From an uncultured Candidatus Saccharibacteria bacterium (GTDB lineage: Bacteria; Patescibacteriota; Minisyncoccia; Phycocordibacterales; SBAW01): a DNA stretch of 64,000 nt. The stretch covers positions 34,623 to 98,622 of the forward strand of contig CAYWFM010000001.1 of NCBI GenBank assembly GCA_964457915.1, read 5' to 3'. The notes below the pieces were generated by a model. The model searched no databases and was not told the DNA's origin. It was given only the letters and a program-made list of their open reading frames with translations. A program made the position numbers and the translations under genes. Shown here in pieces: positions 1 through 64,000 of this stretch. Within the stretch, counting starts at the first letter, position 1; each line of letters opens with the position of its first letter.

Positions 1-100
1 ATGGGGCGCTAAACAATGTGGTGCCGAGGTCATCTGCAGCGCTGCCTCGAAACACCGCATATACGGCAAAAAGCCCGGCAAAGAGCACGAGGTCAGTCAT
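1..100 (-). CDS. cyoC: Cytochrome bo3 ubiquinol oxidase subunit III, N-terminal fragment; the gene continues beyond the window start
   Basis: The reverse complement of 1-100 translates from an ATG (98-100) to MTDLVLFAGLFAVYAVFRGS..., a hydrophobic CyoC-like N-terminus. It lies directly downstream of cyoB in the same orientation. It runs off the window so is absent from the ORF track. Confidence 0.5.
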   Translation of the reverse strand, partial: MTDLVLFAGLFAVYAVFRGSAADDLGTTLFSAP

Positions 101-138
101 GAGGTATACCCAAAACCCAAACTGGCGAGCGTGGTACA

Positions 139-2076
139 TCATGGTGTTACCAGTATGTCATGCTGCGACTCATCACTAAACGTGCGCACTATGATGGTGA
201 TAATAAATACGACCAGACTAAGCACTACCAACCACCACAGGTGCCACACCATAGCAAACCCAAATGCCGTCGCTAGTGCACCAATGCCAATCCCAACAGA
301 TGTCGGCTTGGGCAGAAGTATCTCTTCATTCTTTTCTACAGGAGTGGTACCTTTTTCTTTTTGCATCCAAAACGCGTCGCGTCCATAGACGGTGGGTAGT
401 GTTTTAAAGTTATATGCCGGTGGTGGTGTTGGTAGTGACCACTCGAGTGTGCGGCCACCCCATGGGTCATCATCTACTCGTAACTTCTTTCTATTTTTAA
501 TACTCACCAAAAGCTGCACGACCTGTGCCACAAAGCCCATAACAATAAGCACCGCTCCTATCGCCGCAATAATAAAGAGTGGTTGCCACCCGAGATTACT
601 TGCGTAGTGGTCGAGTCGTCTGGTTGCACCCATAAAGCCCAAAAGGTAGAGCGGGCCGAACGCGAGAAGAAATCCAACGAGCCAGAGCCAAAACGCTCGT
701 CTCCCCCACCGCTCATCGAGCATAAATCCAAACCATTTCGGGAACCAGTACGTAATGCCTGCGAAATAGCCAAACAACACCCCGCTCACTATCATGGTAT
801 GAAAGTGTGCAACCAAAAAGAGACTATTGTGCAGTTGATAATCGGCTGGCGGTTCGGAGAGCATCACACCCGCCACTCCTCCCATGGTGAAGCAGGCAAC
901 AAAACCCATAAACCACAGCATCGGCGCAGGAAATCGGATAGAACCGCGATACATGGTAAAAAGCCAGTTAAAAATCTTAACACCGGTTGGGATAGCGATG
1001 ATCATCGTCATGATGCCAAAAAAAGCATTCACGTTAGCTCCGGCACCCATGGTGAAGAAGTGGTGGAGCCATACAATGAAAGAGAAAAAGGTGATGGCGG
1101 CAATGGAGTAGACCATCGAGGTGTAGCCGGCGAGTTTTTTACCGGAGAAAACAGGCACGATTTCAGAAAAGATACCAAACGCCGGCAGAATAAGAATGTA
1201 TACCTCGGGGTGTCCCCAGGCCCAAATGAGATTCACATACAGCATCATGTTGCCACCCCCATCAATCGTGAAGAAGTGAAATCCGAGCGTGCGGTCCAGC
1301 GACAAAAGCGCGAGGGTAAGGGTGAGAATAGGAAAAGCAAAAATGACGAGCGTCATAGAGCCGAGTACGGTCCATGAAAACATCGGCATCCGCATGAGCG
1401 TCATGCCATGGCAGCGCATCTTAAGAATAGTCACAAAAAAGTTTATACCCGAAAGAAGACTCCCCACCCCACCGACCTGGAGCGCCCACAGCCAATAGTC
1501 AACTCCGGTGCCGGGCGAATATTGCAGCTCAGAGAGCGGTGGGTATGACAGCCACCCTGCGGCAGAAAAATCACCCAGAACGAGCGACACATTAACAAGA
1601 AGCGCTCCTGCGGCAAAGAGCCAGAGACTGATGTTATTAAGGAGCGGAAAAGCTACATCGCGCGCACCAATTTGTAATGGCACCACCAGATTGATGATGC
1701 CAAACATAATCCCCATCGCCACAAAAAAGATCATGATAGAGCCGTGTGCGGTAAAAAGCTCTTGAAAATGGCTTGCACTCACTATCCCCGAAGAGTCGCC
1801 AACCGAGAGCGCTTGCTGTAGGCGCATGAGGAGCATGTCAGCGCCGCCACGAATAAACATAATGAGCGCTATGACGATGTACATCACCCCGATACGCTTG
1901 TGGTCAAGGGAGGTGAGCCACTCACCCCAAAGTCTCTTTGACCACCCAAGCCGAAATACCACATACGCACCCATAACGACAAAGACTATTTCAAATAGCG
2001 CACCACCCATCGCAATGAGATTGTGTGGGAGTACATCAAACGAAAGTCTGCCGAAAAGAAAGGTGTGCCAATGCAT
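139..2076 (-). CDS. cyoB: Cytochrome bo3 ubiquinol oxidase subunit I (heme-copper oxidase subunit I)
   Basis: 645-aa polytopic membrane protein with recognisable heme-copper oxidase subunit I sequence (many His and Trp-rich TM helices, WAHHMF-like motif). Operon with cyoA upstream. Confidence 0.9.
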   Translation of the reverse strand: MHWHTFLFGRLSFDVLPHNLIAMGGALFEIVFVVMGAYVVFRLGWSKRLWGEWLTSLDHKRIGVMYIVIALIMFIRGGADMLLMRLQQALSVGDSSGIVSASHFQELFTAHGSIMIFFVAMGIMFGIINLVVPLQIGARDVAFPLLNNISLWLFAAGALLVNVSLVLGDFSAAGWLSYPPLSELQYSPGTGVDYWLWALQVGGVGSLLSGINFFVTILKMRCHGMTLMRMPMFSWTVLGSMTLVIFAFPILTLTLALLSLDRTLGFHFFTIDGGGNMMLYVNLIWAWGHPEVYILILPAFGIFSEIVPVFSGKKLAGYTSMVYSIAAITFFSFIVWLHHFFTMGAGANVNAFFGIMTMIIAIPTGVKIFNWLFTMYRGSIRFPAPMLWFMGFVACFTMGGVAGVMLSEPPADYQLHNSLFLVAHFHTMIVSGVLFGYFAGITYWFPKWFGFMLDERWGRRAFWLWLVGFLLAFGPLYLLGFMGATRRLDHYASNLGWQPLFIIAAIGAVLIVMGFVAQVVQLLVSIKNRKKLRVDDDPWGGRTLEWSLPTPPPAYNFKTLPTVYGRDAFWMQKEKGTTPVEKNEEILLPKPTSVGIGIGALATAFGFAMVWHLWWLVVLSLVVFIITIIVRTFSDESQHDILVTP

Positions 2077-2080
2077 ATAC

Positions 2081-2920
2081 TTACTGAGACATCATCATAC
2101 TCTTGTTTGCAATAGTAGTATAAAGGTCATCTGCAACCGGTGCCCAGTAGCGTACTGCTTCATTGCTACTGGGGGCAGCGAGTAGTGCGTATGCCGCGTG
2201 CGTGAGTGGCACTGACGAGGGCGTTATACGAGCAATACTCATCCAGGATTCAAACTCTTGTGGTGAAAGTGAACGCACCACAAAGTGCATACCAGCGAAA
2301 CCTTCGCCACTCATGTTTGCAGACGTGCCATAAAAGATACCTGGCTTATCTGCTTGCAGATTGAGCTGGGTGGACATGCCAGGCATAACCATAATTTGTC
2401 CGCCCAGTTGTGGTACCCAAAACGAATTCATAGGGGCGTCTGCGGTAAGCGAAAGGTGTACAGGGACTCCTTGGGGAATAACCAGTTCGTTCACGCTCGC
2501 AATACCAAGCTCTGGATAGATAAAAAGCCACTTCCAGTTGAGCGCCACCACCTCTACCTCGAAGGCTTTGCCGGGTAGTTTTTCATATGGATCTAGTGCG
2601 TGCGAACTCTTCCATGCCACAACCGAAAGACACCCAACGATCAGCGCTGGAACAATCCACCACACCACCTCTGCGACCACGCTGTCATGATCCCAGTTGG
2701 GTGCGTGCTTGCCCTTGGCAGCTGGCCCACCTGCACGATAGCGCCATGCAAAAAGAAATAGCATTACAAACACCGGCACCACCACAATCGCGCACAACAG
2801 GAGTGTTGTATATATGACTGAACGCTCGCCGAGCGCTATGGGCCCTGCTGGGTCAAGTACGGCCATACCTGAAAAAAGGGTGAGCATTAGCACTACTATA
2901 ACCGACAAAAAACACCCCAC
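2081..2920 (-). CDS. cyoA: Cytochrome bo3 ubiquinol oxidase subunit II
   Basis: 279 aa, N-terminal signal/TM helices followed by a cupredoxin-like periplasmic domain typical of quinol oxidase subunit II. 4-bp gap to cyoB. Confidence 0.85.
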   Translation of the reverse strand: MGCFLSVIVVLMLTLFSGMAVLDPAGPIALGERSVIYTTLLLCAIVVVPVFVMLFLFAWRYRAGGPAAKGKHAPNWDHDSVVAEVVWWIVPALIVGCLSVVAWKSSHALDPYEKLPGKAFEVEVVALNWKWLFIYPELGIASVNELVIPQGVPVHLSLTADAPMNSFWVPQLGGQIMVMPGMSTQLNLQADKPGIFYGTSANMSGEGFAGMHFVVRSLSPQEFESWMSIARITPSSVPLTHAAYALLAAPSSNEAVRYWAPVADDLYTTIANKSMMMSQ

Positions 2921-2943
2921 TTTTGGTAGGGTGTTTTTTGTAC

Positions 2944-3028
2944 TGGTGCCCAGGAGAGGACTCGAACCTCCAAGCCTTGCGGCATATGCACCTCAAGCAT
3001 ACGCGTATACCAATTCCGCCACCTGGGC
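2944..3028 (-). tRNA. tRNA-Leu (anticodon GAG)
   Basis: Hand-folded cloverleaf on the minus strand: acceptor GCCCAGG/CCTGGGC, anticodon stem TATGC/GCATA, loop TTGAGGT, long variable arm, T-loop GGTTCGAGTCC, CCA encoded. Confidence 0.8.
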
Positions 3029-3100
3029 ATATAAAAATATGTCGAACAAGGTGCAGTATACCCTAAAACAAAAAAGGCGCTACGGCCTTCCTGTGTCCTA

Positions 3101-3655
3101 CTACTTGGCAGTCACCTCCGGGTTCTCGTTGGTGAGACCCTCTTGTGCAGGAGTCTCTGCGGTGACGGTCTCAACCGTTTCAGCTACGGGGACCACGTCT
3201 TCAACGGATGGTGCAGCCTCTACCTCGGGCTCAAGGGCAAAATCTGCAGTCGAGAGCGATACCTGCAAAGATTTACGCATAGCGCGCTTTTGGTCGCGTG
3301 AGGCCTTCTCGCGAATAAAGTAGAGTTTCGAGCGGCGCACCTTCGCGCGGCGCAATACTTCGATAGAGTCGATCATTGGCGAGTACAACGGGAAGATCTT
3401 CTCTACCCCTACCCCACTAGCAACGCGGCGTACCGTGAAGGTAGCGCCTGGCTCGGTGCCGTGCTTAACCGCAAGGACCAAACCCTCAAACGCTTGCTTG
3501 CGGGTGTTTTTAGTGACGACCTCTTTCTTGTTGGCAGCCTTACCCTGTTTAATTTCAACAATATTTTGCCAAACACGCACAGTGTCGCCGGTGCGTACAC
3601 CGATTTCGGCACGTGCCTTCATGTTGACTGGGCTTGTTTTGACTGCAGATTTCAT
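3101..3655 (-). CDS. rplS: 50S ribosomal protein L19 with ~55-aa acidic C-terminal extension
   Basis: The N-terminal ~120 aa match L19 (RTGDTVRV..., FEGLVLAV, FTVRRV, KLYFIRE). The remainder is a Glu/Val/Thr-rich tail. Confidence 0.9.
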   Translation of the reverse strand: MKSAVKTSPVNMKARAEIGVRTGDTVRVWQNIVEIKQGKAANKKEVVTKNTRKQAFEGLVLAVKHGTEPGATFTVRRVASGVGVEKIFPLYSPMIDSIEVLRRAKVRRSKLYFIREKASRDQKRAMRKSLQVSLSTADFALEPEVEAAPSVEDVVPVAETVETVTAETPAQEGLTNENPEVTAK

Positions 3656-3761
3656 ATCCTAGCGAGTGAGTGAATCAAGGCTTGCTTTTATTCCGAGCGA
3701 GCGACGGATATATGAGGGCCGTAAGGCCGCTCTTATGCCAGCACAATCTAACACAAACAAG

Positions 3762-4430
3762 CTAGGGACGCAATTTTTTCTCTGCCTCCACAAAATCGGG
3801 GGGTAGTGGGGCGGTAAAGGTGTGCTCGGTGCCATCAGGAAGGGTTACGGTTATTGAAAGAGCGTGGAGGGCTAGTCGTTGAAAACCCAGCAGTACGGGG
3901 CGACTGGGCGCATAGAGCTGATCGCAGATAATCGGGCGCTGGAGCGAGGAGAGGTGCACGCGAATCTGATGTGTGCGACCTGTTTTTGGCATCACCTCTA
4001 CATAGGTGGCCTCTGCCCCTCGTTCGATTACACGAAACGTCGTTACCGCTTCACGTACGGTGCCATGCGGTCTGAGTGCTGAGCGCGGCCCTCTCCCCCC
4101 ACGACTACCACCAATGGGTTTGTCGATAATGCCGCGGTCGTCTTTAATCACCCCGTACACAAACGCGCGATACACTTTACGTACTTCACGCTCTTGAAAC
4201 TGCTCTTTAAAAAAGAGTTGTGCTGCTTCTGTTTTAGCAATAATAAGCACGCCAGAGGTTTCTCTATCGATGCGGTGTACTAAAAAATACTTCCCCTCCC
4301 CATACCGGTTGGCGAGCCAATGGGTGAGCGGCGGGTAGTCGTGTACTCCATCGGGGTACACGATCATGCCTGACGGCTTATTGACCACCACCATGTCGTC
4401 ATTTTCAAATAGGATGGTGGGTTCCAACAT
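3762..4430 (-). CDS. RluA-family 23S rRNA/tRNA pseudouridine synthase
   Basis: HRIDRETSGVLIIAKT catalytic motif of the RluA/RsuA superfamily. The start is placed at the internal Met (MLEPTILFEND) because the longer ORF would run through tRNA-Val. Confidence 0.75.
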   Translation of the reverse strand: MLEPTILFENDDMVVVNKPSGMIVYPDGVHDYPPLTHWLANRYGEGKYFLVHRIDRETSGVLIIAKTEAAQLFFKEQFQEREVRKVYRAFVYGVIKDDRGIIDKPIGGSRGGRGPRSALRPHGTVREAVTTFRVIERGAEATYVEVMPKTGRTHQIRVHLSSLQRPIICDQLYAPSRPVLLGFQRLALHALSITVTLPDGTEHTFTAPLPPDFVEAEKKLRP

Positions 4431-4432
4431 AC

Positions 4433-4509
4433 TGGTGCGCGGTGAGGGGCTCGAACCCCCGACCTTCTCAGTGTAAATGAGTTGCTCTACCAACTGAGCT
4501 AACCGCGCG
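4433..4509 (-). tRNA. tRNA-Val (anticodon TAC)
   Basis: Minus-strand cloverleaf: acceptor CGCGCGG/CCGCGCA, D-loop AGTTGGTAG, anticodon loop TTTACAC, T-loop GGTTCGAGCCC, CCA encoded. Confidence 0.8.
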
Positions 4510-4606
4510 CTTTCCCTTCATGGCGTTAGCGACGGAGGGTGCCCACACTGTACCTTTATTTTCCTATTTTCTCAATATAGCTACCAAAGATGCTATTATT
4601 TTAACA

Positions 4607-5281
4607 ATGGACGAACAGATGCTCCAATACATACGTACACGCAGAAGTGTGCGCGTTCCAGACGACATGATTCGCCAAGAACTTATCGGTGTTGGCTGGA
4701 GCGCACCTATGGTTGATGAGGCGTTCGCATCTCTCACACCCGAGCCGCCCAAGCCCGCACCGCCACCCACCACTCCCGCGCAAACACCACCTCCAGCAAA
4801 CCCAGCCCCCTCTGAACCACCTGCTGCTATTCCTCTCTCACCGGCACCCACTACCCCACCCATTCAACCAGCACCAACCACAGAACAACCAACATCCGCC
4901 GCACAACCCGCACCGGGCGCAAAGCGCATCTTACTCGTTGAAGACGAGAAGGCACTCGCAACTGTTTTGAGTTTAAAGTTGAAAAATGCCGGCTACGACG
5001 TCACGGTGGTTTACAATGGAGATGACGCGCTGCGCATGCTCGGGAGTAGTTTTTTCGACCTCATGTTGGTTGATATTATGATGCCTAAGCGTGATGGGTT
5101 TAGCGTGCTAGAAGAATTAAAAAAGCAGAACAACCAAATCCCTGTTTTTGCCATGTCGAATCTCGGACAAGAAGAAGACATCGCGCGCGTCAAAAGTATG
5201 GGAGTAAAAGAGTACATCGTGAAAGCAGACGCCTCCCCCACTGACATACTCGCTCGAGTAAATTCATTTTTGAAACAATAA
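4607..5281 (+). CDS. Atypical response regulator: small N-terminal domain, Pro/Thr/Ala-rich linker, C-terminal CheY-like receiver
   Basis: C-terminal 120 aa = receiver domain (RILLVEDE...DLMLVDIMMPKRDGF...K). Residues ~50-105 are PEPPKPAPPPTTPAQTPPP... low complexity. The start is chosen at MDEQML (ATG 4607), preceded by a plausible -10 (TATTAT). Stop is 5 bp before pilB. Confidence 0.7.
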   Translation: MDEQMLQYIRTRRSVRVPDDMIRQELIGVGWSAPMVDEAFASLTPEPPKPAPPPTTPAQTPPPANPAPSEPPAAIPLSPAPTTPPIQPAPTTEQPTSAAQPAPGAKRILLVEDEKALATVLSLKLKNAGYDVTVVYNGDDALRMLGSSFFDLMLVDIMMPKRDGFSVLEELKKQNNQIPVFAMSNLGQEEDIARVKSMGVKEYIVKADASPTDILARVNSFLKQ

Positions 5282-5285
5282 CTCT

Positions 5286-6989
5286 ATGGCTGACCAACAA
5301 GAACAAAAGACAGAGCTAAAAAAGCCAACAACTAAGCTTGAAGATGCGTTTATTAAAGACGCACTTCTGAAGGGCCAGTATGTGAGCGAGACAGACATGG
5401 ACCATGCACAAGAGTATGCCAAGTCGCACCACTCTCCTATCACCGACTATCTTTTTAATGCAGAACTGCTCAACAAAGGCTTGCTCGGTCACGCTATCGC
5501 TGAGGCGCTTGGCGTAAAGTATGTCGACCTATCTCAAAATCCACCACCAAAAGCAACTATTACTAAATTACCAAAAGCTGTTGCTGAGCAGAGTCGGGTC
5601 ATCCTTATAGATGACACAAACGATATCGTCATAGCCACTGACACCACTGACCCAAAAGCTGCAAGCGACGCAGTCGCCTCTCTATTCCCCGGTAAAAAAA
5701 TCTCTGTCGTGTGGACCTTTGGTGCTGATATGGAGCGGGCTTTTCCTCTCTACAAAGAGGCGCTCGCTGTTCGGTTTACCGAAATTATTAAACGTGAACA
5801 AAAGGTTGCTCCTGAAATTGTCGAACAAATTGTAGAAGACGCCATCTTGCTGCGAGCGTCCGACATCCACCTTGAGCCCCAAGAGACTGAGGTGCTGGTG
5901 CGCTTTCGTATTGACGGCGTCCTTGAAGAAGCGGGGTCACTACCCAAACTGCAATACGAAAATATTCTCAACCGCATCAAGATTGAAGCGCGCCTCCGTA
6001 TCGACGAACACATGCGCAGCCAAGATGGTGCGATTCGCTATCACAAGGGCACCAATGCGGCTGACCTGCGTGTTTCTATTGTCCCCACCGTATCGGGTGA
6101 AAAGGTGGTGATGCGTCTTTTGGGTGAATACCTGCGCACACTCACCCTTGCTGACATTGGTCTCTCCCAAAAACACCAAGCACTTCTTACTGAAATAGCA
6201 AACCGCCCTTACGGCATGATCCTCACCGCGGGGCCAACCGGTTCAGGTAAGACAACAACCCTTTACTCAATTTTGCGTCTACTGAATGATTCGACAGTAA
6301 ACGTTACTACCATCGAAGACCCGGTCGAGTATCGTATCGGCCGTATCAATCAGGTGCAGGTAAATAACGCCACTGGGCTCACCTTTGCGAGCGGCTTGCG
6401 CACTGTTGTGCGTCAAGACCCCGACGTAATACTCGTGGGAGAAATTCGTGATTTTGAGACTGCTGAGATCTCCGTCAACGCAGCTCTCACCGGCCACCTG
6501 CTGCTTTCAACCTTTCACGCCAATGACGCCTCTACCGTGGTGCCTCGCCTCTTAGATATGAAGGTAGAACCATTCCTTCTTGCCTCTACTCTTTCCGTTA
6601 TTATCGCGCAGCGCCTTATTCGTCGCATCTGCGCACACTGCAAAGTATCCGAAACAGTCACCGTCTCCTCTCTTATTGATGAGATGCCCAAACTAAAACC
6701 ATTTCTCAGTGGTACCGAGCTCATTGTGTACAAGGGCAAGGGCTGTGATAAGTGTAACCACACAGGATTTAAAGGACAGTCGGGTATTTTTGAATTTATT
6801 GAAATAACTTCCCGCGTTGAAGATGTTATTCTCAAAGATCCTTCTGCTGAAGCTATAGAGCGTGTGGCACGAGGAGAAGGGACAAAGAGTTTTTTTGAAG
6901 ACGGACTCGACAAAGTGCTCGCCGGCATCACCACCTTTGAAGAACTTCTACGCGTAGCACTCCCACCAAAAATTCTTGAGCAACCATAA
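5286..6989 (+). CDS. pilB: Type IV pilus assembly ATPase PilB (GspE family)
   Basis: 567 aa, Walker A GPTGSGKTTTLY, Asp/His boxes, C-terminal tetracysteine CxxC...CxxC zinc motif, GspE-type N-terminal domain. Confidence 0.9.
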   Translation: MADQQEQKTELKKPTTKLEDAFIKDALLKGQYVSETDMDHAQEYAKSHHSPITDYLFNAELLNKGLLGHAIAEALGVKYVDLSQNPPPKATITKLPKAVAEQSRVILIDDTNDIVIATDTTDPKAASDAVASLFPGKKISVVWTFGADMERAFPLYKEALAVRFTEIIKREQKVAPEIVEQIVEDAILLRASDIHLEPQETEVLVRFRIDGVLEEAGSLPKLQYENILNRIKIEARLRIDEHMRSQDGAIRYHKGTNAADLRVSIVPTVSGEKVVMRLLGEYLRTLTLADIGLSQKHQALLTEIANRPYGMILTAGPTGSGKTTTLYSILRLLNDSTVNVTTIEDPVEYRIGRINQVQVNNATGLTFASGLRTVVRQDPDVILVGEIRDFETAEISVNAALTGHLLLSTFHANDASTVVPRLLDMKVEPFLLASTLSVIIAQRLIRRICAHCKVSETVTVSSLIDEMPKLKPFLSGTELIVYKGKGCDKCNHTGFKGQSGIFEFIEITSRVEDVILKDPSAEAIERVARGEGTKSFFEDGLDKVLAGITTFEELLRVALPPKILEQP

Positions 6990-6991
6990 TC

Positions 6992-8032
6992 ATGGCAAAA
7001 GAGAACGAATTTTTTCTTGAAAATCTCAGCATCTTGATGCGCTCCTCGCTACCCATACGCGAGGCGGTTTCTACGTTGAAAGAAGAAATTCATGGCAAGA
7101 AAATGCGTCACGCTGTCGCCATCATCGAACAAGAGATAGATGCGGGTGGCAAAATTTCTACTGCCTTACAAAAAAGCAAACTCCTCTCGGAACGTTATGT
7201 TGCCCTCTTGCGACTCGGTGAGGAAACGGGCGAGCTCCAAAAACAAATGGCGCTCGTGGTGGATGAACAAAAAAAAGAGCAGGCGCTTCATTCTAAAATT
7301 CGTGGCGCACTCATCTACCCGGCCATCGTTATTTTTATCACGATATGTGTGGGTATTTTTACCATGTGGTATATCTTCCCCCGCCTGACCGCCGTGTTTG
7401 CTCAAAATGGTGGTCAGCTGCCAATCACCACACGCATGATCATCGCGATGGGTAACTTCCTCACCGAGTGGGGCGTCATTGTTGTGCCGGGTGGATTTGC
7501 TCTCGCTGCCATTCTTATCTATTTTGGTTTTATCTATTCAAAAACGCGTAGCGTTGGTGAGCGCCTACTCTTACATACACCGGTGATGCGAGCTCTTATC
7601 CAAGACCTCGAGCTGGCCCGCTTTGGCTATGTGATGGGCTCACTGCTTCACGCGGGCATTTCAGTACCTCAGGCACTTATCTCGATGCAGGACTCGACCA
7701 CGTTTGTGCTCTATAAACGATTTTATGCTGAAATGTACACCAAGGTGACGGAGGGGGCCTCGCTCTACAAAGCAATCACCCTGTATCCTCAGTACCAACA
7801 ATTTATACCCTCCTATTTAGCACGGCTCATTTCTGCGGGAGAAATGTCTGGCTCATTATCTGAAACATTGAGTGACATTGGTGAAATGTTTGAAGTTAAA
7901 ACACAAAACATCACTCAAAATCTAAGTGTGATGCTCGAGCCCATCATTATTGTGGTTGTTGGTCTCGCGGTTGCTTTTTTGGCCGTCGCCATCATCTCAC
8001 CTATTTATGGGCTCACGACCCAAATTAATTAA
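6992..8032 (+). CDS. pilC: Type IV pilus platform protein PilC (GspF family)
   Basis: 346 aa with duplicated GspF-like cytoplasmic domains separated by TM helices. Starts 3 bp after the pilB stop. Confidence 0.85.
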   Translation: MAKENEFFLENLSILMRSSLPIREAVSTLKEEIHGKKMRHAVAIIEQEIDAGGKISTALQKSKLLSERYVALLRLGEETGELQKQMALVVDEQKKEQALHSKIRGALIYPAIVIFITICVGIFTMWYIFPRLTAVFAQNGGQLPITTRMIIAMGNFLTEWGVIVVPGGFALAAILIYFGFIYSKTRSVGERLLLHTPVMRALIQDLELARFGYVMGSLLHAGISVPQALISMQDSTTFVLYKRFYAEMYTKVTEGASLYKAITLYPQYQQFIPSYLARLISAGEMSGSLSETLSDIGEMFEVKTQNITQNLSVMLEPIIIVVVGLAVAFLAVAIISPIYGLTTQIN

Positions 8033-8194
8033 GGCCGCCGACGCCACCAAAGTACCAACACGCAAACAAGTACCCACACTCCTGCAGCACTTACCCACAG
8101 GAGAGGGTGCGATGTTGTGGCCGGCTCTACTCGCCCCTCTAGGGAACCTGCAAAATTTGGATGTGCCTCGCTCGGAAGTGGTTGAAGTTCCATA

Positions 8195-9580
8195 CTAGTT
8201 ACTGCTCCAGCTTATTTGCTGGTACCCACTCGTTGAGAGGGGAAAGCTTGGCGGAGGACTGTACAAAAGATTTTTATCATACGTGTCGATGGTCGTCGCA
8301 TATCCAGAGGTCAGGGTGTTTTGACTATTAACCCATGACCAAGTCCACTGACCGTATGACATGATGGACCCAAAAATAGTGATGCTTGTCTTGGTATTGC
8401 CTGGGTAGTAAAAGAACTGAGTTGAACCATTTTGAGCGATGAGTGCCGCGTCAATTTCAAGCGCTGAGGGTGCGTTATAGGTGATAACAATATTATTTTG
8501 AGCCAACAAGCCGAGCACCGAGGTGCCATCTTTTGCTGCATACACAATATTTTTAGGGATATATATTGTTGGCGCAGCACTTGCCACATAGGGTAACTTT
8601 GCCGCTGCAACCATTACTCGCCCCTTTACCGTACCTTCAACCCATACGTTGTCTTCTATATATATGATTCCATTTGCTGGAATAGCTGGTGTAGATAGTA
8701 ATTGACGATTCTTGTAGTCTGTATACTCATTATGAGCGACACCATACACATCCCAACCGGTTGGATGTGAGGTGAGGTTTGTTACCTTATAGATACTAAC
8801 CGTACCGTTGCTATTAAACACGAGTGAATATCCCTGCGCGCTTGAGGGAGACAGGTAGATACCACCGCCCTGTGCTGTTGCTTTGAGCGAGGAGAGGTTG
8901 GCGGTCAGCGCTGAAAAATCTACCGCGGGCACAGGAAACTGCCAAAAGCTCTGTACTGCTGGTGATGCCCCTCCCCATACGCCGTTTTGCCACGACTCAC
9001 AGGGAGACCCTTGTGATCCTGGACACTTGTAGGTCGACTTTGCAGACATAATGGGTGCATTCCCCACCCCATCGAATCGAATACCATTGTTCGACTGAAG
9101 CTTTCCACTAACTGTTTCGCCAGCACCAATCCAGACAATGTCGTTACTTAAAAATGAAAATTGTGCGAGCGAGGGTATACCATATTGAGCCGTAATGGTG
9201 CGTTTGTTGTTTGGATTTGCACTGGTCCAACCTGTCGACTGTATGGTGACAATGGTCGACCCTACCACCGGTGGCGTGATCGTAAGACTGTACTGCCCTA
9301 CCACCTTTCCTGTGGTGAGATCAGTATACGAGTGCACATATGGTCCTGCGGTGGTGGTACCATCTCGATAATCAACCGGGAAGTGTGCCAGATGCCACTG
9401 GTAGTAGTTAATTCCCGCTTCTGCAATCTGAAAGGCTTGTTCATGATTAATACGCCCCGGCCCCATCTGTACCTCTTTGCGTACCACATCGATAAGCGGC
9501 ACGATCATGAGCGAACAGATAAACAACAGCATGAGCATGCCCACAAGCGCATCTCCCCGTATGTAGCGCGTCTGTTTCAT
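8195..9580 (-). CDS. Large pilus-associated protein with N-terminal membrane anchor, non-canonical prepilin-like N-terminus
   Basis: 461 aa. The N-terminus MKQTRYIRG|DALVGMLMLLF resembles a class-III leader but lacks Glu+5. The rest is Ser/Thr/Gly/Asn-rich beta-type sequence. Last gene of the pilin operon (1-nt overlap with the upstream gene). Confidence 0.5.
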   Translation of the reverse strand: MKQTRYIRGDALVGMLMLLFICSLMIVPLIDVVRKEVQMGPGRINHEQAFQIAEAGINYYQWHLAHFPVDYRDGTTTAGPYVHSYTDLTTGKVVGQYSLTITPPVVGSTIVTIQSTGWTSANPNNKRTITAQYGIPSLAQFSFLSNDIVWIGAGETVSGKLQSNNGIRFDGVGNAPIMSAKSTYKCPGSQGSPCESWQNGVWGGASPAVQSFWQFPVPAVDFSALTANLSSLKATAQGGGIYLSPSSAQGYSLVFNSNGTVSIYKVTNLTSHPTGWDVYGVAHNEYTDYKNRQLLSTPAIPANGIIYIEDNVWVEGTVKGRVMVAAAKLPYVASAAPTIYIPKNIVYAAKDGTSVLGLLAQNNIVITYNAPSALEIDAALIAQNGSTQFFYYPGNTKTSITIFGSIMSYGQWTWSWVNSQNTLTSGYATTIDTYDKNLLYSPPPSFPLSTSGYQQISWSSN

Positions 9581-10191
9581 TAGTTGCCGAGGTTAGTCTT
9601 AAGGTTGCGTAGTGTAGCTCCCGCAGTCATGGTAAACGTACTTGTTCCGGTGCGACTATCTTTCGTGAATACCGTTAGCGCCATTTGCACGTATGTCACC
9701 TGCGCAATCGGTACAGGCTGTGCAAGCGGTATGGATGTTGTGGCGCCGGTATAATTCCCATCATAGTACGTAAAAATAGTCGCCGTGCTCGAAGCAAGTG
9801 GCGTGAGCGATGAGATTTGTTCAGATGCAACAGGATACGTGGGTGGTGTGCCAATTGGTCGGGTTACCCCTTTATACAACACTCCACTTGAGGTGAAGTA
9901 CCTTACTTTTTGTATCGAACCATCATAACTTCCATACGGGGTATAAAAAATAATTGCCGTAGAACTTGCTAGAGTGAGTGGGTACGAACCATCTCCCGCG
10001 GTTGTTGCATCACGAATTTCGTTAAGAAAGGCGTTAGTCACTATACGGGTCTTATCAATAGTACCAATAGCAAGTGGCTGTTGGGCCGTTAGCGAAAAGA
10101 TTTTTGCTATAGTCCCCACTGCCGCAGCCATAATAAGAAGGCCAACCGCCAGAGCAATGAGAAATTCTACTAGAGTGACGCCGCGGTTCAT
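9580..10191 (-). CDS. Type IV (pseudo)pilin, prepilin-peptidase substrate
   Basis: 203 aa. MNRG|VTLVEFLIALAVGLLI = short basic leader, Gly-1, Glu+5, hydrophobic N-terminal helix. Confidence 0.7.
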   Translation of the reverse strand: MNRGVTLVEFLIALAVGLLIMAAAVGTIAKIFSLTAQQPLAIGTIDKTRIVTNAFLNEIRDATTAGDGSYPLTLASSTAIIFYTPYGSYDGSIQKVRYFTSSGVLYKGVTRPIGTPPTYPVASEQISSLTPLASSTATIFTYYDGNYTGATTSIPLAQPVPIAQVTYVQMALTVFTKDSRTGTSTFTMTAGATLRNLKTNLGN

Positions 10192-11957
10192 TGGCTTAAT
10201 TGTACGCGCAACGTTTGCTGCCCCGACAGGGTGATGTTGCTAATGGTCTGCGTTTGGTATCCAGGCATCTGCACCTCGACCTGATAGCCCCCCGTTTGGG
10301 TTATGCCAGCAAACATAGATTGCCCGGGAGTATAACAGCCAGACATGTAGTTAATGGTGACGTTACTCAATACCGGCGTGGTGGTGGTGCTGGTGGTGGT
10401 GAGTAGCGCTTTGTAGCGTAGGTATCGCTTATTGTTGAGCACGCTATGTATGGTGGTTCCGGGGACTGTGTAGTATGTGCTCGCTGTTCCATCAGGGCCT
10501 ACAAAATTCCATGTTGCATTATCAGTATTTGCCGCTAGTTGAAACATGACCGAGGTAGATGCGCTTTGTGATTGTGGGTTCCAGGTAAGTGTCGAGAATG
10601 TTGTTGAAGCGGTACCGGTATCAAACGTCGATGATATGAGTGACCCTGAAGACACGTACGCACCACTCACCTGCGCGAGACGCACTCCATTTGGTTGCGT
10701 TTGTGTATCGATAGTACCGCTGTCGCTTGCGTACTTATTTGCTGCCAAAAAATCTTCTTGCCCAGAGCCTCCGGTCCAGTCTTCCTGGTACAAGATACTC
10801 CCGGCGGTGAGCTTGCTTGCGCTGTATCCGATACCGCTGTTTCGAAGAGTCACCGTGGCACCCTCAACCGAGTTACCCGTCGATGCGTCAGTCACCACAA
10901 CCAGTAAACTATTACTGGTAGCGGGCCCGAGCATAAGCGTTGACTGTTGCGCTGTATTGGGAAGTAAATTTATCTGCTGCAGCGGCGAAGAACCATACAA
11001 CATATAACTCCCCTTTGGTGTTGGGGTGTACGTATCCCATTCGATGGGATTTATGACAATCTTCCCGACACCATCGGTGGTGAAAGTCTGATCAAATTTT
11101 AAAACACCGGGTGTCCCTATAAGTTTCGCACCCTTCAATTGGATATCAGCTCCTGAAACAGGGCGACAGGTCTGGTCAACCGCCTTGAGTGTCAGAGCAC
11201 TTAATTGATCAATAGAGAAGCTAACCGAGGTGCTTTGTCCCACCAAAACAGTAGCGTCAGGTTTTGTAGGATTTGGGTTAGGCCCCGTGCTCGGGTAGGT
11301 TTGGTCGGTGGAGTAACCACTGTTTAAGGCAACGATGTGGTAGCTGTTCGCGCTCGCTTTCACTCCAACCTCGGTCCACTTCCCCTGGGCATCCGTGGTA
11401 CGCACCACATCCAGTGCCGGCACAATGGTTGGGTTTGTAATATGTACCGTTGCGCCAGGGACGGGCTGTCCGATAGCGTTTATAACACTCAAGACTAAAG
11501 CACCGCCAGTCGCCATATTTTCAATACCTTTTGGTACAACCGTGGTTACGAATGATGACTGATGGTTGGTAGTAAGATTTTTTATATATAGTTTGACCTG
11601 CTTGTAGTCCGTATCGGTGGGACCGGTGCCATCAGCGGGGTCATCAACATAGGCAACCGTGTAGTAGATTTGGTATTTTGCGCCATTATAGGCAACCTCC
11701 TGTGGATTTACGAGATCTGGTAATGGCCCTGAAGGATTACCCGTCTTGGTGCCCACTTGGGCGTATGGCAAATTGCGGGCAATTTCAATGTAGGATTGCG
11801 ACAGTGCAGCAACCGCCGCCGTATCTCGATAGGTGCGAAGACCCCGGATCGCAGCGGTACCTAGTGCAATAATAGAAAAAACGAGAAGGGCAAAAATAGC
11901 GAGCGATATGAGTGTTTCAACAAGCGTAAACCCTCGCACCATTCTGCGCGCATGCAT
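10188..11957 (-). CDS. Giant type IV pilin-like protein (589 aa) with class-III signal peptide
   Basis: MHARRMVRG|FTLVETLISLAIFALLVF prepilin motif with Glu+5, followed by ~550 aa of Thr/Ser/Gly-rich, probably Ig/CarboxypepD-like beta domains. 4-bp overlap with the next pilin gene. Confidence 0.65.
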   Translation of the reverse strand: MHARRMVRGFTLVETLISLAIFALLVFSIIALGTAAIRGLRTYRDTAAVAALSQSYIEIARNLPYAQVGTKTGNPSGPLPDLVNPQEVAYNGAKYQIYYTVAYVDDPADGTGPTDTDYKQVKLYIKNLTTNHQSSFVTTVVPKGIENMATGGALVLSVINAIGQPVPGATVHITNPTIVPALDVVRTTDAQGKWTEVGVKASANSYHIVALNSGYSTDQTYPSTGPNPNPTKPDATVLVGQSTSVSFSIDQLSALTLKAVDQTCRPVSGADIQLKGAKLIGTPGVLKFDQTFTTDGVGKIVINPIEWDTYTPTPKGSYMLYGSSPLQQINLLPNTAQQSTLMLGPATSNSLLVVVTDASTGNSVEGATVTLRNSGIGYSASKLTAGSILYQEDWTGGSGQEDFLAANKYASDSGTIDTQTQPNGVRLAQVSGAYVSSGSLISSTFDTGTASTTFSTLTWNPQSQSASTSVMFQLAANTDNATWNFVGPDGTASTYYTVPGTTIHSVLNNKRYLRYKALLTTTSTTTTPVLSNVTINYMSGCYTPGQSMFAGITQTGGYQVEVQMPGYQTQTISNITLSGQQTLRVQLSQ

Positions 11958-11978
11958 AAAAAAATGATAGCACGCGGT

Positions 11979-13622
11979 TTACGAAGCGGTTTGTACCAAA
12001 AGCGGAATATCAACGAAAAACTGCGTCCCCTTCCCCACCCCTTCAGACGCCGCAGTGATAACGCCATGATGTGACTCCACAAACGTTTTCACAATAAAGA
12101 GCCCTAGGCCCGAACCATTGTTGTTTACCTCTTGTGCATTGTCGCCACGGGTAAATTTTGAGAACATACGCTTGAGCGTTTCTTCACTCATCCCGATACC
12201 GGTGTCGCGTATTTCTACGTGAGCCATTGAGGTGCCTGGCATTTTTCGTAACATGATCGAAATATTGCCCTTGGGGGTATATTTTGTTGCGTTGTCGATA
12301 ATGTTGCTGAAAACTTGTTTTAGTTTTCCACCATCGCCCCAAACCATAACCTTCTCTTCAGGGACGGACACTTCAATTTGCAATCCTTTCTTTTCAACAC
12401 CGGGGCGCAACTCGCTACCGACGCTGGTGATAAGCGCCGCCAAATCAACAGGGCCAAACTGGTACTGCATCCTCCCCTGCTCAATGCGAGATACATCAAG
12501 GTAATCGTTGATCATCACTGCCATACCGGAACTTTCATCAATGAGCGTCTTCATGGCGGCTTTCAGGTTGTCCGGTAGCGGCCCATAGGTGCCATCCATA
12601 ATGGAGTCGATACTCCAGCGAATAGCGGTAAGAGGTGTTCGCAGTTGGTGTGACGCAAAAGAAAGGAACTCGCTTTTCTCTTTGTCGATTTCGCGCAACC
12701 GCGCATTGGACACCTCCAGCTCCCGCTCTTGCTTTTCAATAAGCTCGCGCTGCTTCACCTCTCGATTAACGCTACGTACCAGGAAATAGCCAAACATGAG
12801 CATAAAAACTAAGACAAACCCATCCAATATTGCAAAATTTATATCTGGCTCTGCAAATAATTTTCCAAAAAGGACAATATCGATGGTCGCAATCAAAGAT
12901 TGGGTGAGGAGAATTTTTATATCAAATAAATGATATTGCGTAATAGCGTACGCAGTTATTCCTAAGAAACCAAGCACATATAAAGGGGTAAATTGTAAAA
13001 AAAATGTGGTATTGAAAAAGAGCAATGGAATTAAAATGGTCAAAATGATAAGTCCCAAAAGAAAAATAATACCAAGAAGCATGGTGCCCAACTGTCGCCT
13101 CGTTTCACTCTCTGCACGAAAATATGACGTCGTTAAAAAATAAAGAGAGAGGATTGCAAAAATCGTAGAAATAACAACAAATGGCAACAGCCCGACTCCT
13201 GCCTGAGGCTCACTGAGTCCTTCTATTTGTTGGACTCCAACAAAAGCATACGGTGAGAGATTGAGGCCCATCATAAGCAGTGTAGCCGCTATAGAGATAT
13301 ACAAACCTTTTTTCGGAAGGGTTATGGTTTGAGAAGGCATAATATAGCCCAAGAGAAATAGGGAAAAACTCATTGGCGCAGCAAAAAAGATTCCCAAACG
13401 ATGTAGCGAAAGAGACGCGCTATTCAGCTCTGGTATACGCACTAAAAAAGTATCCAGCATCCATAGCGTGGTAAAAAAACTTAGGACACAGAAGATTCTA
13501 TTGGTCGCACTATTGGGATTATTTCTGTACACCAAAAATCCCATAATAGTAGAACCGACCAATGCCAACACAAAAGCAACGAGAGAAAGAGGTGAATCGT
13601 ATGGAAGAGTAATATGAATCAT
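11979..13622 (-). CDS. Membrane-bound sensor histidine kinase (multi-TM N-terminus, HisKA + HATPase_c)
   Basis: H-box SHQLRTPLTAIRWS, N/G1/G2 boxes (DNATKYT, DTGIGM, GSGLGL). ~8 predicted TM helices in the first 300 aa. The start is set at MIHITL, giving an ATGA overlap with the upstream nitroreductase-fold gene. Confidence 0.85.
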   Translation of the reverse strand: MIHITLPYDSPLSLVAFVLALVGSTIMGFLVYRNNPNSATNRIFCVLSFFTTLWMLDTFLVRIPELNSASLSLHRLGIFFAAPMSFSLFLLGYIMPSQTITLPKKGLYISIAATLLMMGLNLSPYAFVGVQQIEGLSEPQAGVGLLPFVVISTIFAILSLYFLTTSYFRAESETRRQLGTMLLGIIFLLGLIILTILIPLLFFNTTFFLQFTPLYVLGFLGITAYAITQYHLFDIKILLTQSLIATIDIVLFGKLFAEPDINFAILDGFVLVFMLMFGYFLVRSVNREVKQRELIEKQERELEVSNARLREIDKEKSEFLSFASHQLRTPLTAIRWSIDSIMDGTYGPLPDNLKAAMKTLIDESSGMAVMINDYLDVSRIEQGRMQYQFGPVDLAALITSVGSELRPGVEKKGLQIEVSVPEEKVMVWGDGGKLKQVFSNIIDNATKYTPKGNISIMLRKMPGTSMAHVEIRDTGIGMSEETLKRMFSKFTRGDNAQEVNNNGSGLGLFIVKTFVESHHGVITAASEGVGKGTQFFVDIPLLVQTAS

Positions 13623-14683
13623 ATGTGGACTTTTCGAACGTGTGGATGCTGTTTGTGTGCATGTGCAGATGGAGCTGGCCCATATCCCACACGACAAATC
13701 ATTGAGATACGGCGATTCGGTGGCACCATTGCCAATCTCTCTAAACGTTCTTCAGTACTCTTTATAAGCAGGGCGTGAGCCTCAGAAAAAGCTTGTGCAT
13801 CACCTCCTCGTACTCTCTGTCCAAGATACGGCATTGCTCCTAATGGGTGCACGGAAAGACCGTGAGTCATCGCGGTAAGCCATACCCTCTCCAGGGCTCG
13901 GCCTGTATTAAAAAATGATACATTGCTTTGTTCGGAAATAGTGAACACCAGTATAGCGGAACAAGCTGCATAGGTTATCTGAGATTGTTTTGAAATGAAA
14001 CGAGAAAACCCAAAACGATTCAAAAACGAAACCACCTTCCAAGAAGGAAGTACGTACCGAAACATAAGCGCAACAGGAGGGGGAAACTCCATTGTTTTAA
14101 TGTATAGACCTGGATCTTGCTGCTCTTCTTTTACATTCCAGCGTATCTTGGTGAACAAAAAATCATGCAGTGTTTTATTTTCCATGAGCAGGCGTTCATT
14201 AACACTTATGCATGCAGCCATCTCTTTAATGATTTTAGGATCTTCAACACACGTCATCAAAACATCTTCTGGAAGAATTGTGAGTTGAGTTATGGCTCGG
14301 AGAGATTCTGGCGTAAGGGGTGTCCTTTTATAGAGCTTGCGATTGGTTGTTCTCTGTTTGATTGCTTGAGTTATTTCATTTGAACTCTTTTCAGCCGGAC
14401 TAAATATAAGATGAGCTACGCAATCCTTTTCTTTTTGAAACGCTAGCACCTCCACCGAGTATCCTTCTTGTTTAGCAAGTAGTGCTATATTTTCAACGAG
14501 TGCGCCGTGCCCAAGATACGATCCTCTCTCTTTATAATTATAAAGGGTGTCATCTGCGCCAGTTTTGTTATAAATCATTAAACCATCCTCAAGAATCTCA
14601 AATTCCCATGGTTGTGCGTTATCACCGGAAGGAGCGTTCACCGCTATCGGTAAAATTTTTTCAATAATTTCTTTTACGATCAC
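13619..14683 (-). CDS. Nitroreductase-superfamily protein, double-length (354 aa; SagB/McbC-like or Acg-like tandem nitroreductase fold)
   Basis: N-terminal APSGDNAQPWEFEI matches the PSxxNxQPW signature of the FMN nitroreductase fold, and an RxxxRK(L/F) motif lies further in. The length is about twice a canonical nitroreductase. Confidence 0.55.
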   Translation of the reverse strand: MIVKEIIEKILPIAVNAPSGDNAQPWEFEILEDGLMIYNKTGADDTLYNYKERGSYLGHGALVENIALLAKQEGYSVEVLAFQKEKDCVAHLIFSPAEKSSNEITQAIKQRTTNRKLYKRTPLTPESLRAITQLTILPEDVLMTCVEDPKIIKEMAACISVNERLLMENKTLHDFLFTKIRWNVKEEQQDPGLYIKTMEFPPPVALMFRYVLPSWKVVSFLNRFGFSRFISKQSQITYAACSAILVFTISEQSNVSFFNTGRALERVWLTAMTHGLSVHPLGAMPYLGQRVRGGDAQAFSEAHALLIKSTEERLERLAMVPPNRRISMICRVGYGPAPSAHAHKQHPHVRKVHI

Positions 14684-14685
14684 GC

Positions 14686-16122
14686 TTGTATTATACTATC
14701 AACAATCCCTCCATGAATCAGTTTTCCCGGGCAGAGCAAGAAGCCATCGAACTTTTTAGACACGCGGCCGCAGGAGTCCCTGCGTACAAAGATTTTTTAC
14801 GCAAACACAAGATAAACCCTGACAAAATACTAACGTTTGAAGACTTTAAAAAAATACCCCCAACAAACAAGCCTGATTACATTAGCGCTTATTCTTTACA
14901 AGAACTAAGCTGGGACGGAACTTTGGCCCACTCACCCTACATATCATCAAGTTCTGGATCTACAGGAATACCCTTTTATTGGCCTCGGGGTAATTATCAA
15001 AATAAAATTGTTGGTAAAATTTTTCAAAACATATTTGAAAAAATATTTTACACCAAAGAAGGTTCGACTCTTTTTGTGAACCTTTTCGCGCTCGGCACTT
15101 GGATTGCCGGGCTCGAATTTTATAATGGGGCAAAATACGTTGCCGACACGGGAAATGCTATAAACATAGTTACGCCTGGTATAGAAAAAAAGGTCGCTCT
15201 TGACGCTATTGTTCGTCTGGGACCCCTTTACGATCGCATCGTCTTAGCTGGCTATCCCCCGTTTGTTAAAGATGTTATCGACTCTGGGTTTACCGTTGGA
15301 ATTGATTGGTCAAAATATAATGTATACCTCCTTACCGGAGGAGAAGCGTTCAGTGAACTCTGGAGAAATCATGTACATAGAAAATTGGGGGCACCAGAAG
15401 CTTCACAAAAAATAATTAATATCTATGGTATGGCAGAAACCGGAGTGGTCGGACACGAAACACCTCTCACCATTTTACTTAGAAAAAATTTACAAACTCT
15501 AGGAACCATATATCAACCATCGACGCCTGGAACTGGCGCACCAGCACTATATGCGTACAACCCTCTGGTGCGTTTTTTTGAAGTAGGAGATGATCAATCT
15601 CTCTTGCTTACGTCTCGAGCAGGTTTGCCTCTTATCAGATACAACACTCGCGATCAGGGAGGTCTCATATCAAGTAAAGAGATCCGTGCAATGGCCACAG
15701 TTGTACCAGCAACACGAGAGTGCCTGTCTGCGTGGCGCACACCTGTTGTGTATTTACATGGGCGCAAAGATTTGTCCCTTTCTTTTTACGCACTCAATGT
15801 ATATATAGAAAACATCAAACACTGCTTTGAGAGCTACGCTGAAGCAAAAAGTTTTTCAGGCCTGTTTACTATGCGAGTAGCAAATTCTAGAAATTTTGAC
15901 CAACAATTTCATATTGTTGCCGAATTAGCACTTGAAACAAAACAGCACGACACAAAACAACTAGTTTTACACATATTAAAAACTCTTCCCACGATAAACA
16001 GCGAGTATGGAAAACTTTTGCAGTCCCTTGGGAAACGCGCACACCCTAAAGTCAGCTTAGTACCATACGGTAAATTAGATACGATACCGGGGAAAAAACA
16101 TCGGTGGGTTCGCAAAGGGTAA
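14686..16122 (+). CDS. PaaK/coenzyme F390 synthetase-like adenylate-forming enzyme
   Basis: 478 aa. SSSGSTGIPFYWPR at ~90 matches the (S/T)SGTTGxP AMP-binding P-loop position of the phenylacetate-CoA ligase family. Overall length and architecture fit PaaK/CapK-like. Confidence 0.6.
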   Translation: MYYTINNPSMNQFSRAEQEAIELFRHAAAGVPAYKDFLRKHKINPDKILTFEDFKKIPPTNKPDYISAYSLQELSWDGTLAHSPYISSSSGSTGIPFYWPRGNYQNKIVGKIFQNIFEKIFYTKEGSTLFVNLFALGTWIAGLEFYNGAKYVADTGNAINIVTPGIEKKVALDAIVRLGPLYDRIVLAGYPPFVKDVIDSGFTVGIDWSKYNVYLLTGGEAFSELWRNHVHRKLGAPEASQKIINIYGMAETGVVGHETPLTILLRKNLQTLGTIYQPSTPGTGAPALYAYNPLVRFFEVGDDQSLLLTSRAGLPLIRYNTRDQGGLISSKEIRAMATVVPATRECLSAWRTPVVYLHGRKDLSLSFYALNVYIENIKHCFESYAEAKSFSGLFTMRVANSRNFDQQFHIVAELALETKQHDTKQLVLHILKTLPTINSEYGKLLQSLGKRAHPKVSLVPYGKLDTIPGKKHRWVRKG

Positions 16123-17157
16123 CTACTTATCGAGTCTCTCTGATGGCTGCAGTGCCAGGTCACAACCCATCACATAACGACCCGAGGGCAGCGATGACCC
16201 CAGAGCAAGCGAACGAACTGCGTACGCCACAGCAACACCAGCGAGTGATGCGGCCGTCCCAAGTTGGGCTATCCCAGAAAGGGTTTTACCCACCTCTTGT
16301 ACTGACTTTTCTTGTCGCTCAGTGAATAAAGAAGGATCTATAATTTGATTTGCAAGAGAAACAAATCGCTCGCGAGACATGTTTTTGAGGTTAGATGGAA
16401 CTCGTTTAATACGACCATGAAAAATAGGTTGTTTTGTATCGCAGTCAAAGCGTTCAACATCAAGAATTACACTATCGCCATTATCGGTAGCCATGAGAAC
16501 AGGAATCCCTGCCTTTTTACAAGCAAATCGTACGGCAAACTTCATCGCAATATCATCCATCTCATCAACCAACACATCGAGATTATTGATGAACTCCGGC
16601 AATGATGCAATTTCAACACCCCTATCCCATGATTCTATTTTTAGGAACGGGTCTATCTCCCAAGCAGCTCGCGCCGCTATAGTAACTTTAGGCAACCCAA
16701 CATCAAGCACTGTCCCGCGAATTCGATTAAGGTTAGTAATTTCCAAAATATCTGGGTCGGCAATTCGTAACATTTTTGGACCACCTGTCGAAACTAACGA
16801 TTGCAGTACTGCAGAACCAACAGAAAGCCCCAATATGCCCACCTTACTTGCACGATATACTAGCTGTTCATCGGGCAAGATGAGGTTTCGATTACGGGCT
16901 GTACGTAAACGAAAATAAATCGACTCCTCAGGTAGACAAACTGCCACATTCCTCCACGGGAAATACACCCACACACAAGGACGCTCTCGTACTTGCTTTC
17001 GAACATACTTCTCCAATACAGCCGCGTCGTGTCTCCCTTTTGCTATATGTGGGTGTTCAACAAAATACAATTCAGTGAAAGCACTTTTCCGCGTATCAAT
17101 TTTTTTACAGGTACGCGGAAGTTTTTGAGAGGCGGTAAAAAAAATTGGTTTTTGCAC
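16123..17157 (-). CDS. E1-like (ThiF/MoeB/MccB family) adenylyltransferase with ~100-aa N-terminal extra domain
   Basis: Rossmann GxGxxG (ILGLSVGSAVLQSL), ITNLNRI (ThiF xxNLNRQ motif) and D-x-x-D (VLVDEMDD) are present. No CxxC zinc motif seen. The N-terminal 100 aa is unrelated to the E1 fold. Confidence 0.75.
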   Translation of the reverse strand: MQKPIFFTASQKLPRTCKKIDTRKSAFTELYFVEHPHIAKGRHDAAVLEKYVRKQVRERPCVWVYFPWRNVAVCLPEESIYFRLRTARNRNLILPDEQLVYRASKVGILGLSVGSAVLQSLVSTGGPKMLRIADPDILEITNLNRIRGTVLDVGLPKVTIAARAAWEIDPFLKIESWDRGVEIASLPEFINNLDVLVDEMDDIAMKFAVRFACKKAGIPVLMATDNGDSVILDVERFDCDTKQPIFHGRIKRVPSNLKNMSRERFVSLANQIIDPSLFTERQEKSVQEVGKTLSGIAQLGTAASLAGVAVAYAVRSLALGSSLPSGRYVMGCDLALQPSERLDK

Positions 17158-17162
17158 GTTAC

Positions 17163-17558
17163 TTATCCCCTTCCAAGTGCTTCGCGGATCTTGTCTACTA
17201 CAATGACCGGCGTCGTGTCTGCCTTAACCAAGTAGAACACCGGTTCGTATACCTCGATCGCTTTAATTATCTGGTTACTGTCGGGGGTAAGGTTGGTGAG
17301 CATGATGACGGGCACCTGCGCACCATAGGGAATGTTTTTGCGCAGCTGCTGTAGCATAGAGAGCCCGTCGGTCCCTGGCATCATGATATCGAGCACAATA
17401 ACTGCCGGGTGTTTGCGCAACGCAAACTCAAGCCCTTCAGCTCCATCGCCTGCTTCGATGACCTCATAGCCGGCATCTCGCATTTTTTGAGTGAGGAGGC
17501 CACGCAATGTTTTTTCGTCTTCGACGATGAGTATGGTTTGTCCCTGTGTCTGTGCCAT
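17163..17558 (-). CDS. Stand-alone CheY-like response regulator receiver (no output domain)
   Basis: 131 aa. ILIVEDE...VLDIMMPGTDG...K conserved receiver residues. 5 bp upstream of the E1-like gene in the same orientation. Confidence 0.85.
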   Translation of the reverse strand: MAQTQGQTILIVEDEKTLRGLLTQKMRDAGYEVIEAGDGAEGLEFALRKHPAVIVLDIMMPGTDGLSMLQQLRKNIPYGAQVPVIMLTNLTPDSNQIIKAIEVYEPVFYLVKADTTPVIVVDKIREALGRG

Positions 17559-17617
17559 ATATAAAGTATACCGTGGTTTTGAAAGTAAAGAAAAAGGTGG
17601 GTATATGAATATGTCTC

Positions 17618-17692
17618 TGGTGCCCCCGCGAGGAATCGAACCTCGATAGCCGGCTTAGAAGTCCGGAGTTCTATCCATTAAACTACAGGGGC
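17618..17692 (-). tRNA. tRNA-Arg (anticodon TCT)
   Basis: Minus-strand cloverleaf: acceptor GCCCCTG/CGGGGGC, anticodon loop CTTCTAA, T-loop GGTTCGATTCC, CCA encoded. Confidence 0.8.
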
Positions 17693-17730
17693 GGTATGAT
17701 GCTCGTGTACAATACCATTGTGCCACAATC

Positions 17731-18255
17731 ATGACTAGACTTCTGAAACAAAAATACTGGCATGAACTTTTTGAGGCCGGCGTCGCACTCAAAGCATTTA
17801 ACAGTGTGTGGGAGACCGCTGGTGGAGTCCTGCTGTTAACCGGGCTCCATTCGTGGATATCTCGAGGGTTTGTGTTTATTACGAGTAGTACCTTTTTTGG
17901 TGACAGGCACGAGTTTATCTTTCGTCTCCTAGATAGCCAGCTCCACCATCTTAACGTCGTATCAACACGCACCTTCGTGGGAGCATATCTCCTCTTTCAT
18001 GGCATCATGAATGCCTTTTTAGCATACAATCTCTACCGCAATCGTCTCTGGGCCTACCCTACCATGATCGCGTTTTCTTCTATCTTTTTTGTCTATCAAG
18101 TATTTCGGCTCTTCCACACCCACTCACTCATGCTCCTTGCGGTGAGTGTGTTTGATATTGTGTTTATTCTTCTCACGTGGCACGAGTGGCGCCATCAAAC
18201 ACGCAAACGTCAGCGCGCAGTAGAGCCCACCGGTGCTGAAGATTCAAACAGATAG
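17731..18255 (+). CDS. Hypothetical integral membrane protein (4 TM)
   Basis: Hydrophobic helices (GGVLLLTGLHSW, FVGAYLLFHGIM, AYPTMIAFSSIFFVY). No recognisable motif. Confidence 0.45.
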   Translation: MTRLLKQKYWHELFEAGVALKAFNSVWETAGGVLLLTGLHSWISRGFVFITSSTFFGDRHEFIFRLLDSQLHHLNVVSTRTFVGAYLLFHGIMNAFLAYNLYRNRLWAYPTMIAFSSIFFVYQVFRLFHTHSLMLLAVSVFDIVFILLTWHEWRHQTRKRQRAVEPTGAEDSNR

Positions 18256-18599
18256 AGGGGGCCGAGTTCTCCCTCGGGTGTCGTGTCCCCGCCGGTTGCT
18301 AAAATCATCGCCTGACTTTCAAGGCCCATCAACTTTCTTGGTTCAAGATTGGTGACAAAGGCGCAGCGCTTCCCAACAAGCTTTGTGAGATCGGGAAAAT
18401 GTTTCGCAATACCGGAGACCACCTGCCTTATTTCTTGCTCAGCAACAACCTCGGCCGAATCTTCTGTAGAAGGTTTTAGGCCAAAATTAACCTGCAACTT
18501 CAACAGCTTCTCTGACCCCTCCACCGGCTCAGCAGAGACTATCTCGCCAATACGGATCTCTACCTTTTTAAATGCATCTATCGAAATGTAATCGCTCAT
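18210..18599 (-). CDS. tRNA-binding domain protein (CsaA/Trbp111/MetRS-C-terminal-like OB fold)
   Basis: 129 aa. VEIRIGEIVSAE...KLLKLQVNFG...VVSGI pattern of the EMAP/tRNA-binding OB domain. Confidence 0.7.
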   Translation of the reverse strand: MSDYISIDAFKKVEIRIGEIVSAEPVEGSEKLLKLQVNFGLKPSTEDSAEVVAEQEIRQVVSGIAKHFPDLTKLVGKRCAFVTNLEPRKLMGLESQAMILATGGDTTPEGELGPLYLFESSAPVGSTAR

Positions 18600-18608
18600 G
18601 GCGGTATA

Positions 18609-19040
18609 TTAGCTGGTTTTTCTTAGTCGGTCGAGATAACTCTGGAGGATGAGTGCTGCGGCAGAAGCGTCATAATTTTCTTGAACTACTTTATTCATCG
18701 GAACCCGTTGTGTAGGGCGCATCAGTTTACCCTGAACCTGTCGAAGGGCCTGCGCACTGGTAAAAAACTCTGGCTCAAATTCGACGACGACTCCGGCCGC
18801 CTGGAGCTGTTCGGCAAACTGCTCGATCTCCCCCATGATTGGGTTTGGCTTACCTGACAGGTCGCGCGACTCGCCCATAACAGCGATCTTCACCTCGTTC
18901 TCTTTCACAATATCGAGCACCTCACTAAGCGCCCCCACCCCACCCTCAACAGTGCCTAGTGGAAACGCCATGACCGCGCCCTCGTCTGAGACGGCGACTC
19001 CGATGCGCTTTTTACCATAATCAATCCCAAGATATTTCAC
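18609..19040 (-). CDS. ruvX: Putative pre-16S rRNA nuclease / Holliday junction resolvase-like protein YqgF
   Basis: MKYLGIDYGKKRIGVAVSD... canonical YqgF/RuvX N-terminus, 143 aa. Confidence 0.85.
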   Translation of the reverse strand: MKYLGIDYGKKRIGVAVSDEGAVMAFPLGTVEGGVGALSEVLDIVKENEVKIAVMGESRDLSGKPNPIMGEIEQFAEQLQAAGVVVEFEPEFFTSAQALRQVQGKLMRPTQRVPMNKVVQENYDASAAALILQSYLDRLRKTS

Positions 19041-19064
19041 TCGCCGATTGTACGTGGTTTTATC

Positions 19065-20561
19065 TCATTGCGCGAGCTCCACCAAGTGCTTCCAAATGGC
19101 ATACATCGCATAGGTGTCGAGCCCGCAGTAGGTCTTGAGATCACGAGCGATCACCTCGCGCTCCATGGGTGGTTGGCTAAGCATAGTCCACCACGCGTCC
19201 GAGGCCTGCGCCCCGCCGTGGATACTTAACTCCTTATATTGGAGTTCAGGCACAATCGCGGGCAGCACATATTTAATAGACACGCTGCCGCGAAACGCCG
19301 GGTGCACGTAGTACTGCTTATGAAACACGTCTTTAAGGTCATAAAACTGCGCGATGGTACGCTCGAGAAACGCGCGATGCTCAGGCAGCCTGGCTGCCAA
19401 CTTTTTGTGCACGTCCATCTCAAACGACTTGTTCCACGCAACAATCGTCCCCTGCTCGCCAATATGCTCTTCAAGCAGCACCACCACCGCCTCGGATGGG
19501 TCGCTCTGCTCCATGTGGAGATATTCAACGTGTTGCAGCTCGCCCGTAGGCTCGCGCAAAATGTGGAGTGAAAACTGAAACGGCACCTTATCAAACGGCC
19601 GAAAACCCGAGAAGAGCGGTACCGCGGGTGAAAAGGTTTCGTAATCTAAAAAGTAGAGCGGGAACTGGAGTGGAGCGAGCTCTTCGCGTATGGCGTCAGT
19701 GTCTATCATGGGCACCCCGCGCTTGTGCGCCAACACTTGGTTGTGCTGCGTGTCAGTTAGCTCAAACTCATCGGGCACATCGGCGATAGCAAAAATCTGA
19801 CTCTCCACGAGCGCGAGCAATTTCTTTTTACTCGAGCCGATGCGCGAAAGGTCATGGACCGAGTACTCAGGCACGTGCGGGTTAGAGTAGCTAAAGGTCG
19901 TGCAATGGTTACTGCGACCCTGAAAGATGCATTCGCAGCCACCCACCGGCTCGAGGCTTTGGGCTAAATATTCGCGCGCAACTTCCATCCGGCTCTCAAC
20001 CTCCGCGAGTCGCGCTAACACTTTCTCGCTCACATCGACCGTCGCAAATAGTTGGTCGACCTCTAACTCGCCCACGCGCACATACTCATTGTTGAGGTGC
20101 ATAACAAAACACTTCCCCACCTTCACTCCTGAGCGGCGCAAGACCGAGTATTGAAATGCGAGGTCGTCAAGGTGGTTGCGGTCCGAGCCGCTCTCGTGCA
20201 CGCCGCTGGTGCCTTTAATTTCAAAGAGGTCCCACGCACCATCCGCGCGCAGCGCGAGCACGTCGCTGCGCGCTAAAAATCCGTCGATGATAAACGTCGC
20301 TTGGAATATTGCCGGCACCTTGCTCGTGAGCAGCTTTGTCGTCTCAATGCACGCCTCCTGCCCATATTGCCGGACTTCCACCCCGCCCACGAATAGCCCA
20401 CGTGCGTGCGCCTCAACCTCGTTCCCCTCGTCGGCCAAATGCTGCTCGTAATCTGAAAGAGCGAACTTCTCTAAGAGCTCTGGCTTATTGCGCTTGAGCC
20501 ACAAATTTTTCGCACAAAACGAAAAATCCAAAAAGTCAGTTTTTGAAATCGGCTTTGGCAT
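19065..20561 (-). CDS. PD-(D/E)xK nuclease-family protein with Cys-cluster and C-terminal domain (DUF2779-like architecture)
   Basis: 498 aa. N-terminal ...D(x)nDLFEIKG motif (RecB/Cas4-like D...ExK), a central GGCECIFQGRSNHC Cys cluster, and a C-terminal conserved-looking domain. Confidence 0.45.
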   Translation of the reverse strand: MPKPISKTDFLDFSFCAKNLWLKRNKPELLEKFALSDYEQHLADEGNEVEAHARGLFVGGVEVRQYGQEACIETTKLLTSKVPAIFQATFIIDGFLARSDVLALRADGAWDLFEIKGTSGVHESGSDRNHLDDLAFQYSVLRRSGVKVGKCFVMHLNNEYVRVGELEVDQLFATVDVSEKVLARLAEVESRMEVAREYLAQSLEPVGGCECIFQGRSNHCTTFSYSNPHVPEYSVHDLSRIGSSKKKLLALVESQIFAIADVPDEFELTDTQHNQVLAHKRGVPMIDTDAIREELAPLQFPLYFLDYETFSPAVPLFSGFRPFDKVPFQFSLHILREPTGELQHVEYLHMEQSDPSEAVVVLLEEHIGEQGTIVAWNKSFEMDVHKKLAARLPEHRAFLERTIAQFYDLKDVFHKQYYVHPAFRGSVSIKYVLPAIVPELQYKELSIHGGAQASDAWWTMLSQPPMEREVIARDLKTYCGLDTYAMYAIWKHLVELAQ

Positions 20562-20632
20562 AGGAGCAACTATACTATGTCAAAACAAAACAGCGAAGAA
20601 CACAAAAAGAACCTGCCGCACAAGGCAGCAGG

Positions 20633-21520
20633 TCACTCCAACATCGCGAGACTCTCCTGAAGCAACTTCAACATACGGGCGATTTCTCGTCGTATCTCTT
20701 CAGGATTTTCAATATCCCTCAAAGACCTGCGTACACGCACCTTGAGGTCTTCCACCTCTGCGGCAAGTTTCAAGGTAAATGCTACCGTCCGCCCAGCATC
20801 TATTTTTCTAGCCCGAATCAGAGCCTCTTCCTGCTCCCGTATTAACACACGCAAGTGCGCGAGCTGCTCGTGCTCGGGCACATACGCAACCTTCAGCAAG
20901 ACGTTAATAGACGGGAGTGTTTGTGCGCATAGAATATACTCGCGCACATCAGCACCAAGGTACCGCAGTGCATAGCGCTGCTGCGACCAGGACTGCCCAG
21001 ACGACGAAACACCAAAGTGACGCTCTACATCCTTGTGGTTCTTACCCTGAGTACGCAGGCTCACTATCTGCCCGACAAGCTCAAACAACCGAGTCGCTTC
21101 GGGGTTATGTTGCGGCGGATCTGGTTGCTCCGGCAACTCAGGCGACACCTCTTCAATAGCCTCGTCAGCAACAGGTTCTGCAACCTCTCGTTTTTTTGTT
21201 TTAGCCGACTCGAGGGCCAGAACAGCACCCGCCTTAGAGTATGTCTTGAGATTTGCTACCGGATTTGCAACATGCTCGACACATAAACCAGTGACGGAGT
21301 TGACGACAAGGCTTTCGACCCCCTGCCCTAGACAAGTGATGCACAGTCGCTGGGGCGACCGACATTGTGATGCCATACATCCTTGGCGATTGTGGACAAT
21401 CCTATTGGTGGTAGCTGCACAGACAGGGCCCGACACACCCCGCGGGTTAAACACGCAGGGGTACAACCCATGCTCACGAGTCTCAACCTCGGGAGCTTCG
21501 GTGGACGCTTTTTTACTCAC
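20633..21520 (-). CDS. Hypothetical protein, N-terminal Cys-rich region and C-terminal coiled coil
   Basis: 295 aa. CVFNPRGVSGPVCAATTN...GCMASQCRSPQRLCITC cluster. C-terminus is heptad-like and charged. A candidate intrinsic terminator follows on the minus strand (~20600-20625). Confidence 0.4.
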   Translation of the reverse strand: MSKKASTEAPEVETREHGLYPCVFNPRGVSGPVCAATTNRIVHNRQGCMASQCRSPQRLCITCLGQGVESLVVNSVTGLCVEHVANPVANLKTYSKAGAVLALESAKTKKREVAEPVADEAIEEVSPELPEQPDPPQHNPEATRLFELVGQIVSLRTQGKNHKDVERHFGVSSSGQSWSQQRYALRYLGADVREYILCAQTLPSINVLLKVAYVPEHEQLAHLRVLIREQEEALIRARKIDAGRTVAFTLKLAAEVEDLKVRVRRSLRDIENPEEIRREIARMLKLLQESLAMLE

Positions 21521-21731
21521 ACGAACCTCCTTTGATTTTGAGAAACAACTAGGCTGCAGCTAGCATATGCTTTTCTCCTCAATACACAAGGCCACGTTCT
21601 AGATGAAACGTGGCCTCTTTGTTTTCTTCCCCACTTCTCCTTTTTATCCTTCTCAAAAAATTCTAAAGCGTGGGTGGACATAACACCCAAAGCCTACCAC
21701 TCCCCGGGCGGATTTTCATCCGGCGGGATAT

Positions 21732-21755
21732 ATAGAGGAAAGGAAATGGGCCGCC
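21732..21755 (+). repeat. 24-bp direct repeat, copy 1 (ATAGAGGAAAGGAAATGGGCCGCC), followed by a GC hairpin
   Basis: Exact 24/24 match to 22596-22619. The two copies bracket the trpF-like gene. Confidence 0.8.
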
Positions 21756-21783
21756 CACATGGGCAGCCCAATGAACCTGAGGT

Positions 21784-22545
21784 TCAAGCTGAAGAAGTGT
21801 ACTGTTTGAAAAGACCAGCTCCGTCTCGGACATATGCGCGCGCTGCGCCAGGTTTAAACAGGTCATTTTTATCGCGCATACGCCCCTCAGCATCGAGGCT
21901 AAAGGGTCCAAATTGAGCAATGAGCGGCCTGAGACGGTACAAGTTTGCGGCCTCCAGCCCACCCGCTACACCAAAACCAATGCCAGAGATACGCTCAAGG
22001 CATTCAAAATATTGTTGCACTTGATCTGGGTCGAAATCTCGTCCTGCACCACCGCTAGGGTCTATCAGTACATAGTCGGCGAGCTCTTGGTAGTTTTGTA
22101 ATCTAGCAACAAGAGCATCCCCCGATTGACCAATTTCTTTAAGCGCTAGCGGGCCACATTGGAGAATGATCTTCTTCCCCCTAGAAACCTCTTTATAGAG
22201 CTCGAGAAGCTGGGGGTCAGGCCACGCAAGATTAAGCTGCACACCATGGCAATAGGGGCCCGCCATAGCATCAGCAAACGCAAGATCATCTACAATCGCT
22301 TGCGTATCCACTTTGTCGCTATAGTAGTGAAGAACATTGAACGCTTTCGGATGTGGAGAGAATATCTGCGAAAACCTTTCAGGGCCGGGGTAGCGCCTGT
22401 TGGTGGTACCCTTGAGAGATTGTCTACTCACCAGCACACCGATCATGAGTTGGTGCGGTGAATCTTCTGGCATTACCTTAAGAATTTGTGTGACATGTCT
22501 CGGTGAATTAACACCCGTCACACCGATGTATGGCACTGGTCGCAT
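21784..22545 (-). CDS. trpF: Phosphoribosylanthranilate isomerase-like protein (TrpF family)
   Basis: IGVTGV at the N-terminus, LIDPSGGAGRDFD (GGSGxxFDW-like), VAGGLEAAN and SLDAEGRMRD motifs in TrpF order. The start is taken at MRPVPY. Confidence 0.55.
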   Translation of the reverse strand: MRPVPYIGVTGVNSPRHVTQILKVMPEDSPHQLMIGVLVSRQSLKGTTNRRYPGPERFSQIFSPHPKAFNVLHYYSDKVDTQAIVDDLAFADAMAGPYCHGVQLNLAWPDPQLLELYKEVSRGKKIILQCGPLALKEIGQSGDALVARLQNYQELADYVLIDPSGGAGRDFDPDQVQQYFECLERISGIGFGVAGGLEAANLYRLRPLIAQFGPFSLDAEGRMRDKNDLFKPGAARAYVRDGAGLFKQYTSSA

Positions 22546-22595
22546 AAGAAGCCCTTTCCTGTTGAACGACTGGTACATACATACCACATTTTGTG

Positions 22596-22619
22596 ATAGA
22601 GGAAAGGAAATGGGCCGCC
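22596..22619 (+). repeat. 24-bp direct repeat, copy 2, followed by perfect hairpin GGGCCGCC-GATAGTT-GGCGGCCC
   Basis: Exact match to copy 1. Lies ~50 bp upstream of the trpF-like start codon. Confidence 0.8.
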
Positions 22620-22914
22620 GATAGTTGGGCGGCCCGAGCTGTGGGGGGGATTAAAGACACGCGGAGAAGACTAGTCCTCCTAGCAATAGCACCGTGCCAA
22701 CAGCACAAACGAAATGCCACGGACGGAATTTGTGTTCGCTTTTTCGAGTCTTCTCAAGCATGAGCATGGGTGCAAGCATTACCTGTCCTCCTTCTAACCG
22801 CAGGTTATAGCACGAAATTAAGAATGTGCCAGCTGAAGGTTTGAGCAGACTTTCATGAGAGGGATACATATAAAAGGAAGAGGAGCGATGATCTGTTGAG
22901 ACAAACAGTATTAA

Positions 22915-23412
22915 GTGCTAGTGTTGCGCAGGAAAGTCACACACACTGCGAGGTTTTCAATGAAACCAGCACAAAGAGTTCTTAGAAGTTCTCCTTACAA
23001 TAAGGCTCTCAAGAAAGCTGTTGGAAGCCAAAGAGTTAAGCCTACTGCAAACAAAAAGCAAAGGACCAGACCACCACATAGACAAGCCCCACCCATAACA
23101 GACCTATTAGAGCTACTGGCAAAGGAGTATGAAAAACTTGGCTTTCTCCACCAGCCACCGACCATGAATGATGCGCGACGGATCGGTATCCCTCAAACAA
23201 GAAAGCGTTCAGTGCTTGGCACACTCTATGAACCCGCGTATCAGTTCCTTATACTGATCGGTCATCCTATCTTGGGTACGACTATTGGGGATCTTATGGT
23301 GGCACTCTACCCACTAGCCCCGAAGAAAATTGCGAGCCTCGCCGTTTTTCCAAATCAGTCTTACGTACGAGGCTCACTCGTCGCGAGCAGATTAAGAAGG
23401 CTCAAACGCTGA
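22915..23412 (+). CDS. Hypothetical basic protein
   Basis: 165 aa, Lys/Arg-rich N-terminal half, no recognisable motif. Followed by a strong intrinsic terminator. Confidence 0.4.
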   Translation: MLVLRRKVTHTARFSMKPAQRVLRSSPYNKALKKAVGSQRVKPTANKKQRTRPPHRQAPPITDLLELLAKEYEKLGFLHQPPTMNDARRIGIPQTRKRSVLGTLYEPAYQFLILIGHPILGTTIGDLMVALYPLAPKKIASLAVFPNQSYVRGSLVASRLRRLKR

Positions 23413-23428
23413 CCACTTTGGTCTCCTA

Positions 23429-23460
23429 GCCGCCGCAACTTCTTTGTGGCGGCTTTTTTA
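23429..23460 (+). terminator. Rho-independent terminator (GCCGCCGCAA-loop-TTGTGGCGGC + T6)
   Basis: 10-bp GC-rich stem, 5-nt loop, TTTTTT run, 17 bp after the stop of the 22915-23412 ORF. Confidence 0.75.
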
Positions 23461-23504
23461 TAAAAAGACAAAAGGGGTCGTGCAGTCTAGCTGCACTGAC
23501 CCCT
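23461..23504 (-). terminator. Minus-strand rho-independent terminator (hairpin GGGGTCAGTGCAG-CTAGA-CTGCACGACCCC followed by TTTTGTCTTTTT on the minus strand)
   Basis: 13-bp stem plus U-rich tract when read on the minus strand. No minus-strand protein gene lies upstream of it, which implies a non-coding transcript. Confidence 0.55.
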
Positions 23505-23990
23505 TTGCGGTCTCCGATGGAAAATCCACGGGAGAAGCGCCGCCTCCCACCGTAGGCCTTTACCCTACGGAGTTGGTTGCTTCTTAGCGCGGGCGCTGGC
23601 CCTGTTCATGTGTTTCGCACCTCGACCAAGGAACTAATGCGCGTGCGCACTATTTTTCCCCAGCTTCAACGATGAAAACACTTGTACTGGTTCCCCAAAA
23701 GAACGTACTGCATTTGCGCTGAAACGCAAAGCCCAGAGCTTCGGTACATGACTTGAGCCTCCGCACTTAGTCACGATTTAGAGACCTTAGCTACTAGTCC
23801 GGGGGCAAAACCCCTGGCGGTTCCGACCAAGGGTCGAAAAAGGCACGCTCTGGTGAGAAAATACCACACAACAACAGACCCCCACAAGCCTTGTATTAAA
23901 ACCACATTCTCATCAAGATGAACATCTACTTAGTGGTAGGCAAAGGCCACCCAAAGGCATGGCTCTATACAAAACACCGTTCCCCTATTA
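23505..23990 (-). ncRNA. Candidate structured non-coding RNA of unknown class (rnpB or ssrA considered but not confirmed)
   Basis: ~490 nt with no ORF of 60 aa or more in any frame, in an otherwise >90% coding window. GC-rich, with many local inverted repeats (e.g. GGGAGGCGGCGCTTCTCCC, CCTACGG...CCGTAGG). Has its own minus-strand terminator. Extent and strand are tentative. Confidence 0.3.
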
Positions 23991-24020
23991 GTATCTGTAG
24001 TGGTCACACCTAAAGCCCAC

Positions 24021-24105
24021 GGAGAGGTGGCTGAGTGGTCTAAAGCACCTGTCTTGAAAACAGGCGTGCCGCAAGGTACCGTGAGTTCGAATCTCACCCT
24101 CTCCG
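24021..24105 (+). tRNA. tRNA-Ser (anticodon TGA)
   Basis: Acceptor GGAGAGG/CCTCTCC, anticodon stem CCTGT/ACAGG with loop CTTGAAA, long variable arm, T-loop GTTCGAATC. CCA not encoded. Confidence 0.85.
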
Positions 24106-24110
24106 CAAAA

Positions 24111-24150
24111 GCAACTCCAGATATCACCCGATATCTGGAGTTGCTGCATT
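24111..24150 (+). terminator. Hairpin terminator after tRNA-Ser (GCAACTCCAGATAT-CACCC-GATATCTGGAGTTGC)
   Basis: 14-bp perfect stem followed by a weak T-tract (CATTTTGA). Confidence 0.5.
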
Positions 24151-24183
24151 TTGATACGACAATCATTGTATACTTATTATTGT

Positions 24184-24690
24184 ATGCACGAAGGGATTCG
24201 CTGGCAGGTGCTCACCCACGAACATAGAGATCGCTCGACCGACTGGTACTGGGGGTTTGGCATCCTCGCTGTTATTGGTATTGGATTGTGCGTCTATTTT
24301 GGCAACGTGCTTTTTGCACTCATCATTGCCATGGCCGCATTCTCGATAGGTATCTTGCTTACACGTGGCCCCCGAGAGCACGAGGTTCATGTGCATCCAC
24401 GCGGTGTGACACTCGATGGCACCCTCTACCCCTACCCCGCACTTCAGTCGTTTTGGGTGCATGTTGAAGATCCTCATGAGCTTGGTATCCCTGAGGAATA
24501 CCACGAGGAGTTCGAGCCGCGCGCCCACCTACTACTCATCACAAACAGTTATATTCACCCAACACTCACCATACCCCTTGATGATTTAGACCACGCCCAA
24601 GAGGTGCGTGACTATTTAGCAACCCACATAGCTGAGGAGAAACAGGAACGTCACTTTAGCGATCACCTCGCTGAGGCGCTTGGTTTATAG
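24184..24690 (+). CDS. Hypothetical membrane protein (2 TM) with acidic C-terminal domain
   Basis: Hydrophobic segment WYWGFGILAVIGIGLCVYFGNVLFALIIAMAAFSIGILL. Start chosen at MHEGIRW. Confidence 0.4.
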   Translation: MHEGIRWQVLTHEHRDRSTDWYWGFGILAVIGIGLCVYFGNVLFALIIAMAAFSIGILLTRGPREHEVHVHPRGVTLDGTLYPYPALQSFWVHVEDPHELGIPEEYHEEFEPRAHLLLITNSYIHPTLTIPLDDLDHAQEVRDYLATHIAEEKQERHFSDHLAEALGL

Positions 24691-24747
24691 GCAATTTTGG
24701 TGTACTTTGAGTATGCTCTGCTCGTCTAGATTCTTCTAGGGGCAGCT

Positions 24748-24822
24748 GCTCCCGTCGTTCAATGGATAGGACGCATCCTTGCGGAGGATGCAATGTGGGT
24801 TCGATTCCTGCCGGGAGCACCA
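24748..24822 (+). tRNA. tRNA-Arg (anticodon reads GCG in the hand fold)
   Basis: Acceptor GCTCCCG/CGGGAGC, anticodon stem CATCC/GGATG, loop TTGCGGA, T-loop GGTTCGATTCC, CCA encoded, 4-nt variable loop. Confidence 0.7.
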
Positions 24823-24826
24823 CAAA

Positions 24827-24860
24827 ACAAAACCACCCCAATTGGGGTGGTTTTGTTTTG
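24827..24860. terminator. Bidirectional terminator between tRNA-Arg (+) and rpsT (-)
   Basis: AAAACCACCCC-AATT-GGGGTGGTTTT palindrome flanked by A-run and T-run. Works on both strands. Confidence 0.7.
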
Positions 24861-24863
24861 TGC

Positions 24864-25106
24864 TTAGGCCTTGAGGAGTTTGGAGACCTTTGCCTTGCGG
24901 CGAGCGGCGGTGTTCTTCTTCATAAGACCGCGCTTGAGTGCCTTGTCGATCGCTTTGTACGCTGCGGCGAGAGCTGCCTTGTCGCCCTTAGGAGCGAGGC
25001 GAGCCTCCTTGTTTGTTTGGCGCACAGCCTGCTTACGCACCTGGTTCATAGCGCGCTTACGAAGTGACTGGCGGTGAGCCTTTTTTGCACCTTTGGTGAT
25101 TGCCAT
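24864..25106 (-). CDS. rpsT: 30S ribosomal protein S20
   Basis: 80 aa, MAITKGAKKAHRQSLRKRA...AARRK, typical S20. Confidence 0.9.
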   Translation of the reverse strand: MAITKGAKKAHRQSLRKRAMNQVRKQAVRQTNKEARLAPKGDKAALAAAYKAIDKALKRGLMKKNTAARRKAKVSKLLKA

Positions 25107-25185
25107 ATGTGCGAGGCACTATAGCAGTATTTTCTCTATCGCGCAATAACTGGCCGCAGGGAGGTAGGCGCGGTAAGCTAGGGGT

Positions 25186-25767
25186 ATGATAGGAAAGCTC
25201 ACCGGGGTGCTCGACTCGCTAGGCGCAGGCCAGGCTCTTGTTGACGTCTCAGGGGTCGGCTATGTCGTTCGTGTGCCTGCGGGTCTTGAGGGCCTGCTCC
25301 CCCCCGGGGGTCGCATCACACTCCTTATATACACCGCCGTGCGAGAAGACGCTATTGATCTGTATGGCTTTGCAAGTGCTGAGGAGCTTGGCTTCTTCAA
25401 ACTCCTCATGGGGGTCTCAGGGGTGGGGCCCAAAACAGCGCTCGGTATTATGAGTGTTGCCGACGTTTTGTCGCTCAAGCGAGCCATTGCAAAAGGCGAC
25501 GCTGCAGCGCTTACCTCAACGTTTGGTATCGGCAAAAAAAGCGCCGAGCGTTTAGTTGTTGAGTTACGCGATAAAATAAAACTGCTCCCCACCGACACGG
25601 CTTCTGACGCACCCTCTGACGCTGACGTTATCGAGGCACTCCAGGGGCTTGGCTATAGTGCGCTTGAGAGTCGCAAAGCGCTGCGCGATATATCCCCCAC
25701 TCTTGTAGGCACCCGCGAGCGCCTTGCTGCCGCCCTGCGCAACCTGGGCACCAACGCCACCGTATGA
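25186..25767 (+). CDS. ruvA: Holliday junction branch-migration complex subunit RuvA
   Basis: MIGKLTGVL...VDVSGVGYVV OB-fold N-terminus, HhH motifs (GVGPKTA). Confidence 0.9.
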   Translation: MIGKLTGVLDSLGAGQALVDVSGVGYVVRVPAGLEGLLPPGGRITLLIYTAVREDAIDLYGFASAEELGFFKLLMGVSGVGPKTALGIMSVADVLSLKRAIAKGDAAALTSTFGIGKKSAERLVVELRDKIKLLPTDTASDAPSDADVIEALQGLGYSALESRKALRDISPTLVGTRERLAAALRNLGTNATV

Positions 25768-27026
25768 GACGCCTCATTCCAAAAAAACTCCTTTCGCTCT
25801 ATCATCTTGCGTTTGCACTTTTGGGCGCCCGCTGGTATGGCAATCCCTCTGCACAATTATTTGTTGTTGGGGTGACTGGCACCAAGGGTAAGTCGAGTGT
25901 TTCAGAGTTGGTACGCACCCTGTTTGCAGGTGCCGGATACAAAACCGCGCTCGCCTCAACTATCCATTTTCGCATCGGCGACGATATAGAGCCTAACCTC
26001 TACAAGATGACGATGCCGGGGCGGGCCCGACTGCAAAAATTTTTACGAAAAGCACTAGATGCCGGCTGTACGCACGCAGTTATCGAAATGACCTCCGAGG
26101 GTGCCGCACAATTTCGCCACAAGGGCATAGAGCTCGATGCGCTCATCTTCACCAACTTACAGCCCGAGCATATCGAATCACATGGCTCTATGGAGGCATA
26201 CGCTGCCGCGAAGTTATCGCTCGCACAGCACCTTGCCGACTCGTCCAAACGACCCCGCATCATCGTGGCAAATGCCGAAGATGCCTATGGGCCCGCGTTC
26301 CTCGCTGTCCCTGTTGAGGTCAAAGTTCCTTTTTCACTCAAAGATGCTGAACCCTACAGTGTGGATGACACGAGCGTGCGGTTTGTCTACCAGCGCGAGG
26401 TGTTTAGTGTGCCACTGCCGGGACTTTTTAATTTACGCAATGTGCTTGCAGCGCTCGGTCTCGGTAGTGCTCTGGGAATAGATATTAAAGTGATGAAAAA
26501 AGCGCTCGAGCGTGTCGGGCCGATCAAGGGTCGTGTGGAGCGTGTCGAAGTCGGCCAAGACTTTGCGGTCATTGTCGACTATGCACACACCCCCGACTCG
26601 CTCAAAGCGCTGTTTGAAACGTTCAGAAGCAGCAACCCTGACCACCGCATCATTGTTGTTATGGGCTCAACCGGTGGCGGGCGCGACCAGTGGAAGCGCC
26701 CCCAAATGGGTCGCATTGCTGACGAATATTGTGATGTGGCAATTTTAGCCAACGAAGACCCGTATGATGAGGACCCGAACAAGATTTTAGGTGACATAGC
26801 AAAAGGTTTTTCTGAGCACCAACCACACATAATATTTGACCGACGCGAGGCAATCCGCGAAGCGCTCAAACAGGCGTGTCCCGGCGACGTTGTACTGCTT
26901 ACCGGCAAAGGTACTGACCCCTACATCATGGGTCCGCATGGTACGAAAGAGCCTTGGAGTGACCGTCGTGTTGCACAAGAGGAGCTGCATATACTACTTG
27001 GAATCCCTGAGGATACGGTAGAATAA
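25764..27026 (+). CDS. murE: Mur ligase family protein, MurE-like, lacking the usual N-terminal domain
   Basis: VVGVTGTKGKSSV P-loop and VIVDYAHTPDSLKALFE (MurE DYAHTPDAL signature). 420 aa versus ~490 typical. ATGA overlap with the ruvA stop. Confidence 0.65.
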   Translation: MRRLIPKKLLSLYHLAFALLGARWYGNPSAQLFVVGVTGTKGKSSVSELVRTLFAGAGYKTALASTIHFRIGDDIEPNLYKMTMPGRARLQKFLRKALDAGCTHAVIEMTSEGAAQFRHKGIELDALIFTNLQPEHIESHGSMEAYAAAKLSLAQHLADSSKRPRIIVANAEDAYGPAFLAVPVEVKVPFSLKDAEPYSVDDTSVRFVYQREVFSVPLPGLFNLRNVLAALGLGSALGIDIKVMKKALERVGPIKGRVERVEVGQDFAVIVDYAHTPDSLKALFETFRSSNPDHRIIVVMGSTGGGRDQWKRPQMGRIADEYCDVAILANEDPYDEDPNKILGDIAKGFSEHQPHIIFDRREAIREALKQACPGDVVLLTGKGTDPYIMGPHGTKEPWSDRRVAQEELHILLGIPEDTVE

Positions 27027-27030
27027 AGGG

Positions 27031-27234
27031 GTGTCAGACGCAGCAAGTGAGGGGTCAAACCCCTGGGAGCCAGTTATCTTTATCATTGCCGTTATCGGTA
27101 TCCTTACCGCGCTCATCTGGGTGCGGGGTGGTCTCGATTCACTCCGAGGTGAGGGGTTTTTTATAAACCCAACCACCCCGTTTATTGAAGGATCCCCAAC
27201 ACCACAAACAGCTACTACTAATCCCACTACCTAA
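27031..27234 (+). CDS. Small hypothetical membrane protein
   Basis: 67 aa with a single TM (VIFIIAVIGILTALIWV). Confidence 0.3.
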   Translation: MSDAASEGSNPWEPVIFIIAVIGILTALIWVRGGLDSLRGEGFFINPTTPFIEGSPTPQTATTNPTT

Positions 27235-27237
27235 CGT

Positions 27238-27639
27238 ATGTTAAATCCATTTCCTAGCCTTCTCACCTATCAATACCTTGAGCCCACCGTAGCACGATGG
27301 ATGCTGGTCGTAGCGTGTATATACATTGCTCAGTTTCTTGTACGAGAGCGATCAAAACTCGTTGGTTTGTCCGTGCCAGTGGTGGGTACCATGCGCTCGT
27401 GGATGGTTTGGACTTCAGTGGCGCTCCCCCTTATGCTCGCAGCCTGTTTTTTAGTGGGATGGAACACCCAGTGGGCAGCAGTCATCTCTGCGCTCGTATT
27501 TTTGAAGCACCTTGTTGGGACTAAAAACTACCAGCAGGTACTCCCCTTGCCGCCCTCAACCTACCTGCTTCTCATACTCATAAGCCTTTCTCTCCTCATA
27601 ACCGGCGCTGGTTTTTATGCGTTTGATATCCGTATATAA
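27238..27639 (+). CDS. Hypothetical membrane protein (4 TM)
   Basis: 133 aa, hydrophobic throughout. 3 bp after the previous small ORF. Confidence 0.4.
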   Translation: MLNPFPSLLTYQYLEPTVARWMLVVACIYIAQFLVRERSKLVGLSVPVVGTMRSWMVWTSVALPLMLAACFLVGWNTQWAAVISALVFLKHLVGTKNYQQVLPLPPSTYLLLILISLSLLITGAGFYAFDIRI

Positions 27640-27661
27640 CTTTTTTGTGTAGTATGGGCTC

Positions 27662-28159
27662 GTGATTCTCATTCTGCACAATATCCGCAGCGTCCATAAC
27701 GTTGGATCTATATTTCGTACCGCTGACGCAGCGGGGGTGTCAAAAATTATTCTCTCGGGCTACTCCCCGACGCCCATAGATCGCTTCGGCCGTGCGCGCA
27801 GCGATTTTACAAAAGTGTCACTGGGGGCTGAAAAGTCGGTCCCCTGGGTGTACGTCAAAGCGCTCGGACCTACACTAAAAAAGTTGCGTGCCGCAGGATG
27901 TTTTGTAGCTGCGGTAGAACAAGACCCCCGCTCGCAGAATCTTTTTGATTTTTCTTTTCCACCCCATCTCTCCTCAGAAAAGATCGCCCTGGTGTTGGGT
28001 AATGAGGTGCGTGGCATCTCTACCTCAGTGCTTGAAAAGTGTGATGCTATTCTCGAAATCCCCATGCATGGTACCAAAGAGTCGCTGAATGTTTCCGTAA
28101 CTGCGGGCATCGCGCTCTTTGTCTTGCGGGAGGCAAATACCACGAGGACTACAAATTAG
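27662..28159 (+). CDS. SpoU/TrmH-family RNA 2'-O-methyltransferase
   Basis: SPOUT motifs: ILHNIRSVHNVGSIFRTADAAG, LVLGNEVRGIS, IPMHGTKESLNVSVTAGIALF. Confidence 0.8.
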   Translation: MILILHNIRSVHNVGSIFRTADAAGVSKIILSGYSPTPIDRFGRARSDFTKVSLGAEKSVPWVYVKALGPTLKKLRAAGCFVAAVEQDPRSQNLFDFSFPPHLSSEKIALVLGNEVRGISTSVLEKCDAILEIPMHGTKESLNVSVTAGIALFVLREANTTRTTN

Positions 28160-28262
28160 TAAGAGTTTTTGCTATAGTGCGGTAGTTCCGGCCTATACAT
28201 TCGTATAGCCGGTCGCTCGGGGCAAAAAGAAAATCCAAGGCTTTTCTTTTCTTCCTCGCTTC

Positions 28263-28335
28263 CCGCCTATAGCTCAGTCGGTAGAGCAGCTCCCTTTTAA
28301 GGAGACGGTCGTAGGTTCGAATCCTACTGGGCGGA
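28263..28335 (+). tRNA. tRNA-Lys (anticodon TTT)
   Basis: Acceptor CCGCCTA/TGGGCGG, D-loop AGTCGGTAG, anticodon loop CTTTTAA, T-loop GGTTCGAATCC. Confidence 0.85.
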
Positions 28336-28713
28336 CAATTTGACACAATTAATTTTTTAATGTATTCTAAACCTAGTTCAACGGGAGATTTTTCAATGGC
28401 ACGATGATCATTCCTCGCACCCTCAGCAGAAAAACTGGGCGCAACTGTCGAGATCTATCAAGGCTTTGAAGGTAAGGAGGCTGAAGAAAAGCGTAGACAG
28501 TTGCTGGAACAGCACGGAGACGCGCTTGTCGTCATGATCGACGGTAAAGAGGTGGACAACAAGCTACCTCTCACATAAGTAGCAGTGGGGCTGGTTGGGT
28601 ATGTTACCTCAGACCAGCCCCTTCGCATTTTAAATCACATCGTTCTAATAAGGCTTCCGGTTTTGTACCAGAGGGCGGACTTGTAACAAAAAATTTAAAG
28701 GCTCAACTTCTGT

Positions 28714-29409
28714 CTACTTCTCAGGAGCAGGGACGGTATACGTGGTTGGGCCAACCAACTCCAGCGGTGTTTTTATAAACCCATTCCCTATCAGTAAGCG
28801 TATCGAGGATCCTGAGGGCAAGGTGAGCACATCTCCCTCATACAGCGACTCATCAATTGAGGGAGATTCGATACTGCTGCCCCGGTTGAGGGTTACCCCA
28901 TCAATAAATGATGCCACCGTTGCAACCACGGGGTCGTTCACCGGATCGAGTTTTTGGAGTTTGATGATGCCCGTACAGTCGACCGAATCCTTCCACGCAA
29001 GCTCACCCACAGCTCCCACAATATGGCCGGTAAAGGTGCCCCTATTTTGCCCCCCGATGGTGAAAGATCCGCTCACTGACCCGTCAGTCATAATAGTTCC
29101 CTGCACCCCGGAGGAGCCCACCGAGCCGATGGTGCCAGTGACGACGCCACCGCGCACCGTGAGTGTCCCCACCGAGTCGGCACATTTAGCCACCTGCGAC
29201 CAGGCTTGCGATGGATTAAAAGAAGCACTCCAGTGTCCTTCAAATTTTTCAAGATACGGAAGAGATGCTTGAGATGATGAGGAGGGAAAAAGTGTGTACA
29301 CAAAATGGTTAGCTGCGGGGGGCAGCAAATTTAGGGTGAACGCCGCCATAAAGCCAATGCCGGCCAACACGAACAAAGTAAAGGCCATGAAAAAGAGCTT
29401 ATGTCCCAT
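28714..29409 (-). CDS. Hypothetical secreted protein, N-terminal membrane anchor
   Basis: Start set at MGHKLFFMAFTLFVLAGIGFMAAF (the longer ORF would overlap the upstream gene). Gly/Ser/Thr-rich beta-type sequence. Confidence 0.45.
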   Translation of the reverse strand: MGHKLFFMAFTLFVLAGIGFMAAFTLNLLPPAANHFVYTLFPSSSSQASLPYLEKFEGHWSASFNPSQAWSQVAKCADSVGTLTVRGGVVTGTIGSVGSSGVQGTIMTDGSVSGSFTIGGQNRGTFTGHIVGAVGELAWKDSVDCTGIIKLQKLDPVNDPVVATVASFIDGVTLNRGSSIESPSIDESLYEGDVLTLPSGSSIRLLIGNGFIKTPLELVGPTTYTVPAPEK

Positions 29410-29416
29410 CCTGAAA

Positions 29417-30037
29417 TTATAGCAGCAAAATGAATCGCTCCATGAGTAGCCCCAACTCACCCGCCCCGCGGTGCGCGTCATGGTAGAGCACCACAAGAGT
29501 GCGTGAGTGTGTGCGCAACTCTTTTTCGGTATACGCTCCGCCGCCCCCCTTAAACTGTCGTTTGCTGTGCAGATCACGAACCTTCCAATGCAAAATACCC
29601 GCAATAGCTTCTGGCACCACCCCTTGGCGCAGCGCTTCGCTAAAGAGCAGCCAGAGTTTCTTTTTATCTTTCGCTGCAAAGGCATAGGTCAGTGCGAACA
29701 CTGAAAAAGGTTCCTTTTCTTCTTTTACTTCTTTTTTAGCAACACCAACTTCTGCACCCGCCTTGGCGAGTAGGTCATTTGGTTTTTTGAGAAGTTTCTC
29801 TTCTACAAAAACAAAGGTGTGGGGCGATTGCACAAACGCTGTCGCGCTCTCTAAAAATTCTTCGCCACGATCTCCCCCGAGCGCTCCGGTCAGTTTGTAT
29901 GCCTGCGCATCTCCCAACAGCGATGCGGTGGTTGCGACTGAAAGAATTTCCTCAATAGACAACTGCTCCCACGAGAGTTCTTGAAGAAGCTTGGGAGGAT
30001 TTTTATGCGTCGCACCTCCAACAAGAATGTACATCAT
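29417..30037 (-). CDS. Hypothetical protein (weakly DNA polymerase III delta-like); 4-bp overlap with polA
   Basis: 206 aa helical protein directly downstream of polA. The assignment is only by position and helical character. Confidence 0.3.
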   Translation of the reverse strand: MMYILVGGATHKNPPKLLQELSWEQLSIEEILSVATTASLLGDAQAYKLTGALGGDRGEEFLESATAFVQSPHTFVFVEEKLLKKPNDLLAKAGAEVGVAKKEVKEEKEPFSVFALTYAFAAKDKKKLWLLFSEALRQGVVPEAIAGILHWKVRDLHSKRQFKGGGGAYTEKELRTHSRTLVVLYHDAHRGAGELGLLMERFILLL

Positions 30038-32487
30038 AGCGGCAACTCCTCCATAGCGCCCCAGTTGGGCCCCCTCTTCCCTTCTGCTTTATAGGGGATG
30101 CCATCCCGCTCCTCTTCAGACACCACACTCTCCATAATTTCTTTAATCTTCAGCGCGTATTTTTTCACGGCATCGTCTTTCATTTCAAAGACGAGTTCGT
30201 CATGCACCTGAAGCAGTGGGTATATATCTTCCTCAAGCTGCTCTTTTTGTAGCCAACTTCCAATTTCAACCATAGCGAGCTTCACGATATCGGCTTGGGT
30301 GCCTTGTATAGGCGCGTTAACAGCCATACGCTCAGCCGCCGCTTTGACGTAAGGAATAGAAGAGGTAATGCCCTCAAAGTAGCGGCGGCGCCCAAAAAAG
30401 GTCTCTGTATAGCCTTGTTTTGCTGCAGCAGCTTTTGTTTCATCGAGATAGCTTGCGAGACGTGGGAACGCGGCAAAGTACTGATCATAAAACTCTTGTG
30501 CTTCTTTGCGATTAGTACCAAGCGCTTGTTGCAGCGAGGTGACCCCCATGCCATAGAGAATGCCAAAGTTAATAACCTTCGCACGGCGGCGCTGCTCGTA
30601 GGAAACTTCTGCATCTTCTACATGAAAGACTCGCGCGGCGACTTCACGGTGAACATCTCGCCCACTGCGAAAGATTTCTCCCAATCCCTCATCACCTGAA
30701 AGGAATGCTGCGATGCGCAATTCTATTTGTGAATAATCGAAGGATACGAGTTGCATACCCTCACTCGGGATAAAGGCGTGGCGAATCGCGCGGCCAAGCT
30801 CGGTCTTAATGGGGATATTTTGGAGGTTTGGATTTTGTGATGCGAGACGGCCCGTCGTTGTGCCTGTTTGTACATACGAGGTGTGTAAGCGGTCCTCACT
30901 ATCAAGCAGCGTTGGGATGGTGTCGATATAGGTTGAAAGGAGTTTTGAAAGTTCGCGAAAGCTTAAGATGTCAGCAATGATAGGGTGCAGCTCGCGCATC
31001 TTCTCAAGTTCAGATTCGCGCGTCGAGCGCGCGCCGGTCGCTGTCTTCTTTTGGTTTTTCATCGAAAGGCCGAGGGTATCGAAAAGAATGTCGCCCAACT
31101 GCTTGGGCGAGTTGATATTAAACTCGCCTCCCGCTGCCTCATAAATGCGCCCCGCAATAGCATCGAGCTCTTTGCGATATTTTTTTGATAAGTCGGCAAG
31201 GAACGCACGGTCAATTTTCACTCCACGCTTCTCCATTTTTCGAAGCACCGGGTAGAGCGGCAGTTCGATTTTTTCATACACAAACGAGAGGCCGCGCTTT
31301 TGTATCTCAGCAAGTATATTTTTCTTAGCCTCCTCAAACGTATCGCTCTTCCCTACTCGATAGATATCGTCGAGTGTGGGCTGTGTCACATTAGAGTCGA
31401 GCACCCACGCTGCTATACCTACTTTTTCTAACTCTTCTTGTGGAATATTTTCACTTTTAAACAAAGCGTACTCCGTGGGATCTTCGTGAACATGGTCTGA
31501 ATCCGAGCCTGCCTGCCGGTAGGCAGGGACCTTTTCTGAAGGAAGACCCTGTGGAGCTCCCAGTACCGTTTTCATTCGTGGAATGAGCGCGCGAAATTCA
31601 AACTCTCCGAGTGTGTGCACAACTTTTCTCACATCCACCCCCTCGCGCCACGGTTTTTCAGGAAGGGTAAAATCTATGGGAGCATCGCGACGAATCTCAG
31701 CCAAGCCTTTTGAAAACAGAGCTCCTTCTTCGTTATCCAAAACAAGCTGCGCATAGCGCTTTTGAATACCTGCTTCTTTAGCAACCACCTCAACACCTTT
31801 TTTCTTTAGTGCCACAAAAATCTTTTCAAGCGGCCCATAGGTTTGGATGAGTTTTATAGCACTCACCTCTCCGACCCCCGGCACGCCGGGGATATTGTCT
31901 GAGGCATCGCCACGTATACCTTTAAAGTCGGTCACCAACTCGGGGCCAAAACCATACTTTGTGTGCACCGCGTCTTGGTCATACAGCACGATATCGGTAA
32001 GCCCTTTGCGCTGGGCAAAGACGCACACCCGCTTCCCATCAACAAGTTGGAGTGTGTCCATATCGCCTGAGGCGATGATGACACTTAACTCTTTATCTCC
32101 CTTCGTCTCTTCAACAATGGTGCCAATAACATCATCGGCCTCAAAGCCCGGTGCTGAGTACAGCGGCACTCCCACTGCCTCGAGCACCTCGGGGATTCGT
32201 TTAATTTGATGGAGCAGCGCCTCATCAATCTCAGCACGAGTCCCCTTATAGCCATCAAATGCCTCGTGGCGAAACGTGCCACCCGGCAGGTCGTTAGCGG
32301 CCACAATATAGTCAGGCTTTAGGTCGGTGATGATGCGTATCAGTATCGAGACCAAGCCATAGAGCCCACCGGTGGGCTCACCTTTACTCGAAGAGAGTTC
32401 GGGCAGCGCATGGTAGGCCCGATGTAAAATCGCATGTGTGTCGAGGATTACTAATCTTTTTGTCTCTCCCTTCCCCATTTCCCGCAT
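30034..32487 (-). CDS. polA: DNA polymerase I
   Basis: 817 aa. N-terminal 5'-3' exonuclease (FEN) domain and C-terminal family-A polymerase motifs (DYSQIELR, RRAAKVINFGILYG, QVHDE). Confidence 0.9.
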   Translation of the reverse strand: MREMGKGETKRLVILDTHAILHRAYHALPELSSSKGEPTGGLYGLVSILIRIITDLKPDYIVAANDLPGGTFRHEAFDGYKGTRAEIDEALLHQIKRIPEVLEAVGVPLYSAPGFEADDVIGTIVEETKGDKELSVIIASGDMDTLQLVDGKRVCVFAQRKGLTDIVLYDQDAVHTKYGFGPELVTDFKGIRGDASDNIPGVPGVGEVSAIKLIQTYGPLEKIFVALKKKGVEVVAKEAGIQKRYAQLVLDNEEGALFSKGLAEIRRDAPIDFTLPEKPWREGVDVRKVVHTLGEFEFRALIPRMKTVLGAPQGLPSEKVPAYRQAGSDSDHVHEDPTEYALFKSENIPQEELEKVGIAAWVLDSNVTQPTLDDIYRVGKSDTFEEAKKNILAEIQKRGLSFVYEKIELPLYPVLRKMEKRGVKIDRAFLADLSKKYRKELDAIAGRIYEAAGGEFNINSPKQLGDILFDTLGLSMKNQKKTATGARSTRESELEKMRELHPIIADILSFRELSKLLSTYIDTIPTLLDSEDRLHTSYVQTGTTTGRLASQNPNLQNIPIKTELGRAIRHAFIPSEGMQLVSFDYSQIELRIAAFLSGDEGLGEIFRSGRDVHREVAARVFHVEDAEVSYEQRRRAKVINFGILYGMGVTSLQQALGTNRKEAQEFYDQYFAAFPRLASYLDETKAAAAKQGYTETFFGRRRYFEGITSSIPYVKAAAERMAVNAPIQGTQADIVKLAMVEIGSWLQKEQLEEDIYPLLQVHDELVFEMKDDAVKKYALKIKEIMESVVSEEERDGIPYKAEGKRGPNWGAMEELPL

Positions 32488-32505
32488 TCTACCACCCTGC
32501 TCTTT

Positions 32506-32973
32506 TTAATGCTTATGAATCTCAATAAACCGCTCATCTTCACCCGCATCGTCTGCTGAAAAATTAAGGAGGAGGTCGGGGGTCGGCAACACACCTTCAA
32601 CACGCTCGGGCCACTCTATGACGACCAATGTCTGCGGGTCATTAAGAAAAGTCTCGGGCTTCAGCGCCGAGAACTCTTCGGGCTTTTCAAAACGATATGC
32701 GTCGATGTGCACGAGCGAGGTAAAACGCCCAAAATTGATATCGTAGCGCTTCATGATGACATAGGTTGGGCTCTGCATAGTAGCTGTGACACCAAGCTCA
32801 GCACCCAGTGCCTGCACAAAGGTAGTTTTCCCTGCACCAAGGTCGCCTTGCAGAGCTAGAATGAAGGCCCGTGCGCCCGACTTCGCCAAGACTTCGGCGG
32901 CCAAGAAGGACCCTATGTTCTCCACCATCATTTTTGCAAACGCCGGCAAATTAGTTTTTGAAACCCTTTCCAT
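32506..32973 (-). CDS. tsaE: tRNA threonylcarbamoyladenosine biosynthesis protein TsaE
   Basis: 155 aa, P-loop LQGDLGAGKTTFVQAL, YjeE family. Confidence 0.85.
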   Translation of the reverse strand: MERVSKTNLPAFAKMMVENIGSFLAAEVLAKSGARAFILALQGDLGAGKTTFVQALGAELGVTATMQSPTYVIMKRYDINFGRFTSLVHIDAYRFEKPEEFSALKPETFLNDPQTLVVIEWPERVEGVLPTPDLLLNFSADDAGEDERFIEIHKH

Positions 32974-33011
32974 ATATAAGAGAGTACCAAACTCGAGGTA
33001 GAATAAAAGTC

Positions 33012-34685
33012 ATGGTTACGTTTGGTGATGCCGAGCAAGAAAAACGCATAGAGTTTCTCAAGAAGCGCGAGGAGGAAGAATTGGCTCAGGTGTTGTCGCG
33101 CAAATATGGGGTTGAGTATGTCGACCTCTCTCTTATCGCCATCAACACCGACGCGCTACGCCTGTTGCCTGAAGCCCGCGCCAAAGAGACGGAGGCGGTC
33201 ATCTTTGGTATGGTCGGCAAAAAGCTCAGTCTCGCGGTGCGTGCGCCTGAGCATCCGGCAGTAAAGGCTCTGGTACAAGAATTAACCGAGCGCGGCTATC
33301 TAATCACTGTGTTCATGTGTTCACAGGAGAGCCTGCGGCGTGGCTGGGCACGGTACGCAGACCTGAGCTATGCAACTGAGAGCAAGGCGGGTGTCTTTGA
33401 AATTTCAAACGAAGAGATAGAGACACTGCTCGCTCAGGTGAAAACGCTCGGGGATATTAGCACGCTCATTCAAGAAGCGGTTGATATGAAAAAAGCCTAT
33501 CGTATCACCCGCATCCTCGAGATCATCCTCGCTGGTGGTCTTTCGATGAGCGCCTCTGATGTCCACTTTGAGCCTGAAGAGGCCGAGGTGAAACTACGCT
33601 ATCGCCTCGACGGTGTGCTGGTTGATGTGCTCTCGCTGGACCACGAGACATATCGTCTCGTCCTCTCCCGTATGAAACTCCTCTCGGGCATGAAGCTCAA
33701 CATCACCGGTGAGGCGCAAGATGGCCGCTTTAGCATCAAGGTGCGTGGTGATGAGATCGAACTGCGCACCTCGGTACTCCCCGGTAACTACGGCGAAACA
33801 GTGGTGCTGCGTATTCTTAATCCAAAATCAATCGCGGTCCCACTCCAAGAGCTTGGATTTGAACCAAAGCTCCTTGAGCGCTTACAAAAAGAGATCTTGC
33901 GTCCCAACGGGATGATTCTTACCACCGGCCCTACCGGTTCAGGTAAAACAACAACACTCTATGCCTTCTTGCGCCAAGTGAATAATCCAGGAACAAAAAT
34001 AATTACCATTGAAGACCCTATCGAGTACCACCTCCCTATCGTCCAAACTCAGGTTGAGAAAAATTACTCCTTTGCCGAAGGTCTTCGCTCTGCATTGCGC
34101 GCCGACCCCGACATCATCATGGTGGGTGAAATTAGAGACAATGAGGTCGCTGCGACAGCGATTAACGCGGCACTTACCGGTCACCTCGTGTTCTCCACGC
34201 TCCACACCAACGACGCTGCGGGTACCTTCCCTCGCCTGATTGATCTTGGGGTGAGTGAAAAGGTGCTCTCCTCGGCAATTAACGTTGCGATGGCACAGCG
34301 CTTGGTGCGCAAACTCTGTCAGCAGTGCAAGGTGAAACGCCCCCCAACTGAAGCCGAACAAAAAATCATAGACGCAACACTCGCTGAAGTGGTCGACAAA
34401 GCACTCGTGCCGCAAGAGGTGCACGAGCTCTATGACGCAAAACCAGAAGGGTGCCCTGCATGCAGCGGTCGTGGTTACAAAGGGCGCGTCGGTATTTTTG
34501 AAGCAATATTCATGGATAGTGCGATTGAGGAGATGCTGCGCAGCAAACCTTCTGAACGAGAGGTTGCGCTAGCTGCAAAACCACAAGGTATCCCTACCAT
34601 GCAGCAAGATGGCATCATAAAAGCATTGCGTGGCGTCACCTCACTTGACGAATTAACACGCGTTATCGATTTGCAAGCTCGTTAA
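33012..34685 (+). CDS. Second PilB/GspE-family secretion ATPase
   Basis: Walker A GPTGSGKTTTLY, tetracysteine CQQC...CPAC, GspE N-terminal domain. The start is set at MVTFGD (ATG 33012) to avoid overlapping the divergent tsaE start. Confidence 0.85.
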   Translation: MVTFGDAEQEKRIEFLKKREEEELAQVLSRKYGVEYVDLSLIAINTDALRLLPEARAKETEAVIFGMVGKKLSLAVRAPEHPAVKALVQELTERGYLITVFMCSQESLRRGWARYADLSYATESKAGVFEISNEEIETLLAQVKTLGDISTLIQEAVDMKKAYRITRILEIILAGGLSMSASDVHFEPEEAEVKLRYRLDGVLVDVLSLDHETYRLVLSRMKLLSGMKLNITGEAQDGRFSIKVRGDEIELRTSVLPGNYGETVVLRILNPKSIAVPLQELGFEPKLLERLQKEILRPNGMILTTGPTGSGKTTTLYAFLRQVNNPGTKIITIEDPIEYHLPIVQTQVEKNYSFAEGLRSALRADPDIIMVGEIRDNEVAATAINAALTGHLVFSTLHTNDAAGTFPRLIDLGVSEKVLSSAINVAMAQRLVRKLCQQCKVKRPPTEAEQKIIDATLAEVVDKALVPQEVHELYDAKPEGCPACSGRGYKGRVGIFEAIFMDSAIEEMLRSKPSEREVALAAKPQGIPTMQQDGIIKALRGVTSLDELTRVIDLQAR

Positions 34686-35031
34686 CACCGGGGAATAAAA
34701 AAAACACGCTGCCAATCTTGCGCGCGCGAAGCGTCAGTGTAGAGTTGATGGAGTTGCAGAGCTCCTTGTGAGAGTATAAGAGTAATCGAGAAGACATATC
34801 TCTAAGCAATAGTATTTTTGACTTGCAAAAATACGGAGTACCGTCGCTGAGGATAATTTTCGCCGTATGCAAAAAAAATGTATAGACCAAAACGTCCTTG
34901 TAAAGGCTCCAAAACCCCGGATGAGGCTTATTGCTTAGAGGTATGTATGCTCGATGCGAAGTGCAAAAAAAGAAACCCTGCCAAATAGAGGCAATGGGCT
35001 ACTAATACGAGGGTAGCATACTATTATATAT

Positions 35032-36033
35032 ATGTCAAGCAACGAACCAGACGCACAGTATCTCGATCAAACGCTGCGTCCTGTTTCGTGGGATGAGTAT
35101 GTTGGTCAGGAAAGCATCAAAAACAACCTTCACATCCTCATTACTGCCGCTCGCGAGCGCGGCCACCCGCCCGAACACATCCTTTTTTATGGGCCTCCAG
35201 GACTCGGCAAGACCACACTCGCCCACCTCATAGCGCGCGAGCTCGGTGGTTCGATGCGTTCAACCTCAGGCCCCGCTATTGAGCGTGTGGGCGACCTTGC
35301 GGCACTCCTCACCAACCTCTCCCCTGGTGATATTCTCTTCATTGATGAGATTCATCGTCTCTCTCGCGCGATAGAGGAGGTCCTCTACCCTGCTATGGAA
35401 AGTGGGGTCTTAAACATCATTATCGGCAAAGGACCTTCTGCTCGCACCATTGAACTGCCGCTGCCTCCCTTCACGCTCATTGCTGCCACAACGCGCGTCG
35501 CGGAGCTTTCAGCACCACTGCGCTCGCGCTTTTCGGGTGGGACATTTCGCCTCGAGTTTTATAGTGAAGCGGATATTGCCAACATCGTGCGCCGCTCCGC
35601 CACAATTCTTGGTGTCGATGTTGAAGAAAGTGGCATCAAAGAAATTGCACGGCGCAGCCGCTCGACCCCTCGCACCGCAAACTACCTCCTCAAGCGGGCG
35701 CGCGATTTCGCACAACTCAAGCGCATGCCGCTCTCCGCACCCATCGTCGCTGAAGCGCTTGGTATGCTCGAGGTGGATGAGCTGGGGCTCACGCCACTGG
35801 ACCGCAAACTCCTCATGACACTCATTGAGCGCTTTAACGGTGGCCCCACCGGCGTGGGTGCACTCGCCGCAGCGCTCGCTGAAGAGCCCAACACCCTCTC
35901 TGAGGTACACGAGCCCTTCCTCCTGCAACTAGGCCTCATAGAACGAACCCCCCGTGGCCGCGTCGCCACCGCTAGGGCCTACTCCCACGTCGGCCTCACC
36001 GCCCCCGAAAACCTCCACGAGCGGCTGTTGTAA
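35032..36033 (+). CDS. ruvB: Holliday junction ATP-dependent DNA helicase RuvB
   Basis: [15 protein letters not shown] Walker A, DEIHRL Walker B, AAA+ and winged-helix regions. Confidence 0.9.
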
Positions 36034-36069
36034 AGGTTTGATATAGTGCTTTTGGAAAAGGAGGTGCTT

Positions 36070-36246
36070 ATGACCGACACCGATAATTTGGATCGCGTTT
36101 TTGCTGGCGCCCACCGTGCACTTTTTGGTGAGGATCCGCCATACAAAAAGTGTCCACATTGTGGTAGGTACGCTCACAATCCTTGTATGAACGAGGTAGA
36201 TGCGGATGAGTGCATGAATCCAAATGGCGAATGTTGGCCTGCCTGA
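36070..36246 (+). CDS. Small Cys-rich (zinc-ribbon-like) protein
   Basis: 58 aa from the ATG preceded by a strong SD (AAGGAGGTGCTT-ATG). CPHCG...C...C...C pattern. Confidence 0.4.
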   Translation: MTDTDNLDRVFAGAHRALFGEDPPYKKCPHCGRYAHNPCMNEVDADECMNPNGECWPA

Positions 36247-36338
36247 AGAACTAGCCTAACCCGACAGAGAAGCGCGGCTTCCTGTTGGGCTTCTCGTTTC
36301 AGATTCACACCCACTTGTTTTTGGGGTATAACAGTCTC

Positions 36339-36869
36339 ATGTCAGGACACAGTAAGTGGAGCAAAATTAAACACAAAAAGGCAGCGACCGATGCCCGCAA
36401 GAGTAAGGTGTTTTCAAAGTTGGTGCGCTTTATCGCTGTTGAGGCTAAAAAAGCCAAAGGAGACCGAAACTCTCCAGGCCTTCGTATGGCAATCGAGAAG
36501 GCTCGCGCCGAGAATATGCCAGCCGACAATATCGACCGCGCGATTGCAAAGGCATCAAGCTCAGCCGAGGAGTTAGAGCAGCTCACCTACGAGGCCTACG
36601 GCCCTGGCGGCAGCGCCCTTATCATCGAGTGCTACACCGACAACCGAAACCGCACCGCTCAAGAAATCAAACACCTCCTTAGTAAAAACGGTGGCACGCT
36701 CGCTAACCCAGGCGCCGCAATGTGGGCATTTCAAAAAAACACAGAGGGTGCGCTCGAGCCACTCTCCCCTATCGACCTTTCAGATAGTGACCTTGAAAGT
36801 CTCGCTTCGCTGGTTGACGAGCTCGAGGAGCACGACGATGTGAATGAGGTCTACACGAACGCCGCCTAG
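36339..36869 (+). CDS. yebC: YebC/PmpR-family probable transcriptional regulator
   Basis: MSGHSKWSKIKHKK N-terminus is diagnostic of the YebC family. Confidence 0.85.
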   Translation: MSGHSKWSKIKHKKAATDARKSKVFSKLVRFIAVEAKKAKGDRNSPGLRMAIEKARAENMPADNIDRAIAKASSSAEELEQLTYEAYGPGGSALIIECYTDNRNRTAQEIKHLLSKNGGTLANPGAAMWAFQKNTEGALEPLSPIDLSDSDLESLASLVDELEEHDDVNEVYTNAA

Positions 36870-36934
36870 CAGCTTAGTTTTTTGGTAAAAACTGGTCCTT
36901 GCTACTTACTACTGCTTACTCGATACTTAGTCTT

Positions 36935-37414
36935 ATGCGTGTTTTAGCATTCGACCCCGGGTTTGAGCGACTTGGCGTTGCGGTTATTGAAAAAAGCGGC
37001 AACACAGAGACTCTTCTCTTTTCAGACTGCATTCGTACTAAGGCGACCTTGTCTTTTGCCGAGCGTTTGAGCGAACTGGGGAGTGCGGTTGAAAAAATCA
37101 TACAAAAGTGGGGGCCAAAAGCGGTCGCGATAGAAAATCTCTATTTTGAAAATAACGCCAAAACCGCTATGAATGTCGCGGCCGTGCGAGGCATGCTTCT
37201 CTACATAGCGGCGAGCCATGGGTTGCCGATCCATGAATACACCCCGCTCCAGGTAAAAGTCGCTATTACTGGGTATGGTAAGAGTGACAAAAGTGCCGTA
37301 GCCCATATGGTTTCTAGACTCATCGTACTCCCCAAAACACCAAATAAACGCCTCGATGATGAGCTTGATGCTATCGCGATCGGTTTAACTTGCCTCGCCT
37401 CAACGAAGTTCTAG
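36935..37414 (+). CDS. ruvC: Crossover junction endodeoxyribonuclease RuvC
   Basis: MRVLAFDPG...GVAV N-terminus, catalytic acidic residues and AIENLYF consistent with RuvC. Starts at MRVL. Confidence 0.85.
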   Translation: MRVLAFDPGFERLGVAVIEKSGNTETLLFSDCIRTKATLSFAERLSELGSAVEKIIQKWGPKAVAIENLYFENNAKTAMNVAAVRGMLLYIAASHGLPIHEYTPLQVKVAITGYGKSDKSAVAHMVSRLIVLPKTPNKRLDDELDAIAIGLTCLASTKF

Positions 37415-37499
37415 CGAAGACGGGCTTGGCCTTTCTCCTCTTTATCCACAGGTTTAGGGTGAGACAGTTGCAAAGTTTTTCAGGTTTGGTACAACACCA

Positions 37500-37682
37500 A
37501 TGTTACGTCTTGATATAAAATTTATTCATAATCTATCAAAACTTATGTACGAAGAGTTTTCACCTGAGGAGTTCGCGCTTGATGAAGAAATAACTGAGGG
37601 AGAGGCAGAACCGACTGACGAGGAGCTCGAGGATGAAGAGACCCCAGAGGTCGAATCAATGGACGACGAGGACGCGCTCTAA
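37500..37682 (+). CDS. Possible small highly acidic protein
   Basis: 60-aa ORF ending EELEDEETPEVESMDDEDAL, immediately followed by a strong bidirectional terminator. Coding status uncertain. Confidence 0.3.
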   Translation: MLRLDIKFIHNLSKLMYEEFSPEEFALDEEITEGEAEPTDEELEDEETPEVESMDDEDAL

Positions 37683-37684
37683 AT

Positions 37685-37716
37685 AAAAAACTCTGGGACT
37701 CCCCAGAGTTTTTTAT
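37685..37716. terminator. Bidirectional rho-independent terminator (AAAAAACTCTGGG-ACTCC-CCAGAGTTTTTT)
   Basis: Perfect palindromic stem flanked by A6 and T6+ runs. Serves the plus-strand small ORF and the minus-strand tyrS. Confidence 0.75.
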
Positions 37717-38915
37717 TTTATTTTTACAAATCGGTGCTTGCCGATTCTGAAAATAGCACCGCTTGGTGCTGGCGCGTCAGCAGAATGTATTGGTATTTCA
37801 CCTGTACTTTTGTCTATACGACGAACCGCCCCAGCCAGCAAGAGACGTGCCCATTCTGAATTTGAAGCAACAATACCATTCTTAACTACAGTATCTCTAA
37901 GTGTTCCTATATTTTCTAACTCCTGGATGTCGTCTGGCACTCCACCCTCACTAAACGTCGACTGCCAGCTATTCTCTGCATTTTGTGCAGCATCAACACT
38001 GTGGTAGAGCGCTACTATTTCACGCGCAAGACGCATTTTTGCTTCTTTTGGATGACCCGCTACGATGGTTTTGATTTCCTGCATAGGAACACGCGTACAG
38101 AGCTCAAAGTAGGTACCCACTTGCACATCGGCCATACTCATCACCTTGCCGTACATGTCAGTAGGCTCAGTGTTGAGTGTTATCGTGTTGCCCCAACTTG
38201 AACTCATTTTGCGCCCATCGAGCCCTTCGATGAGTGGGTTCATGACGATGTTTTGTGGCTCCTGCCCATAGTTACCTTGTAGGGTGCGTCCCGCAAGAAG
38301 ATTAAATTTTTGATCGGTACCCCCAAGCTCTACATCTGCCTCAACAGCGACTGAGTCATAGCCTTGCATGAGCGGATAGAGCACCTCACGCAGCGACACG
38401 CGCTTACCACCATCGAGACGCTTTTTAATATTCTCGCGCGAAATAAAATCCGAAACCGAAAAGAGGTCTGCATGCTCCCCTATCTCGCGGTACGTCAGCG
38501 GCTCGAGCCACTCACTGTTGTATCGAAACTCTGCTGTATCTAAATCAATAAGCTTCCCCACTTGTGCAAAGTATGATTGTTTGTTTTTTTCGATAGTGTC
38601 TTGTGCAAGCATGGGGCGCTCAGCATCTTTGTCCGACGTGTCACCAATAACGGCGGTAAAGTCGCCTGTTATAAAGACTATTTGGTGACCAAGCTCTTGG
38701 AAGTCTCGTAATTTAAGTAGTGCCACTGCACGCCCAATATGCAGATCTGGTGATGTTGGGTCGATACCGAGCTTAATGCGCAATTTCTTGCCCGAAAGGA
38801 GTTTTTTACGCAACTCTTCTTTCACAATCACTTCTACCACCCCCCGTGAGAGTAGTTCGTCTATTTTTTGTTCATCTACTGAGACCCCTCCCTCCTTTTT
38901 AAAAAATGACATGCC
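37713..38915 (-). CDS. tyrS: Tyrosine--tRNA ligase
   Basis: HIGR-type motif (DLHIGRAVAL), KMSSS (KMSKS), C-terminal S4-like domain. The start is set at MSFFKKEGG, because the longer ORF adds 123 aa of non-homologous sequence. Confidence 0.85.
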   Translation of the reverse strand, partial: GMSFFKKEGGVSVDEQKIDELLSRGVVEVIVKEELRKKLLSGKKLRIKLGIDPTSPDLHIGRAVALLKLRDFQELGHQIVFITGDFTAVIGDTSDKDAERPMLAQDTIEKNKQSYFAQVGKLIDLDTAEFRYNSEWLEPLTYREIGEHADLFSVSDFISRENIKKRLDGGKRVSLREVLYPLMQGYDSVAVEADVELGGTDQKFNLLAGRTLQGNYGQEPQNIVMNPLIEGLDGRKMSSSWGNTITLNTEPTDMYGKVMSMADVQVGTYFELCTRVPMQEIKTIVAGHPKEAKMRLAREIVALYHSVDAAQNAENSWQSTFSEGGVPDDIQELENIGTLRDTVVKNGIVASNSEWARLLLAGAVRRIDKSTGEIPIHSADAPAPSGAIFRIGKHRFVKIK

Positions 38916-38954
38916 CACACTGTACCATAGGAGCGGGCGTGTTAGAATGCCCTC

Positions 38955-41132
38955 ATGGCGCACTTTCATACGCCTCCTCCTTACAAAAAAACACGTGCCT
39001 TTGTGCGAGCGCACCTCGTGTCGCTTATCGCCCTTCTGTTTGGTCTGGGGCTTCTGTGTGCTGGTGTTCTTATGGTTTGGGTGGCAACCCTTCAAATTCC
39101 TGATCTTACTTCTATCGCCACAAGAAGAATTGATCAGTCGGTAACGCTCTATGATCGCACCGGTGAGGTCGCGCTCTATAACCTCAATAGCAATGTCTCG
39201 CGCACTATTGTACCACTGAGTGATATTTCTCCGCTCGCGCAAAATGCGACTATTGCCATTGAAGACCCAAACTTTTATGAACACCGTGGTATCGAGCTAA
39301 AAGCGATTATTCGCGCCATTGTTGCCGACGTGGTCCCTGGGGGTCTTACTCAAGGAGGTTCAACTCTTACCCAACAGGTGGTAAAAAACACGCTCCTTAC
39401 CAATAAAAAATCTCTTGTACGCAAGGTAAAGGAGTGGATCTTGGCTATCAAGCTTGAGCGTGTGCTTTCTAAAAACCAAATTCTTGAGCTCTACCTCAAC
39501 CAAGCACCATACGGTGGCAATATTTATGGTGTTGAGAGCGCTGCGCAGACCTTCTTTGGGGTACGCGCAAATAGTCTTACCCTGTCACAAGCAGCATATC
39601 TTGCCGCCGTTCTTCCCGCCCCCACCTATTACTCACCCTACGGTCCCCACAAAGCCGATCTTGATAAGCGTAAAAATCTTGTGCTCGACAAAATGTTTGA
39701 GCATGGCTATATAACCGCTACTGAGCGCGATACCGCAAAAAAAGAGATCATCGATTTTAAGGAGCCGCACGCTTCTTCTATAACAGCGCCGCACTTTGTC
39801 TTTTATGTACAGCAATACCTAGAGGAAAAGTATGGCCAAGATGCCCTCGAGCAAAATGGTTGGAAGGTTATTACCACCCTTGATGCAAAACTACAAACCA
39901 AAGCGGAGGAGGTCGTGCAGGCGCGAGCTGAAAGTAATGAAAAGAATTTTAATGCCACCAACACTGGTGTTATTGCACTTGATCCCACCAATGGAAACAT
40001 TCTCGCTATGGTTGGTTCACGCAACTACTTCGATGAAAAAATTGACGGTAACTACAACGTAACCCTTGCAGATCGCCAACCAGGTTCTGCGTTTAAACCT
40101 TTTGCCTACGCCGAGGCGTTTATAAAAGGCTACACTCCCGACACAGTAGTGTTTGATGTTCCCACCCAATTCTCTACCACATGTAGTCCTGAAGACACCA
40201 CCAACAGCAAAGCGCCTTGCTATGCCCCGGTTAACTACGATAATAAATTTTTAGGACCCATGACGCTGCGTGACGCTATCGCGCAGTCCCGCAACATCCC
40301 CTCAGTAAAAACCTTATATCTTGCTGGTATTACCGACACCTTGCGCCTTGCTAAAGCGATGGGCGTCTCTACACTTGGTGATCCCAATCAATACGGTCTT
40401 ACGTTAGTACTTGGTGGTGGTGAGGTAACGCTTCTGGATATGTCGAGTGCGTATGGTGTATTTGCTCAAAATGGTATGCGCTACCCTCCTATCTCAGTAC
40501 TTAGCATTATTGATAGTAGCGGAAACAAAATTGAAGATAATGCACAACCAATAGGCAACCAGGTACTACCCTCTGCGGCAGCAGAAAAAATAAATGATAT
40601 TCTTTCAGACCCAGTCGCTCGCGCGCCACTGGGTGAGAACGATCTTCTTTCTTTTGCAGGGCATGATGTTGCGGTAAAAACAGGTACCACCAACAATTAC
40701 AAAGATGCGTGGACTATCGGTTACACACCAAATCTTGTACTTGGTATGTGGGTTGGTAATAACGATAACACCTCTATGGTGCACAAAGTCTCTGGCTTTA
40801 TCGTGGGCCCTATGTGGCACGAAATTATGCAATATGCGCTCACCGAAACACCAAACCAATCATTCACTCGCACTGAGTATGACAACTCGTCTCTCAAGCC
40901 CGTTTTGCGCGGTATATGGCAAACACCCGGCGCTGATGGTGTCCCGCACGAAATTCTTTACTGGGTAGATAAAAATGATCCTCTTGGTCCCCAACCAACC
41001 AACCCGCAAAACGATTCTCAATACACATACTGGGAGACTGGTGTTGGGAGGTGGCTGGCACAGCATAGCACTCCCGCGCTCCCGCAAAACAGCACCTCAC
41101 AACAAACCACCAGTGCACCAACCACCAACTAA
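38955..41132 (+). CDS. Class A penicillin-binding protein (bifunctional transglycosylase/transpeptidase)
   Basis: N-terminal TM anchor. GT51 motifs (EDPNFYEHRGIE, QGGSTLTQQ), transpeptidase SxxK/SxN/KTG (VKTGTT). Confidence 0.85.
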   Translation: MAHFHTPPPYKKTRAFVRAHLVSLIALLFGLGLLCAGVLMVWVATLQIPDLTSIATRRIDQSVTLYDRTGEVALYNLNSNVSRTIVPLSDISPLAQNATIAIEDPNFYEHRGIELKAIIRAIVADVVPGGLTQGGSTLTQQVVKNTLLTNKKSLVRKVKEWILAIKLERVLSKNQILELYLNQAPYGGNIYGVESAAQTFFGVRANSLTLSQAAYLAAVLPAPTYYSPYGPHKADLDKRKNLVLDKMFEHGYITATERDTAKKEIIDFKEPHASSITAPHFVFYVQQYLEEKYGQDALEQNGWKVITTLDAKLQTKAEEVVQARAESNEKNFNATNTGVIALDPTNGNILAMVGSRNYFDEKIDGNYNVTLADRQPGSAFKPFAYAEAFIKGYTPDTVVFDVPTQFSTTCSPEDTTNSKAPCYAPVNYDNKFLGPMTLRDAIAQSRNIPSVKTLYLAGITDTLRLAKAMGVSTLGDPNQYGLTLVLGGGEVTLLDMSSAYGVFAQNGMRYPPISVLSIIDSSGNKIEDNAQPIGNQVLPSAAAEKINDILSDPVARAPLGENDLLSFAGHDVAVKTGTTNNYKDAWTIGYTPNLVLGMWVGNNDNTSMVHKVSGFIVGPMWHEIMQYALTETPNQSFTRTEYDNSSLKPVLRGIWQTPGADGVPHEILYWVDKNDPLGPQPTNPQNDSQYTYWETGVGRWLAQHSTPALPQNSTSQQTTSAPTTN

Positions 41133-42229
41133 CGATTCATTGGCATTGCGAGATACAAGAAACTCTGGTCGCTCGCATCTTTAATAAGGATTGCCTTTCC
41201 TGGGCCGTTGGCGTGTATACGAACACTCTCTCCCGTAATTGCCTGCATACTATCAGCCAAGTAGCGACTATTAAACGATATGGTGAGTGGGTCACCTGAA
41301 ATAGTCGCTCGAATGGTTGAAGTTTGTTCACCCACGTCAGGATTACGAGAAGTGAGGAGTACCGCCTTTTTTTCAGGATCTACTGTAAGAATAATTTGTG
41401 AGAATTTATCGCTAAAAATAGCCAGTGATTTGAGCGCAGAACTAAAATCCTCCCGCAACACCACAACCTCGGTTGAGAAGGTTTTTGGTAAAATCTGCTG
41501 GTAATTTGGAAATGAACCATCAATAAGACGGCTTGTGTAGTAGGTATTTTCAATTTGTGTTGAGAGTTGGTTGTCGTTGTAATAGATTTCAACCTCGCTA
41601 CTTCCTGCGGTTTCAAGTATACGCATCAACTCTGCCGCGTTTCGTGCAGGGAGCAGTAAGTGTGCTACAGATCCTCCACTGCGCAGCGGCACTGTTTTTT
41701 CAGCAAGTCTAAAAGAGTCAGTGGCGACCGTAATGATTTTCCCCCCTTCTCCATACAAGAGTACGCTTTGTAGCTCTGGTTTAACGGTTGATGTAGAAGC
41801 GCAGTACACAACTGCACGAAGGGCGCGCGCTAATTCACTCACTTTTTGGGTAAAAGAGTGTTCTGCTGAGACACGCGGCAAAATAGGAAAATCATCATGG
41901 GGAATGGTTTTAATACTCGCAGAGGCACGTTCAGTCTCAAGCTTACAAACCTCACCCACCAAGGTACAGGTAAGTCCTTTACCTTTTGCATTATTCACAA
42001 ATCCTGCGAGTACGGTGCTTGGTATAGCCACCGTCCCTTGGTCACTTACTTTAGCGGGAATGGTTATTTCAACCCCACACTCAAGATTGGTACTGCGTAG
42101 TATCAGCTGTCCATTTTGTGCAACAACCAAAACACTCGCGAGCACTGGGAGATTTGGTCGTTTTTCTGAAAAACGTGTAGCAACTCCAACCGCTGCAGCA
42201 AATTGTTCTATACTGGTTTCAAATTTCAT
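41129..42229 (-). CDS. dnaN: DNA polymerase III beta sliding clamp
   Basis: 366 aa, three-domain clamp, typical N-terminus MKFETSIEQF. Confidence 0.9.
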   Translation of the reverse strand: MKFETSIEQFAAAVGVATRFSEKRPNLPVLASVLVVAQNGQLILRSTNLECGVEITIPAKVSDQGTVAIPSTVLAGFVNNAKGKGLTCTLVGEVCKLETERASASIKTIPHDDFPILPRVSAEHSFTQKVSELARALRAVVYCASTSTVKPELQSVLLYGEGGKIITVATDSFRLAEKTVPLRSGGSVAHLLLPARNAAELMRILETAGSSEVEIYYNDNQLSTQIENTYYTSRLIDGSFPNYQQILPKTFSTEVVVLREDFSSALKSLAIFSDKFSQIILTVDPEKKAVLLTSRNPDVGEQTSTIRATISGDPLTISFNSRYLADSMQAITGESVRIHANGPGKAILIKDASDQSFLYLAMPMNR

Positions 42230-42432
42230 ATATAAAATCTTTTACTACTATTAGGGGTGTGGATACGGGGATAAGTCCAAAAAAACTTTATATGAAGCCC
42301 TTTTATAAAATCGTTCGGTAGCATAATGGTGTGTATATCTTAGCGGTCTTGTGTGAATATGCAATAAGTCTCCACTACCTCTCCCCAGATACTCATGTTT
42401 GTGCAGTGTGTTATACACAACATACACACAGG
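42230..42432. promoter_or_regulatory. Candidate oriC / DnaA-box region between dnaA and dnaN
   Basis: AT-rich 200 bp with DnaA-box-like 9-mers: TGTGGATAC (42258-42266), TTATACACA (42411-42419), TGTGAATAT (~42350). Further boxes TGTGGAGAA (43841-49) and TGTGGATAG (43852-60) lie in the dnaA-rpmH spacer. Confidence 0.45.
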
Positions 42433-43794
42433 TTATTTCAACATGAGGCGAATCTGATGAAGTTCTTGGCTTAAGGTGCTGTCTGAAGAAAGGTCACCTT
42501 TTATTTTTTCACAGGAGTGAATAACAGTGGTGTGATCTCGACCACCCAACTTATCCCCTATGGTGGGGAATGAGATTTTAAAATCCTCACGCAAAAGGAA
42601 CATAATAACCTGACGAGGGCGCACTACTTCTTTGCGGCGTGTTTTTTCATAAATACTAGCCTCATCAACACCATAAAAGCTCGCGATGGTACGCACCACC
42701 TCAGGTATTGATATTGCTTTTTTGGTGGTTGTTGAGGCACCACGTAAAAGTACCTTTGCGTCAGCGATAGTGAGTGGTGTGTCCCGCATTTCTAAATGGA
42801 TAAGCAAAAGGTTGAGCGCCCCCTCAAGCTCGCGCACATTACCCTCAATGGTGGTAGCAAGGTACTCAAGTACATCATCGGGGAAAATAACATTGTGTTG
42901 AGACGCTTTTGTGCGCACAATAGCCAACCGCGACTCATGGTCAGGTGGAGTAACTGAGATAATCATGCCAGCGTTAAAGCGACTACGCAGCCGATCTTCA
43001 AGATTTTGAATAACGTTTGGGTGCTGGTCCGAGGTGAACACCAACTGCTTATTGTTGTTATAGAGATGATTGAAAAGATGGAAAAATTCTTCTTTTATTT
43101 TTTCTCGACCGGCTAAAAACTGTACATCATCCATAATAAGCAGGTCATACTGGCGATATTTTTCTTTAAAACTCTGTACCTTACTTGTTTGAAGTGCTGA
43201 AACATAATCCATAGAAAATTTCTCCGAAGTAACATAGTAGACTTTTCGGTCTGGTGTTTGAACTCGAAAATGGTTACCTATTGCCTGTACAAGGTGTGTC
43301 TTCCCCAAGCCGGTAGGGCCATAAATAAGTAAGGGGTTATAGGCTATCCCCGGCTTACGAATAACCGCTTGGGCGGCGGCGTGTGCGAGCTCATTAAACG
43401 GCCCAACCACAAAGGACTGTAGGGTGAATCGCGGATTAAGGTTTGAGCGGGCGTGCACTGACTCGAGTGGCAGCTCTGCGGGTGACGGTGTCATGGGGCG
43501 GACCTCTTCACTCTGTTTTTTGGGGCCACGAGAGATTATGTATTCAACTGAGCGCACACTGTCAGAAAGTCCACGCAGTGAGCGTAAAATATCCTTATGA
43601 AACTTGGTCGATAGCCAATCGCGCGCAAATTGTGAGGGGACGCCAAGATACACTACCCCATCCTCTACACGCACAATATGTGTATCTTTAAACCACGTGT
43701 TGAAATTTGGTTTAGAAATAGAAAGTTCCAACTCTACGAGTGCGTTTTCCCAAAGCTCTTTCGTAGTAGTCATATGGCAGAATGTTTCAAGCAT
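42433..43794 (-). CDS. dnaA: Chromosomal replication initiator protein DnaA
   Basis: AAA+ Walker A GPTGLGKTHLVQAIGN, sensor motifs, C-terminal HTH DNA-binding domain. Confidence 0.9.
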   Translation of the reverse strand: MLETFCHMTTTKELWENALVELELSISKPNFNTWFKDTHIVRVEDGVVYLGVPSQFARDWLSTKFHKDILRSLRGLSDSVRSVEYIISRGPKKQSEEVRPMTPSPAELPLESVHARSNLNPRFTLQSFVVGPFNELAHAAAQAVIRKPGIAYNPLLIYGPTGLGKTHLVQAIGNHFRVQTPDRKVYYVTSEKFSMDYVSALQTSKVQSFKEKYRQYDLLIMDDVQFLAGREKIKEEFFHLFNHLYNNNKQLVFTSDQHPNVIQNLEDRLRSRFNAGMIISVTPPDHESRLAIVRTKASQHNVIFPDDVLEYLATTIEGNVRELEGALNLLLIHLEMRDTPLTIADAKVLLRGASTTTKKAISIPEVVRTIASFYGVDEASIYEKTRRKEVVRPRQVIMFLLREDFKISFPTIGDKLGGRDHTTVIHSCEKIKGDLSSDSTLSQELHQIRLMLK

Positions 43795-43874
43795 ACGCGC
43801 TTAGTGTGGCCGCGTCAAAAACGAGGTTCTGTTGAGAAGTTGTGGAGAACGTGTGGATAGGCTACAATGTCGCC

Positions 43875-44009
43875 ATGTCAGTTACATACCAGCCAAAGAA
43901 GCGTAAGCGCGCTCAAGCCCACGGCTTTCTAAAGCGCACAGCAACCCCAAATGGTCGCAAGACTATTGCTCGTCGTCGCGCCAAGGGCCGAACCCGCCTA
44001 AGCGCCTAA
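43875..44009 (+). CDS. rpmH: 50S ribosomal protein L34
   Basis: The 44-aa translation [44 protein letters not shown] is unmistakably L34. Below the ORF-track length cutoff. Confidence 0.85.
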
Positions 44010-44010
44010 A

Positions 44011-44319
44011 ATGCTTGCAAAATCTCGACGTCTCAGCGCAAGCGAGGTACGCGATATTCTGAAAAAAGGTGCCCCGCGGCGCGCTGGCCATCTCTCTGCT
44101 CGTGTGGTTTCGGGGCCCTCTCCCCTGCGGGCGGCCGCGGTAGTGTCCAAAAAGGTAGCTAAGGGTGCTGTAGAGCGCAATAGGTTGCGCAGAGCGCTGT
44201 ATCGAGCCCTTCGAGAAGTTGATGGAGGGGGGTGTGCGGTTATTTTCATTCAAAAAGTGCCAACACAGCCACTCACTCCTGCATTTTTAACGGATCTCAA
44301 GGTACTATATAAGGCATAA
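44011..44319 (+). CDS. rnpA: Ribonuclease P protein component
   Basis: 102 aa, basic, RNR-like motif region (ERNRLRRALYRALRE). Canonical position after rpmH. Confidence 0.85.
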   Translation: MLAKSRRLSASEVRDILKKGAPRRAGHLSARVVSGPSPLRAAAVVSKKVAKGAVERNRLRRALYRALREVDGGGCAVIFIQKVPTQPLTPAFLTDLKVLYKA

Positions 44320-44324
44320 ATATT

Positions 44325-45047
44325 ATGTTTCAAACACTCATCGTCCAGCCGATATACAACGCCTTTATTTTTATACTCGGTCTCATGCCGCAAGGAGATG
44401 TGGGGTTAGCCATAATCACCCTCACCCTTCTTATTCGAGCTATTTTTTACCCCGCGTTTGCAGCATCTATTCGTACTCAGCTTGGGATGCAGAAAATCCA
44501 AGTGGAGATGGATGAAATAAACGAAAAGTATAAAGACAATCCAACCAAACGAGCGGAGCACACCATGGCGCTCTTTCGGGAACATAAAATTCGACCATTC
44601 AGTTCTTTTTTGGCTCTTTTGATCCAACTCCCGATACTTTTTGCCCTCTACTTTGCACTTTTTAAAGAAAACTTACCTACTATTGCAACACATCTACTAT
44701 ATACATTCGTACCAGTCCCCGGGGTGGTGCAAATGAATTTTTTCGGGCTTTTGGACCTGAGTCGCCACCACAATATACTACTCACCGCTCTTGTCGCACT
44801 ACTCCAATTTGGTGTTATGTGGCTTTCTATTGCCCGTATGAAGCAGGCTCCAAAAAGTAACGCAAAAAACGCACAGGCGCGGGAGGCAGCACTGCGCACC
44901 CAGCAGCAGCTCATGCTCTATTTTTTCCCCGCACTTATGGCGGTTGCTACCTACTCACTCCCTGCGGCAGTAGGTCTTTATTTTGCTGCAACAAACGCAG
45001 TATCTCTTGGCCAAGAATGGCTTATTAGGAGACAGACCAAAGCGTAA
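44325..45047 (+). CDS. yidC: Membrane protein insertase YidC (short Oxa1-like form)
   Basis: 240 aa, 5 TM, conserved YidC core helices. Synteny rpmH-rnpA-yidC-jag. Confidence 0.85.
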   Translation: MFQTLIVQPIYNAFIFILGLMPQGDVGLAIITLTLLIRAIFYPAFAASIRTQLGMQKIQVEMDEINEKYKDNPTKRAEHTMALFREHKIRPFSSFLALLIQLPILFALYFALFKENLPTIATHLLYTFVPVPGVVQMNFFGLLDLSRHHNILLTALVALLQFGVMWLSIARMKQAPKSNAKNAQAREAALRTQQQLMLYFFPALMAVATYSLPAAVGLYFAATNAVSLGQEWLIRRQTKA

Positions 45048-45090
45048 GGCTAGATTGGCAGAACGGGCGCTTTGGAGTATTGTCTCTAAC

Positions 45091-45540
45091 ATGAGTGCCG
45101 ATCTGCTGAAAAACAAAACAGAGAAACTCCTAACTCTTTTAGGTACCGAGGCACAAGTCAATATTAAAGAAGGTCATCGAACGGTTGTTGTAGTTACAAC
45201 CCAGGATTCAAAAGATCTTGTAGGGCCTCATGGTGAACATCTACGCGCTCTCAATCTCCTTCTTCATAAATTGGTTGAGAAAGAACTCAAAGAGGGGTCG
45301 GTAAGCTTCCTTGTTGATGTAAATGAATACTATGAAAGCAGTATGGAGAAGGTGCGCCAAGACGCCCGTATGCACGCGCAGCGCGCCCGCCTCTTCAAAC
45401 ACGACGTAGAGCTAGAACCTATGAGCGCGTATGAGCGTCTCGTTGTACACGAGCTCTTTGCTGAGGACCCAGAAATAAAAACTGAGTCAGCGGGCGAAGG
45501 AAAATTCCGCCACATAGTGCTTAAGTATGGCGCGAAATAA
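45091..45540 (+). CDS. jag: Jag/KhpB-like RNA-binding protein (KH + R3H)
   Basis: C-terminal R3H motif region (YERLVVHELFAEDPEIKTESAGEG). The start is set at MSADLL to avoid overlapping yidC. Confidence 0.7.
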   Translation: MSADLLKNKTEKLLTLLGTEAQVNIKEGHRTVVVVTTQDSKDLVGPHGEHLRALNLLLHKLVEKELKEGSVSFLVDVNEYYESSMEKVRQDARMHAQRARLFKHDVELEPMSAYERLVVHELFAEDPEIKTESAGEGKFRHIVLKYGAK

Positions 45541-45545
45541 TATAT

Positions 45546-46766
45546 TTATTGGGAGAGTCGCACCCCCCAAAGCGCACGCTCCCCTTTCGTTATAAACAGT
45601 AAATATTTTCCGTCTGGAGAAATGTGTATAGTAGCGATATTTGACGCTACCCCACCCTTTGCGCTTCCTGGTGTCGCGGTGAGGCTTGTTATACCGCTTG
45701 CAATATCAAACTGAAAGATACTATCGGCGGCGTTGTAGAGACCTTGGTGCCACAAGTCGAGATAGTTTGCGGGTGTGGCGGTAAGAGGCGCTGCACAATA
45801 GGCAAGTGTGGGGTTCAGTGGTGACCAGGCACATTTTTCAGGAAACGGATTAAAGGGTAACTCTAAATCTTTGCCAGTAGCAACGTCGTGTGCGTAGGTC
45901 GTGCGTGGTAAGCCTGTTTGGGCGCTTTGGTATAAAATTTTTGAAAATACTTGGTTAGCAGTTGCTGAAAGTCCCTGTGTATATACCAGCTGGGCCATGG
46001 TGCCGTCGAGCGAGGACACTGCAAAAGCGACCCCGGGAGTACCATATGCCTCTTTTGATTGAAGTAGCAAGGTGTTGTTGGTAGGCCAACTCACCAGCAC
46101 CTGTAGAAGAGGAAAGGTAAACAATTTAAGCGGCACAGAGCCGTCTGCTCGTGCTATATACCCCACCGCTCCAGCGCTTGTGGGTAGTAGATACACCACA
46201 CTCTTACCGTCAGGAGAGGGAGCAAGGGTAAGTATCCCGTCTGGTAAAAAGCGAACCTTGTTTGTTGAGGTGGCAAAACCTATGAATAGTGTTTTTCTCA
46301 CTCCTGACTCCCCATACTGCACCAACACACCGGAGCCGTCTCTCAACCACTGCGCGTCCGCAATCCCCGGGATGGTTGTGTTAGAAACAATACGACTTAC
46401 CGCTTCAGAAACATCAACCGGTATATCGAGTACGTGTCCGCTATCTTGCGTCACGTAGCGCGCAAGTGTGGTGGTTGGGTTATATGTTTGGATAAAAAAA
46501 GCATCCACCACAGGCCCGTCCGCAAGCTTGAATATTTTTTGAGCGGTCTGGTTTGAAGTGTCAGTGTTGGTGGGGATTGTTTGGGTTTGGTTTTGATTAC
46601 CACCACCAGTGCTTGAGTTGCCAAAGGTTTGTGTGTTTTGGTTTGTGGTGGCTGATATGTCTGACGGGGCACCTCCCTGTTTAAAGAACATATACCACGC
46701 ACCAAAAAGGAAAAGTGCCACCACTCCCACCACCGCTATTCCCACCCCCACTTTTTTGAGAATCAT
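45546..46766 (-). CDS. Hypothetical membrane-anchored secreted protein, probably beta-propeller-like
   Basis: N-terminal TM, a Gln/Thr/Asn low-complexity linker, then repetitive beta-strand-type sequence (TolB/WD40-like, by composition only). Confidence 0.4.
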   Translation of the reverse strand: MILKKVGVGIAVVGVVALFLFGAWYMFFKQGGAPSDISATTNQNTQTFGNSSTGGGNQNQTQTIPTNTDTSNQTAQKIFKLADGPVVDAFFIQTYNPTTTLARYVTQDSGHVLDIPVDVSEAVSRIVSNTTIPGIADAQWLRDGSGVLVQYGESGVRKTLFIGFATSTNKVRFLPDGILTLAPSPDGKSVVYLLPTSAGAVGYIARADGSVPLKLFTFPLLQVLVSWPTNNTLLLQSKEAYGTPGVAFAVSSLDGTMAQLVYTQGLSATANQVFSKILYQSAQTGLPRTTYAHDVATGKDLELPFNPFPEKCAWSPLNPTLAYCAAPLTATPANYLDLWHQGLYNAADSIFQFDIASGITSLTATPGSAKGGVASNIATIHISPDGKYLLFITKGERALWGVRLSQ

Positions 46767-46769
46767 AAT

Positions 46770-47534
46770 TTATTTTAAACCACAACGAAAACCAGCAAGA
46801 CCCGCGATTGGTGGTACTGAAGTATATCCAGAACCGCGAGGACCACCAGGGTGAGTTGAAAGCCAGCTTGGAGGAAGAATATCTCCGCCCTGATCTGTAC
46901 ATGCTTTAGACTGCTCCTGTTCTATTTTTTTAGCCTCCTGAAAAGAATCAGAGCCTGCAGCAGCTCTATTTGTGGCCACGGTATCAATTACAGCTTGTTC
47001 GTCTGGTGTTAAGCAACCGGTACCGACGCCGTTTGTGCAATTAGGATTATTAATAGGTTGTCGTGTTGTTTGAGGGGATTGAAAAACAGCAACCGGATTT
47101 AATGCCCCACTAAAGGACACAAGCTGAGGATTTATGGTGAATAGAATTATCCAAGATCCTAATAGAATGGCGAGTCCCAAGAAGGATGCTTGAAGTCGCT
47201 TGCTCGCATCAAATTTTACCAGAGGTACGTCAGACACCATATAAGATATTCCTGCATATACGAACGACCCCACCGCTATGAGTGCCGCAAGAATAATAAG
47301 CAACTTAAAGACCATGCTAAGTAATTGGCCAAAATTTGCATTACCGGTTTCATATTGGGCTAAACCGGGCAATGGTTCTAGGGGGGTGTATGGTATGCCT
47401 GTATTCCCTTGCGTTTGTTGGACAACACCCTGGGTGGGGCTTATGGGAGTACCGTTTTGCGTGTACGCTTCTTGGGCATGTGCAAAACCCGTCATAGTGA
47501 GGAATATAAAAATACCAAGAATTATTTTTTTCAT
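46770..47534 (-). CDS. Candidate TrbC/VirB2-like pilin-type membrane protein
   Basis: Cleavable signal peptide (…GFAHA|QEA), then two adjacent hydrophobic helices separated by a short loop, then a Cys-containing C-terminal region. First gene downstream of the VirB4-like operon. Confidence 0.3.
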   Translation of the reverse strand: MKKIILGIFIFLTMTGFAHAQEAYTQNGTPISPTQGVVQQTQGNTGIPYTPLEPLPGLAQYETGNANFGQLLSMVFKLLIILAALIAVGSFVYAGISYMVSDVPLVKFDASKRLQASFLGLAILLGSWIILFTINPQLVSFSGALNPVAVFQSPQTTRQPINNPNCTNGVGTGCLTPDEQAVIDTVATNRAAAGSDSFQEAKKIEQEQSKACTDQGGDILPPSWLSTHPGGPRGSGYTSVPPIAGLAGFRCGLK

Positions 47535-48625
47535 AAGCCAAATAATGATGTAAGGGTTGAGCCGCCGCTTTGGCCAAAAACTATTCCTACCAAGCTTTGT
47601 GCTGCTTGGGTTAGTGTATCAATAGCGGTGTTTTGGAGCGAAATACCAACCTGTGCTGAGCCCGACCCAGATCCTGTTTGCCGTAAAGTAAGTAACCCTT
47701 TTTTCGAGTCAGGACCGCTCGTGTCATTCCCATTCAATGTCCATGAATATAGCAGTGTTCTTTTTGTAAGGCTACTATTTGTAAAATAGTATGGCTCTGC
47801 TTTGAGAGTTATTTCATTAGCGTTGAGATTGAAGTTTGTGGGCAGGGCAACGTCCAGGAGCATCCCGCGCAGGGGGTCTTGTTTATAGAGCACCACGCCA
47901 GGGCTTGTTGCTGGAATAACCACGTCCCCACTTCCCACCTTGGTTCCATTTAAATACACATCAACACGAACAGATTCATTTGTTTGGAGACCGTCACCGT
48001 TAAATATAAAAACGTTTTTCCCAAGACCTGAAGAGGCAGTATTGAGCGAGTCGTTCCTATACCACTGAAAGCTCAGTTTATTCGGAGGCACCAGAGACTT
48101 CCCCGACATAATGGTTGGGAACGCCACCACGCGCAGTGGAGAACCTGCGCTGTATAAGGATTTACCCTTGTAGAAAAGAGGAGTGGTAGTGTCAGCTTCC
48201 CACACAAGGCGCACCACCGAGGGAGCAAAAACAAAGTTTTGAACATACGTACCCTGAGTTGAAGCTATGGTTACCTGTACTGTGGTTGCACTACCTATAC
48301 CACCAGTTGTAAATGAAAAGGTGGTGAGCCCAATACCGCTCTGTGCGGTTTTACCATTTACTTGCCAAGTTATGGTCGCGTTGCCTATGAAGGGGCCAAC
48401 TCCCTGAGCCTCGATATATACCGTTTGGTTTGGCCCCGGCGTTTCGGGAGCCACAATATACTGCACGGGGTCTGGTACCGCAGAAAGTTGTGCTCGTACA
48501 GGACTTGCAACAAACGAGCAAAGCAACACAAGAACAACAAAAATAGATGCAATTTTATACTGCATACGTTGGTCTTTGCTGAATGGGTGTTTGGGCCTCA
48601 TTTGTGTGTTCGGGTAGTTGGTCAA
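47531..48625 (-). CDS. Hypothetical secreted beta-rich protein
   Basis: N-terminal signal/TM, Thr/Ser/Gly/Val-rich. 4-bp overlap with the downstream gene. Confidence 0.4.
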   Translation of the reverse strand: MTNYPNTQMRPKHPFSKDQRMQYKIASIFVVLVLLCSFVASPVRAQLSAVPDPVQYIVAPETPGPNQTVYIEAQGVGPFIGNATITWQVNGKTAQSGIGLTTFSFTTGGIGSATTVQVTIASTQGTYVQNFVFAPSVVRLVWEADTTTPLFYKGKSLYSAGSPLRVVAFPTIMSGKSLVPPNKLSFQWYRNDSLNTASSGLGKNVFIFNGDGLQTNESVRVDVYLNGTKVGSGDVVIPATSPGVVLYKQDPLRGMLLDVALPTNFNLNANEITLKAEPYYFTNSSLTKRTLLYSWTLNGNDTSGPDSKKGLLTLRQTGSGSGSAQVGISLQNTAIDTLTQAAQSLVGIVFGQSGGSTLTSLFGL

Positions 48626-49190
48626 TGGTCTCTAACTGGTTTTTCAAATTTTGACGCGATGAAATACGAAGGTTTTTTGTTCGTGTCTCCAACCCAACGG
48701 CCCTACCAACCCAGGTTTGTTTTGTCTCAGTACTATTTCGGCGCTCAATATCTTTAATACCGCGATATACAGCCCCCACGTTTGTTTTTGGTGACACCGC
48801 CAGAGCAAACGCGGTCGACGCTTTTCCCTCAAGCTGACCCTCCTCTTTCATTTTGCGCAATATGCACAAGATGGTCATCGTTGTCCATCCAGGGAGAATG
48901 TCGACCACAGGGATGATGCCAGAAAAGCCACCACCAAGAGCATACCGTAAGTAAAAGAGACCATTAAACGAAAGAAGAAGTAAAAAGCCAGCGCCAAGGG
49001 TAATGCTTAAACAAATACTTAAAGCCATGCCCAATGCAATACCAAGCGGTATGGTGACCGTGCCCACGACTTGGCCTACGAGCGGGATAGCAGCAATGCC
49101 AGCGCCTAGCGCAAAACACACCCAATAGACAAGCGCCTTAAGGCCGTCGATAAACAGCGCGACGATGATGTACGGCATGTACCTTACCAT
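48555..49190 (-). CDS. Hypothetical polytopic membrane protein (4-5 TM)
   Basis: Gly/Ala/Leu-rich helices. Start chosen at MVRYMPY. Located between the VirB4-like ATPase and secreted proteins. Confidence 0.4.
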   Translation of the reverse strand: MVRYMPYIIVALFIDGLKALVYWVCFALGAGIAAIPLVGQVVGTVTIPLGIALGMALSICLSITLGAGFLLLLSFNGLFYLRYALGGGFSGIIPVVDILPGWTTMTILCILRKMKEEGQLEGKASTAFALAVSPKTNVGAVYRGIKDIERRNSTETKQTWVGRAVGLETRTKNLRISSRQNLKNQLETIDQLPEHTNEAQTPIQQRPTYAV

Positions 49191-49194
49191 GCCT

Positions 49195-51036
49195 CTATTG
49201 TACCGCTTTTGTTTCTGATGAGGCAGAGATACTCCCACCTTCAGTAGCTCGTTGTCTGCGTAGTGCTAAAACTTGCGACGGATCCGAGGTGATAATTTGG
49301 TCCTCAGTATAGGATGCGATAACTTTGATCGCTACATGTTTGAGTCCTGCAAAGAATATCCCCTCCCCCACATCGCTCTCAAGGAGTAGATACTTCTCTT
49401 CATCCGAGAGGTTAAACGTCTTTTGCAGATTATCTATCGTAGTGGGCGACTGTTTGAGAAGTATCTGAATCGATGAGTTGGTAATCATGGGGAGCCCATA
49501 CGGTGATTTCAGGAAGTCATCCACGTCTTGGGTGATGGTGGCGAGCCCAAGGTAATACTTGCGGCCACGCTTTGCCATCCCATAGAGAAACGAAGCCGTG
49601 TCATCACTTTTCATCATCCACCACGCCTCATCTATAACTAAAAGGCGCTTTTTGAGATTTTTTCGCACCGCATTCCATATGTAGTGAGTAATAAGGTACA
49701 TAGCAACCGGCTTAAGGTCGTCCTCCATGTCGCGTACCGAAAACACAACAAATTTTTTGTTTATATCAACGTTGGTGGGACGGTTAATAAAACCAGACCA
49801 CGAACCCTTGGTGTATTTTGAGAGACGTTGCACCAAACTCTCACTCCCCTGCATGCCTGAGAGCACCATTTCGAAATCAGAGAGTAGGGGTGGCTCTGTG
49901 TCAGCAAAATTACTGTCAGGCGTAATATCTTTGAGCGCGTAGGTTTCGGTGATGGCTTTGTCTATGATTGCATCTTCTTCAGGAGACAGACCGCCGAGCA
50001 TAATACGGAAGAGACCTACAAGCGCCACGATGTTTGATCGCAAGATATCAGAAGGACTTTCATCCTCGCGGGGCACCGGCAAATCAAAGGGATTGATATG
50101 GTGCTCAGAGTTAAGGCTGATGTTGAAGTAGCGGCCACCCACCGTCTGAGCTAAAAACTCATACTCACGCTCTGGGTCTATCACAATAACTTCGGTATCG
50201 AACATGAGTGTGCGCAAGATCTCGAGCTTCGTTGCATATGATTTACCGGACCCTGATTTTGCGAAAATAACTGAGTTATAGTTTTCAAGTGAAAAACGGT
50301 CAAACAATACTAAAGAGGCATTGTGACGGTTCACTCCATACAGAATACCTTTGTCTGAGGTGAGATCGAACGAAACAAAAGGAAATATCGAAGAAAGGGG
50401 CGACGAATTGAGTTTTGAGTTAACATTAAGTTCATCAGTACCCAGAGGTAGTGTTGAACGAAACCCCTGCTCTTGTTGAAAGAGCGCTGGTTTAACATAA
50501 ATGAGTCGTGACTCAAGAACCGATTTAATTTCCGACTCAATCTTGTCCAACTCTTCTGAGGTTTTGCCATAAATAGTTATGTACACACCCACATCAAACA
50601 ATTTTTCTTGGGCTTGTTGAAGCTGGTCGCGCAGGGACTCGATATCTTGATAGGCAGTATCGAGCATAGGGTCACGCACTAATCCTTTTTCTTCCCGTGT
50701 CATAATCTGAGACTGGACCTCAGCAACTTTCTTTTGCAACTTTTTGAGTACCTCGCTGGAGTCTATAGGATGTACAAAGATAGAGATGTCGAGAACACGA
50801 TCAAGATTAATGATAGGCGCAAACCACGAGTCAGTCAGCACCCGAGGGTATGACATAACAAAAAAAGTACGCGCTATCTTATCTCCCAAATTAAGTTCTC
50901 GTGGAGTTATTTTAAGCGCTGAAGGCGCAATAACATCTTGTAGCTCTAGTATACCCTGCCGGTAAATTTGCTCAGGAAGGATGGGCGCCATAGGAGCCTG
51001 AGTTGATGTTGACTTGAATATATCGAAGAGTGCCAT
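49195..51036 (-). CDS. VirB4/TrbE/CagE-family type IV secretion ATPase (RecA-like domain portion)
   Basis: Walker A VIFAKSGSGKSYATK and Walker B LLVIDEAWWMM (the DEAW signature of VirB4-class ATPases). Confidence 0.7.
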   Translation of the reverse strand: MALFDIFKSTSTQAPMAPILPEQIYRQGILELQDVIAPSALKITPRELNLGDKIARTFFVMSYPRVLTDSWFAPIINLDRVLDISIFVHPIDSSEVLKKLQKKVAEVQSQIMTREEKGLVRDPMLDTAYQDIESLRDQLQQAQEKLFDVGVYITIYGKTSEELDKIESEIKSVLESRLIYVKPALFQQEQGFRSTLPLGTDELNVNSKLNSSPLSSIFPFVSFDLTSDKGILYGVNRHNASLVLFDRFSLENYNSVIFAKSGSGKSYATKLEILRTLMFDTEVIVIDPEREYEFLAQTVGGRYFNISLNSEHHINPFDLPVPREDESPSDILRSNIVALVGLFRIMLGGLSPEEDAIIDKAITETYALKDITPDSNFADTEPPLLSDFEMVLSGMQGSESLVQRLSKYTKGSWSGFINRPTNVDINKKFVVFSVRDMEDDLKPVAMYLITHYIWNAVRKNLKKRLLVIDEAWWMMKSDDTASFLYGMAKRGRKYYLGLATITQDVDDFLKSPYGLPMITNSSIQILLKQSPTTIDNLQKTFNLSDEEKYLLLESDVGEGIFFAGLKHVAIKVIASYTEDQIITSDPSQVLALRRQRATEGGSISASSETKAVQ

Positions 51037-51037
51037 G

Positions 51038-51694
51038 TTATTTGACTAATTGTAACGGCTTTTCGAGCTCGCCAGGGTTAAAGAGTTTGTAGAAAAGCTC
51101 TATGAGCTCTTCGGTCCCTAAATTCACCACACGTACCCCCGTGCGCACCAGCCCCTGCTCAATAACCGCAAGCCGTTCCTCAAGTTGTACACGATACTGC
51201 TCAAACTGTTCGTCTGTAAGTATGGTGCTTTGTATATTGCCACCAGGGAGGAGGTTGCTGACAGCACCCGCCACTCCCCCGCCGCGCGCTATGAGCGCAG
51301 GGTCATACGGCACAACAATAAAAAAATTTTTCGTCATAATATTTGCACGTTCCGTAAAGTCTCTAATGAAGGCAATGTATTCACGGATTTGAATTTTCAT
51401 AAGTTCATCAAGTGTCGCCGCGTAGCGGTCTTCAAGAAGTGCAATATAGGGCCGAATGTCAAGATCGCGCGATTCAACAAAAAACTGAATGGTAAATTCC
51501 AAAGAATTCAGAAAGTTTTGGAACTGACCAATAATGGCAACTTGTTCATCCTGAGACTTTAGGGCTAAGTTGATGCTCGATGCCATAACCATCGCACGCA
51601 GAGAGCCATCCTTAAGAATAATAATACCGTCTCGTACTTCTTTTATAGGTACAAAGGCTTGGGTTGCTTCAGCTTTTACTTTGGGAGGTGGCAT
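51038..51694 (-). CDS. Hypothetical protein; possibly the detached N-terminal region of VirB4
   Basis: 218 aa ending 1 nt before the ATPase ORF starts. Combined length 831 aa equals a canonical VirB4. Confidence 0.35.
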   Translation of the reverse strand: MPPPKVKAEATQAFVPIKEVRDGIIILKDGSLRAMVMASSINLALKSQDEQVAIIGQFQNFLNSLEFTIQFFVESRDLDIRPYIALLEDRYAATLDELMKIQIREYIAFIRDFTERANIMTKNFFIVVPYDPALIARGGGVAGAVSNLLPGGNIQSTILTDEQFEQYRVQLEERLAVIEQGLVRTGVRVVNLGTEELIELFYKLFNPGELEKPLQLVK

Positions 51695-51696
51695 GG

Positions 51697-52146
51697 CTAA
51701 ATAGTTGGTTGCGGCTGCTGTGGGTCTATAACACCCATCTGCGTCCTATCTTTTATATTAAGCGACCAAGAGAGATCTTTAAGCCTACTTTCACTTAAAC
51801 TGGGTACAGCTACTGTGTTTTTTTCTGCTGGGGAAGTTTTTGCTGGTGTAGCGTTTTGTGCGGTCGGCTGATGTTGTTTCCAGAGGTAGAGTTTGCTACC
51901 AAGATAGTACTTAAAGGCATATTCGAGCGTCATAACAAATGGCCGATCATTAACTTTGTAGAACGCAAGCGCGAGACCAAAAACAACAAATGGGAGCGCA
52001 AACACTGCGGCAACATAAAACGGCAACAACACAAACAAGCCAAGAGAAACTCCAGCAGAGCCAGCTAGGTATAGAAATTGCTTGAGCGTAAGAGGCCCAA
52101 AAATCTTATCTTCTATCTCGATAAATTGGGGAACCTGGTACTGCAT
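51697..52146 (-). CDS. Small two-TM membrane protein, PrgI/VirB3-like by architecture and position
   Basis: 149 aa. N-terminal FIEIEDKIFGPLTLKQFLYL followed by two TM helices. Immediately upstream of the VirB4 components, as in Gram-positive-type T4SS loci. Confidence 0.35.
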   Translation of the reverse strand: MQYQVPQFIEIEDKIFGPLTLKQFLYLAGSAGVSLGLFVLLPFYVAAVFALPFVVFGLALAFYKVNDRPFVMTLEYAFKYYLGSKLYLWKQHQPTAQNATPAKTSPAEKNTVAVPSLSESRLKDLSWSLNIKDRTQMGVIDPQQPQPTI

Positions 52147-52167
52147 CGCTCTCTAGTATACCGCACC

Positions 52168-52644
52168 CTACTCTACCGGTTCGTGGTACGGGTCGGTCGT
52201 ATACTGCTTTGTTTGGGCAGCACTCGGGCTTGATTGCACGGGCGGCATACTAGCCGCCGGAGTGATGGTGGTTTGCTGTAGTGCAGCAGAGGTTGCGGAA
52301 GGTTGAATTGGTGTTCGATTTTGTGTCAGCAAGAACTTTTTCATAGATTCTCGTATAGGCAAAAAAAGTTCTTGCGAAACATCAGTAGCTAATAGATTTG
52401 CTGTTGCTAGAGGCACCCTGATCTCTGAAACCACATTCCCAACAAATTCATCAGGATTAACAAAACCAAGCATAACCAACAACACCTCGTTCTCTAAAGT
52501 ACCCATTTGATCTATGTGGAGCAGGTATTTTTGCCCTATAGTTTGGAGTTTTTTTGAAAAATCGACCGATTGTATGGCTGCTTGTATCTCAGGAGGAAGT
52601 TCGGCCATCCGCTGCTGCAGTGTTTTTTGAAGGTTTTCGTCCAT
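52168..52644 (-). CDS. Hypothetical protein
   Basis: 158 aa, no motif. In the same operon. Confidence 0.35.
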   Translation of the reverse strand: MDENLQKTLQQRMAELPPEIQAAIQSVDFSKKLQTIGQKYLLHIDQMGTLENEVLLVMLGFVNPDEFVGNVVSEIRVPLATANLLATDVSQELFLPIRESMKKFLLTQNRTPIQPSATSAALQQTTITPAASMPPVQSSPSAAQTKQYTTDPYHEPVE

Positions 52645-52645
52645 G

Positions 52646-55489
52646 TTAGTTATGCAGATTATTTTCGGGGGTACCGTTTGGTTGTGTGTCTCCTTGATCT
52701 ATTTTCGGCTGGATATTTTGAGTAAAGGTGTCCTGTGTTGGTGGTGTGGAGTGTGTGCGTGGAATGGCCCGAATCGGTTCTGTTTGAGAGGGTGCCTGAA
52801 TAGCATTTCTTTGTGCCGTCGATAGAGTACTGTTGGGCTGTTCGTGCAGTGAGATGGTGGGTTGTACTAGCGATTCACGTAGTGAAACGGTCCCTTCGGT
52901 GGTGGTTCTTCTGAGCTGGCGCACCTCATCGGCTACATTTCGTACATCAGCTTGTAGTTCACTATTTGCCCGAATCGTCTCTCTCTGTTGTGTTTGAGCG
53001 GTCGAAGTGATGTTTGATTGAAGGTTTTCTATCGCTCCAGTTACTCTTGAGGTTTGCTCATTTATTGAAGTATTCAATGCACGAGTTTGGTCTGTAATTT
53101 CTTGAGAAGTTACCCTATCAGTACCATTTTCGCTCAAAGGTGCGCTTGTTGATGTAGAACCGATTGGCAAAGAACCTCGTTCTCGGACTCCTATTGAATC
53201 ACCTAATGCATTTGGTGTACGCAATTCTCGAAGCGCCCGCTGCTGCCTAAACCCAAGCGGATCATTGAGATTAATAATGGGTCGATATGGTCGTACTCCC
53301 CCACCCCCACCCTGCTGCTGGGGACCTGCCCCCCCGCCAGGTTGGTTTGGCCTCTGGGGTGGCTGTTGTGCAGGAGCTTGTGGTCCTTGTTGAGGAGGCT
53401 GTTGTGGGTTTTGTGGTGCAGGATTTGGGGGAGGCTGGGGAGCTGGGTTTTGGACTGCAGGAAATGCCGCAAGTGCTGCTCGAAGCCGGTCCGCGTCGCC
53501 TTCTTTTTGTCGAATACGAGCAACTGCTTCACGATCGGCAGGAGAAGAACTTTCTTCTAAACTATTCGCAAACAATTGATCATTTCCGGAACCAACTTCT
53601 TTTTTAGCCAATCCAGAAAGTCGGCCCACCTCTCTATTAAAGGCGGCTTGTCTTTGTTTCATTACCTGCTCAGTTATCGAACCAGCTTCAAACTCTGCTC
53701 GTGCTGAACCCGCCTGTTGAGAGAGTGCTAATAAATTCCCCCTGTCAGCTGTACTTAAACTCCCTATCACTTTCTTGTAAGCATCATTCAGTTGAGTTTG
53801 AGTGTACACTGTTAATTTTTTAGCCTCATCAACACGGCGTTTGACCTTAGTTTCTAACTGGCCCCCATAAGTTTTACTTGTTCCAGAGCCTATACCACCA
53901 CCGGGAAGACTCGAACCAATTTTCTTTCCTACTGTTGAGTTACGCATATCATATGTGCCCGCTCCTAATTTATTAGCACCCTTCCAGAGAGCGCGGCCCA
54001 AAACTGGATTTTCAGCAGCAACACGTCTGCCTGTATTGCTTTGGGCATACGTGTAACCCGCTCGACCAGCGGTGTTTCGCCCCGCAAGTGCGGCCGCGCC
54101 CACAACCCAACCACCCACTTTCCCCCCATACTTACTCACAGTTGAATCAAAAGCTTTGTACCCCGTTTTTGCAAACGAATCAGAGACACGCATAGCCATG
54201 TACATCAGCGCAATGATAATACCAAGGCGGATAGAGATGCCTGCGACAACCGAAGCTATAACAAAAGGTGCTCCCCTTCCAGATGCTCCTGAAGCTTCTT
54301 GTAGTGCTGCGGTTAACACCGATCCGCCACTACTGAGACCATTAGCAAAGAAGTTAATGATCCAAAAGAGAAATAAAAATACTGCAGGGTAGAAAGAGTA
54401 TTCAATAAGCGACCCCAACCAACGCTCGCGTACTTTGAAGCGGTCAGCTTTTGATCGATCATATATAGCGCCAAGCACAAACGCTAAGGGTGACGCAATA
54501 ATCGTCAACCACAATACAACTATGCGCACAATAAACTTTACTCCAACAGCGATAAAGGTGAACGCAAGCATGGCAAGGATGGCAGCCACTGCGATGTAGA
54601 CAAAAGTAAGAGTAATGAGCACGGTCCAAAAGCCAACATTTTCTTGCTTCGCAAATTGCGAGAAGGAACCACTACCTACGAGCGATTGCACCCCAATAAC
54701 ATCCATAATGCCGCGAGTAAGATCCTTTACACTACCATTTGAGGTTAAGTGGCTGGCTAGGTTGGTTACACTAGTACCCACAACCCCCGTGCTATTCTGG
54801 GCGCTTTCAGTAAGTGAAGGCGCTTCTATGGCGTTATAAAACTGCAGCGCTAACAAATTTCCGCCATCAATGACGAGGCGAGTAAAGAAAAAACTAAAAT
54901 TAATAAGTAGTGCCGCTATGATAATGCCGGCAAGCATTTTCATAGTCCCCTGTGTTTCAGCTTGTAGAATCACCGTAATTGCAAGGTACACAAGCAGAAA
55001 GATAAAGATCATGTTGGCAAGATCACGCACTGCTGCCCACGACTGGGTGAGGAAGTATTGTGAATAGGTGACGCTCTGGAGAGTGATCTGTATAGCAGTA
55101 TCAAACACAAACGCGCCTATGTAGGCGAAGATGCTCATGAGTCCTACGGTGAAAACATACACAACGTTTGAAAAACAAATGGCCCAACTAGATTTCCAGC
55201 ACGAATCAGAAATTTCACCATTGTTTCCACTGCCGCCGCTACCGCCGGACTGCCCTGCGCTAGGGGTGGTCACCGTGCCCCCTTGTCCTGGTGTCGTCGC
55301 TCCCGTTGCAGTTGGGCTAATGTTTTGGTTATTGGCATCGCTCGTTGCGTTTGCATTTAATACTGATTGCGCCTGTGCCACCGGGATTAACAACCCCGCT
55401 AGTGGCGCAAAAAATACTGTTAACAGTAGTATGCTCAGCAGTGACTTGCTGAAGAATGAGAGAGTTTTTGTTACTCGATTAGAATGCAT
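52646..55489 (-). CDS. Giant polytopic membrane protein, VirB6/TrbL-like core with Pro/Gln-rich and coiled C-terminal extension
   Basis: 947 aa. Signal peptide, ~8 TM helices in residues 100-450, then Gly-rich and PQQPPQQGPQAPAQQPP low-complexity tract and a long polar C-terminus. Confidence 0.45.
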   Translation of the reverse strand: MHSNRVTKTLSFFSKSLLSILLLTVFFAPLAGLLIPVAQAQSVLNANATSDANNQNISPTATGATTPGQGGTVTTPSAGQSGGSGGSGNNGEISDSCWKSSWAICFSNVVYVFTVGLMSIFAYIGAFVFDTAIQITLQSVTYSQYFLTQSWAAVRDLANMIFIFLLVYLAITVILQAETQGTMKMLAGIIIAALLINFSFFFTRLVIDGGNLLALQFYNAIEAPSLTESAQNSTGVVGTSVTNLASHLTSNGSVKDLTRGIMDVIGVQSLVGSGSFSQFAKQENVGFWTVLITLTFVYIAVAAILAMLAFTFIAVGVKFIVRIVVLWLTIIASPLAFVLGAIYDRSKADRFKVRERWLGSLIEYSFYPAVFLFLFWIINFFANGLSSGGSVLTAALQEASGASGRGAPFVIASVVAGISIRLGIIIALMYMAMRVSDSFAKTGYKAFDSTVSKYGGKVGGWVVGAAALAGRNTAGRAGYTYAQSNTGRRVAAENPVLGRALWKGANKLGAGTYDMRNSTVGKKIGSSLPGGGIGSGTSKTYGGQLETKVKRRVDEAKKLTVYTQTQLNDAYKKVIGSLSTADRGNLLALSQQAGSARAEFEAGSITEQVMKQRQAAFNREVGRLSGLAKKEVGSGNDQLFANSLEESSSPADREAVARIRQKEGDADRLRAALAAFPAVQNPAPQPPPNPAPQNPQQPPQQGPQAPAQQPPQRPNQPGGGAGPQQQGGGGGVRPYRPIINLNDPLGFRQQRALRELRTPNALGDSIGVRERGSLPIGSTSTSAPLSENGTDRVTSQEITDQTRALNTSINEQTSRVTGAIENLQSNITSTAQTQQRETIRANSELQADVRNVADEVRQLRRTTTEGTVSLRESLVQPTISLHEQPNSTLSTAQRNAIQAPSQTEPIRAIPRTHSTPPTQDTFTQNIQPKIDQGDTQPNGTPENNLHN

Positions 55490-57878
55490 AGCATTGTTGG
55501 AGCCCCACTGCCGTTTGTTGATTGAGCGTATTGAGTTGTGCTTGGAGACTCGCCCTGTTTTGTTGAGCAGTAGTCACATCGTTTTGAGTATATATTTGCC
55601 CGCTCCCTTTTGCTGATTGGTACTGGCTGGTCACCGTGCCTGTATCATCAGTTGATACCGCTGAGAGTGCCGCGCTTTGAAGTTGTTCAAGGGTAGAGAT
55701 GGAGTTGTTTGCGGAGAGTATATTTTCATTCAGACCTGCTACCCGCTCTTCAAGCGAGACAATTGTGCTTGAAGCTGCTCGCGCGTTAGTAAGTGCGACC
55801 GCTTGTTGGCTAAGTGTACTGGTTGAAATGAGGGCGCTTGAGGCAGATTGATTTGCCGCCGTATTCCAGCAATTATAAAGGTCGTTGAGCTGAGACTGTG
55901 AGGTCTGAATATCAGCAATACTCCCCTGCTGGATGCCAGCATAGTTTTGTGCCATGATGGTACTTTCCTGCATTTGGACAATGAGATTCTGTGATCCTGT
56001 TTGGGCAGCTAGTTGGTCTGCAGTATAAAAGTTACTTGAATATCCGCCCGCACCACTGAGTGTTGAGAGGCCGCTCTGTAGTGTGCGTGTTACGAGCTGG
56101 GTGATGAGTGCGCTAATAATTTCATCGAAACTTTTTGCCATGTCCAGTTCGGTAAAGGTGCTATTTTGAGTAGCCCCCAAACTCTGTGCAATAACGTGGC
56201 CGGGTGTGGTATCTTGCAGATCACATACTTCATACTGTGTAGCGCCGCCGTTCCCGCCCGACAGCTCTCTGACTGATCGATAGGCGTTCTCATCGGTTCG
56301 GGTGCTGCTGGTGGTGCAACGCGTCTTCTTTTTGAAGTCTAAGAATCCGTTACCCTGTAAGAGCTGTCTATTTTGTTCATTAATGTTTGCCGTTATGGCA
56401 GCGCTCACGCCAAGTGAGCCATAGGCATATGCGCCGTATGGGTTGTTGGTGGGCACAGTAGTAAACGCAAGGAATCCTTGCCATCCTCCTGCAGAGAAGT
56501 TGCCGTTCATAAAGCCATTTATGTTTCCTATGACCTGTGAGAGTCTACAGGAGTTAGCATTTCTGTTTGCATAACTTTGTGCTACAGCAATGCGTATTTG
56601 AAGTTGGAAGGGGCTGCAAAGGAACGAAAGTGCGCTTCCGCGGATATAGTTACCAGCCGCTTGGTCGGCAAGGTTTGCAAAAAAAGTATTTGGATTTGTT
56701 ACGAATGAGGGTGATCCATTAAACCCATTATTGATCCAATTCACCACGCTATTCGTTATTTGGTTGAGCACCATCTTGGCGACGTTACGGGTGAGGCAGC
56801 TCATAAAAGTGTTGGTTGAAAAATTTGAGAGATCCCCACCTTTAAGAGCGCCCAAAATACCACCAATAGCTCCCGCCGCGGCACCCTGAGCAACATAATT
56901 ACCTAAGTCGAGGCTCATGACTGAAATAGCTGCGGTGCTGCCAACAACAGGTCCTGCTGTGCCAGCAACTGCCCCCACCGCTGTTGCTGTTCCCGCTGCG
57001 GCGCCCCCCGCCGTAGAGCTTAAGTGAAACAGTTGCGCCGCACCGCACGTCGCAGCACCAACAAGCCCTGCAGCAGCAAGGGCTGTCAGTGCACCCCCTG
57101 CTGCTGAGCCTCCGCCTCCTGAGCCAAGGTTTCCTCCTATGTTTGGCAAAATACCGCCATTCCCTGACGGGTTAGAGCCGTTAATTTGGGTGATAGGAGT
57201 TGGGTTAAATAGGCTGCCGCCGCCCTGGATGAGCCAATCGACTCCCCCCGTATTACTGTCACCTAAGACTGTGCCTGTTGTGGTTGCGGGCGTATATACA
57301 TAGCCTCCGTTAGTGGTGGTGCCAAAACCTCCCCCACCTCCATATGGGTTGCTACTGGTCCCCGTTGAACCATAAGGATTATAGGTGGTTGTTCCTGAAC
57401 CATAGGTTAGTGTGCCATTTCCTCCTGTACCATAAGGCGCCAACTCAATAGTGTATAAGGTTGTGGTGCCAGTACCAACGGGTGCCGCGAGATAGTTACT
57501 CGTGACATTATCTATAGTGATGACATAGTTTCCCGCGCCCAGTATTCCAGCACCATCAAGTGGGTCAACTACATATGTACCACCACCAGTAGGAGTAATA
57601 GTATAATTCCCAACCTGCTGCCCATTTATTCCTTGAATAGCATATTTCCCTGAAGGTATGTTTTTTACCGGTTGTCCGGTACCGATAACTGGCGAGCCGA
57701 TATTCGTTGGGGTTGTTGAACCGGTACCATTGGGGTTTTTATTGGGCGAAGTGCCAAACGAACCGGTGCCTTGAGAAGGGGTGGTTTGAGCCCGATTAAG
57801 GAACCACCACCACCCAAACCCGATAAGCATAGCCACCACAAGGCCGGCGACTATGGTGATGATGATTTGTTTGTTCAT
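55479..57878 (-). CDS. Large Gly/Thr/Ser/Asn-rich surface protein with internal Ala/Gly-rich hydrophobic segment
   Basis: 799 aa. N-terminal TM anchor, repetitive GTG/TTP/YG motifs, central AAGxxAAG hydrophobic stretch. No catalytic motif seen. Confidence 0.45.
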   Translation of the reverse strand: MNKQIIITIVAGLVVAMLIGFGWWWFLNRAQTTPSQGTGSFGTSPNKNPNGTGSTTPTNIGSPVIGTGQPVKNIPSGKYAIQGINGQQVGNYTITPTGGGTYVVDPLDGAGILGAGNYVITIDNVTSNYLAAPVGTGTTTLYTIELAPYGTGGNGTLTYGSGTTTYNPYGSTGTSSNPYGGGGGFGTTTNGGYVYTPATTTGTVLGDSNTGGVDWLIQGGGSLFNPTPITQINGSNPSGNGGILPNIGGNLGSGGGGSAAGGALTALAAAGLVGAATCGAAQLFHLSSTAGGAAAGTATAVGAVAGTAGPVVGSTAAISVMSLDLGNYVAQGAAAGAIGGILGALKGGDLSNFSTNTFMSCLTRNVAKMVLNQITNSVVNWINNGFNGSPSFVTNPNTFFANLADQAAGNYIRGSALSFLCSPFQLQIRIAVAQSYANRNANSCRLSQVIGNINGFMNGNFSAGGWQGFLAFTTVPTNNPYGAYAYGSLGVSAAITANINEQNRQLLQGNGFLDFKKKTRCTTSSTRTDENAYRSVRELSGGNGGATQYEVCDLQDTTPGHVIAQSLGATQNSTFTELDMAKSFDEIISALITQLVTRTLQSGLSTLSGAGGYSSNFYTADQLAAQTGSQNLIVQMQESTIMAQNYAGIQQGSIADIQTSQSQLNDLYNCWNTAANQSASSALISTSTLSQQAVALTNARAASSTIVSLEERVAGLNENILSANNSISTLEQLQSAALSAVSTDDTGTVTSQYQSAKGSGQIYTQNDVTTAQQNRASLQAQLNTLNQQTAVGLQQCYAF

Positions 57879-57879
57879 G

Positions 57880-58779
57880 CTACTGCGCGGACAAAAGCAC
57901 AGCCCATGCTGCGCCTGGCTCGTCCTTCTTAAAAAGTATACCGTTTTTATTGAATGCTTGGGCTATGTTTATGAACACTCTGAAGGTTTCTTGTGTGAGC
58001 GATTGGTACAGCTGGAGTCCGGTAGAGCCACGAACGGTGTCGGTAAGAATGTCGTCCATAAGATCATAAGTGTTGGCGATCTTTTGAAAATTATTTACCA
58101 ACTGGAGATGAAAGGGGGCTAGTGTGCGAGGGACGCGCACCGCCACGAGTTGGGTTGCTATACCCTGGTAGCGGCTTTGTATGGCAGATAGGTTTTTTAA
58201 GGGGCTCTGGTCTTGAGATGCGGAGGCATTATCAAGAGCTACCATGGTTGCTGCGTACTCGTTTTCCTTGTTGCGCATCAGTAATGTTGCTAAGGCGTTA
58301 CCATACTCACGTTGTGAGGAGGCAGAATCCTCGACGATATGGAGATCTGCCTGAGAAAACGACCCCTGCACCTGCTCTTTCTTAATTTGTGCCGTTGCCT
58401 GAGCGACAATTTGGTCTTGGGTGGGAATGTCGTTGCCTAGTCCTTGTGATTTTGCTGCCCCAAGGTTGACAAACAGGGTTCGCGCCACGGTGTCGGTGAG
58501 TGTACTACTCTGTGCTGCAGCAAGCTGCTTTGATAAGGTTTCGCTATCGGGGGGTTGCGGAGCTGTTATTCCTGACTGGTCTTGGATGGTGGCAAGACTC
58601 GTTTGCCAATCTCCCTGCCCGGCCGAGGCTGTAGGATTGTGGGGTATTGTCGCGGAATTAAGAAAGACTTGTTTTGGTGCGGTGAGAGTTTGGGCGCCAT
58701 AAACGAGCCCACAAGCGAGAAATATTGATGAAAATAGCAATATAAATTGGCCGCTGGGTAGGTAGGGGCGAAGACTCAT
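57880..58779 (-). CDS. Hypothetical secreted protein (first gene of the T4SS-like operon)
   Basis: 299 aa, N-terminal TM/signal, Gln/Ala-rich. Confidence 0.4.
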   Translation of the reverse strand: MSLRPYLPSGQFILLFSSIFLACGLVYGAQTLTAPKQVFLNSATIPHNPTASAGQGDWQTSLATIQDQSGITAPQPPDSETLSKQLAAAQSSTLTDTVARTLFVNLGAAKSQGLGNDIPTQDQIVAQATAQIKKEQVQGSFSQADLHIVEDSASSQREYGNALATLLMRNKENEYAATMVALDNASASQDQSPLKNLSAIQSRYQGIATQLVAVRVPRTLAPFHLQLVNNFQKIANTYDLMDDILTDTVRGSTGLQLYQSLTQETFRVFINIAQAFNKNGILFKKDEPGAAWAVLLSAQ

Positions 58780-58818
58780 ACACTACAGTATACCGTTTTT
58801 TACCGGTATACTACGAAT

Positions 58819-60279
58819 ATGATAGCCCTGATACAGATGTTGTGTGCGTATGTATTAGTGATTTGCCAGGTTCTGGCGGCTCCACTCGTTTTCTTGGGCC
58901 ACTCTGCACAATTAGCTGCAGTGTCGTACGCACAAAATACCCAAACAACCGCACTTGAAGGAGGTTCCTACAACCTGTACTCCCCTTCGGAAGATCTCAC
59001 GCTAATGAGTGGTGTGACAGACCCTTCTGGAAATCCGCATTTATACAAACGAAATCTGGAAAATTTTAGAGAATTCAGCCCTATAGTATTAGGAAATACC
59101 GAAACGCACTATAGCGACCCCTCTATAGTCACGCTTCTCGATCAATCTTCTACAAAATATCTTTATTTTACAAGACTTTCTGCTCAGGATGCTGCTTCAA
59201 GCACGCTTGCGAGGCTCAATAATCATATTGGGGTTGCTATTAGTACCGATGGAGGGGTTTCCTGGGAGGATAAAGGTACACTTATTGGTCAGGCAAATGG
59301 AATAGACGCTCGAGGTGCGTGGTCACCAGGTGCAGTACTTACAAAAGATGCTCAACTGTGGGTATATTTCAGTACTAACTATCCGGGAGATATCACGGTG
59401 TATCGTGCGCTTTTGGACCAAAGCGGCACTAATGTGATTGCTACTGAGCGCACATATCTTATCGATGAAAAGACACCCAAAGCGCTTACCGGATTTGATG
59501 TTTCTGTGTCACTCGCTGGTGATGGGTATCAAATGGTTATTAACAAAGATTTTTCTTCCATATACCGGTATATCAGTAACGATGGGATACATTGGTATAC
59601 AGACACCCAAACCAATAATCCTGTTGTCGCCGCACAAAAGGGTTCGGTGGTACGCGGAGCGATACAAAAAAACAACACCATATACTTCTCGGGCGGCTCT
59701 GTTGAAAAGGGCATATTTAACACGCTTAATAGTGTCGATATGGCTACCTTGTCTACACAGGCAAGTTTTTCGTATGTTGATGCGCAGCAGCAGCTTGGAT
59801 TTCAAACAGGACAACCAAGCGGTTCAAGTTCTAATGCTGGGGGCTCCGGTGGCATGGCCGTCATGGTTGGGGTTATGGGAATTGCAGCCATTGCGGGTCT
59901 AACGTACCTAATAACAGGAGCGACTGCGGCTGGAACCACAGCGGCGACCGTGGGTACGGCGGCGGTTAGTTCAAATTTAACAGGTTTTTCTTTTGGTGGG
60001 CGAATAGGCGTGGTGGTTCCTTGTGTTAGTGCCCTCGGACCATCTCTTTGGGTACAGCTTGCGGTGCCTGCAAGTTTGCTCTTGCCACCCTATTCATACA
60101 TATGGACTCCTGCTACCATGGTTGGGATCCCACCAAAGCCACCCTCTATCCCCCCATCGCACCCAGGACAGGAAATAAAAGGACGGTTTGATATACCCTA
60201 TGTGTGTTTTACCTACAGCGTCCCACCTATACCGCTGTACGGGTTACGTATGCAAACAGAACAGGTGAGCGCTATATAG
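58819..60279 (+). CDS. Asp-box (BNR) repeat, sialidase/glycoside-hydrolase-like surface protein with C-terminal membrane anchor
   Basis: STDGGVSWE and SNDGIHWY match the SxDxGxTW Asp-box. N-terminal signal peptide, C-terminal Gly-rich linker plus TM helix. Confidence 0.4.
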   Translation: MIALIQMLCAYVLVICQVLAAPLVFLGHSAQLAAVSYAQNTQTTALEGGSYNLYSPSEDLTLMSGVTDPSGNPHLYKRNLENFREFSPIVLGNTETHYSDPSIVTLLDQSSTKYLYFTRLSAQDAASSTLARLNNHIGVAISTDGGVSWEDKGTLIGQANGIDARGAWSPGAVLTKDAQLWVYFSTNYPGDITVYRALLDQSGTNVIATERTYLIDEKTPKALTGFDVSVSLAGDGYQMVINKDFSSIYRYISNDGIHWYTDTQTNNPVVAAQKGSVVRGAIQKNNTIYFSGGSVEKGIFNTLNSVDMATLSTQASFSYVDAQQQLGFQTGQPSGSSSNAGGSGGMAVMVGVMGIAAIAGLTYLITGATAAGTTAATVGTAAVSSNLTGFSFGGRIGVVVPCVSALGPSLWVQLAVPASLLLPPYSYIWTPATMVGIPPKPPSIPPSHPGQEIKGRFDIPYVCFTYSVPPIPLYGLRMQTEQVSAI

Positions 60280-61045
60280 AAAATAATTGCAACCACTTTT
60301 GGAGCAGCACATCCTCGGCGCGGGCGTTTTCAGGAATTCCTGCTTTTTGAAGTAGCTCGCCAGCTTCTTGCCCCAAAACACTCTCAAGATTGCGGCGCAA
60401 GAGTTTGCGTTTTTGAGCAAATCCAGCATGAAGGATCTCAAAAAAACGTTGTTCTTCCTCACTATTTTTAAAATGGGTGCGAGAAATATTCTGTACCCGC
60501 AATACGGCCGAGTCGACATTAGGGGCTGGAGAGAATGCCCCCCGCGGTACGGTCTTGATATACTGCGGCTCGCCATATGCTTTGACCGAAAGAGAAAGGA
60601 GACTTTCTTTTTTGGAGCGCGCAATGCGCTCGGCGACCTCTTTTTGGATAAGGAAAACAAGGCTTTTTGGCTGATGCTGGGACGAGAGGAAAGAGCGAAG
60701 CAGAGCGCCGGTAATGTAGTACGGAATATTCCCCACTACTTTGTAGGGGGTTTTCTGGAGCTTTTTGGGGAGTTCAAACTCGAGCGCGTCCCCTTCAATT
60801 AGTTGTAACTGCCCATCTGCACATTCCCTCAAAAACGTTTCAGAAAGAATTGGTATAAGACGCGAGTCTTTTTCAACTGCGACAACCTGTGCGCCGCGCG
60901 CAAGCAGCTCGCGCGTGAGCGTCCCCTCCCCTGGTCCAATTTCTACCACCAACTCACCAGGCACGATCTCCACCGCATCTGCGATGGTCCGCAAATACGC
61001 GGGTGAGGTGAGAAAATGCTGACCAAGCGACTTCTTCTTATACAT
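60272..61045 (-). CDS. rsmA: 16S rRNA (adenine1518/1519-N6)-dimethyltransferase
   Basis: LGQHFL, VVEIGPGEGTLT SAM motif, NIPY motif. The start is set at MYKKKSLGQHFL (ATG 61045), because the longer ORF would overlap pcrA. Confidence 0.85.
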   Translation of the reverse strand: MYKKKSLGQHFLTSPAYLRTIADAVEIVPGELVVEIGPGEGTLTRELLARGAQVVAVEKDSRLIPILSETFLRECADGQLQLIEGDALEFELPKKLQKTPYKVVGNIPYYITGALLRSFLSSQHQPKSLVFLIQKEVAERIARSKKESLLSLSVKAYGEPQYIKTVPRGAFSPAPNVDSAVLRVQNISRTHFKNSEEEQRFFEILHAGFAQKRKLLRRNLESVLGQEAGELLQKAGIPENARAEDVLLQKWLQLFSI

Positions 61046-61055
61046 AACGTGAACT

Positions 61056-62990
61056 TTAGTCGAGATAGATGGTTTTTCCAAGGCGCTCGGGCGCTTCAAG
61101 TTCGAGGAGTTCACCCGAAATGTCAGAGAGAAATTGTGAGGGTAGTGTCGCTGTCTTTGCTCCAAAAATGGTTCGGTACGAAGCGTAGCACAGATACACC
61201 TTTTTTTGTGCACGAGTTATTGCTACATACATCAGTCGACGCTCCTCTTCCTTGTCAGCTTCGTCGTCACCCTCGCGTGCGTAGGGGAAGAGACCTTCCT
61301 CGAGTCCGGTAATAAACACATGAGCAAACTCCAACCCCTTAGATGCATGCACTGTCATGAGCCGCACCGAGTTTGCCTCATCCTTCAGTTCGTCTTGGTC
61401 GCTGGCGAGTGCTGCGCTTTCAAGAAAAGCGTCGAGCCCTGCATGTAAAGAGATGTCTGTTACAAGCGGGTACTCGTCGTAGCGCGCTGCGAGCGATACC
61501 AGCTCTTTGAGGTTCTCAAGGCGCTCAGCTCCCTCAAGTTTGTCTTCTTTATGCATCCGCTCCAAACCTGTCTCACTAATAACAAAGCGCACCAGCTCAG
61601 AGGGGGAGAGTTTTTCTGCTGCCTGTGCAATGGTGTGCAGGAGCTTGCGCAGCTCGATTACTTTTTCGCGTACCTTGCCAGTGAGCTCTCCTTCTTTTTC
61701 AGCGAGGATTTTCAGTAGGGTAACTTTGCCAATGCCGCGGGGTGGTACGTTTGCTATGCGCGCCAAGTCTGCCGTGGTACCAAACACTGCGGCGCGGATA
61801 AATGACAGGGCATCTTTGACCTCTCTGCGTTCAAAGAAGCGCGTGCCGAGCACTTGGTAGGGGATGTCGGCGCGCAGCAAGGCCTCCTCGATGGCTCGTG
61901 ACTGAAAATTGGCTCGGTATAGTACGGCAAAATCGCGCGGCTGCTTCCCTTTTTCTATTCCCTCGCGCACTATGCGTGCAATAAAGTTTGCCTCATCGAG
62001 TTCATCAAACGCCTGGTAGAGCGCAAGCTGCTCACCATCGGCATTTTTGGTGAATAGGTTTTTTTCTGGACGATACGTATTCTTCTCTATAATTTCATTT
62101 GCTGCTTGGAGTATTGCCTTCGTTGAACGATAATTCTCCTCGAGTGTTACTATCTTTGCGCCGGGGAAGGTACGTTCAAACGACATAATATTTTTTATCT
62201 CAGCACCGCGCCACCCATAAATCGTTTGGTCGACGTCTCCCACTGCGCAAATATTTTTTTGTGAGCCGACAAGCGATTCAAGAATGCGCGCTTGGACATG
62301 GTTGGTGTCTTGGTATTCATCGACATGTATATATCGCCAACGATTTTGGTAGTGGTGGCGCACGGTGTCGTTGTCACGAAGCAAGAGCATCGAGCGCAGC
62401 AAGAGATCATCAAAATCAACGGCGCCATCTTTGCGTAGCGCTGCGTCATATATCCCCCACACCTTGGCCACCAGATCTTCACGGTAGTTGCGCGCGCTTC
62501 CAGCAAAGTCGGTGAGAGTTGCCCCCTGCCCTTTTGCTTTTGAGATCATGGAAAGTGCCGCTCGCGGCTCGAAACTTTCATCAAATTGTTTGAGTGCAGC
62601 CTTTATCTCGCGCATCGAGTCGGCACGATCATAGATCGTAGGGGTGCGTGTAAAACCGAGGAGTTTCGCGTTCTCTTTAATAATAAGGAGACCTAGCGAG
62701 TGGAAGGTGGATACAAAAGGGGTACCAGAGCGATTTTGGCGCTCTTCGGGTAGTGCGCGATTGTCTCGAAGGATAGCAATAACCCTCTCACGCATCTCGC
62801 CAGCTGATTTATTAGTGAAGGTGATGGCGAGAACCTGTTCGGGTGCGGTGCCCTGTCGTACAATCTCCAAAATTCGATGCGCGATGACGCGCGTCTTCCC
62901 CGCCCCTGCTCCTGCAAGCACAAGAAGGGGTCCTTCGGTGTTAGTGACCGCTTCGCGTTGAGCGGGATTTAATTTTTCAAGATGGGACAC
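61056..62990 (-). CDS. pcrA: UvrD/PcrA/Rep-family ATP-dependent DNA helicase
   Basis: LNPAQREAV...VLAGAGAGKTRV (motif I), DEYQDTN (motif II), and other SF1 motifs. GTG start. Confidence 0.9.
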   Translation of the reverse strand: MSHLEKLNPAQREAVTNTEGPLLVLAGAGAGKTRVIAHRILEIVRQGTAPEQVLAITFTNKSAGEMRERVIAILRDNRALPEERQNRSGTPFVSTFHSLGLLIIKENAKLLGFTRTPTIYDRADSMREIKAALKQFDESFEPRAALSMISKAKGQGATLTDFAGSARNYREDLVAKVWGIYDAALRKDGAVDFDDLLLRSMLLLRDNDTVRHHYQNRWRYIHVDEYQDTNHVQARILESLVGSQKNICAVGDVDQTIYGWRGAEIKNIMSFERTFPGAKIVTLEENYRSTKAILQAANEIIEKNTYRPEKNLFTKNADGEQLALYQAFDELDEANFIARIVREGIEKGKQPRDFAVLYRANFQSRAIEEALLRADIPYQVLGTRFFERREVKDALSFIRAAVFGTTADLARIANVPPRGIGKVTLLKILAEKEGELTGKVREKVIELRKLLHTIAQAAEKLSPSELVRFVISETGLERMHKEDKLEGAERLENLKELVSLAARYDEYPLVTDISLHAGLDAFLESAALASDQDELKDEANSVRLMTVHASKGLEFAHVFITGLEEGLFPYAREGDDEADKEEERRLMYVAITRAQKKVYLCYASYRTIFGAKTATLPSQFLSDISGELLELEAPERLGKTIYLD

Positions 62991-63228
62991 CTCTACACCC
63001 TACCGCATTTTTAGTAAAAACGCTTAAACCACACTATCCACAGCGGCATGTTGGCAAGATTGACGCACCCCAACAGGAGGGTATCATTAGCTGCACGGAT
63101 GAAAGGACGGTGAAAAAGGTTTACTAAAGCCATTTTCAACCAAGACGGTTGCCACTCCCCCACTTACTTTGTCTTCACTGCCCCATAAAGACCCTTCGTC
63201 ACGAAATAGCCGTGGGAAGGTAAAAAAA

Positions 63229-64000
63229 GTGTTGTTTTTAGGACTTGCTACCGGTGGGAGTCTTTTTTTGTCGGCTCCGACCTTTGCCTCTGCTAACTTT
63301 TTTACCTCTCTATTGCAAAAAAGCACACCGACCGCGAGCGCGCCAGAGGTATCGTATAACTCACAAACCATGCCGCTTCTTGCTGCGGCAGCGAGTATAG
63401 ATCCTTCAGCAGTGCCAAGTGAAGTGCCGATAGTAAATGGCGAGGCTCTAGAGTCTCAAGATAACCCACTGCGCCCTGGGGATACCGCCACGCCGCTCAC
63501 AAATCCACAAATTAGCGTGTACAAGGTGCGCTCTGGTGATACGCTCTCCACTATTGCCAAGATGTTTGGTGTTGATACGAATACCATTGTCGGTGCAAAT
63601 AATATTAAAAATGGCACTATCCATCCCGGTGAAGAATTCGTCATTCTCCCTATTACGGGCATTCGGCACACCGTGCTGAAGGGTGAAACGCTCGCAAGTC
63701 TCGAAAAGACGTATCGCTCTGATGCGCATGATATAGCGTTGTATAACAACCTTTCTGACGATGCGACACTGGTGCCGGGCGTTTCTATTATTATTCCAAA
63801 CGCGGAAGTGCCTGCTCCTGCGCCAACAAAGACTGTCGCTAAGTCGAAATCAAGCACCACGAAGGCAAGTAAGACTAAAGGATTTAAGCCAGCTCCACTG
63901 CGCAACGCGGGCGGGCCTGAGTATGACGGCTATTATGACTGGCCGGTTGCCGGTGGCGTCATCACCCAGTCACTGCACGGGTACAACGGTGTCGACATTG
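63229..64000 (+). CDS. LysM-domain M23-family peptidase (partial; continues past window end)
   Basis: GTG start with a GGAAGG RBS. N-terminal signal/TM. Two LysM repeats (YKVRSGDTLSTIAKMFGV, HTVLKGETLASLEKTYRS). The start of an M23 domain (GGVITQSLHGYNGVDI) is at the edge. Absent from the ORF track because no stop lies in the window. Confidence 0.6.
   Translation, partial: MLFLGLATGGSLFLSAPTFASANFFTSLLQKSTPTASAPEVSYNSQTMPLLAAAASIDPSAVPSEVPIVNGEALESQDNPLRPGDTATPLTNPQISVYKVRSGDTLSTIAKMFGVDTNTIVGANNIKNGTIHPGEEFVILPITGIRHTVLKGETLASLEKTYRSDAHDIALYNNLSDDATLVPGVSIIIPNAEVPAPAPTKTVAKSKSSTTKASKTKGFKPAPLRNAGGPEYDGYYDWPVAGGVITQSLHGYNGVDI

What the first reader, a model, noticed from the sequence alone, without database searches (positions are those of the whole stretch)
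23461..23990. Unannotated ~500-nt ORF-free region with its own minus-strand terminator: probable structured ncRNA of unknown class
This is the only stretch in the window with no ORF of 60 aa or more on either strand. It lies between a plus-strand terminator (23429-23460) and tRNA-Ser. A strong hairpin (23474-23504) followed, on the minus strand, by TTTTGTCTTTTT would terminate a minus-strand transcript that has no protein gene to belong to. The region is GC-rich with numerous local helices (GGGAGGCGGCGCTTCTCCC, CCTACGG/CCGTAGG, GGGGCAAAACCCC).

The genome encodes rnpA (44011) and must also have ssrA and ffs, so rnpB, tmRNA or 6S are candidates. I could not find the RNase P P4 pair, a tmRNA tRNA-like 3' end, or the SRP domain IV motif by eye.
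Basis: seen in the sequence. Interest (0 to 1): 0.55.

Follow-up and report, generated by a model that had tools for sequence, protein, structure and literature searches.

The report
Unclassified structured RNA with 16S-like domain
The gene-free stretch beside tRNA-Ser in this tiny Parcubacteria genome is very probably a real, strongly conserved, ~425-nt structured non-coding RNA gene that is not RNase P RNA, tmRNA, 6S or SRP RNA; instead it belongs to an undescribed RNA family that always sits next to the same very basic small protein and carries a domain resembling helix 11 of 16S ribosomal RNA.

Summary
Window 23413-23929 is the largest ORF-free stretch, flanked by back-to-back terminators and tRNA-Ser. 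A minus-strand RNA of ~425 nt (~23889 to 23465) folds far better than shuffles (z = -5.8; plus strand -1.4).

Against its only close homologue (L001), the 152-nt five-way-junction core shows 9 substitutions in ~170 nt. Synonymous sites in flanking genes differ at 35-42%. Eleven base pairs are compensated (0-2 in slid controls).

No Rfam family matches at E<=10, and ARAGORN finds no tmRNA or intron-split tRNA.

The convergent 150-aa neighbour (pI 11.2, no Pfam) has two remote homologues, each followed by an uncalled 380-595-nt gap. Those gaps share the window RNA's 3' domain, with covarying stems. A model built only from the two distant RNAs hits window 23533-23600(-) at E = 1.8e-6 and nothing else in 437 kb.

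Family members carry collinear 16S rRNA strings (up to 19/19), and the shared domain has helix-11 architecture. I read this as a new protein-RNA module with a 16S-mimicking RNA. Function is inferred, not shown, and the family has only four distinct sequences.

The parts
23890..23925 (-). Conserved upstream block, putative promoter. TTTTAATAC lies at 23894-23902, with a -10-like TTTAAT at 23896-23901. The transcript start is inferred near 23889.
   Evidence: Identity with L001 rises from 25-47% to 70% exactly here. No consensus sigma-70 site was called by the scan, so the promoter is inferred only.
23465..23889 (-). The whole predicted ncRNA, about 425 nt (about 475 nt in L001).
   Evidence: MFE -181 kcal/mol, z = -5.81, MFE equal to centroid. 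117 consensus pairs are all standard in both species, with 11 doubly changed. 12 G-U pairs would be A-C on the plus strand.
23881..23887 (-). P0 5' strand (UUGUGGG), which pairs with 23505-23510 (CCGCAA). This 5'/3' end-closing helix sits just before the terminator.
   Evidence: One U-G to C-G change; otherwise invariant.
23852..23880 (-). 5' leader containing the invariant GGUAUUUUCUCACC. The start of candidate micro-ORF1 (GUG at 23867-23865) lies inside it.
   Evidence: 100% identity over 23826-23865. ORF analysis.
23700..23851 (-). Core five-way junction:
- P1: 23843-23851 with 23700-23708
- H1: 23821-23839
- H2: 23799-23817
- H3: 23733-23797, with a GGAG tetraloop
- H4: 23710-23732
   Evidence: The same fold appears in the independent MFEs of window and L001. 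There are two compensated pairs (23784/23745 and 23763/23758) and two G-U switches. All substitutions are transitions. Model R1 hits only window, L001 and L084, so the core is specific to this Parcubacteria lineage.
23787..23867 (-). Candidate micro-ORF1 (GUG...UAA, 26 codons, MVFSHQSVPFSTLGRNRQGFCPRTSS), overlapping P1, H1, H2 and the 5' strand of H3.
   Evidence: Four of four substitutions are synonymous, the start changes GTG to TTG, and one codon is deleted in frame. P is about 0.013 per frame and about 0.04 after correcting for three frames. Suggestive only: the SD is weak and 11 nt away, and the synonymous sites are themselves constrained (P = 0.016).
23597..23699 (-). Variable linker: a long hairpin with apical GUGCGCACGCGCAU. 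In L001 it is 53 nt longer and carries the 16S helix-8-like segment GGGGGAUAAC-CCUUAG...CUAAGG-GCUAAUACCGCAUA.
   Evidence: 10-45% identity with several indels. 16S matches at rrsH positions 144-153 and 168-181.
23533..23600 (-). Family-wide conserved 3' domain, with helix-11-like architecture:
- closing stem GCGCC(C)GC / GC(G)GCGC
- hairpin a, GCU-AAGA-AGC (23579-23588)
- hairpin b, CCGUAGG-GUAAAGG-CCUACGG (inside 23547-23576)
   Evidence: Model R2, built only from L105 and L111, hits exactly here: 34.9 bits, E = 1.8e-6, the only non-training hit in 437 kb on both strands. In hairpin b, 4 of 7 pairs change on both sides across 4 sequences and none is broken. The closing stem differs completely in sequence in each lineage yet stays paired.
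23511..23535 (-). Hairpin UCUCC-loop-GGAGA with a variable loop (15 nt here, 4 nt in L001).
23461..23504 (-). Intrinsic terminator of the RNA: hairpin at 23473-23504, then UUUGUCUUUUUA.
   Evidence: 97% identical to L001, with one U-A to U-G change. It sits back-to-back with the plus-strand terminator at 23428-23454.
22960..23412 (+). Convergent partner gene: a 150-aa, very basic (pI 11.2), predicted all-helical protein with no Pfam, NCBIfam, PHROG or PADLOC match.
   Evidence: Only two close homologues exist among 5.8e9 proteins. Two remote full-length homologues, P0171 and P0172 (pI 11.4 and 11.9), are each followed by a homologous RNA on the opposite strand.

Best explanation
The region is an independent gene on the minus strand for a stable, highly structured non-coding RNA of about 425 nt (~23889 to 23465).

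Anatomy:
- The 5' and 3' ends pair (P0) just before an intrinsic terminator.
- A 152-nt five-way-junction core is almost invariant between the two species that have it.
- A fast-evolving linker hairpin follows.
- The 3' domain is a three-helix unit: a closing stem, a small GCU-NNGR-AGC hairpin, and a 7-bp hairpin with a 7-nt GUAAMGG loop.

The 3' domain is the family signature. It recurs, with covarying stems, next to remote homologues of the neighbouring 150-aa very basic helical protein in two other, unrelated genomic contexts. RNA and protein therefore form a conserved, convergently transcribed two-gene module.

The shared domain has the architecture and, in the distant members, the exact loop and stem sequence of helix 11 of 16S rRNA. 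Other members also carry collinear helix-7 and helix-8 strings.

Proposed mechanism (inferred, not shown): the RNA is a molecular mimic of the 'lower body' of the 16S 5' domain. It binds and titrates either its basic partner protein or a ribosomal or assembly protein that normally recognises helix 11. It would act as a decoy, sponge or antidote, in the way 6S RNA mimics an open promoter or ribosomal-protein operators mimic rRNA sites.

In the Parcubacteria lineage the module sits in a hypervariable island between ruvX and tRNA-Ser and has acquired the extra five-way-junction core.

My confidence by step:
- a real structured ncRNA gene: about 0.85
- a conserved protein-RNA module: about 0.6
- a 16S mimic or decoy: about 0.3

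The overall figure of 0.5 is for the statement taken as a whole.
For: Real structured RNA on the minus strand:
- z = -5.81 on the minus strand against -1.44 on the plus strand.
- 117 of 117 consensus pairs are standard in both species, with 11 doubly changed against 0-2 when partners are slid.
- 9-12 G-U pairs would be mismatches on the plus strand.

Selection:
- The core has 9 substitutions in ~170 nt, against 35-42% third-position divergence in flanking genes.
- Conservation is local. The adjacent ORF is 78% identical and the linker 10-45%, so this is not recent transfer.

Not a known family: Rfam; ARAGORN.

Module:
- The profile search gives two full-length remote homologues of the protein (E = 4.6e-5 and 2.1e-4 against 1.8e9 proteins).
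- Both are followed by uncalled gaps of 595 and 380 nt.
- Both gaps fold better on the strand opposite the protein gene.
- The gaps share the 3' domain with covariation.
- Model R2, trained only on those two, finds window 23533-23600(-) at E = 1.8e-6 as its only other hit.
- All four proteins have pI 11.2-11.9.

16S likeness, against annotated E. coli rrsH:
- L111 matches 254-272 (19/19).
- L105 matches 119-128 and 255-271 (17/17).
- L001 matches 144-153 and 168-181 (14/14).
- All are collinear and sense-strand only.
- L001 keeps a helix-8-like stem between its two strings.
Against: - Only four distinct RNA sequences (two of them sisters) and four proteins define the family, so covariation statistics are thin.
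- The protein homology is weak (26-32% identity), though full-length.
- Model R2 did not score L001 at E<=10, because its hairpin-b loop differs.
- The window copy itself has lost most 16S-like strings. It keeps only the helix-11-like architecture, the GUAAAGG loop and CCUACGG.GGGAGGC.
- Rfam's SSU model does not register any member, so the rRNA resemblance is confined to motifs.
- The partner protein shows no similarity to S20, and its structure could not be predicted (pLDDT 43).
- No expression data exist, and no promoter was called.
- The five-way-junction core, the most constrained part in this window, has no counterpart in the distant members. Its role is unexplained by the mimicry idea.
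- A coding-like substitution pattern overlaps the core.
Confidence: 0.5

Rival explanations
1. A lineage-restricted structured ncRNA with no functional tie to the neighbouring protein. The 16S-like strings and the similar gaps next to remote protein homologues would then be coincidental or of no functional meaning.
For: - The most constrained part, the core, is found only in window, L001 and L084.
- Protein homology to P0171 and P0172 is marginal.
- The genes are convergent, not an operon.
- The window copy lacks most 16S strings.
Against: - The independent model R2 hits exactly the window's 3' domain at E = 1.8e-6 and nothing else.
- Arrangement, strand and gap size match in all three contexts.
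- Three helices covary.
Confidence: 0.2
2. An mRNA or dual-function RNA. The transcript would encode one or more micro-proteins (ORF1 at 23867-23787, 26 codons), and the structure would serve mainly to control its translation or stability, as in type I toxin mRNAs such as hok, which also pair their 5' and 3' ends.
For: - ORF1 has 4 of 4 synonymous substitutions, GTG to TTG at the start and one in-frame codon deletion. P is about 0.013 per frame.
- The 5'/3' end pairing and the patchy, island-like distribution resemble type I toxin loci.
Against: - Synonymous sites of ORF1 are themselves constrained (4 of 25 changed against 38% expected; P = 0.016).
- All four changes are also structure-neutral.
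- The SD is weak and 11 nt from a non-ATG start.
- The peptide is not hydrophobic.
- Conservation at 90-97% continues 90 nt past the stop, across a 1-nt indel.
- ORF2, which has a good SD and an ATG, shows only a non-synonymous change, and that change is the compensatory partner of a stem pair.
- Gene callers predict nothing in this stretch.
Confidence: 0.1
3. A decaying relic of a 16S rRNA gene 5' domain (an ectopic rRNA fragment or pseudogene) with no present function.
For: - Collinear 16S strings in L001, L105 and L111.
- The part of the RNA carrying those strings in L001 is the fast-evolving linker, and it is partly deleted in the window.
Against: - The core and terminator evolve about 7 times more slowly than synonymous sites.
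- Compensatory changes maintain helices.
- It has its own terminator.
- The SSU covariance model does not match.
- Its association with a homologous protein is retained in three unrelated genomic contexts.
Confidence: 0.08
4. A divergent housekeeping RNA (RNase P RNA, tmRNA, 6S RNA or SRP RNA).
For: - The size, the 5'/3' end pairing, the dedicated terminator and strong conservation are typical of stable RNAs.
- In L111 the homologous RNA lies next to smpB.
Against: - No Rfam hit at E<=10 in four members.
- ARAGORN finds no tmRNA at relaxed settings.
- By reading the sequence I found no T-arm or CCA end, no P4 strands and no rod-with-bubble architecture.
- The RNA is absent from the same slot in sister species, where an unrelated GIY-YIG gene sits.
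Confidence: 0.02
5. An intron-containing tRNA gene or a free-standing group I intron of the divergent Patescibacteria type that escapes RF00028.
For: - Such introns are reported in Patescibacteria and are missed by RF00028 and by default ARAGORN (PMC13011429).
- The locus is next to a tRNA gene.
Against: - ARAGORN in intron mode, including relaxed thresholds, finds no split tRNA in window or L001.
- No tRNA-like exon halves flank the structure.
- No group I model matches at E<=10.
- The element ends in a terminator rather than in a 3' exon.
Confidence: 0.02

Closest known systems
Helix 11 (and helices 7-8) of the 16S rRNA 5' domain
   Same: - The family's shared domain has a base stem, internal loops and an upper 7-8-bp stem capped by a GUAAMGG loop.
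- L111 and L105 are identical to E. coli rrsH over 19 and 17 nt there.
- L001 and L105 also carry collinear h7/h8 strings, and L001 has an h8-like stem.
   Different: - It is not part of an rRNA gene.
- The SSU covariance model does not match.
- An extra mini-hairpin (GCU-NNGR-AGC) is inserted in the 5' internal loop.
- The closing stems differ entirely in sequence.
- The window copy keeps the architecture but few of the strings.
rRNA-mimicking operators of ribosomal-protein operons, and other decoy RNAs (6S RNA, CsrB-type sponges)
   Same: The proposed logic is the same: an RNA that imitates the natural nucleic-acid target of a protein and so titrates it. This comparison rests on my own knowledge of those systems.
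   Different: - Operators are short 5'-UTR elements acting in cis on an r-protein mRNA. This is a 330-575-nt stand-alone transcript with its own terminator.
- Its partner is a non-ribosomal orphan protein encoded convergently.
- No binding has been shown.
GOLLD and ROOL large ornate RNAs
   Same: - Large, multi-junction bacterial RNAs of unknown function.
- Patchy distribution.
- Often located near tRNA genes (PMC5737381).
   Different: - No match to either Rfam model at E<=10.
- This RNA is smaller (425-575 nt against 581 and about 800 nt).
- There is no prophage context.
- It has a conserved protein partner.
Type III toxin-antitoxin systems (ToxIN-like) and type I toxin mRNAs (hok)
   Same: - A small protein gene adjacent to a structured RNA gene in variable genomic islands.
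- 5'/3' end pairing of the RNA, as in hok mRNA.
   Different: - The RNA has no tandem repeats.
- The genes are convergent rather than co-transcribed.
- There is no PADLOC match.
- There is no hydrophobic toxin ORF.
tmRNA
   Same: Similar size, paired ends, an internal short ORF-like frame ending in UAA, and one family member adjacent to smpB.
   Different: - No tRNA-like domain, T-loop or CCA end.
- ARAGORN and Rfam are negative.
- The peptide does not end in a hydrophobic Ala-rich tag.

Membership tests
Bacterial RNase P RNA (types A and B) | Score at or above the Rfam gathering threshold, or at least a weak covariance-model hit | tested here: not met
   No RNaseP model at E<=10 in the window or in L001.
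Bacterial RNase P RNA (types A and B) | Universally conserved P4 strands (GGAAAGUCC... / ACAGAA..CGGCUUA) | tested here: not met
   These strings are absent from the minus-strand sequence read. This was checked by eye only.
tmRNA | A tRNA-like domain (acceptor stem with G-U, T-arm, ACCA end) detected by ARAGORN or Rfam | tested here: not met
   ARAGORN at default and relaxed settings finds none. No tmRNA-clan Rfam hit. The stem next to the 3' end has a 15-nt loop here and a 4-nt loop in L001, not a 7-nt T-loop.
6S RNA | A rod-like, ~180-nt helix with a large central bubble; Rfam 6S model | tested here: not met
   The fold is multi-branched, with five-way and three-way junctions, and spans 425 nt. 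No 6S hit.
SRP RNA (4.5S or large) | Domain IV motif; Rfam model | tested here: not met
   No SRP hit at E<=10.
Group I intron in a tRNA gene (Patescibacteria type) | Flanking tRNA exon halves that reconstitute a cloverleaf | tested here: not met
   ARAGORN in intron mode at several thresholds finds only tRNA-Ser. The tFind model gpI_bact_tRNA.cm named in PMC13011429 was not available to me.
GOLLD / ROOL | Match to the family covariance model | tested here: not met
   No hit at E<=10.
GOLLD / ROOL | Location near tRNA genes and patchy distribution | tested here: met
   The RNA is adjacent to tRNA-Ser in window and L001 and absent in sister species. This is a resemblance only, not membership.
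Bona fide 16S rRNA fragment or pseudogene | Alignment to the SSU covariance model | tested here: not met
   No SSU hit at E<=10 in any of the four members.
Bona fide 16S rRNA fragment or pseudogene | Collinear signature strings of the 5' domain | tested here: inconclusive
   Present in L001, L105 and L111 (10-19-nt exact, collinear, sense strand only). In the window copy only 7-nt words at 341-352 remain.
Bona fide 16S rRNA fragment or pseudogene | Neutral decay, as expected of a pseudogene | tested here: not met
   The core diverges at about 5% against 35-42% at synonymous sites. Helices are maintained by compensatory changes.
Type III toxin-antitoxin | Antitoxin RNA made of tandem repeats, encoded upstream of the toxin on the same strand | tested here: not met
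   No tandem or direct repeats inside the RNA. The genes are convergent. No PADLOC match.
Ribosomal-protein operator (rRNA mimic) | Lies in the 5' UTR of the regulated r-protein operon | tested here: not met
   It is a stand-alone transcript ending in a terminator with no downstream gene on its strand.
Ribosomal-protein operator (rRNA mimic) | Bound by the protein that binds the imitated rRNA site | not testable with these tools
   This needs binding assays with uS17, bS20 and the 150-aa protein.

The most novel reading that the evidence does not exclude
A previously undescribed two-gene module is found in very different genomic contexts. A stand-alone structured RNA imitates the helix 7-11 'lower body' of the 16S rRNA 5' domain, and it is always paired with a very basic ~140-160-aa helical protein. 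The RNA would serve as a decoy or antidote for a ribosome-directed protein, or as a regulator of 30S assembly. In the Parcubacteria lineage it has acquired an extra, extremely conserved five-way-junction domain that may also encode a 26-codon peptide.
Probability: 0.3. Interest if true: 0.8.

Novelty: categorically new. Interest (0 to 1): 0.62.

Why it matters
If the reading is right, three things follow.

- **A new RNA and protein family.** This is a structured RNA family absent from Rfam 15, with a partner protein family absent from Pfam, NCBIfam, PHROGs and PADLOC.
- **A possible new regulatory principle.** A free-standing RNA copy of a ribosomal RNA subdomain would be used to capture a protein. 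That would add an rRNA mimic to the short list of bacterial decoy RNAs (6S RNA, CsrB). It would also give an experimental handle on how proteins recognise the 16S 5' domain during 30S assembly or attack.
- **Relevance to Patescibacteria.** These organisms have minimal genomes and no genetics. A 425-nt RNA held at about 5% divergence while synonymous sites reach about 40% is among the most constrained non-coding elements in the window, so it is presumably important to the cell or to a selfish element.

Even on the cautious reading it corrects the annotation. This is not a housekeeping RNA, and the "empty" 0.5 kb is a gene.

Tried and rejected
**Known RNA families**
- Rfam at gathering score on the whole window and on 12 relatives, and at E<=10 on the region and on the three homologous regions, gave nothing relevant.
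- ARAGORN for tmRNA, permuted tmRNA and intron-containing tRNA, also at relaxed thresholds, gave nothing.
- The group I intron idea came from PMC13011429 and was rejected.

**Searches for more RNA homologues**
- blastn, nhmmer and model R1 against 80+ syntenic Parcubacteria loci found only L001 and L084.
- An R/Y-coded pattern scan of JGI metagenomes gave 0 hits.
- A loop-anchored pattern gave 2 hits. Both are chance matches in AT-rich sequence with no covariance-model support.
- Five viral-contig scans gave 0 hits.
- blastn against phage and plasmid collections gave none. tblastn of P0171 against the same collections gave none.
- Logan contigs of intermediate lineages (L090, L091) break inside tRNA-Ser, so a third close sequence could not be obtained.

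**Neighbouring genes and island structure**
- Tests for mobile-element or defence identity (Pfam, PADLOC, PHROGs, NCBIfam) gave nothing.
- The search for att-like repeats of the tRNA-Ser 3' end found none.

**Partner protein**
- The AlphaFold model had pLDDT 43 and was unusable, so no fold search was run.
- There was no PDB sequence match and no similarity to S20 by hhalign.

**Other ideas**
- Trans-target search: complements of the invariant unpaired segments have no significant match in the window.
- ORF2 (ATG with a GGAGG SD) and the 44-aa and 46-aa ORFs were rejected as coding. They show non-synonymous or radical changes and a frame-breaking indel.
Full report
**1. What is in the sequence**

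The window comes from a Patescibacteria (Parcubacteria) genome close to Adlerbacteria and Kaiserbacteria.

Between the 150-aa ORF at 22960-23412 (+) and tRNA-Ser(tga) at 24021-24106 (+) lies the longest stretch of the window with no ORF of 60 aa or more: 23413-23929, 517 nt. It is not the only such stretch. 28347-28713 is the next, but it holds a 50-59-aa ORF and a terminator.

The plus-strand terminator at 23428-23454 is confirmed. So is the hairpin at 23473-23504, which is followed on the minus strand by UUUGUCUUUUU. GC content is only modestly raised: 0.515 against 0.489 for the window.

**2. It is a structured RNA on the minus strand**

Folding:
- The 425-nt stretch 23889 to 23465 folds at -181 kcal/mol, z = -5.81, with the MFE equal to the centroid.
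- The plus strand of the larger region gives z = -1.44.

Comparison with the only close homologue, L001 (MAG JAUPWA01, RuvA 94% identical):
- A copy identical to L001's occurs in an independent sample (L084).
- A 152-nt core (23700-23851) and the terminator are 93-100% identical.
- The adjacent ORF is 78% identical and the linker 10-45%.
- Third codon positions of the flanking genes differ at 35-42%. Nine substitutions in ~170 nt therefore mean strong purifying selection at every position (P about 1e-23).
- Because the conservation is local, it is not the trace of a recent transfer.

Structure support:
- All 117 consensus pairs are standard in both species.
- Eleven pairs changed on both sides, against 0-2 when partners are slid by 1-3 columns.
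- All core substitutions are transitions. They either compensate each other (23784/23745 and 23763/23758), switch G-U to G-C or A-U, or fall in loops.
- Nine to twelve G-U pairs would be A-C mismatches on the other strand.

**3. Anatomy**

| Element | Window coordinates (minus strand) |
|---|---|
| P0, 5'/3' closing helix | 23881-23887 with 23505-23510 |
| Invariant leader | 23852-23880 |
| P1 of the five-way junction | 23843-23851 with 23700-23708 |
| H1 | 23821-23839 |
| H2 | 23799-23817 |
| H3 | 23733-23797 |
| H4 | 23710-23732 |
| Variable long hairpin | 23597-23699 |
| 3' three-helix domain | 23537-23596 |
| Hairpin with variable loop | 23511-23535 |
| Terminator | 23461-23504 |

A conserved AT-rich block at 23890-23925 probably holds the promoter, but no consensus site was called.

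**4. What it is not**

- No Rfam 15 family reaches E<=10 in the window copy or the L001 copy.
- ARAGORN finds no tmRNA, no permuted tmRNA and no intron-split tRNA, even at relaxed settings.
- The intron test was prompted by a report that divergent group I introns hide tRNA genes in Patescibacteria (PMC13011429).
- The multi-junction fold is unlike 6S RNA. By eye I found no P4 strands and no T-arm or CCA end.
- The RNA is absent from the same slot in the next-closest species. There an unrelated GIY-YIG gene and other orphans lie between ruvX and tRNA-Ser.

The locus is a hypervariable island. Even tRNA-Ser differs in orientation, and an umuDC operon is present or absent, independently of whether the RNA is there.

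The neighbours have no phage, plasmid or defence signatures.

**5. A coding-like signal inside the core**

In the frame from GUG 23867 to UAA 23787 (26 codons), all four substitutions are synonymous. The start changes from GTG to TTG, and the only indel removes one codon. The probability is about 0.013 per frame.

Against a simple coding reading:
- The ORF's synonymous sites are themselves constrained (P = 0.016).
- The four changes are also structure-neutral.
- Translation signals are weak.
- Conservation continues 90 nt beyond the stop, across a frame-breaking indel.

I keep a translated micro-ORF as a minor or dual possibility. The other ORFs are rejected.

**6. The turn: a conserved protein partner and a wider RNA family**

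The convergent 150-aa protein is an orphan. Only two relatives exist among 5.8e9 clustered proteins. It has no family match and pI 11.2.

An exhaustive profile search found two remote but full-length homologues:
- P0171: 139 aa, E = 4.6e-5
- P0172: 161 aa, E = 2.1e-4
- Both are equally basic.

In their contigs:
- P0171 occurs in 8 contigs, identical in the 6 I fetched. It is followed by a 595-nt gap with no convincing gene.
- P0172 is followed by a 380-nt gap and then smpB.
- Read on the strand opposite the protein gene, as in the window, these gaps end in terminator hairpins and fold better than the antisense strand.

The gaps share the window RNA's 3' domain:

| Element | window | L001 | L105 | L111 |
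|---|---|---|---|---|
| Closing stem | GCGCC/GGCGC | GCGCU/AGCGC | UCGGCAU/GUGCCGA | CUGAUAC/GUAUCAG |
| Hairpin a | GCU-AAGA-AGC | GGCU-AAGG-AGCC | CGCU-UUGG-AGCG | GCU-UUGG-AGC |
| Hairpin b | CCGUAGG-GUAAAGG-CCUACGG | CCAUUGG-AGAGAAC-CCAAUGG | CCGUGGG-GUAACGG-CUCACGG | UGGUGGG-GUAACGG-CUCACCA |

In hairpin b, 4 of 7 pairs change on both sides and none is broken.

As an independent test I built a covariance model from L105 and L111 only. In 437 kb searched on both strands, its single non-training hit is window 23533-23600 on the minus strand, at 34.9 bits and E = 1.8e-6. The core model R1 does not hit the distant members, so the five-way junction is a lineage-specific addition.

**7. Resemblance to 16S rRNA**

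The shared strings are signature sequences of the 16S 5' domain. Against the annotated E. coli rrsH gene, the matches are:
- L111: positions 254-272 (19/19)
- L105: positions 119-128 and 255-271 (17/17)
- L001: positions 144-153 (GGGGGAUAAC) and 168-181 (GCUAAUACCGCAUA)

All are collinear and on the sense strand. The antisense control gives only isolated 10-mers.

In L001 the stem CCUUAG/CUAAGG between the two strings reproduces helix 8.

The family-wide 3' domain has the layout of helix 11: a base stem, internal loops and an upper stem with a GUAACGG loop. An extra mini-hairpin is inserted.

These are not rRNA fragments in the ordinary sense:
- The SSU model does not score them.
- They are under selection.

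The window copy has lost most of the strings, which lie in its fast-evolving linker. It keeps the helix-11-like domain.

**8. Interpretation**

| Step | Status |
|---|---|
| A selected, structured, separately terminated minus-strand RNA gene | Shown |
| Not a member of any Rfam family | Shown |
| A homologous 3' domain occurs next to homologues of the same basic protein | Shown |
| The domain and neighbouring strings resemble 16S helices 7-11 | Shown |
| RNA and protein act together | Inferred |
| The RNA works as a mimic of the 16S 5'-domain surface that titrates its partner or a ribosomal or assembly protein | Inferred |

From my own knowledge, uS17 and bS20 are the primary binders of this part of 16S. 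The partner protein is not S20-like.

Unexplained:
- the role of the five-way-junction core
- the possible micro-ORF
- the taxonomy of L105 and L111

**9. Verdict**

What emerges is an undescribed RNA-protein module.

The evidence base is small: four RNAs and four proteins, with no expression data. I therefore score interest at 0.62 rather than higher.

Noticed in passing
window 24021-24106; L001 2389-2476; L094 8131-8217; L003 ~2664-2740: tRNA-Ser(tga) lies on opposite strands in close relatives. In window and L003 it is on the + strand with its own conserved upstream region and no umuDC. In L001, L002, L084 and L094 it is on the - strand, directly downstream of a umuD-umuC operon that the window lacks (no tblastn hit). 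Presence of the RNA does not track either arrangement. Logan contigs of several lineages break inside this tRNA, which may mean the arrangement varies within populations.
   Followed up: partly
window 18609-24020, compared with L094 5917-8130 and L003 645-2660: The whole interval between ruvX and tRNA-Ser is a hypervariable island. The window carries a DUF2779 protein, a 295-aa orphan, a 253-aa weak PRAI-like TIM barrel, a 42-aa ORF, the 150-aa protein and the RNA. Sister species carry unrelated orphans, including an 83-aa GIY-YIG protein.
   Followed up: partly
window 21732-21770 and 22596-22635; L001 ~2340-2385: A perfect 24-nt direct repeat (ATAGAGGAAAGGAAATGGGCCGCC) runs into GGGCCGC...GCGGCCC hairpins. 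On the minus strand these look like a reused terminator module (hairpin plus AUUUCCUUUCCUC), flanking the 253-aa gene. A similar module follows tRNA-Ser in L001.
   Followed up: no
window 28337-28713: This is the second-largest stretch with no ORF of 60 aa or more, just after tRNA-Lys. It contains a 50-59-aa ORF with an SD and a strong terminator hairpin. The minus strand folds with z = -3.1.
   Followed up: partly
window 24821-24862: A perfect 21+21-nt palindrome (CACAAAACAAAACCACCCCAA / TTGGGGTGGTTTTGTTTTGTG) lies between tRNA-Arg(gcg) and the minus-strand rpsT gene. It is probably a bidirectional terminator.
   Followed up: no
L032 9903-9976: ARAGORN calls a tRNA with anticodon UUA ('tRNA-Stop'), with the anticodon at position 35, where relatives have tRNA-Lys(ttt). 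This may be a one-base shift in anticodon placement rather than a suppressor tRNA.
   Followed up: no
L004 12364-12485: A LOOT RNA (RF03000, 65.7 bits) is present in a related Adlerbacteria contig.
   Followed up: no
L105 220-4967: Upstream of the P0171 gene the contig carries pairs of small ORFs (96 aa and 76 aa) repeated three times, with no Pfam hits. This looks like a repeated gene cassette next to the protein-RNA module.
   Followed up: no
L111 1315-2327: In this contig the homologous RNA lies directly upstream of, and divergent from, smpB, the tmRNA-binding protein. No tmRNA was detected in the 2.8-kb contig.
   Followed up: partly
L003 2702-2711: The tRNA-Ser of L003 contains a run of N (a masked stretch), which is why ARAGORN missed it while Rfam scored it at 44.9 bits.
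   Followed up: no

Follow-up and report, generated by a model that had tools for sequence, protein, structure and literature searches.

A probable Patescibacteria-clade type IV secretion system with a two-gene VirB4 beside the chromosomal origin-region genes

In the stretch of DNA analysed here (64 kb, hereafter the window), eleven tightly packed, co-oriented minus-strand genes occupy positions 45546-58779, as judged from the list of open reading frames (ORFs) and their translations (Table 1). The original prediction described ten genes; all ten ORFs were found where it had placed them on the minus strand, and an eleventh had been overlooked. Spacers along the block are, in order, 1, -11, 1, 21, 2 and 1 nt, two longer overlaps, and then -4 and 3 nt, so that the spacing first given (overlaps or 0-3 bp) holds for most junctions but not for that of 21 nt. 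The longer overlaps measure -44 and -71 nt because the longest ORFs were taken, and in-frame ATG codons at 49190 and 48565 turn them into +4 and -11. As the eleventh gene follows the tenth, the pilin gene, by 3 bp and fills what had been taken for a gap, the block ends 5 bp from jag, rather than 1.2 kb from the origin-region genes. It is flanked by ksgA and uvrD on one side and by jag-yidC-rnpA-dnaA-dnaN on the other, and encodes a split VirB4, PrgI/VirB3, a VirB6-like protein and one VirB2-like pilin, together with six lineage-specific envelope or cytoplasmic proteins that belong to no curated family.

Table 1. Features of the gene block and its upstream spacer, in order from the first gene, with the basis of each assignment.
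Feature	Position	Strand	Basis
Perfect 9-nt inverted repeat AGTATACCG-N8-CGGTATACT	58787..58812	.	Read from sequence
299-aa protein, first gene of block	57880..58779	-	ORF; one N-terminal helix (residues 11-29)
799-aa membrane-anchored surface protein	55479..57878	-	N-terminal membrane helix, domain layout
VirB6-like polytopic membrane protein, 947 aa ("extended VirB6")	52646..55489	-	Hydrophobic segments, fold
158-aa cytoplasmic protein, no membrane helix	52168..52644	-	ORF and hydrophobicity
PrgI/VirB3-like protein, 149 aa, hydrophobic hairpin at residues 24-55	51697..52146	-	PF12666
TrsD-like protein, 218 aa, detached VirB4 N-terminal domain	51038..51694	-	VirB4 N-terminal models
VirB4 ATPase, central and C-terminal parts, 613 aa	49195..51036	-	NF045971, PF19044, phmmer
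Small membrane protein, four hydrophobic segments	48555..49190	-	ORF to 49238; ATG 49190 probable
Signal-anchored protein with three Ig-like repeats (3xIg), 344 aa	47531..48565	-	ORF to 48625; start 48565 probable
VirB2-like T4SS pilin, 254 aa	46770..47534	-	Orthologue PF18895 matches, core HMM
TolB-like beta-propeller protein, 406 aa, last gene of block	45546..46766	-	N-terminal membrane helix; PDB profile

Assignment of the 613-aa protein to the VirB4 class, as originally proposed, is borne out by the NCBIfam model NF045971 (VirB4-like, CD1110 family), matched at 398.7 bits against a curated cut-off of 325 over model positions 185-733 of 752 (~540 residues), by PF19044 (E 2e-26) and by phmmer, with which pCF10 PrgJ as query retrieved this ATPase at E 2.3e-46. 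Its Walker B motif, VIDEAWW, contains the DEAW reported earlier, and its Walker A motif reads AKSGSGKS, not GKSGSGKS. VirB4 identity across 80 relatives is 76-96%. The 218-aa protein matches VirB4 N-terminal models below their curated cut-offs (NF045975, positions 100-233, E 2e-8; NF045971, positions 3-104, E 5.7e-4; TrsD NF041427, E 6.4e-8), and an identical protein carries a precomputed match to PF26593 (TraC-like). Judged from these profile matches, VirB4 is split into two genes, for a TrsD-like N-domain and the ATPase, and the split is kept in 77 loci, with TrsD-like orthologues of 209-227 aa. The first reading of the sequence had overlooked this division. It had correctly recognised the PrgI/VirB3-like protein (PF12666 PrgI, 42.1 bits versus a gathering score of 27, E 1.3e-10; orthologues in 76 of 80 loci, median identity 49%), although the 218-aa gene lies between it and the ATPase gene that it was said to adjoin.

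The VirB6-like protein answers to its earlier description, with ~eight hydrophobic segments and a Pro/Gln-rich stretch (NPAPQPPPNPAPQNPQQPPQQGPQAPAQQPPQRPNQ); TrwI of the R388 Trw system is its best structural match, and its long C-terminal extension, cytoplasmic or extracellular, contains coiled-coil and Pro/Gln-rich segments. The guess that the signal-peptide protein is a VirB2/TrbC-type pilin likewise proved sound: it combines a signal peptide with a Y-x-P-L-x-P-L-P-G motif and hydrophobic helices at residues 71-89 and 116-134, and although the window protein itself stays under the Pfam thresholds (TrbC, 17.2 bits; T4SS_pilin, 12.5 bits), 37 of 39 orthologues match PF18895 T4SS_pilin (best E 2.4e-10) and five match TrbC. 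With an HMM of the pilin core, a single gene is found in the window and in each of 66 loci, and two are found in each of three loci. The variable, Cys-containing C-terminal extension of ~120 aa is atypical for a polymerising VirB2.

Four of the lineage-specific proteins are membrane-anchored with large external domains. The first, bitopic with an external domain of ~270 aa, has a positional orthologue in 24 of 80 loci; it matched no Pfam, NCBIfam or PDB profile, comparison with PrgL, PrgD and Tn916 Orf13 by hhalign was negative, and we regard it as a candidate VirB8-position protein. Across the block, Pfam, NCBIfam, PDB profiles and hhalign recognised no VirB8-like or VirB1-like component. In the 799-aa protein a Gly/Thr-rich low-complexity region precedes a conserved Cys-rich domain (~residues 360-620), and three long helices form a bundle at the C-terminus; the orthologues of this protein exchange lectin, Ig or peptidoglycan-binding modules on the N-terminal side. 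The repeats of the 3xIg protein (~100 aa each) emerge from profile self-alignment at an offset of ~100 aa (probability 97%, E 1e-11 to 1e-12) and weakly resemble, at profile level, the Ig-like domains of phage T4 Hoc (E 8e-4); 77 of 80 loci have an orthologue, and the median orthologue length, 344 aa, equals the length from start 48565. The propeller of the last protein was found weakly in the PDB profile search (TolB, E 0.003), with a faint PD40 match, and its gene is found at this place in 65 of 80 loci. These anchor helices, Ig repeats and propeller, and the binding modules of the orthologues, suggest a surface or host-binding role for the accessory proteins. The remaining two are of other kinds. 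In the 158-aa protein a Pro-rich linker joins a conserved N-domain to a C-terminal peptide, DPY(R/H)E, that is likewise conserved (DPYHEPVE at the end of the window copy); none of its 34 orthologues has a Pfam family, all database homologues are labelled 'hypothetical', and 61 of 80 loci have exactly one DP[YF]RE-ended ORF between the VirB6-like gene and prgI. The small membrane protein belongs to no Pfam or NCBIfam family and has homologues at its position in seven of 80 loci, closest relatives only.

The order uvrD-ksgA-block-jag-yidC-dnaA-dnaN recurs in as many as 80 species-representative genomes, which marks the block as a vertically inherited core locus and not a mobile element; it is under strong constraint. 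Identities of VirB4 and DnaA are correlated (r = 0.94), and VirB4 identity is the higher in all 55 loci with both (median 79% versus 54%), figures that carry a bias, since VirB4 similarity was the basis on which the loci were selected. The independently named relatives are all Parcubacteria/Paceibacteria, which makes it probable that the host is not a Saccharibacterium and that the Saccharibacteria context first implied is wrong; the locus has a single pilin gene, as opposed to the pilin array of Saccharimonadia (PMC12102498), and its gene arrangement appears typical of Paceibacteria/Parcubacteria.

Pfam and NCBIfam scans of ORFs of at least 300 aa in the window found no coupling protein (VirD4, T4CP), relaxase, VirB11 or integrase, as first noted, and phmmer searches with pCF10 PcfC and PcfG against all six-frame ORFs of the window gave no match. 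A search for flanking boundary repeats around the block was also empty, again as reported, and its GC content matches the surroundings without anomaly. The view that this is not a conjugative element is thus backed within the window, and also by the conserved synteny beside the origin. The window covers only 64 kb, and the rest of the genome may encode a coupling protein or relaxase; T4CP homologues, which are common in Patescibacteria genomes, usually sit far from virB4 (PMC12102498).

We propose, with a probability of about three in four, that the locus encodes a Patescibacteria-clade type IV secretion system (T4SS), a VirB4-driven machine assembling a pilus or conduit for host contact. This clade of systems derives from monoderm (MPF-FATA, Gram-positive-like) conjugation machinery, and the kind was already published in 2023 and 2025, including the pilin, the missing relaxase and the dnaA/ksgA position; chromosomal, non-conjugative T4SSs with a pilin lie by the replication origin in most candidate-phyla-radiation bacteria. 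In the available text of a catalogue spanning 2,407 assemblies (Quinonero-Coronel et al. 2025, Microb Genom, PMC12102498), Patescibacteria T4SSs comprise TrsD, PrgI, VirB6 and VirB2-like pilins, relaxases are rare, and the loci are often near dnaA, dnaN, ksgA and rnpA. The window system has the same VirB4, separate TrsD, PrgI/VirB3, VirB6 and pilin, the pilin near virB4, no relaxase or T4CP nearby, the same four neighbours and the same MPF-FATA affinity, and does not differ in kind. The DPYRE-tailed, 799-aa, 3xIg and TolB-like propeller families are not named there but could belong to its unnamed 'CPR profiles'; the VirB1 homologues that it associates with virB4 in Paceibacteria have no recognised counterpart in our block.

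The T4SS of Southlakia epibionticum ML1 (SEML1_0006-0019; Wang et al. 2023, Cell, PMC10633639), an organism of another class, is similar: its supplement has a 612-aa VirB4, PrgI, a VirB6 of >1,000 aa, PF18895 pilins and, in the TrsD position, a hypothetical protein, and the cluster lies a few genes from the genome start without a recognisable relaxase or coupling protein. S. epibionticum differs in its six pilin genes, which are divergent and lie on the opposite strand, against one pilin with a long C-terminal extension here. It also encodes an NTF2-like protein (VirB8 fold) that is not essential and, downstream of virB4, has genes for peptidase and lysozyme; no hydrolase or NTF2-like protein was recognised in the window block. 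Among Gram-positive MPF-FATA systems, which share its monoderm architecture and lack of VirB7, VirB9 and VirB10, pCF10 Prg/Pcf has the PrgJ and PrgI relatives of the window proteins, and pGO1/pSK41 Trs a split into TrsD and TrsE-type VirB4 like that seen here (pGO1 subclass). Unlike the window, where phmmer and hhalign detected none of them, these systems carry a T4CP (PcfC), relaxase (PcfG), PrgK hydrolase, PrgL (VirB8 fold) and LPXTG adhesins, and they lack the VirB2-like pilin. With R388 Trw and Agrobacterium VirB (MPF-T) the locus shares the VirB6 fold and a VirB2/TrbC-type pilin, and the large helical external protein encoded directly upstream of virB6 may recall their virB5-virB6 order; unlike them, it has no outer-membrane core complex, VirB11 or T4CP in the window.

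In the proposed machine, VirB3 and VirB6 would form a membrane platform on which a VirB4 hexamer docks, pulling pilin from the membrane and polymerising it into a pilus or a short wall-crossing conduit, while the external proteins would serve as its scaffold or tip and attach to the surface of the host cell. Transport through it, of protein outwards or host material inwards, would be secondary, if it occurs. The core activity would be independent of a coupling protein. Formation of the Agrobacterium T-pilus does not need VirD4. Such independence is suggested by the want of a T4CP or relaxase alongside the block and by S. epibionticum, where the homologous system is essential (PMC10633639) and a distantly encoded T4CP homologue was not found to be so (PMC12102498), and it points to a host-contact pilus or conduit and not to plasmid or ICE transfer. 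By analogy, the host-interaction reading would agree with that published essentiality.

Other functions have to be weighed. Translocation of effectors, by which the epibiont would inject proteins that subvert the host bacterium or make it permeable, is possible though on balance unlikely. The literature leans towards this speculation (PMC10633639, PMC11665869), effector systems without T4CP are known (Brucella VirB, Bordetella Ptl; PMC12857230, PMC12102498), and the channel-type parts VirB6, VirB3 and VirB4 are present. Against this, the window holds no coupling protein, and neither effector nor chaperone candidates were recognised in it. To our knowledge, moreover, T4CP-independent exporters draw their substrates from the periplasm, and a monoderm has none. 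We consider it doubtful that the locus is instead an uptake machine like Helicobacter ComB or the Ced system of Sulfolobales, importing host DNA, nucleotides or macromolecules that a reduced genome cannot make. ComB and Ced, chromosomal and VirB4-centred like the window system, need no relaxase, and ComB needs no T4CP either. Uptake was proposed in PMC11665869 because comEC (competence) is dispensable while the T4SS is essential, and the ATPase has a weak NCBIfam CedB match (38.5 bits, E 5e-10). That score is, however, far under the cut-off of 700 and reflects the shared P-loop only, given the 398.7 bits of the VirB4/CD1110 model; Pfam and NCBIfam recognised no ComEC-like or DNA-binding partner in the block, and no ComB or Ced partner genes occur in the window. 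A conjugative element, or the remnant of an ICE or plasmid integrated near the origin, is close to refuted: VirB4, PrgI and TrsD have their nearest families among Gram-positive conjugative elements and a minority of Patescibacteria have relaxases (PMC12102498), but the window lacks relaxase, T4CP and integrase (ORFs of at least 300 aa) and flanking repeats, GC content does not depart from the surroundings, and the block holds the same chromosomal site in up to 80 species-level genomes, with VirB4 divergence tracking that of DnaA. A HerA/FtsK-type ATPase beside unrelated membrane proteins, the grouping on which the original prediction was to fall, is refuted, since the DUF87/HerA central-domain match reaches only 31.8 bits against 398.7 for the VirB4 equivalog model, above cut-off over 540 residues, and PrgI, the VirB6 fold, the pilin family and the TrsD domain are adjacent.

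The inverted repeat lies in the 39-bp spacer that separates the first T4SS gene from a divergent lineage-specific gene (58819-60279). A generic promoter scan stayed at background level. The repeat occurs once in the window, versus 0 expected (100 shuffles), its arms are partly kept in the closest relative (L001), and a shared promoter or operator function is possible.

All ten minus-strand genes that the original prediction had grouped into an operon were present in our ORF scan, which added an eleventh immediately beyond them. On the longest ORFs, the junctions between the genes measure +1, −11, +1, +21, +2, +1, −44, −71, −4 and +3 nt; the −44 and −71 overlaps vanish once in-frame ATG codons at 49190 and 48565 are taken as starts, and the latter start shortens the 364-aa product to 344 aa, the median length among 75 orthologues. 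The block is flanked by ksgA and uvrD/pcrA on one side and by jag, yidC, rnpA, dnaA and dnaN on the other.

Features of the T4SS block and of its surroundings, with positions in the window
Feature	Position	Strand	Remarks
Ten ORFs of the block	46770-58779	-	ORF scan; 254, 364, 227, 613, 218, 149, 158, 947, 799 and 299 aa
Eleventh ORF	45546-46766	-	406 aa; start 3 bp past the 254-aa gene
158-aa protein	52168-52644	-	ends DPYHEPVE
Inverted repeat	58787-58812		perfect, 9 nt, AGTATACCG-N8-CGGTATACT; upstream of the operon, in a divergent spacer of 39 bp
486-aa membrane protein	58819-60279	+	Asp-box-like STDGGVSWEDKG motif; no family
Type IV pilus gene set	5286-11957 and 32958-34685		two PilB-type ATPases, PilC/GspF, large pseudopilin-like proteins
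Cytochrome o ubiquinol oxidase subunits I (CyoB) and II (CyoA)	139-2920	-	
DUF2779 protein	19065-20561	-	beside a response regulator; unrelated to the T4SS
Pair of a ThiF-family protein and an unassigned 478-aa protein	14686-17157		beside a response regulator; unrelated to the T4SS

The 613-aa ATPase matched NF045971 (NCBIfam, 'VirB4-like conjugal transfer ATPase, CD1110 family') at 398.7 bits, above the curated cut-off of 325, over model positions 185–733 of 752, and PF19044 with an E-value of 2e-26. Among VirB4 models this CD1110-type profile was followed by those of Mycoplasma ICE VirB4 (277.9 bits), TraC-F (191.1 bits) and VirB4/CagE (135.7 bits), whereas HerA/DUF87 and CedB scored 31.8 and 38.5 bits; a HerA/FtsK-type ATPase is rejected on these scores. 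The protein carries an intact Walker A motif and the DEAW sequence expected from the original prediction (Walker B, VIDEAWW), although Walker A reads AKSGSGKS rather than GKSGSGKS. The N-terminal part absent from the VirB4 model match is supplied by the 218-aa gene directly upstream, whose product matches N-terminal segments in three VirB4 models as well as TrsD (E 2e-8 to 6e-8, under the curated full-length cut-offs), and a PF26593 'TraC-like' match is on record for an identical protein. Because 77 relatives keep a separate ORF of 209–227 aa, the split does not represent a frameshift, and the alternative of a frameshifted VirB4 pseudogene is rejected; on sequence grounds, the 218-aa protein is a detached, TrsD-like VirB4 N-domain.

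Two genes upstream of the ATPase, the 149-aa protein passed the Pfam PrgI model (PF12666) at 42.1 bits against a threshold of 27. The 947-aa protein has no Pfam match itself and PF04610 was matched by six of its 55 orthologues, identifying a VirB6-like polytopic protein. The 254-aa protein fell under threshold on both TrbC and T4SS_pilin, PF18895 was matched by 37 of 39 orthologues, and their alignment shows conservation of the signal peptide, of a YxPLxPLPG motif and of a core of two helices, beyond which the tail varies. With an HMM built on this core, exactly one gene was found in the window (E 2e-33) and one in most relatives, and we assign the 254-aa protein as the predicted VirB2-like pilin (PF18895/PF04956) near virB4. 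The C-terminal extensions of pilin orthologues in the 80 related loci (L001–L080) vary widely, the shortest being a few residues and the longest a few hundred (ORF lengths 151–580 aa), and often end near a Cys; in one orthologue, not the window's own, the extension matched a CHAP hydrolase domain.

Scanning one genome per species identified 563 relatives by VirB4, all of them candidate-phyla-radiation MAGs, and among the best 80 of these 563 (VirB4 identity 76–96%) the order uvrD-ksgA-[299-799-VirB6-158-PrgI-TrsD-VirB4-(227)-364-pilin-406]-jag-yidC-dnaA-dnaN is near-universal. VirB4 and DnaA identities are tightly correlated (r = 0.94), with VirB4 the higher in 55 of 55 loci holding both; median identities were 79% for VirB4, 54% for DnaA, 39% for DnaN, 51% for UvrD, 48% for KsgA and 35% for YidC, a gap that is inflated because the loci were chosen by VirB4 similarity. 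Independently named relatives are Kaiser-, Nomura-, Adler-, Campbell-, Taylor-, Zambryski- and Vogelbacteria or 'Paceibacterota/Parcubacteria', all within the Parcubacteria group. Those labelled 'uncultured Candidatus Saccharibacteria' all trace back to a single TPA project; at the same VirB4 identity they are mixed with Kaiser-, Taylor-, Nomura- and Zambryskibacteria, and a Saccharibacteria origin of the window is rejected. The named Parcubacteria relatives, together with the single pilin gene, point to Paceibacteria as the source lineage.

These features coincide with a system already described. A survey by Quinonero-Coronel et al. (2025, PMC12102498) reports VirB4 in 2,417 of 3,035 Patescibacteria assemblies, mostly in a monophyletic clade nested in MPF-FATA, with TrsD, PrgI/VirB3, VirB6 and VirB2-like pilins among the neighbouring genes, few relaxases, and T4CPs that are mostly encoded at a distance; for Paceibacteria and Microgenomatia, it places the T4SS near dnaA, dnaN, ksgA and rnpA. 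Since component set and location both match, the window locus is most likely one more member of this T4SS, already explained in the literature, and not a new kind of system; the secretion-system reading of the original prediction was correct in outline. In contrast to the Saccharimonadia T4SS with its six pilins, the window has one and has no recognised hydrolase or NTF2-like protein, and the Saccharimonadia-type arrangement (2–11 divergent pilin genes, plus genes for peptidase and lysozyme downstream of virB4) was not matched in the window. Compared with Gram-positive conjugative systems, no T4CP, relaxase, PrgK or PrgL was recognised in the window, and a pilin is present. Patescibacteria T4SSs are listed among the superfamily's newcomers in a 2025 review (PMC12857230). 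Epibiotic growth of Southlakia epibionticum requires the homologous cluster (Wang et al. 2023, PMC10633639). Few machines of candidate-phyla-radiation bacteria have been shown to be essential for their epibiotic life, and the T4SS is one of them; the window locus offers a clean case from Paceibacteria, with its parts listed in full. What remains of interest is the function of the system and its uncharacterised conserved subunits, four or five of them lineage-specific and likely seats of host recognition and mechanism, among them a family of ~5,000 representatives without a Pfam model and a small DPYRE-tailed protein.

The family of ~5,000 is that of the 799-aa protein (4,998 representatives at 50% clustering). 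The protein is anchored at its N-terminus, has a Gly/Thr-rich region and a strongly conserved Cys-rich domain, and carries three long helices at its C-terminus; the helices were modelled at pLDDT > 90, and a fold search with the model returned generic bundles only. Orthologues carry F5/8-type-C, Ig-like or peptidoglycan-binding modules, and a Pfam scan of ten long family members found Big_2 in one and nothing in the others. The cytoplasmic 158-aa protein has a Pro-rich linker and carries at its C-terminus a DPY(R/H)E peptide that is nearly invariant in its family as DPYRE(P); in 61 of 80 loci, exactly one ORF with this tail is found between the VirB6-like gene and prgI, and the family has no Pfam family or described role. 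The 364-aa protein, whose true length is probably 344 aa, is built from three Ig-like repeats, each of ~100 aa; the 406-aa protein joins a membrane anchor to a TolB-like propeller, and the 227-aa four-helix membrane protein was found only in the seven closest relatives among the 80 loci.

By position, the bitopic 299-aa protein is a candidate VirB8, with no relatives of known fold detected by PDB profile search or hhalign; a VirB8-fold (NTF2-like) protein had no sequence or profile match in the block, where the hhalign targets were single sequences. PDB-sequence profile searches with the 799-, 947- and 299-aa families returned nothing meaningful, and hhalign of orthologue profiles against pCF10 and Tn916 proteins (PrgD, E, F, G, H, K, L and M; PcfA and PcfB; Orf13 and Orf14) gave nothing above 16% probability, a weak test given the single-sequence targets. 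DUF4141 was matched by one orthologue alone, and the literature on this family was uninformative. As for a VirB1-like hydrolase, no SLT, CHAP, NlpC/P60 or M23 domain was found in any of the eleven proteins, and hhalign against single-sequence PrgK and Tn916 Orf14 was negative.

No coupling protein (VirD4/TcpA), relaxase, VirB11 or integrase was found among all ORFs of at least 300 aa in the 64-kb window, and phmmer searches of the window returned nothing at E ≤ 1 with pCF10 PcfC and nothing with PcfG, bearing out the original prediction in its report of no VirD4, relaxase or VirB11. Its view that integrase and repeat-flanked boundaries are missing also held: the repeat search found only short imperfect repeats and no element boundary. 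There is no compositional anomaly at the block. An ICE or conjugative remnant is therefore rejected, for want of T4CP, relaxase, integrase and boundary repeats in the 64-kb window and because the block occupies the same chromosomal site, near dnaA, dnaN, ksgA and rnpA, in 80 genomes.

The system appears to work without a coupling protein, and we therefore regard the assembly of a pilus or conduit for contact with the host as its core activity, with a probability of about 0.5. By analogy with established T4SS biology, VirB3 and VirB6 would form a membrane platform on which the split VirB4 would dock and drive pilin extraction and polymerisation, while anchored external proteins may serve as scaffold or tip of the structure and attach to the host envelope. 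What passes through the system may be effectors on their way out, a main alternative that we rate as less likely, or host material on its way in, which we consider slightly less probable still; a 2024 perspective mentions effector delivery or nucleotide uptake and calls the role 'completely unknown' (PMC11665869). A more speculative reading, which we regard as improbable, is a 'feeding organelle' of Paceibacteria: a vertically inherited, origin-proximal, T4CP-independent pilus or conduit importing host material, in which lineage-specific external subunits would set host specificity, the 799-aa protein would be a VirB5-like adhesin of the tip or stalk whose lectin, Ig or peptidoglycan-binding modules could be exchanged, and the split VirB4 would have the DPYRE-tailed protein as its docking adaptor. 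Such roles have not been described. Conjugation is very unlikely with coupling protein and relaxase both missing from the window.

Beside the operon, the gene for the 486-aa membrane protein is inserted between it and ksgA, and is shared only with the closest relative (L001). The inverted repeat in the divergent spacer was observed once against 0 expected by chance; a TATACT hexamer lies in each arm, 7–13 nt away from a start codon, and the closest relative retains the arms in part. Counts in a scan for promoters and terminators did not rise above the background of shuffled sequence, and Rfam matches in the window comprised six tRNAs and nothing else.

Elsewhere in the window, two T2SSE ATPases carry MshEN domains and adjoin PilC and pseudopilins, identifying type IV pili. 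Confusion of the T4SS block with a type IV pilus or T2SS is rejected, as PilB/GspE, PilC and prepilin genes lie outside the block; the pilus set is separate from the T4SS and probably relevant to host attachment. Candidate-phyla-radiation genomes are usually described as lacking a respiratory chain, in contrast to the terminal oxidase found here, whose CyoB model scored 970 bits, slightly under its cut-off of 1020.
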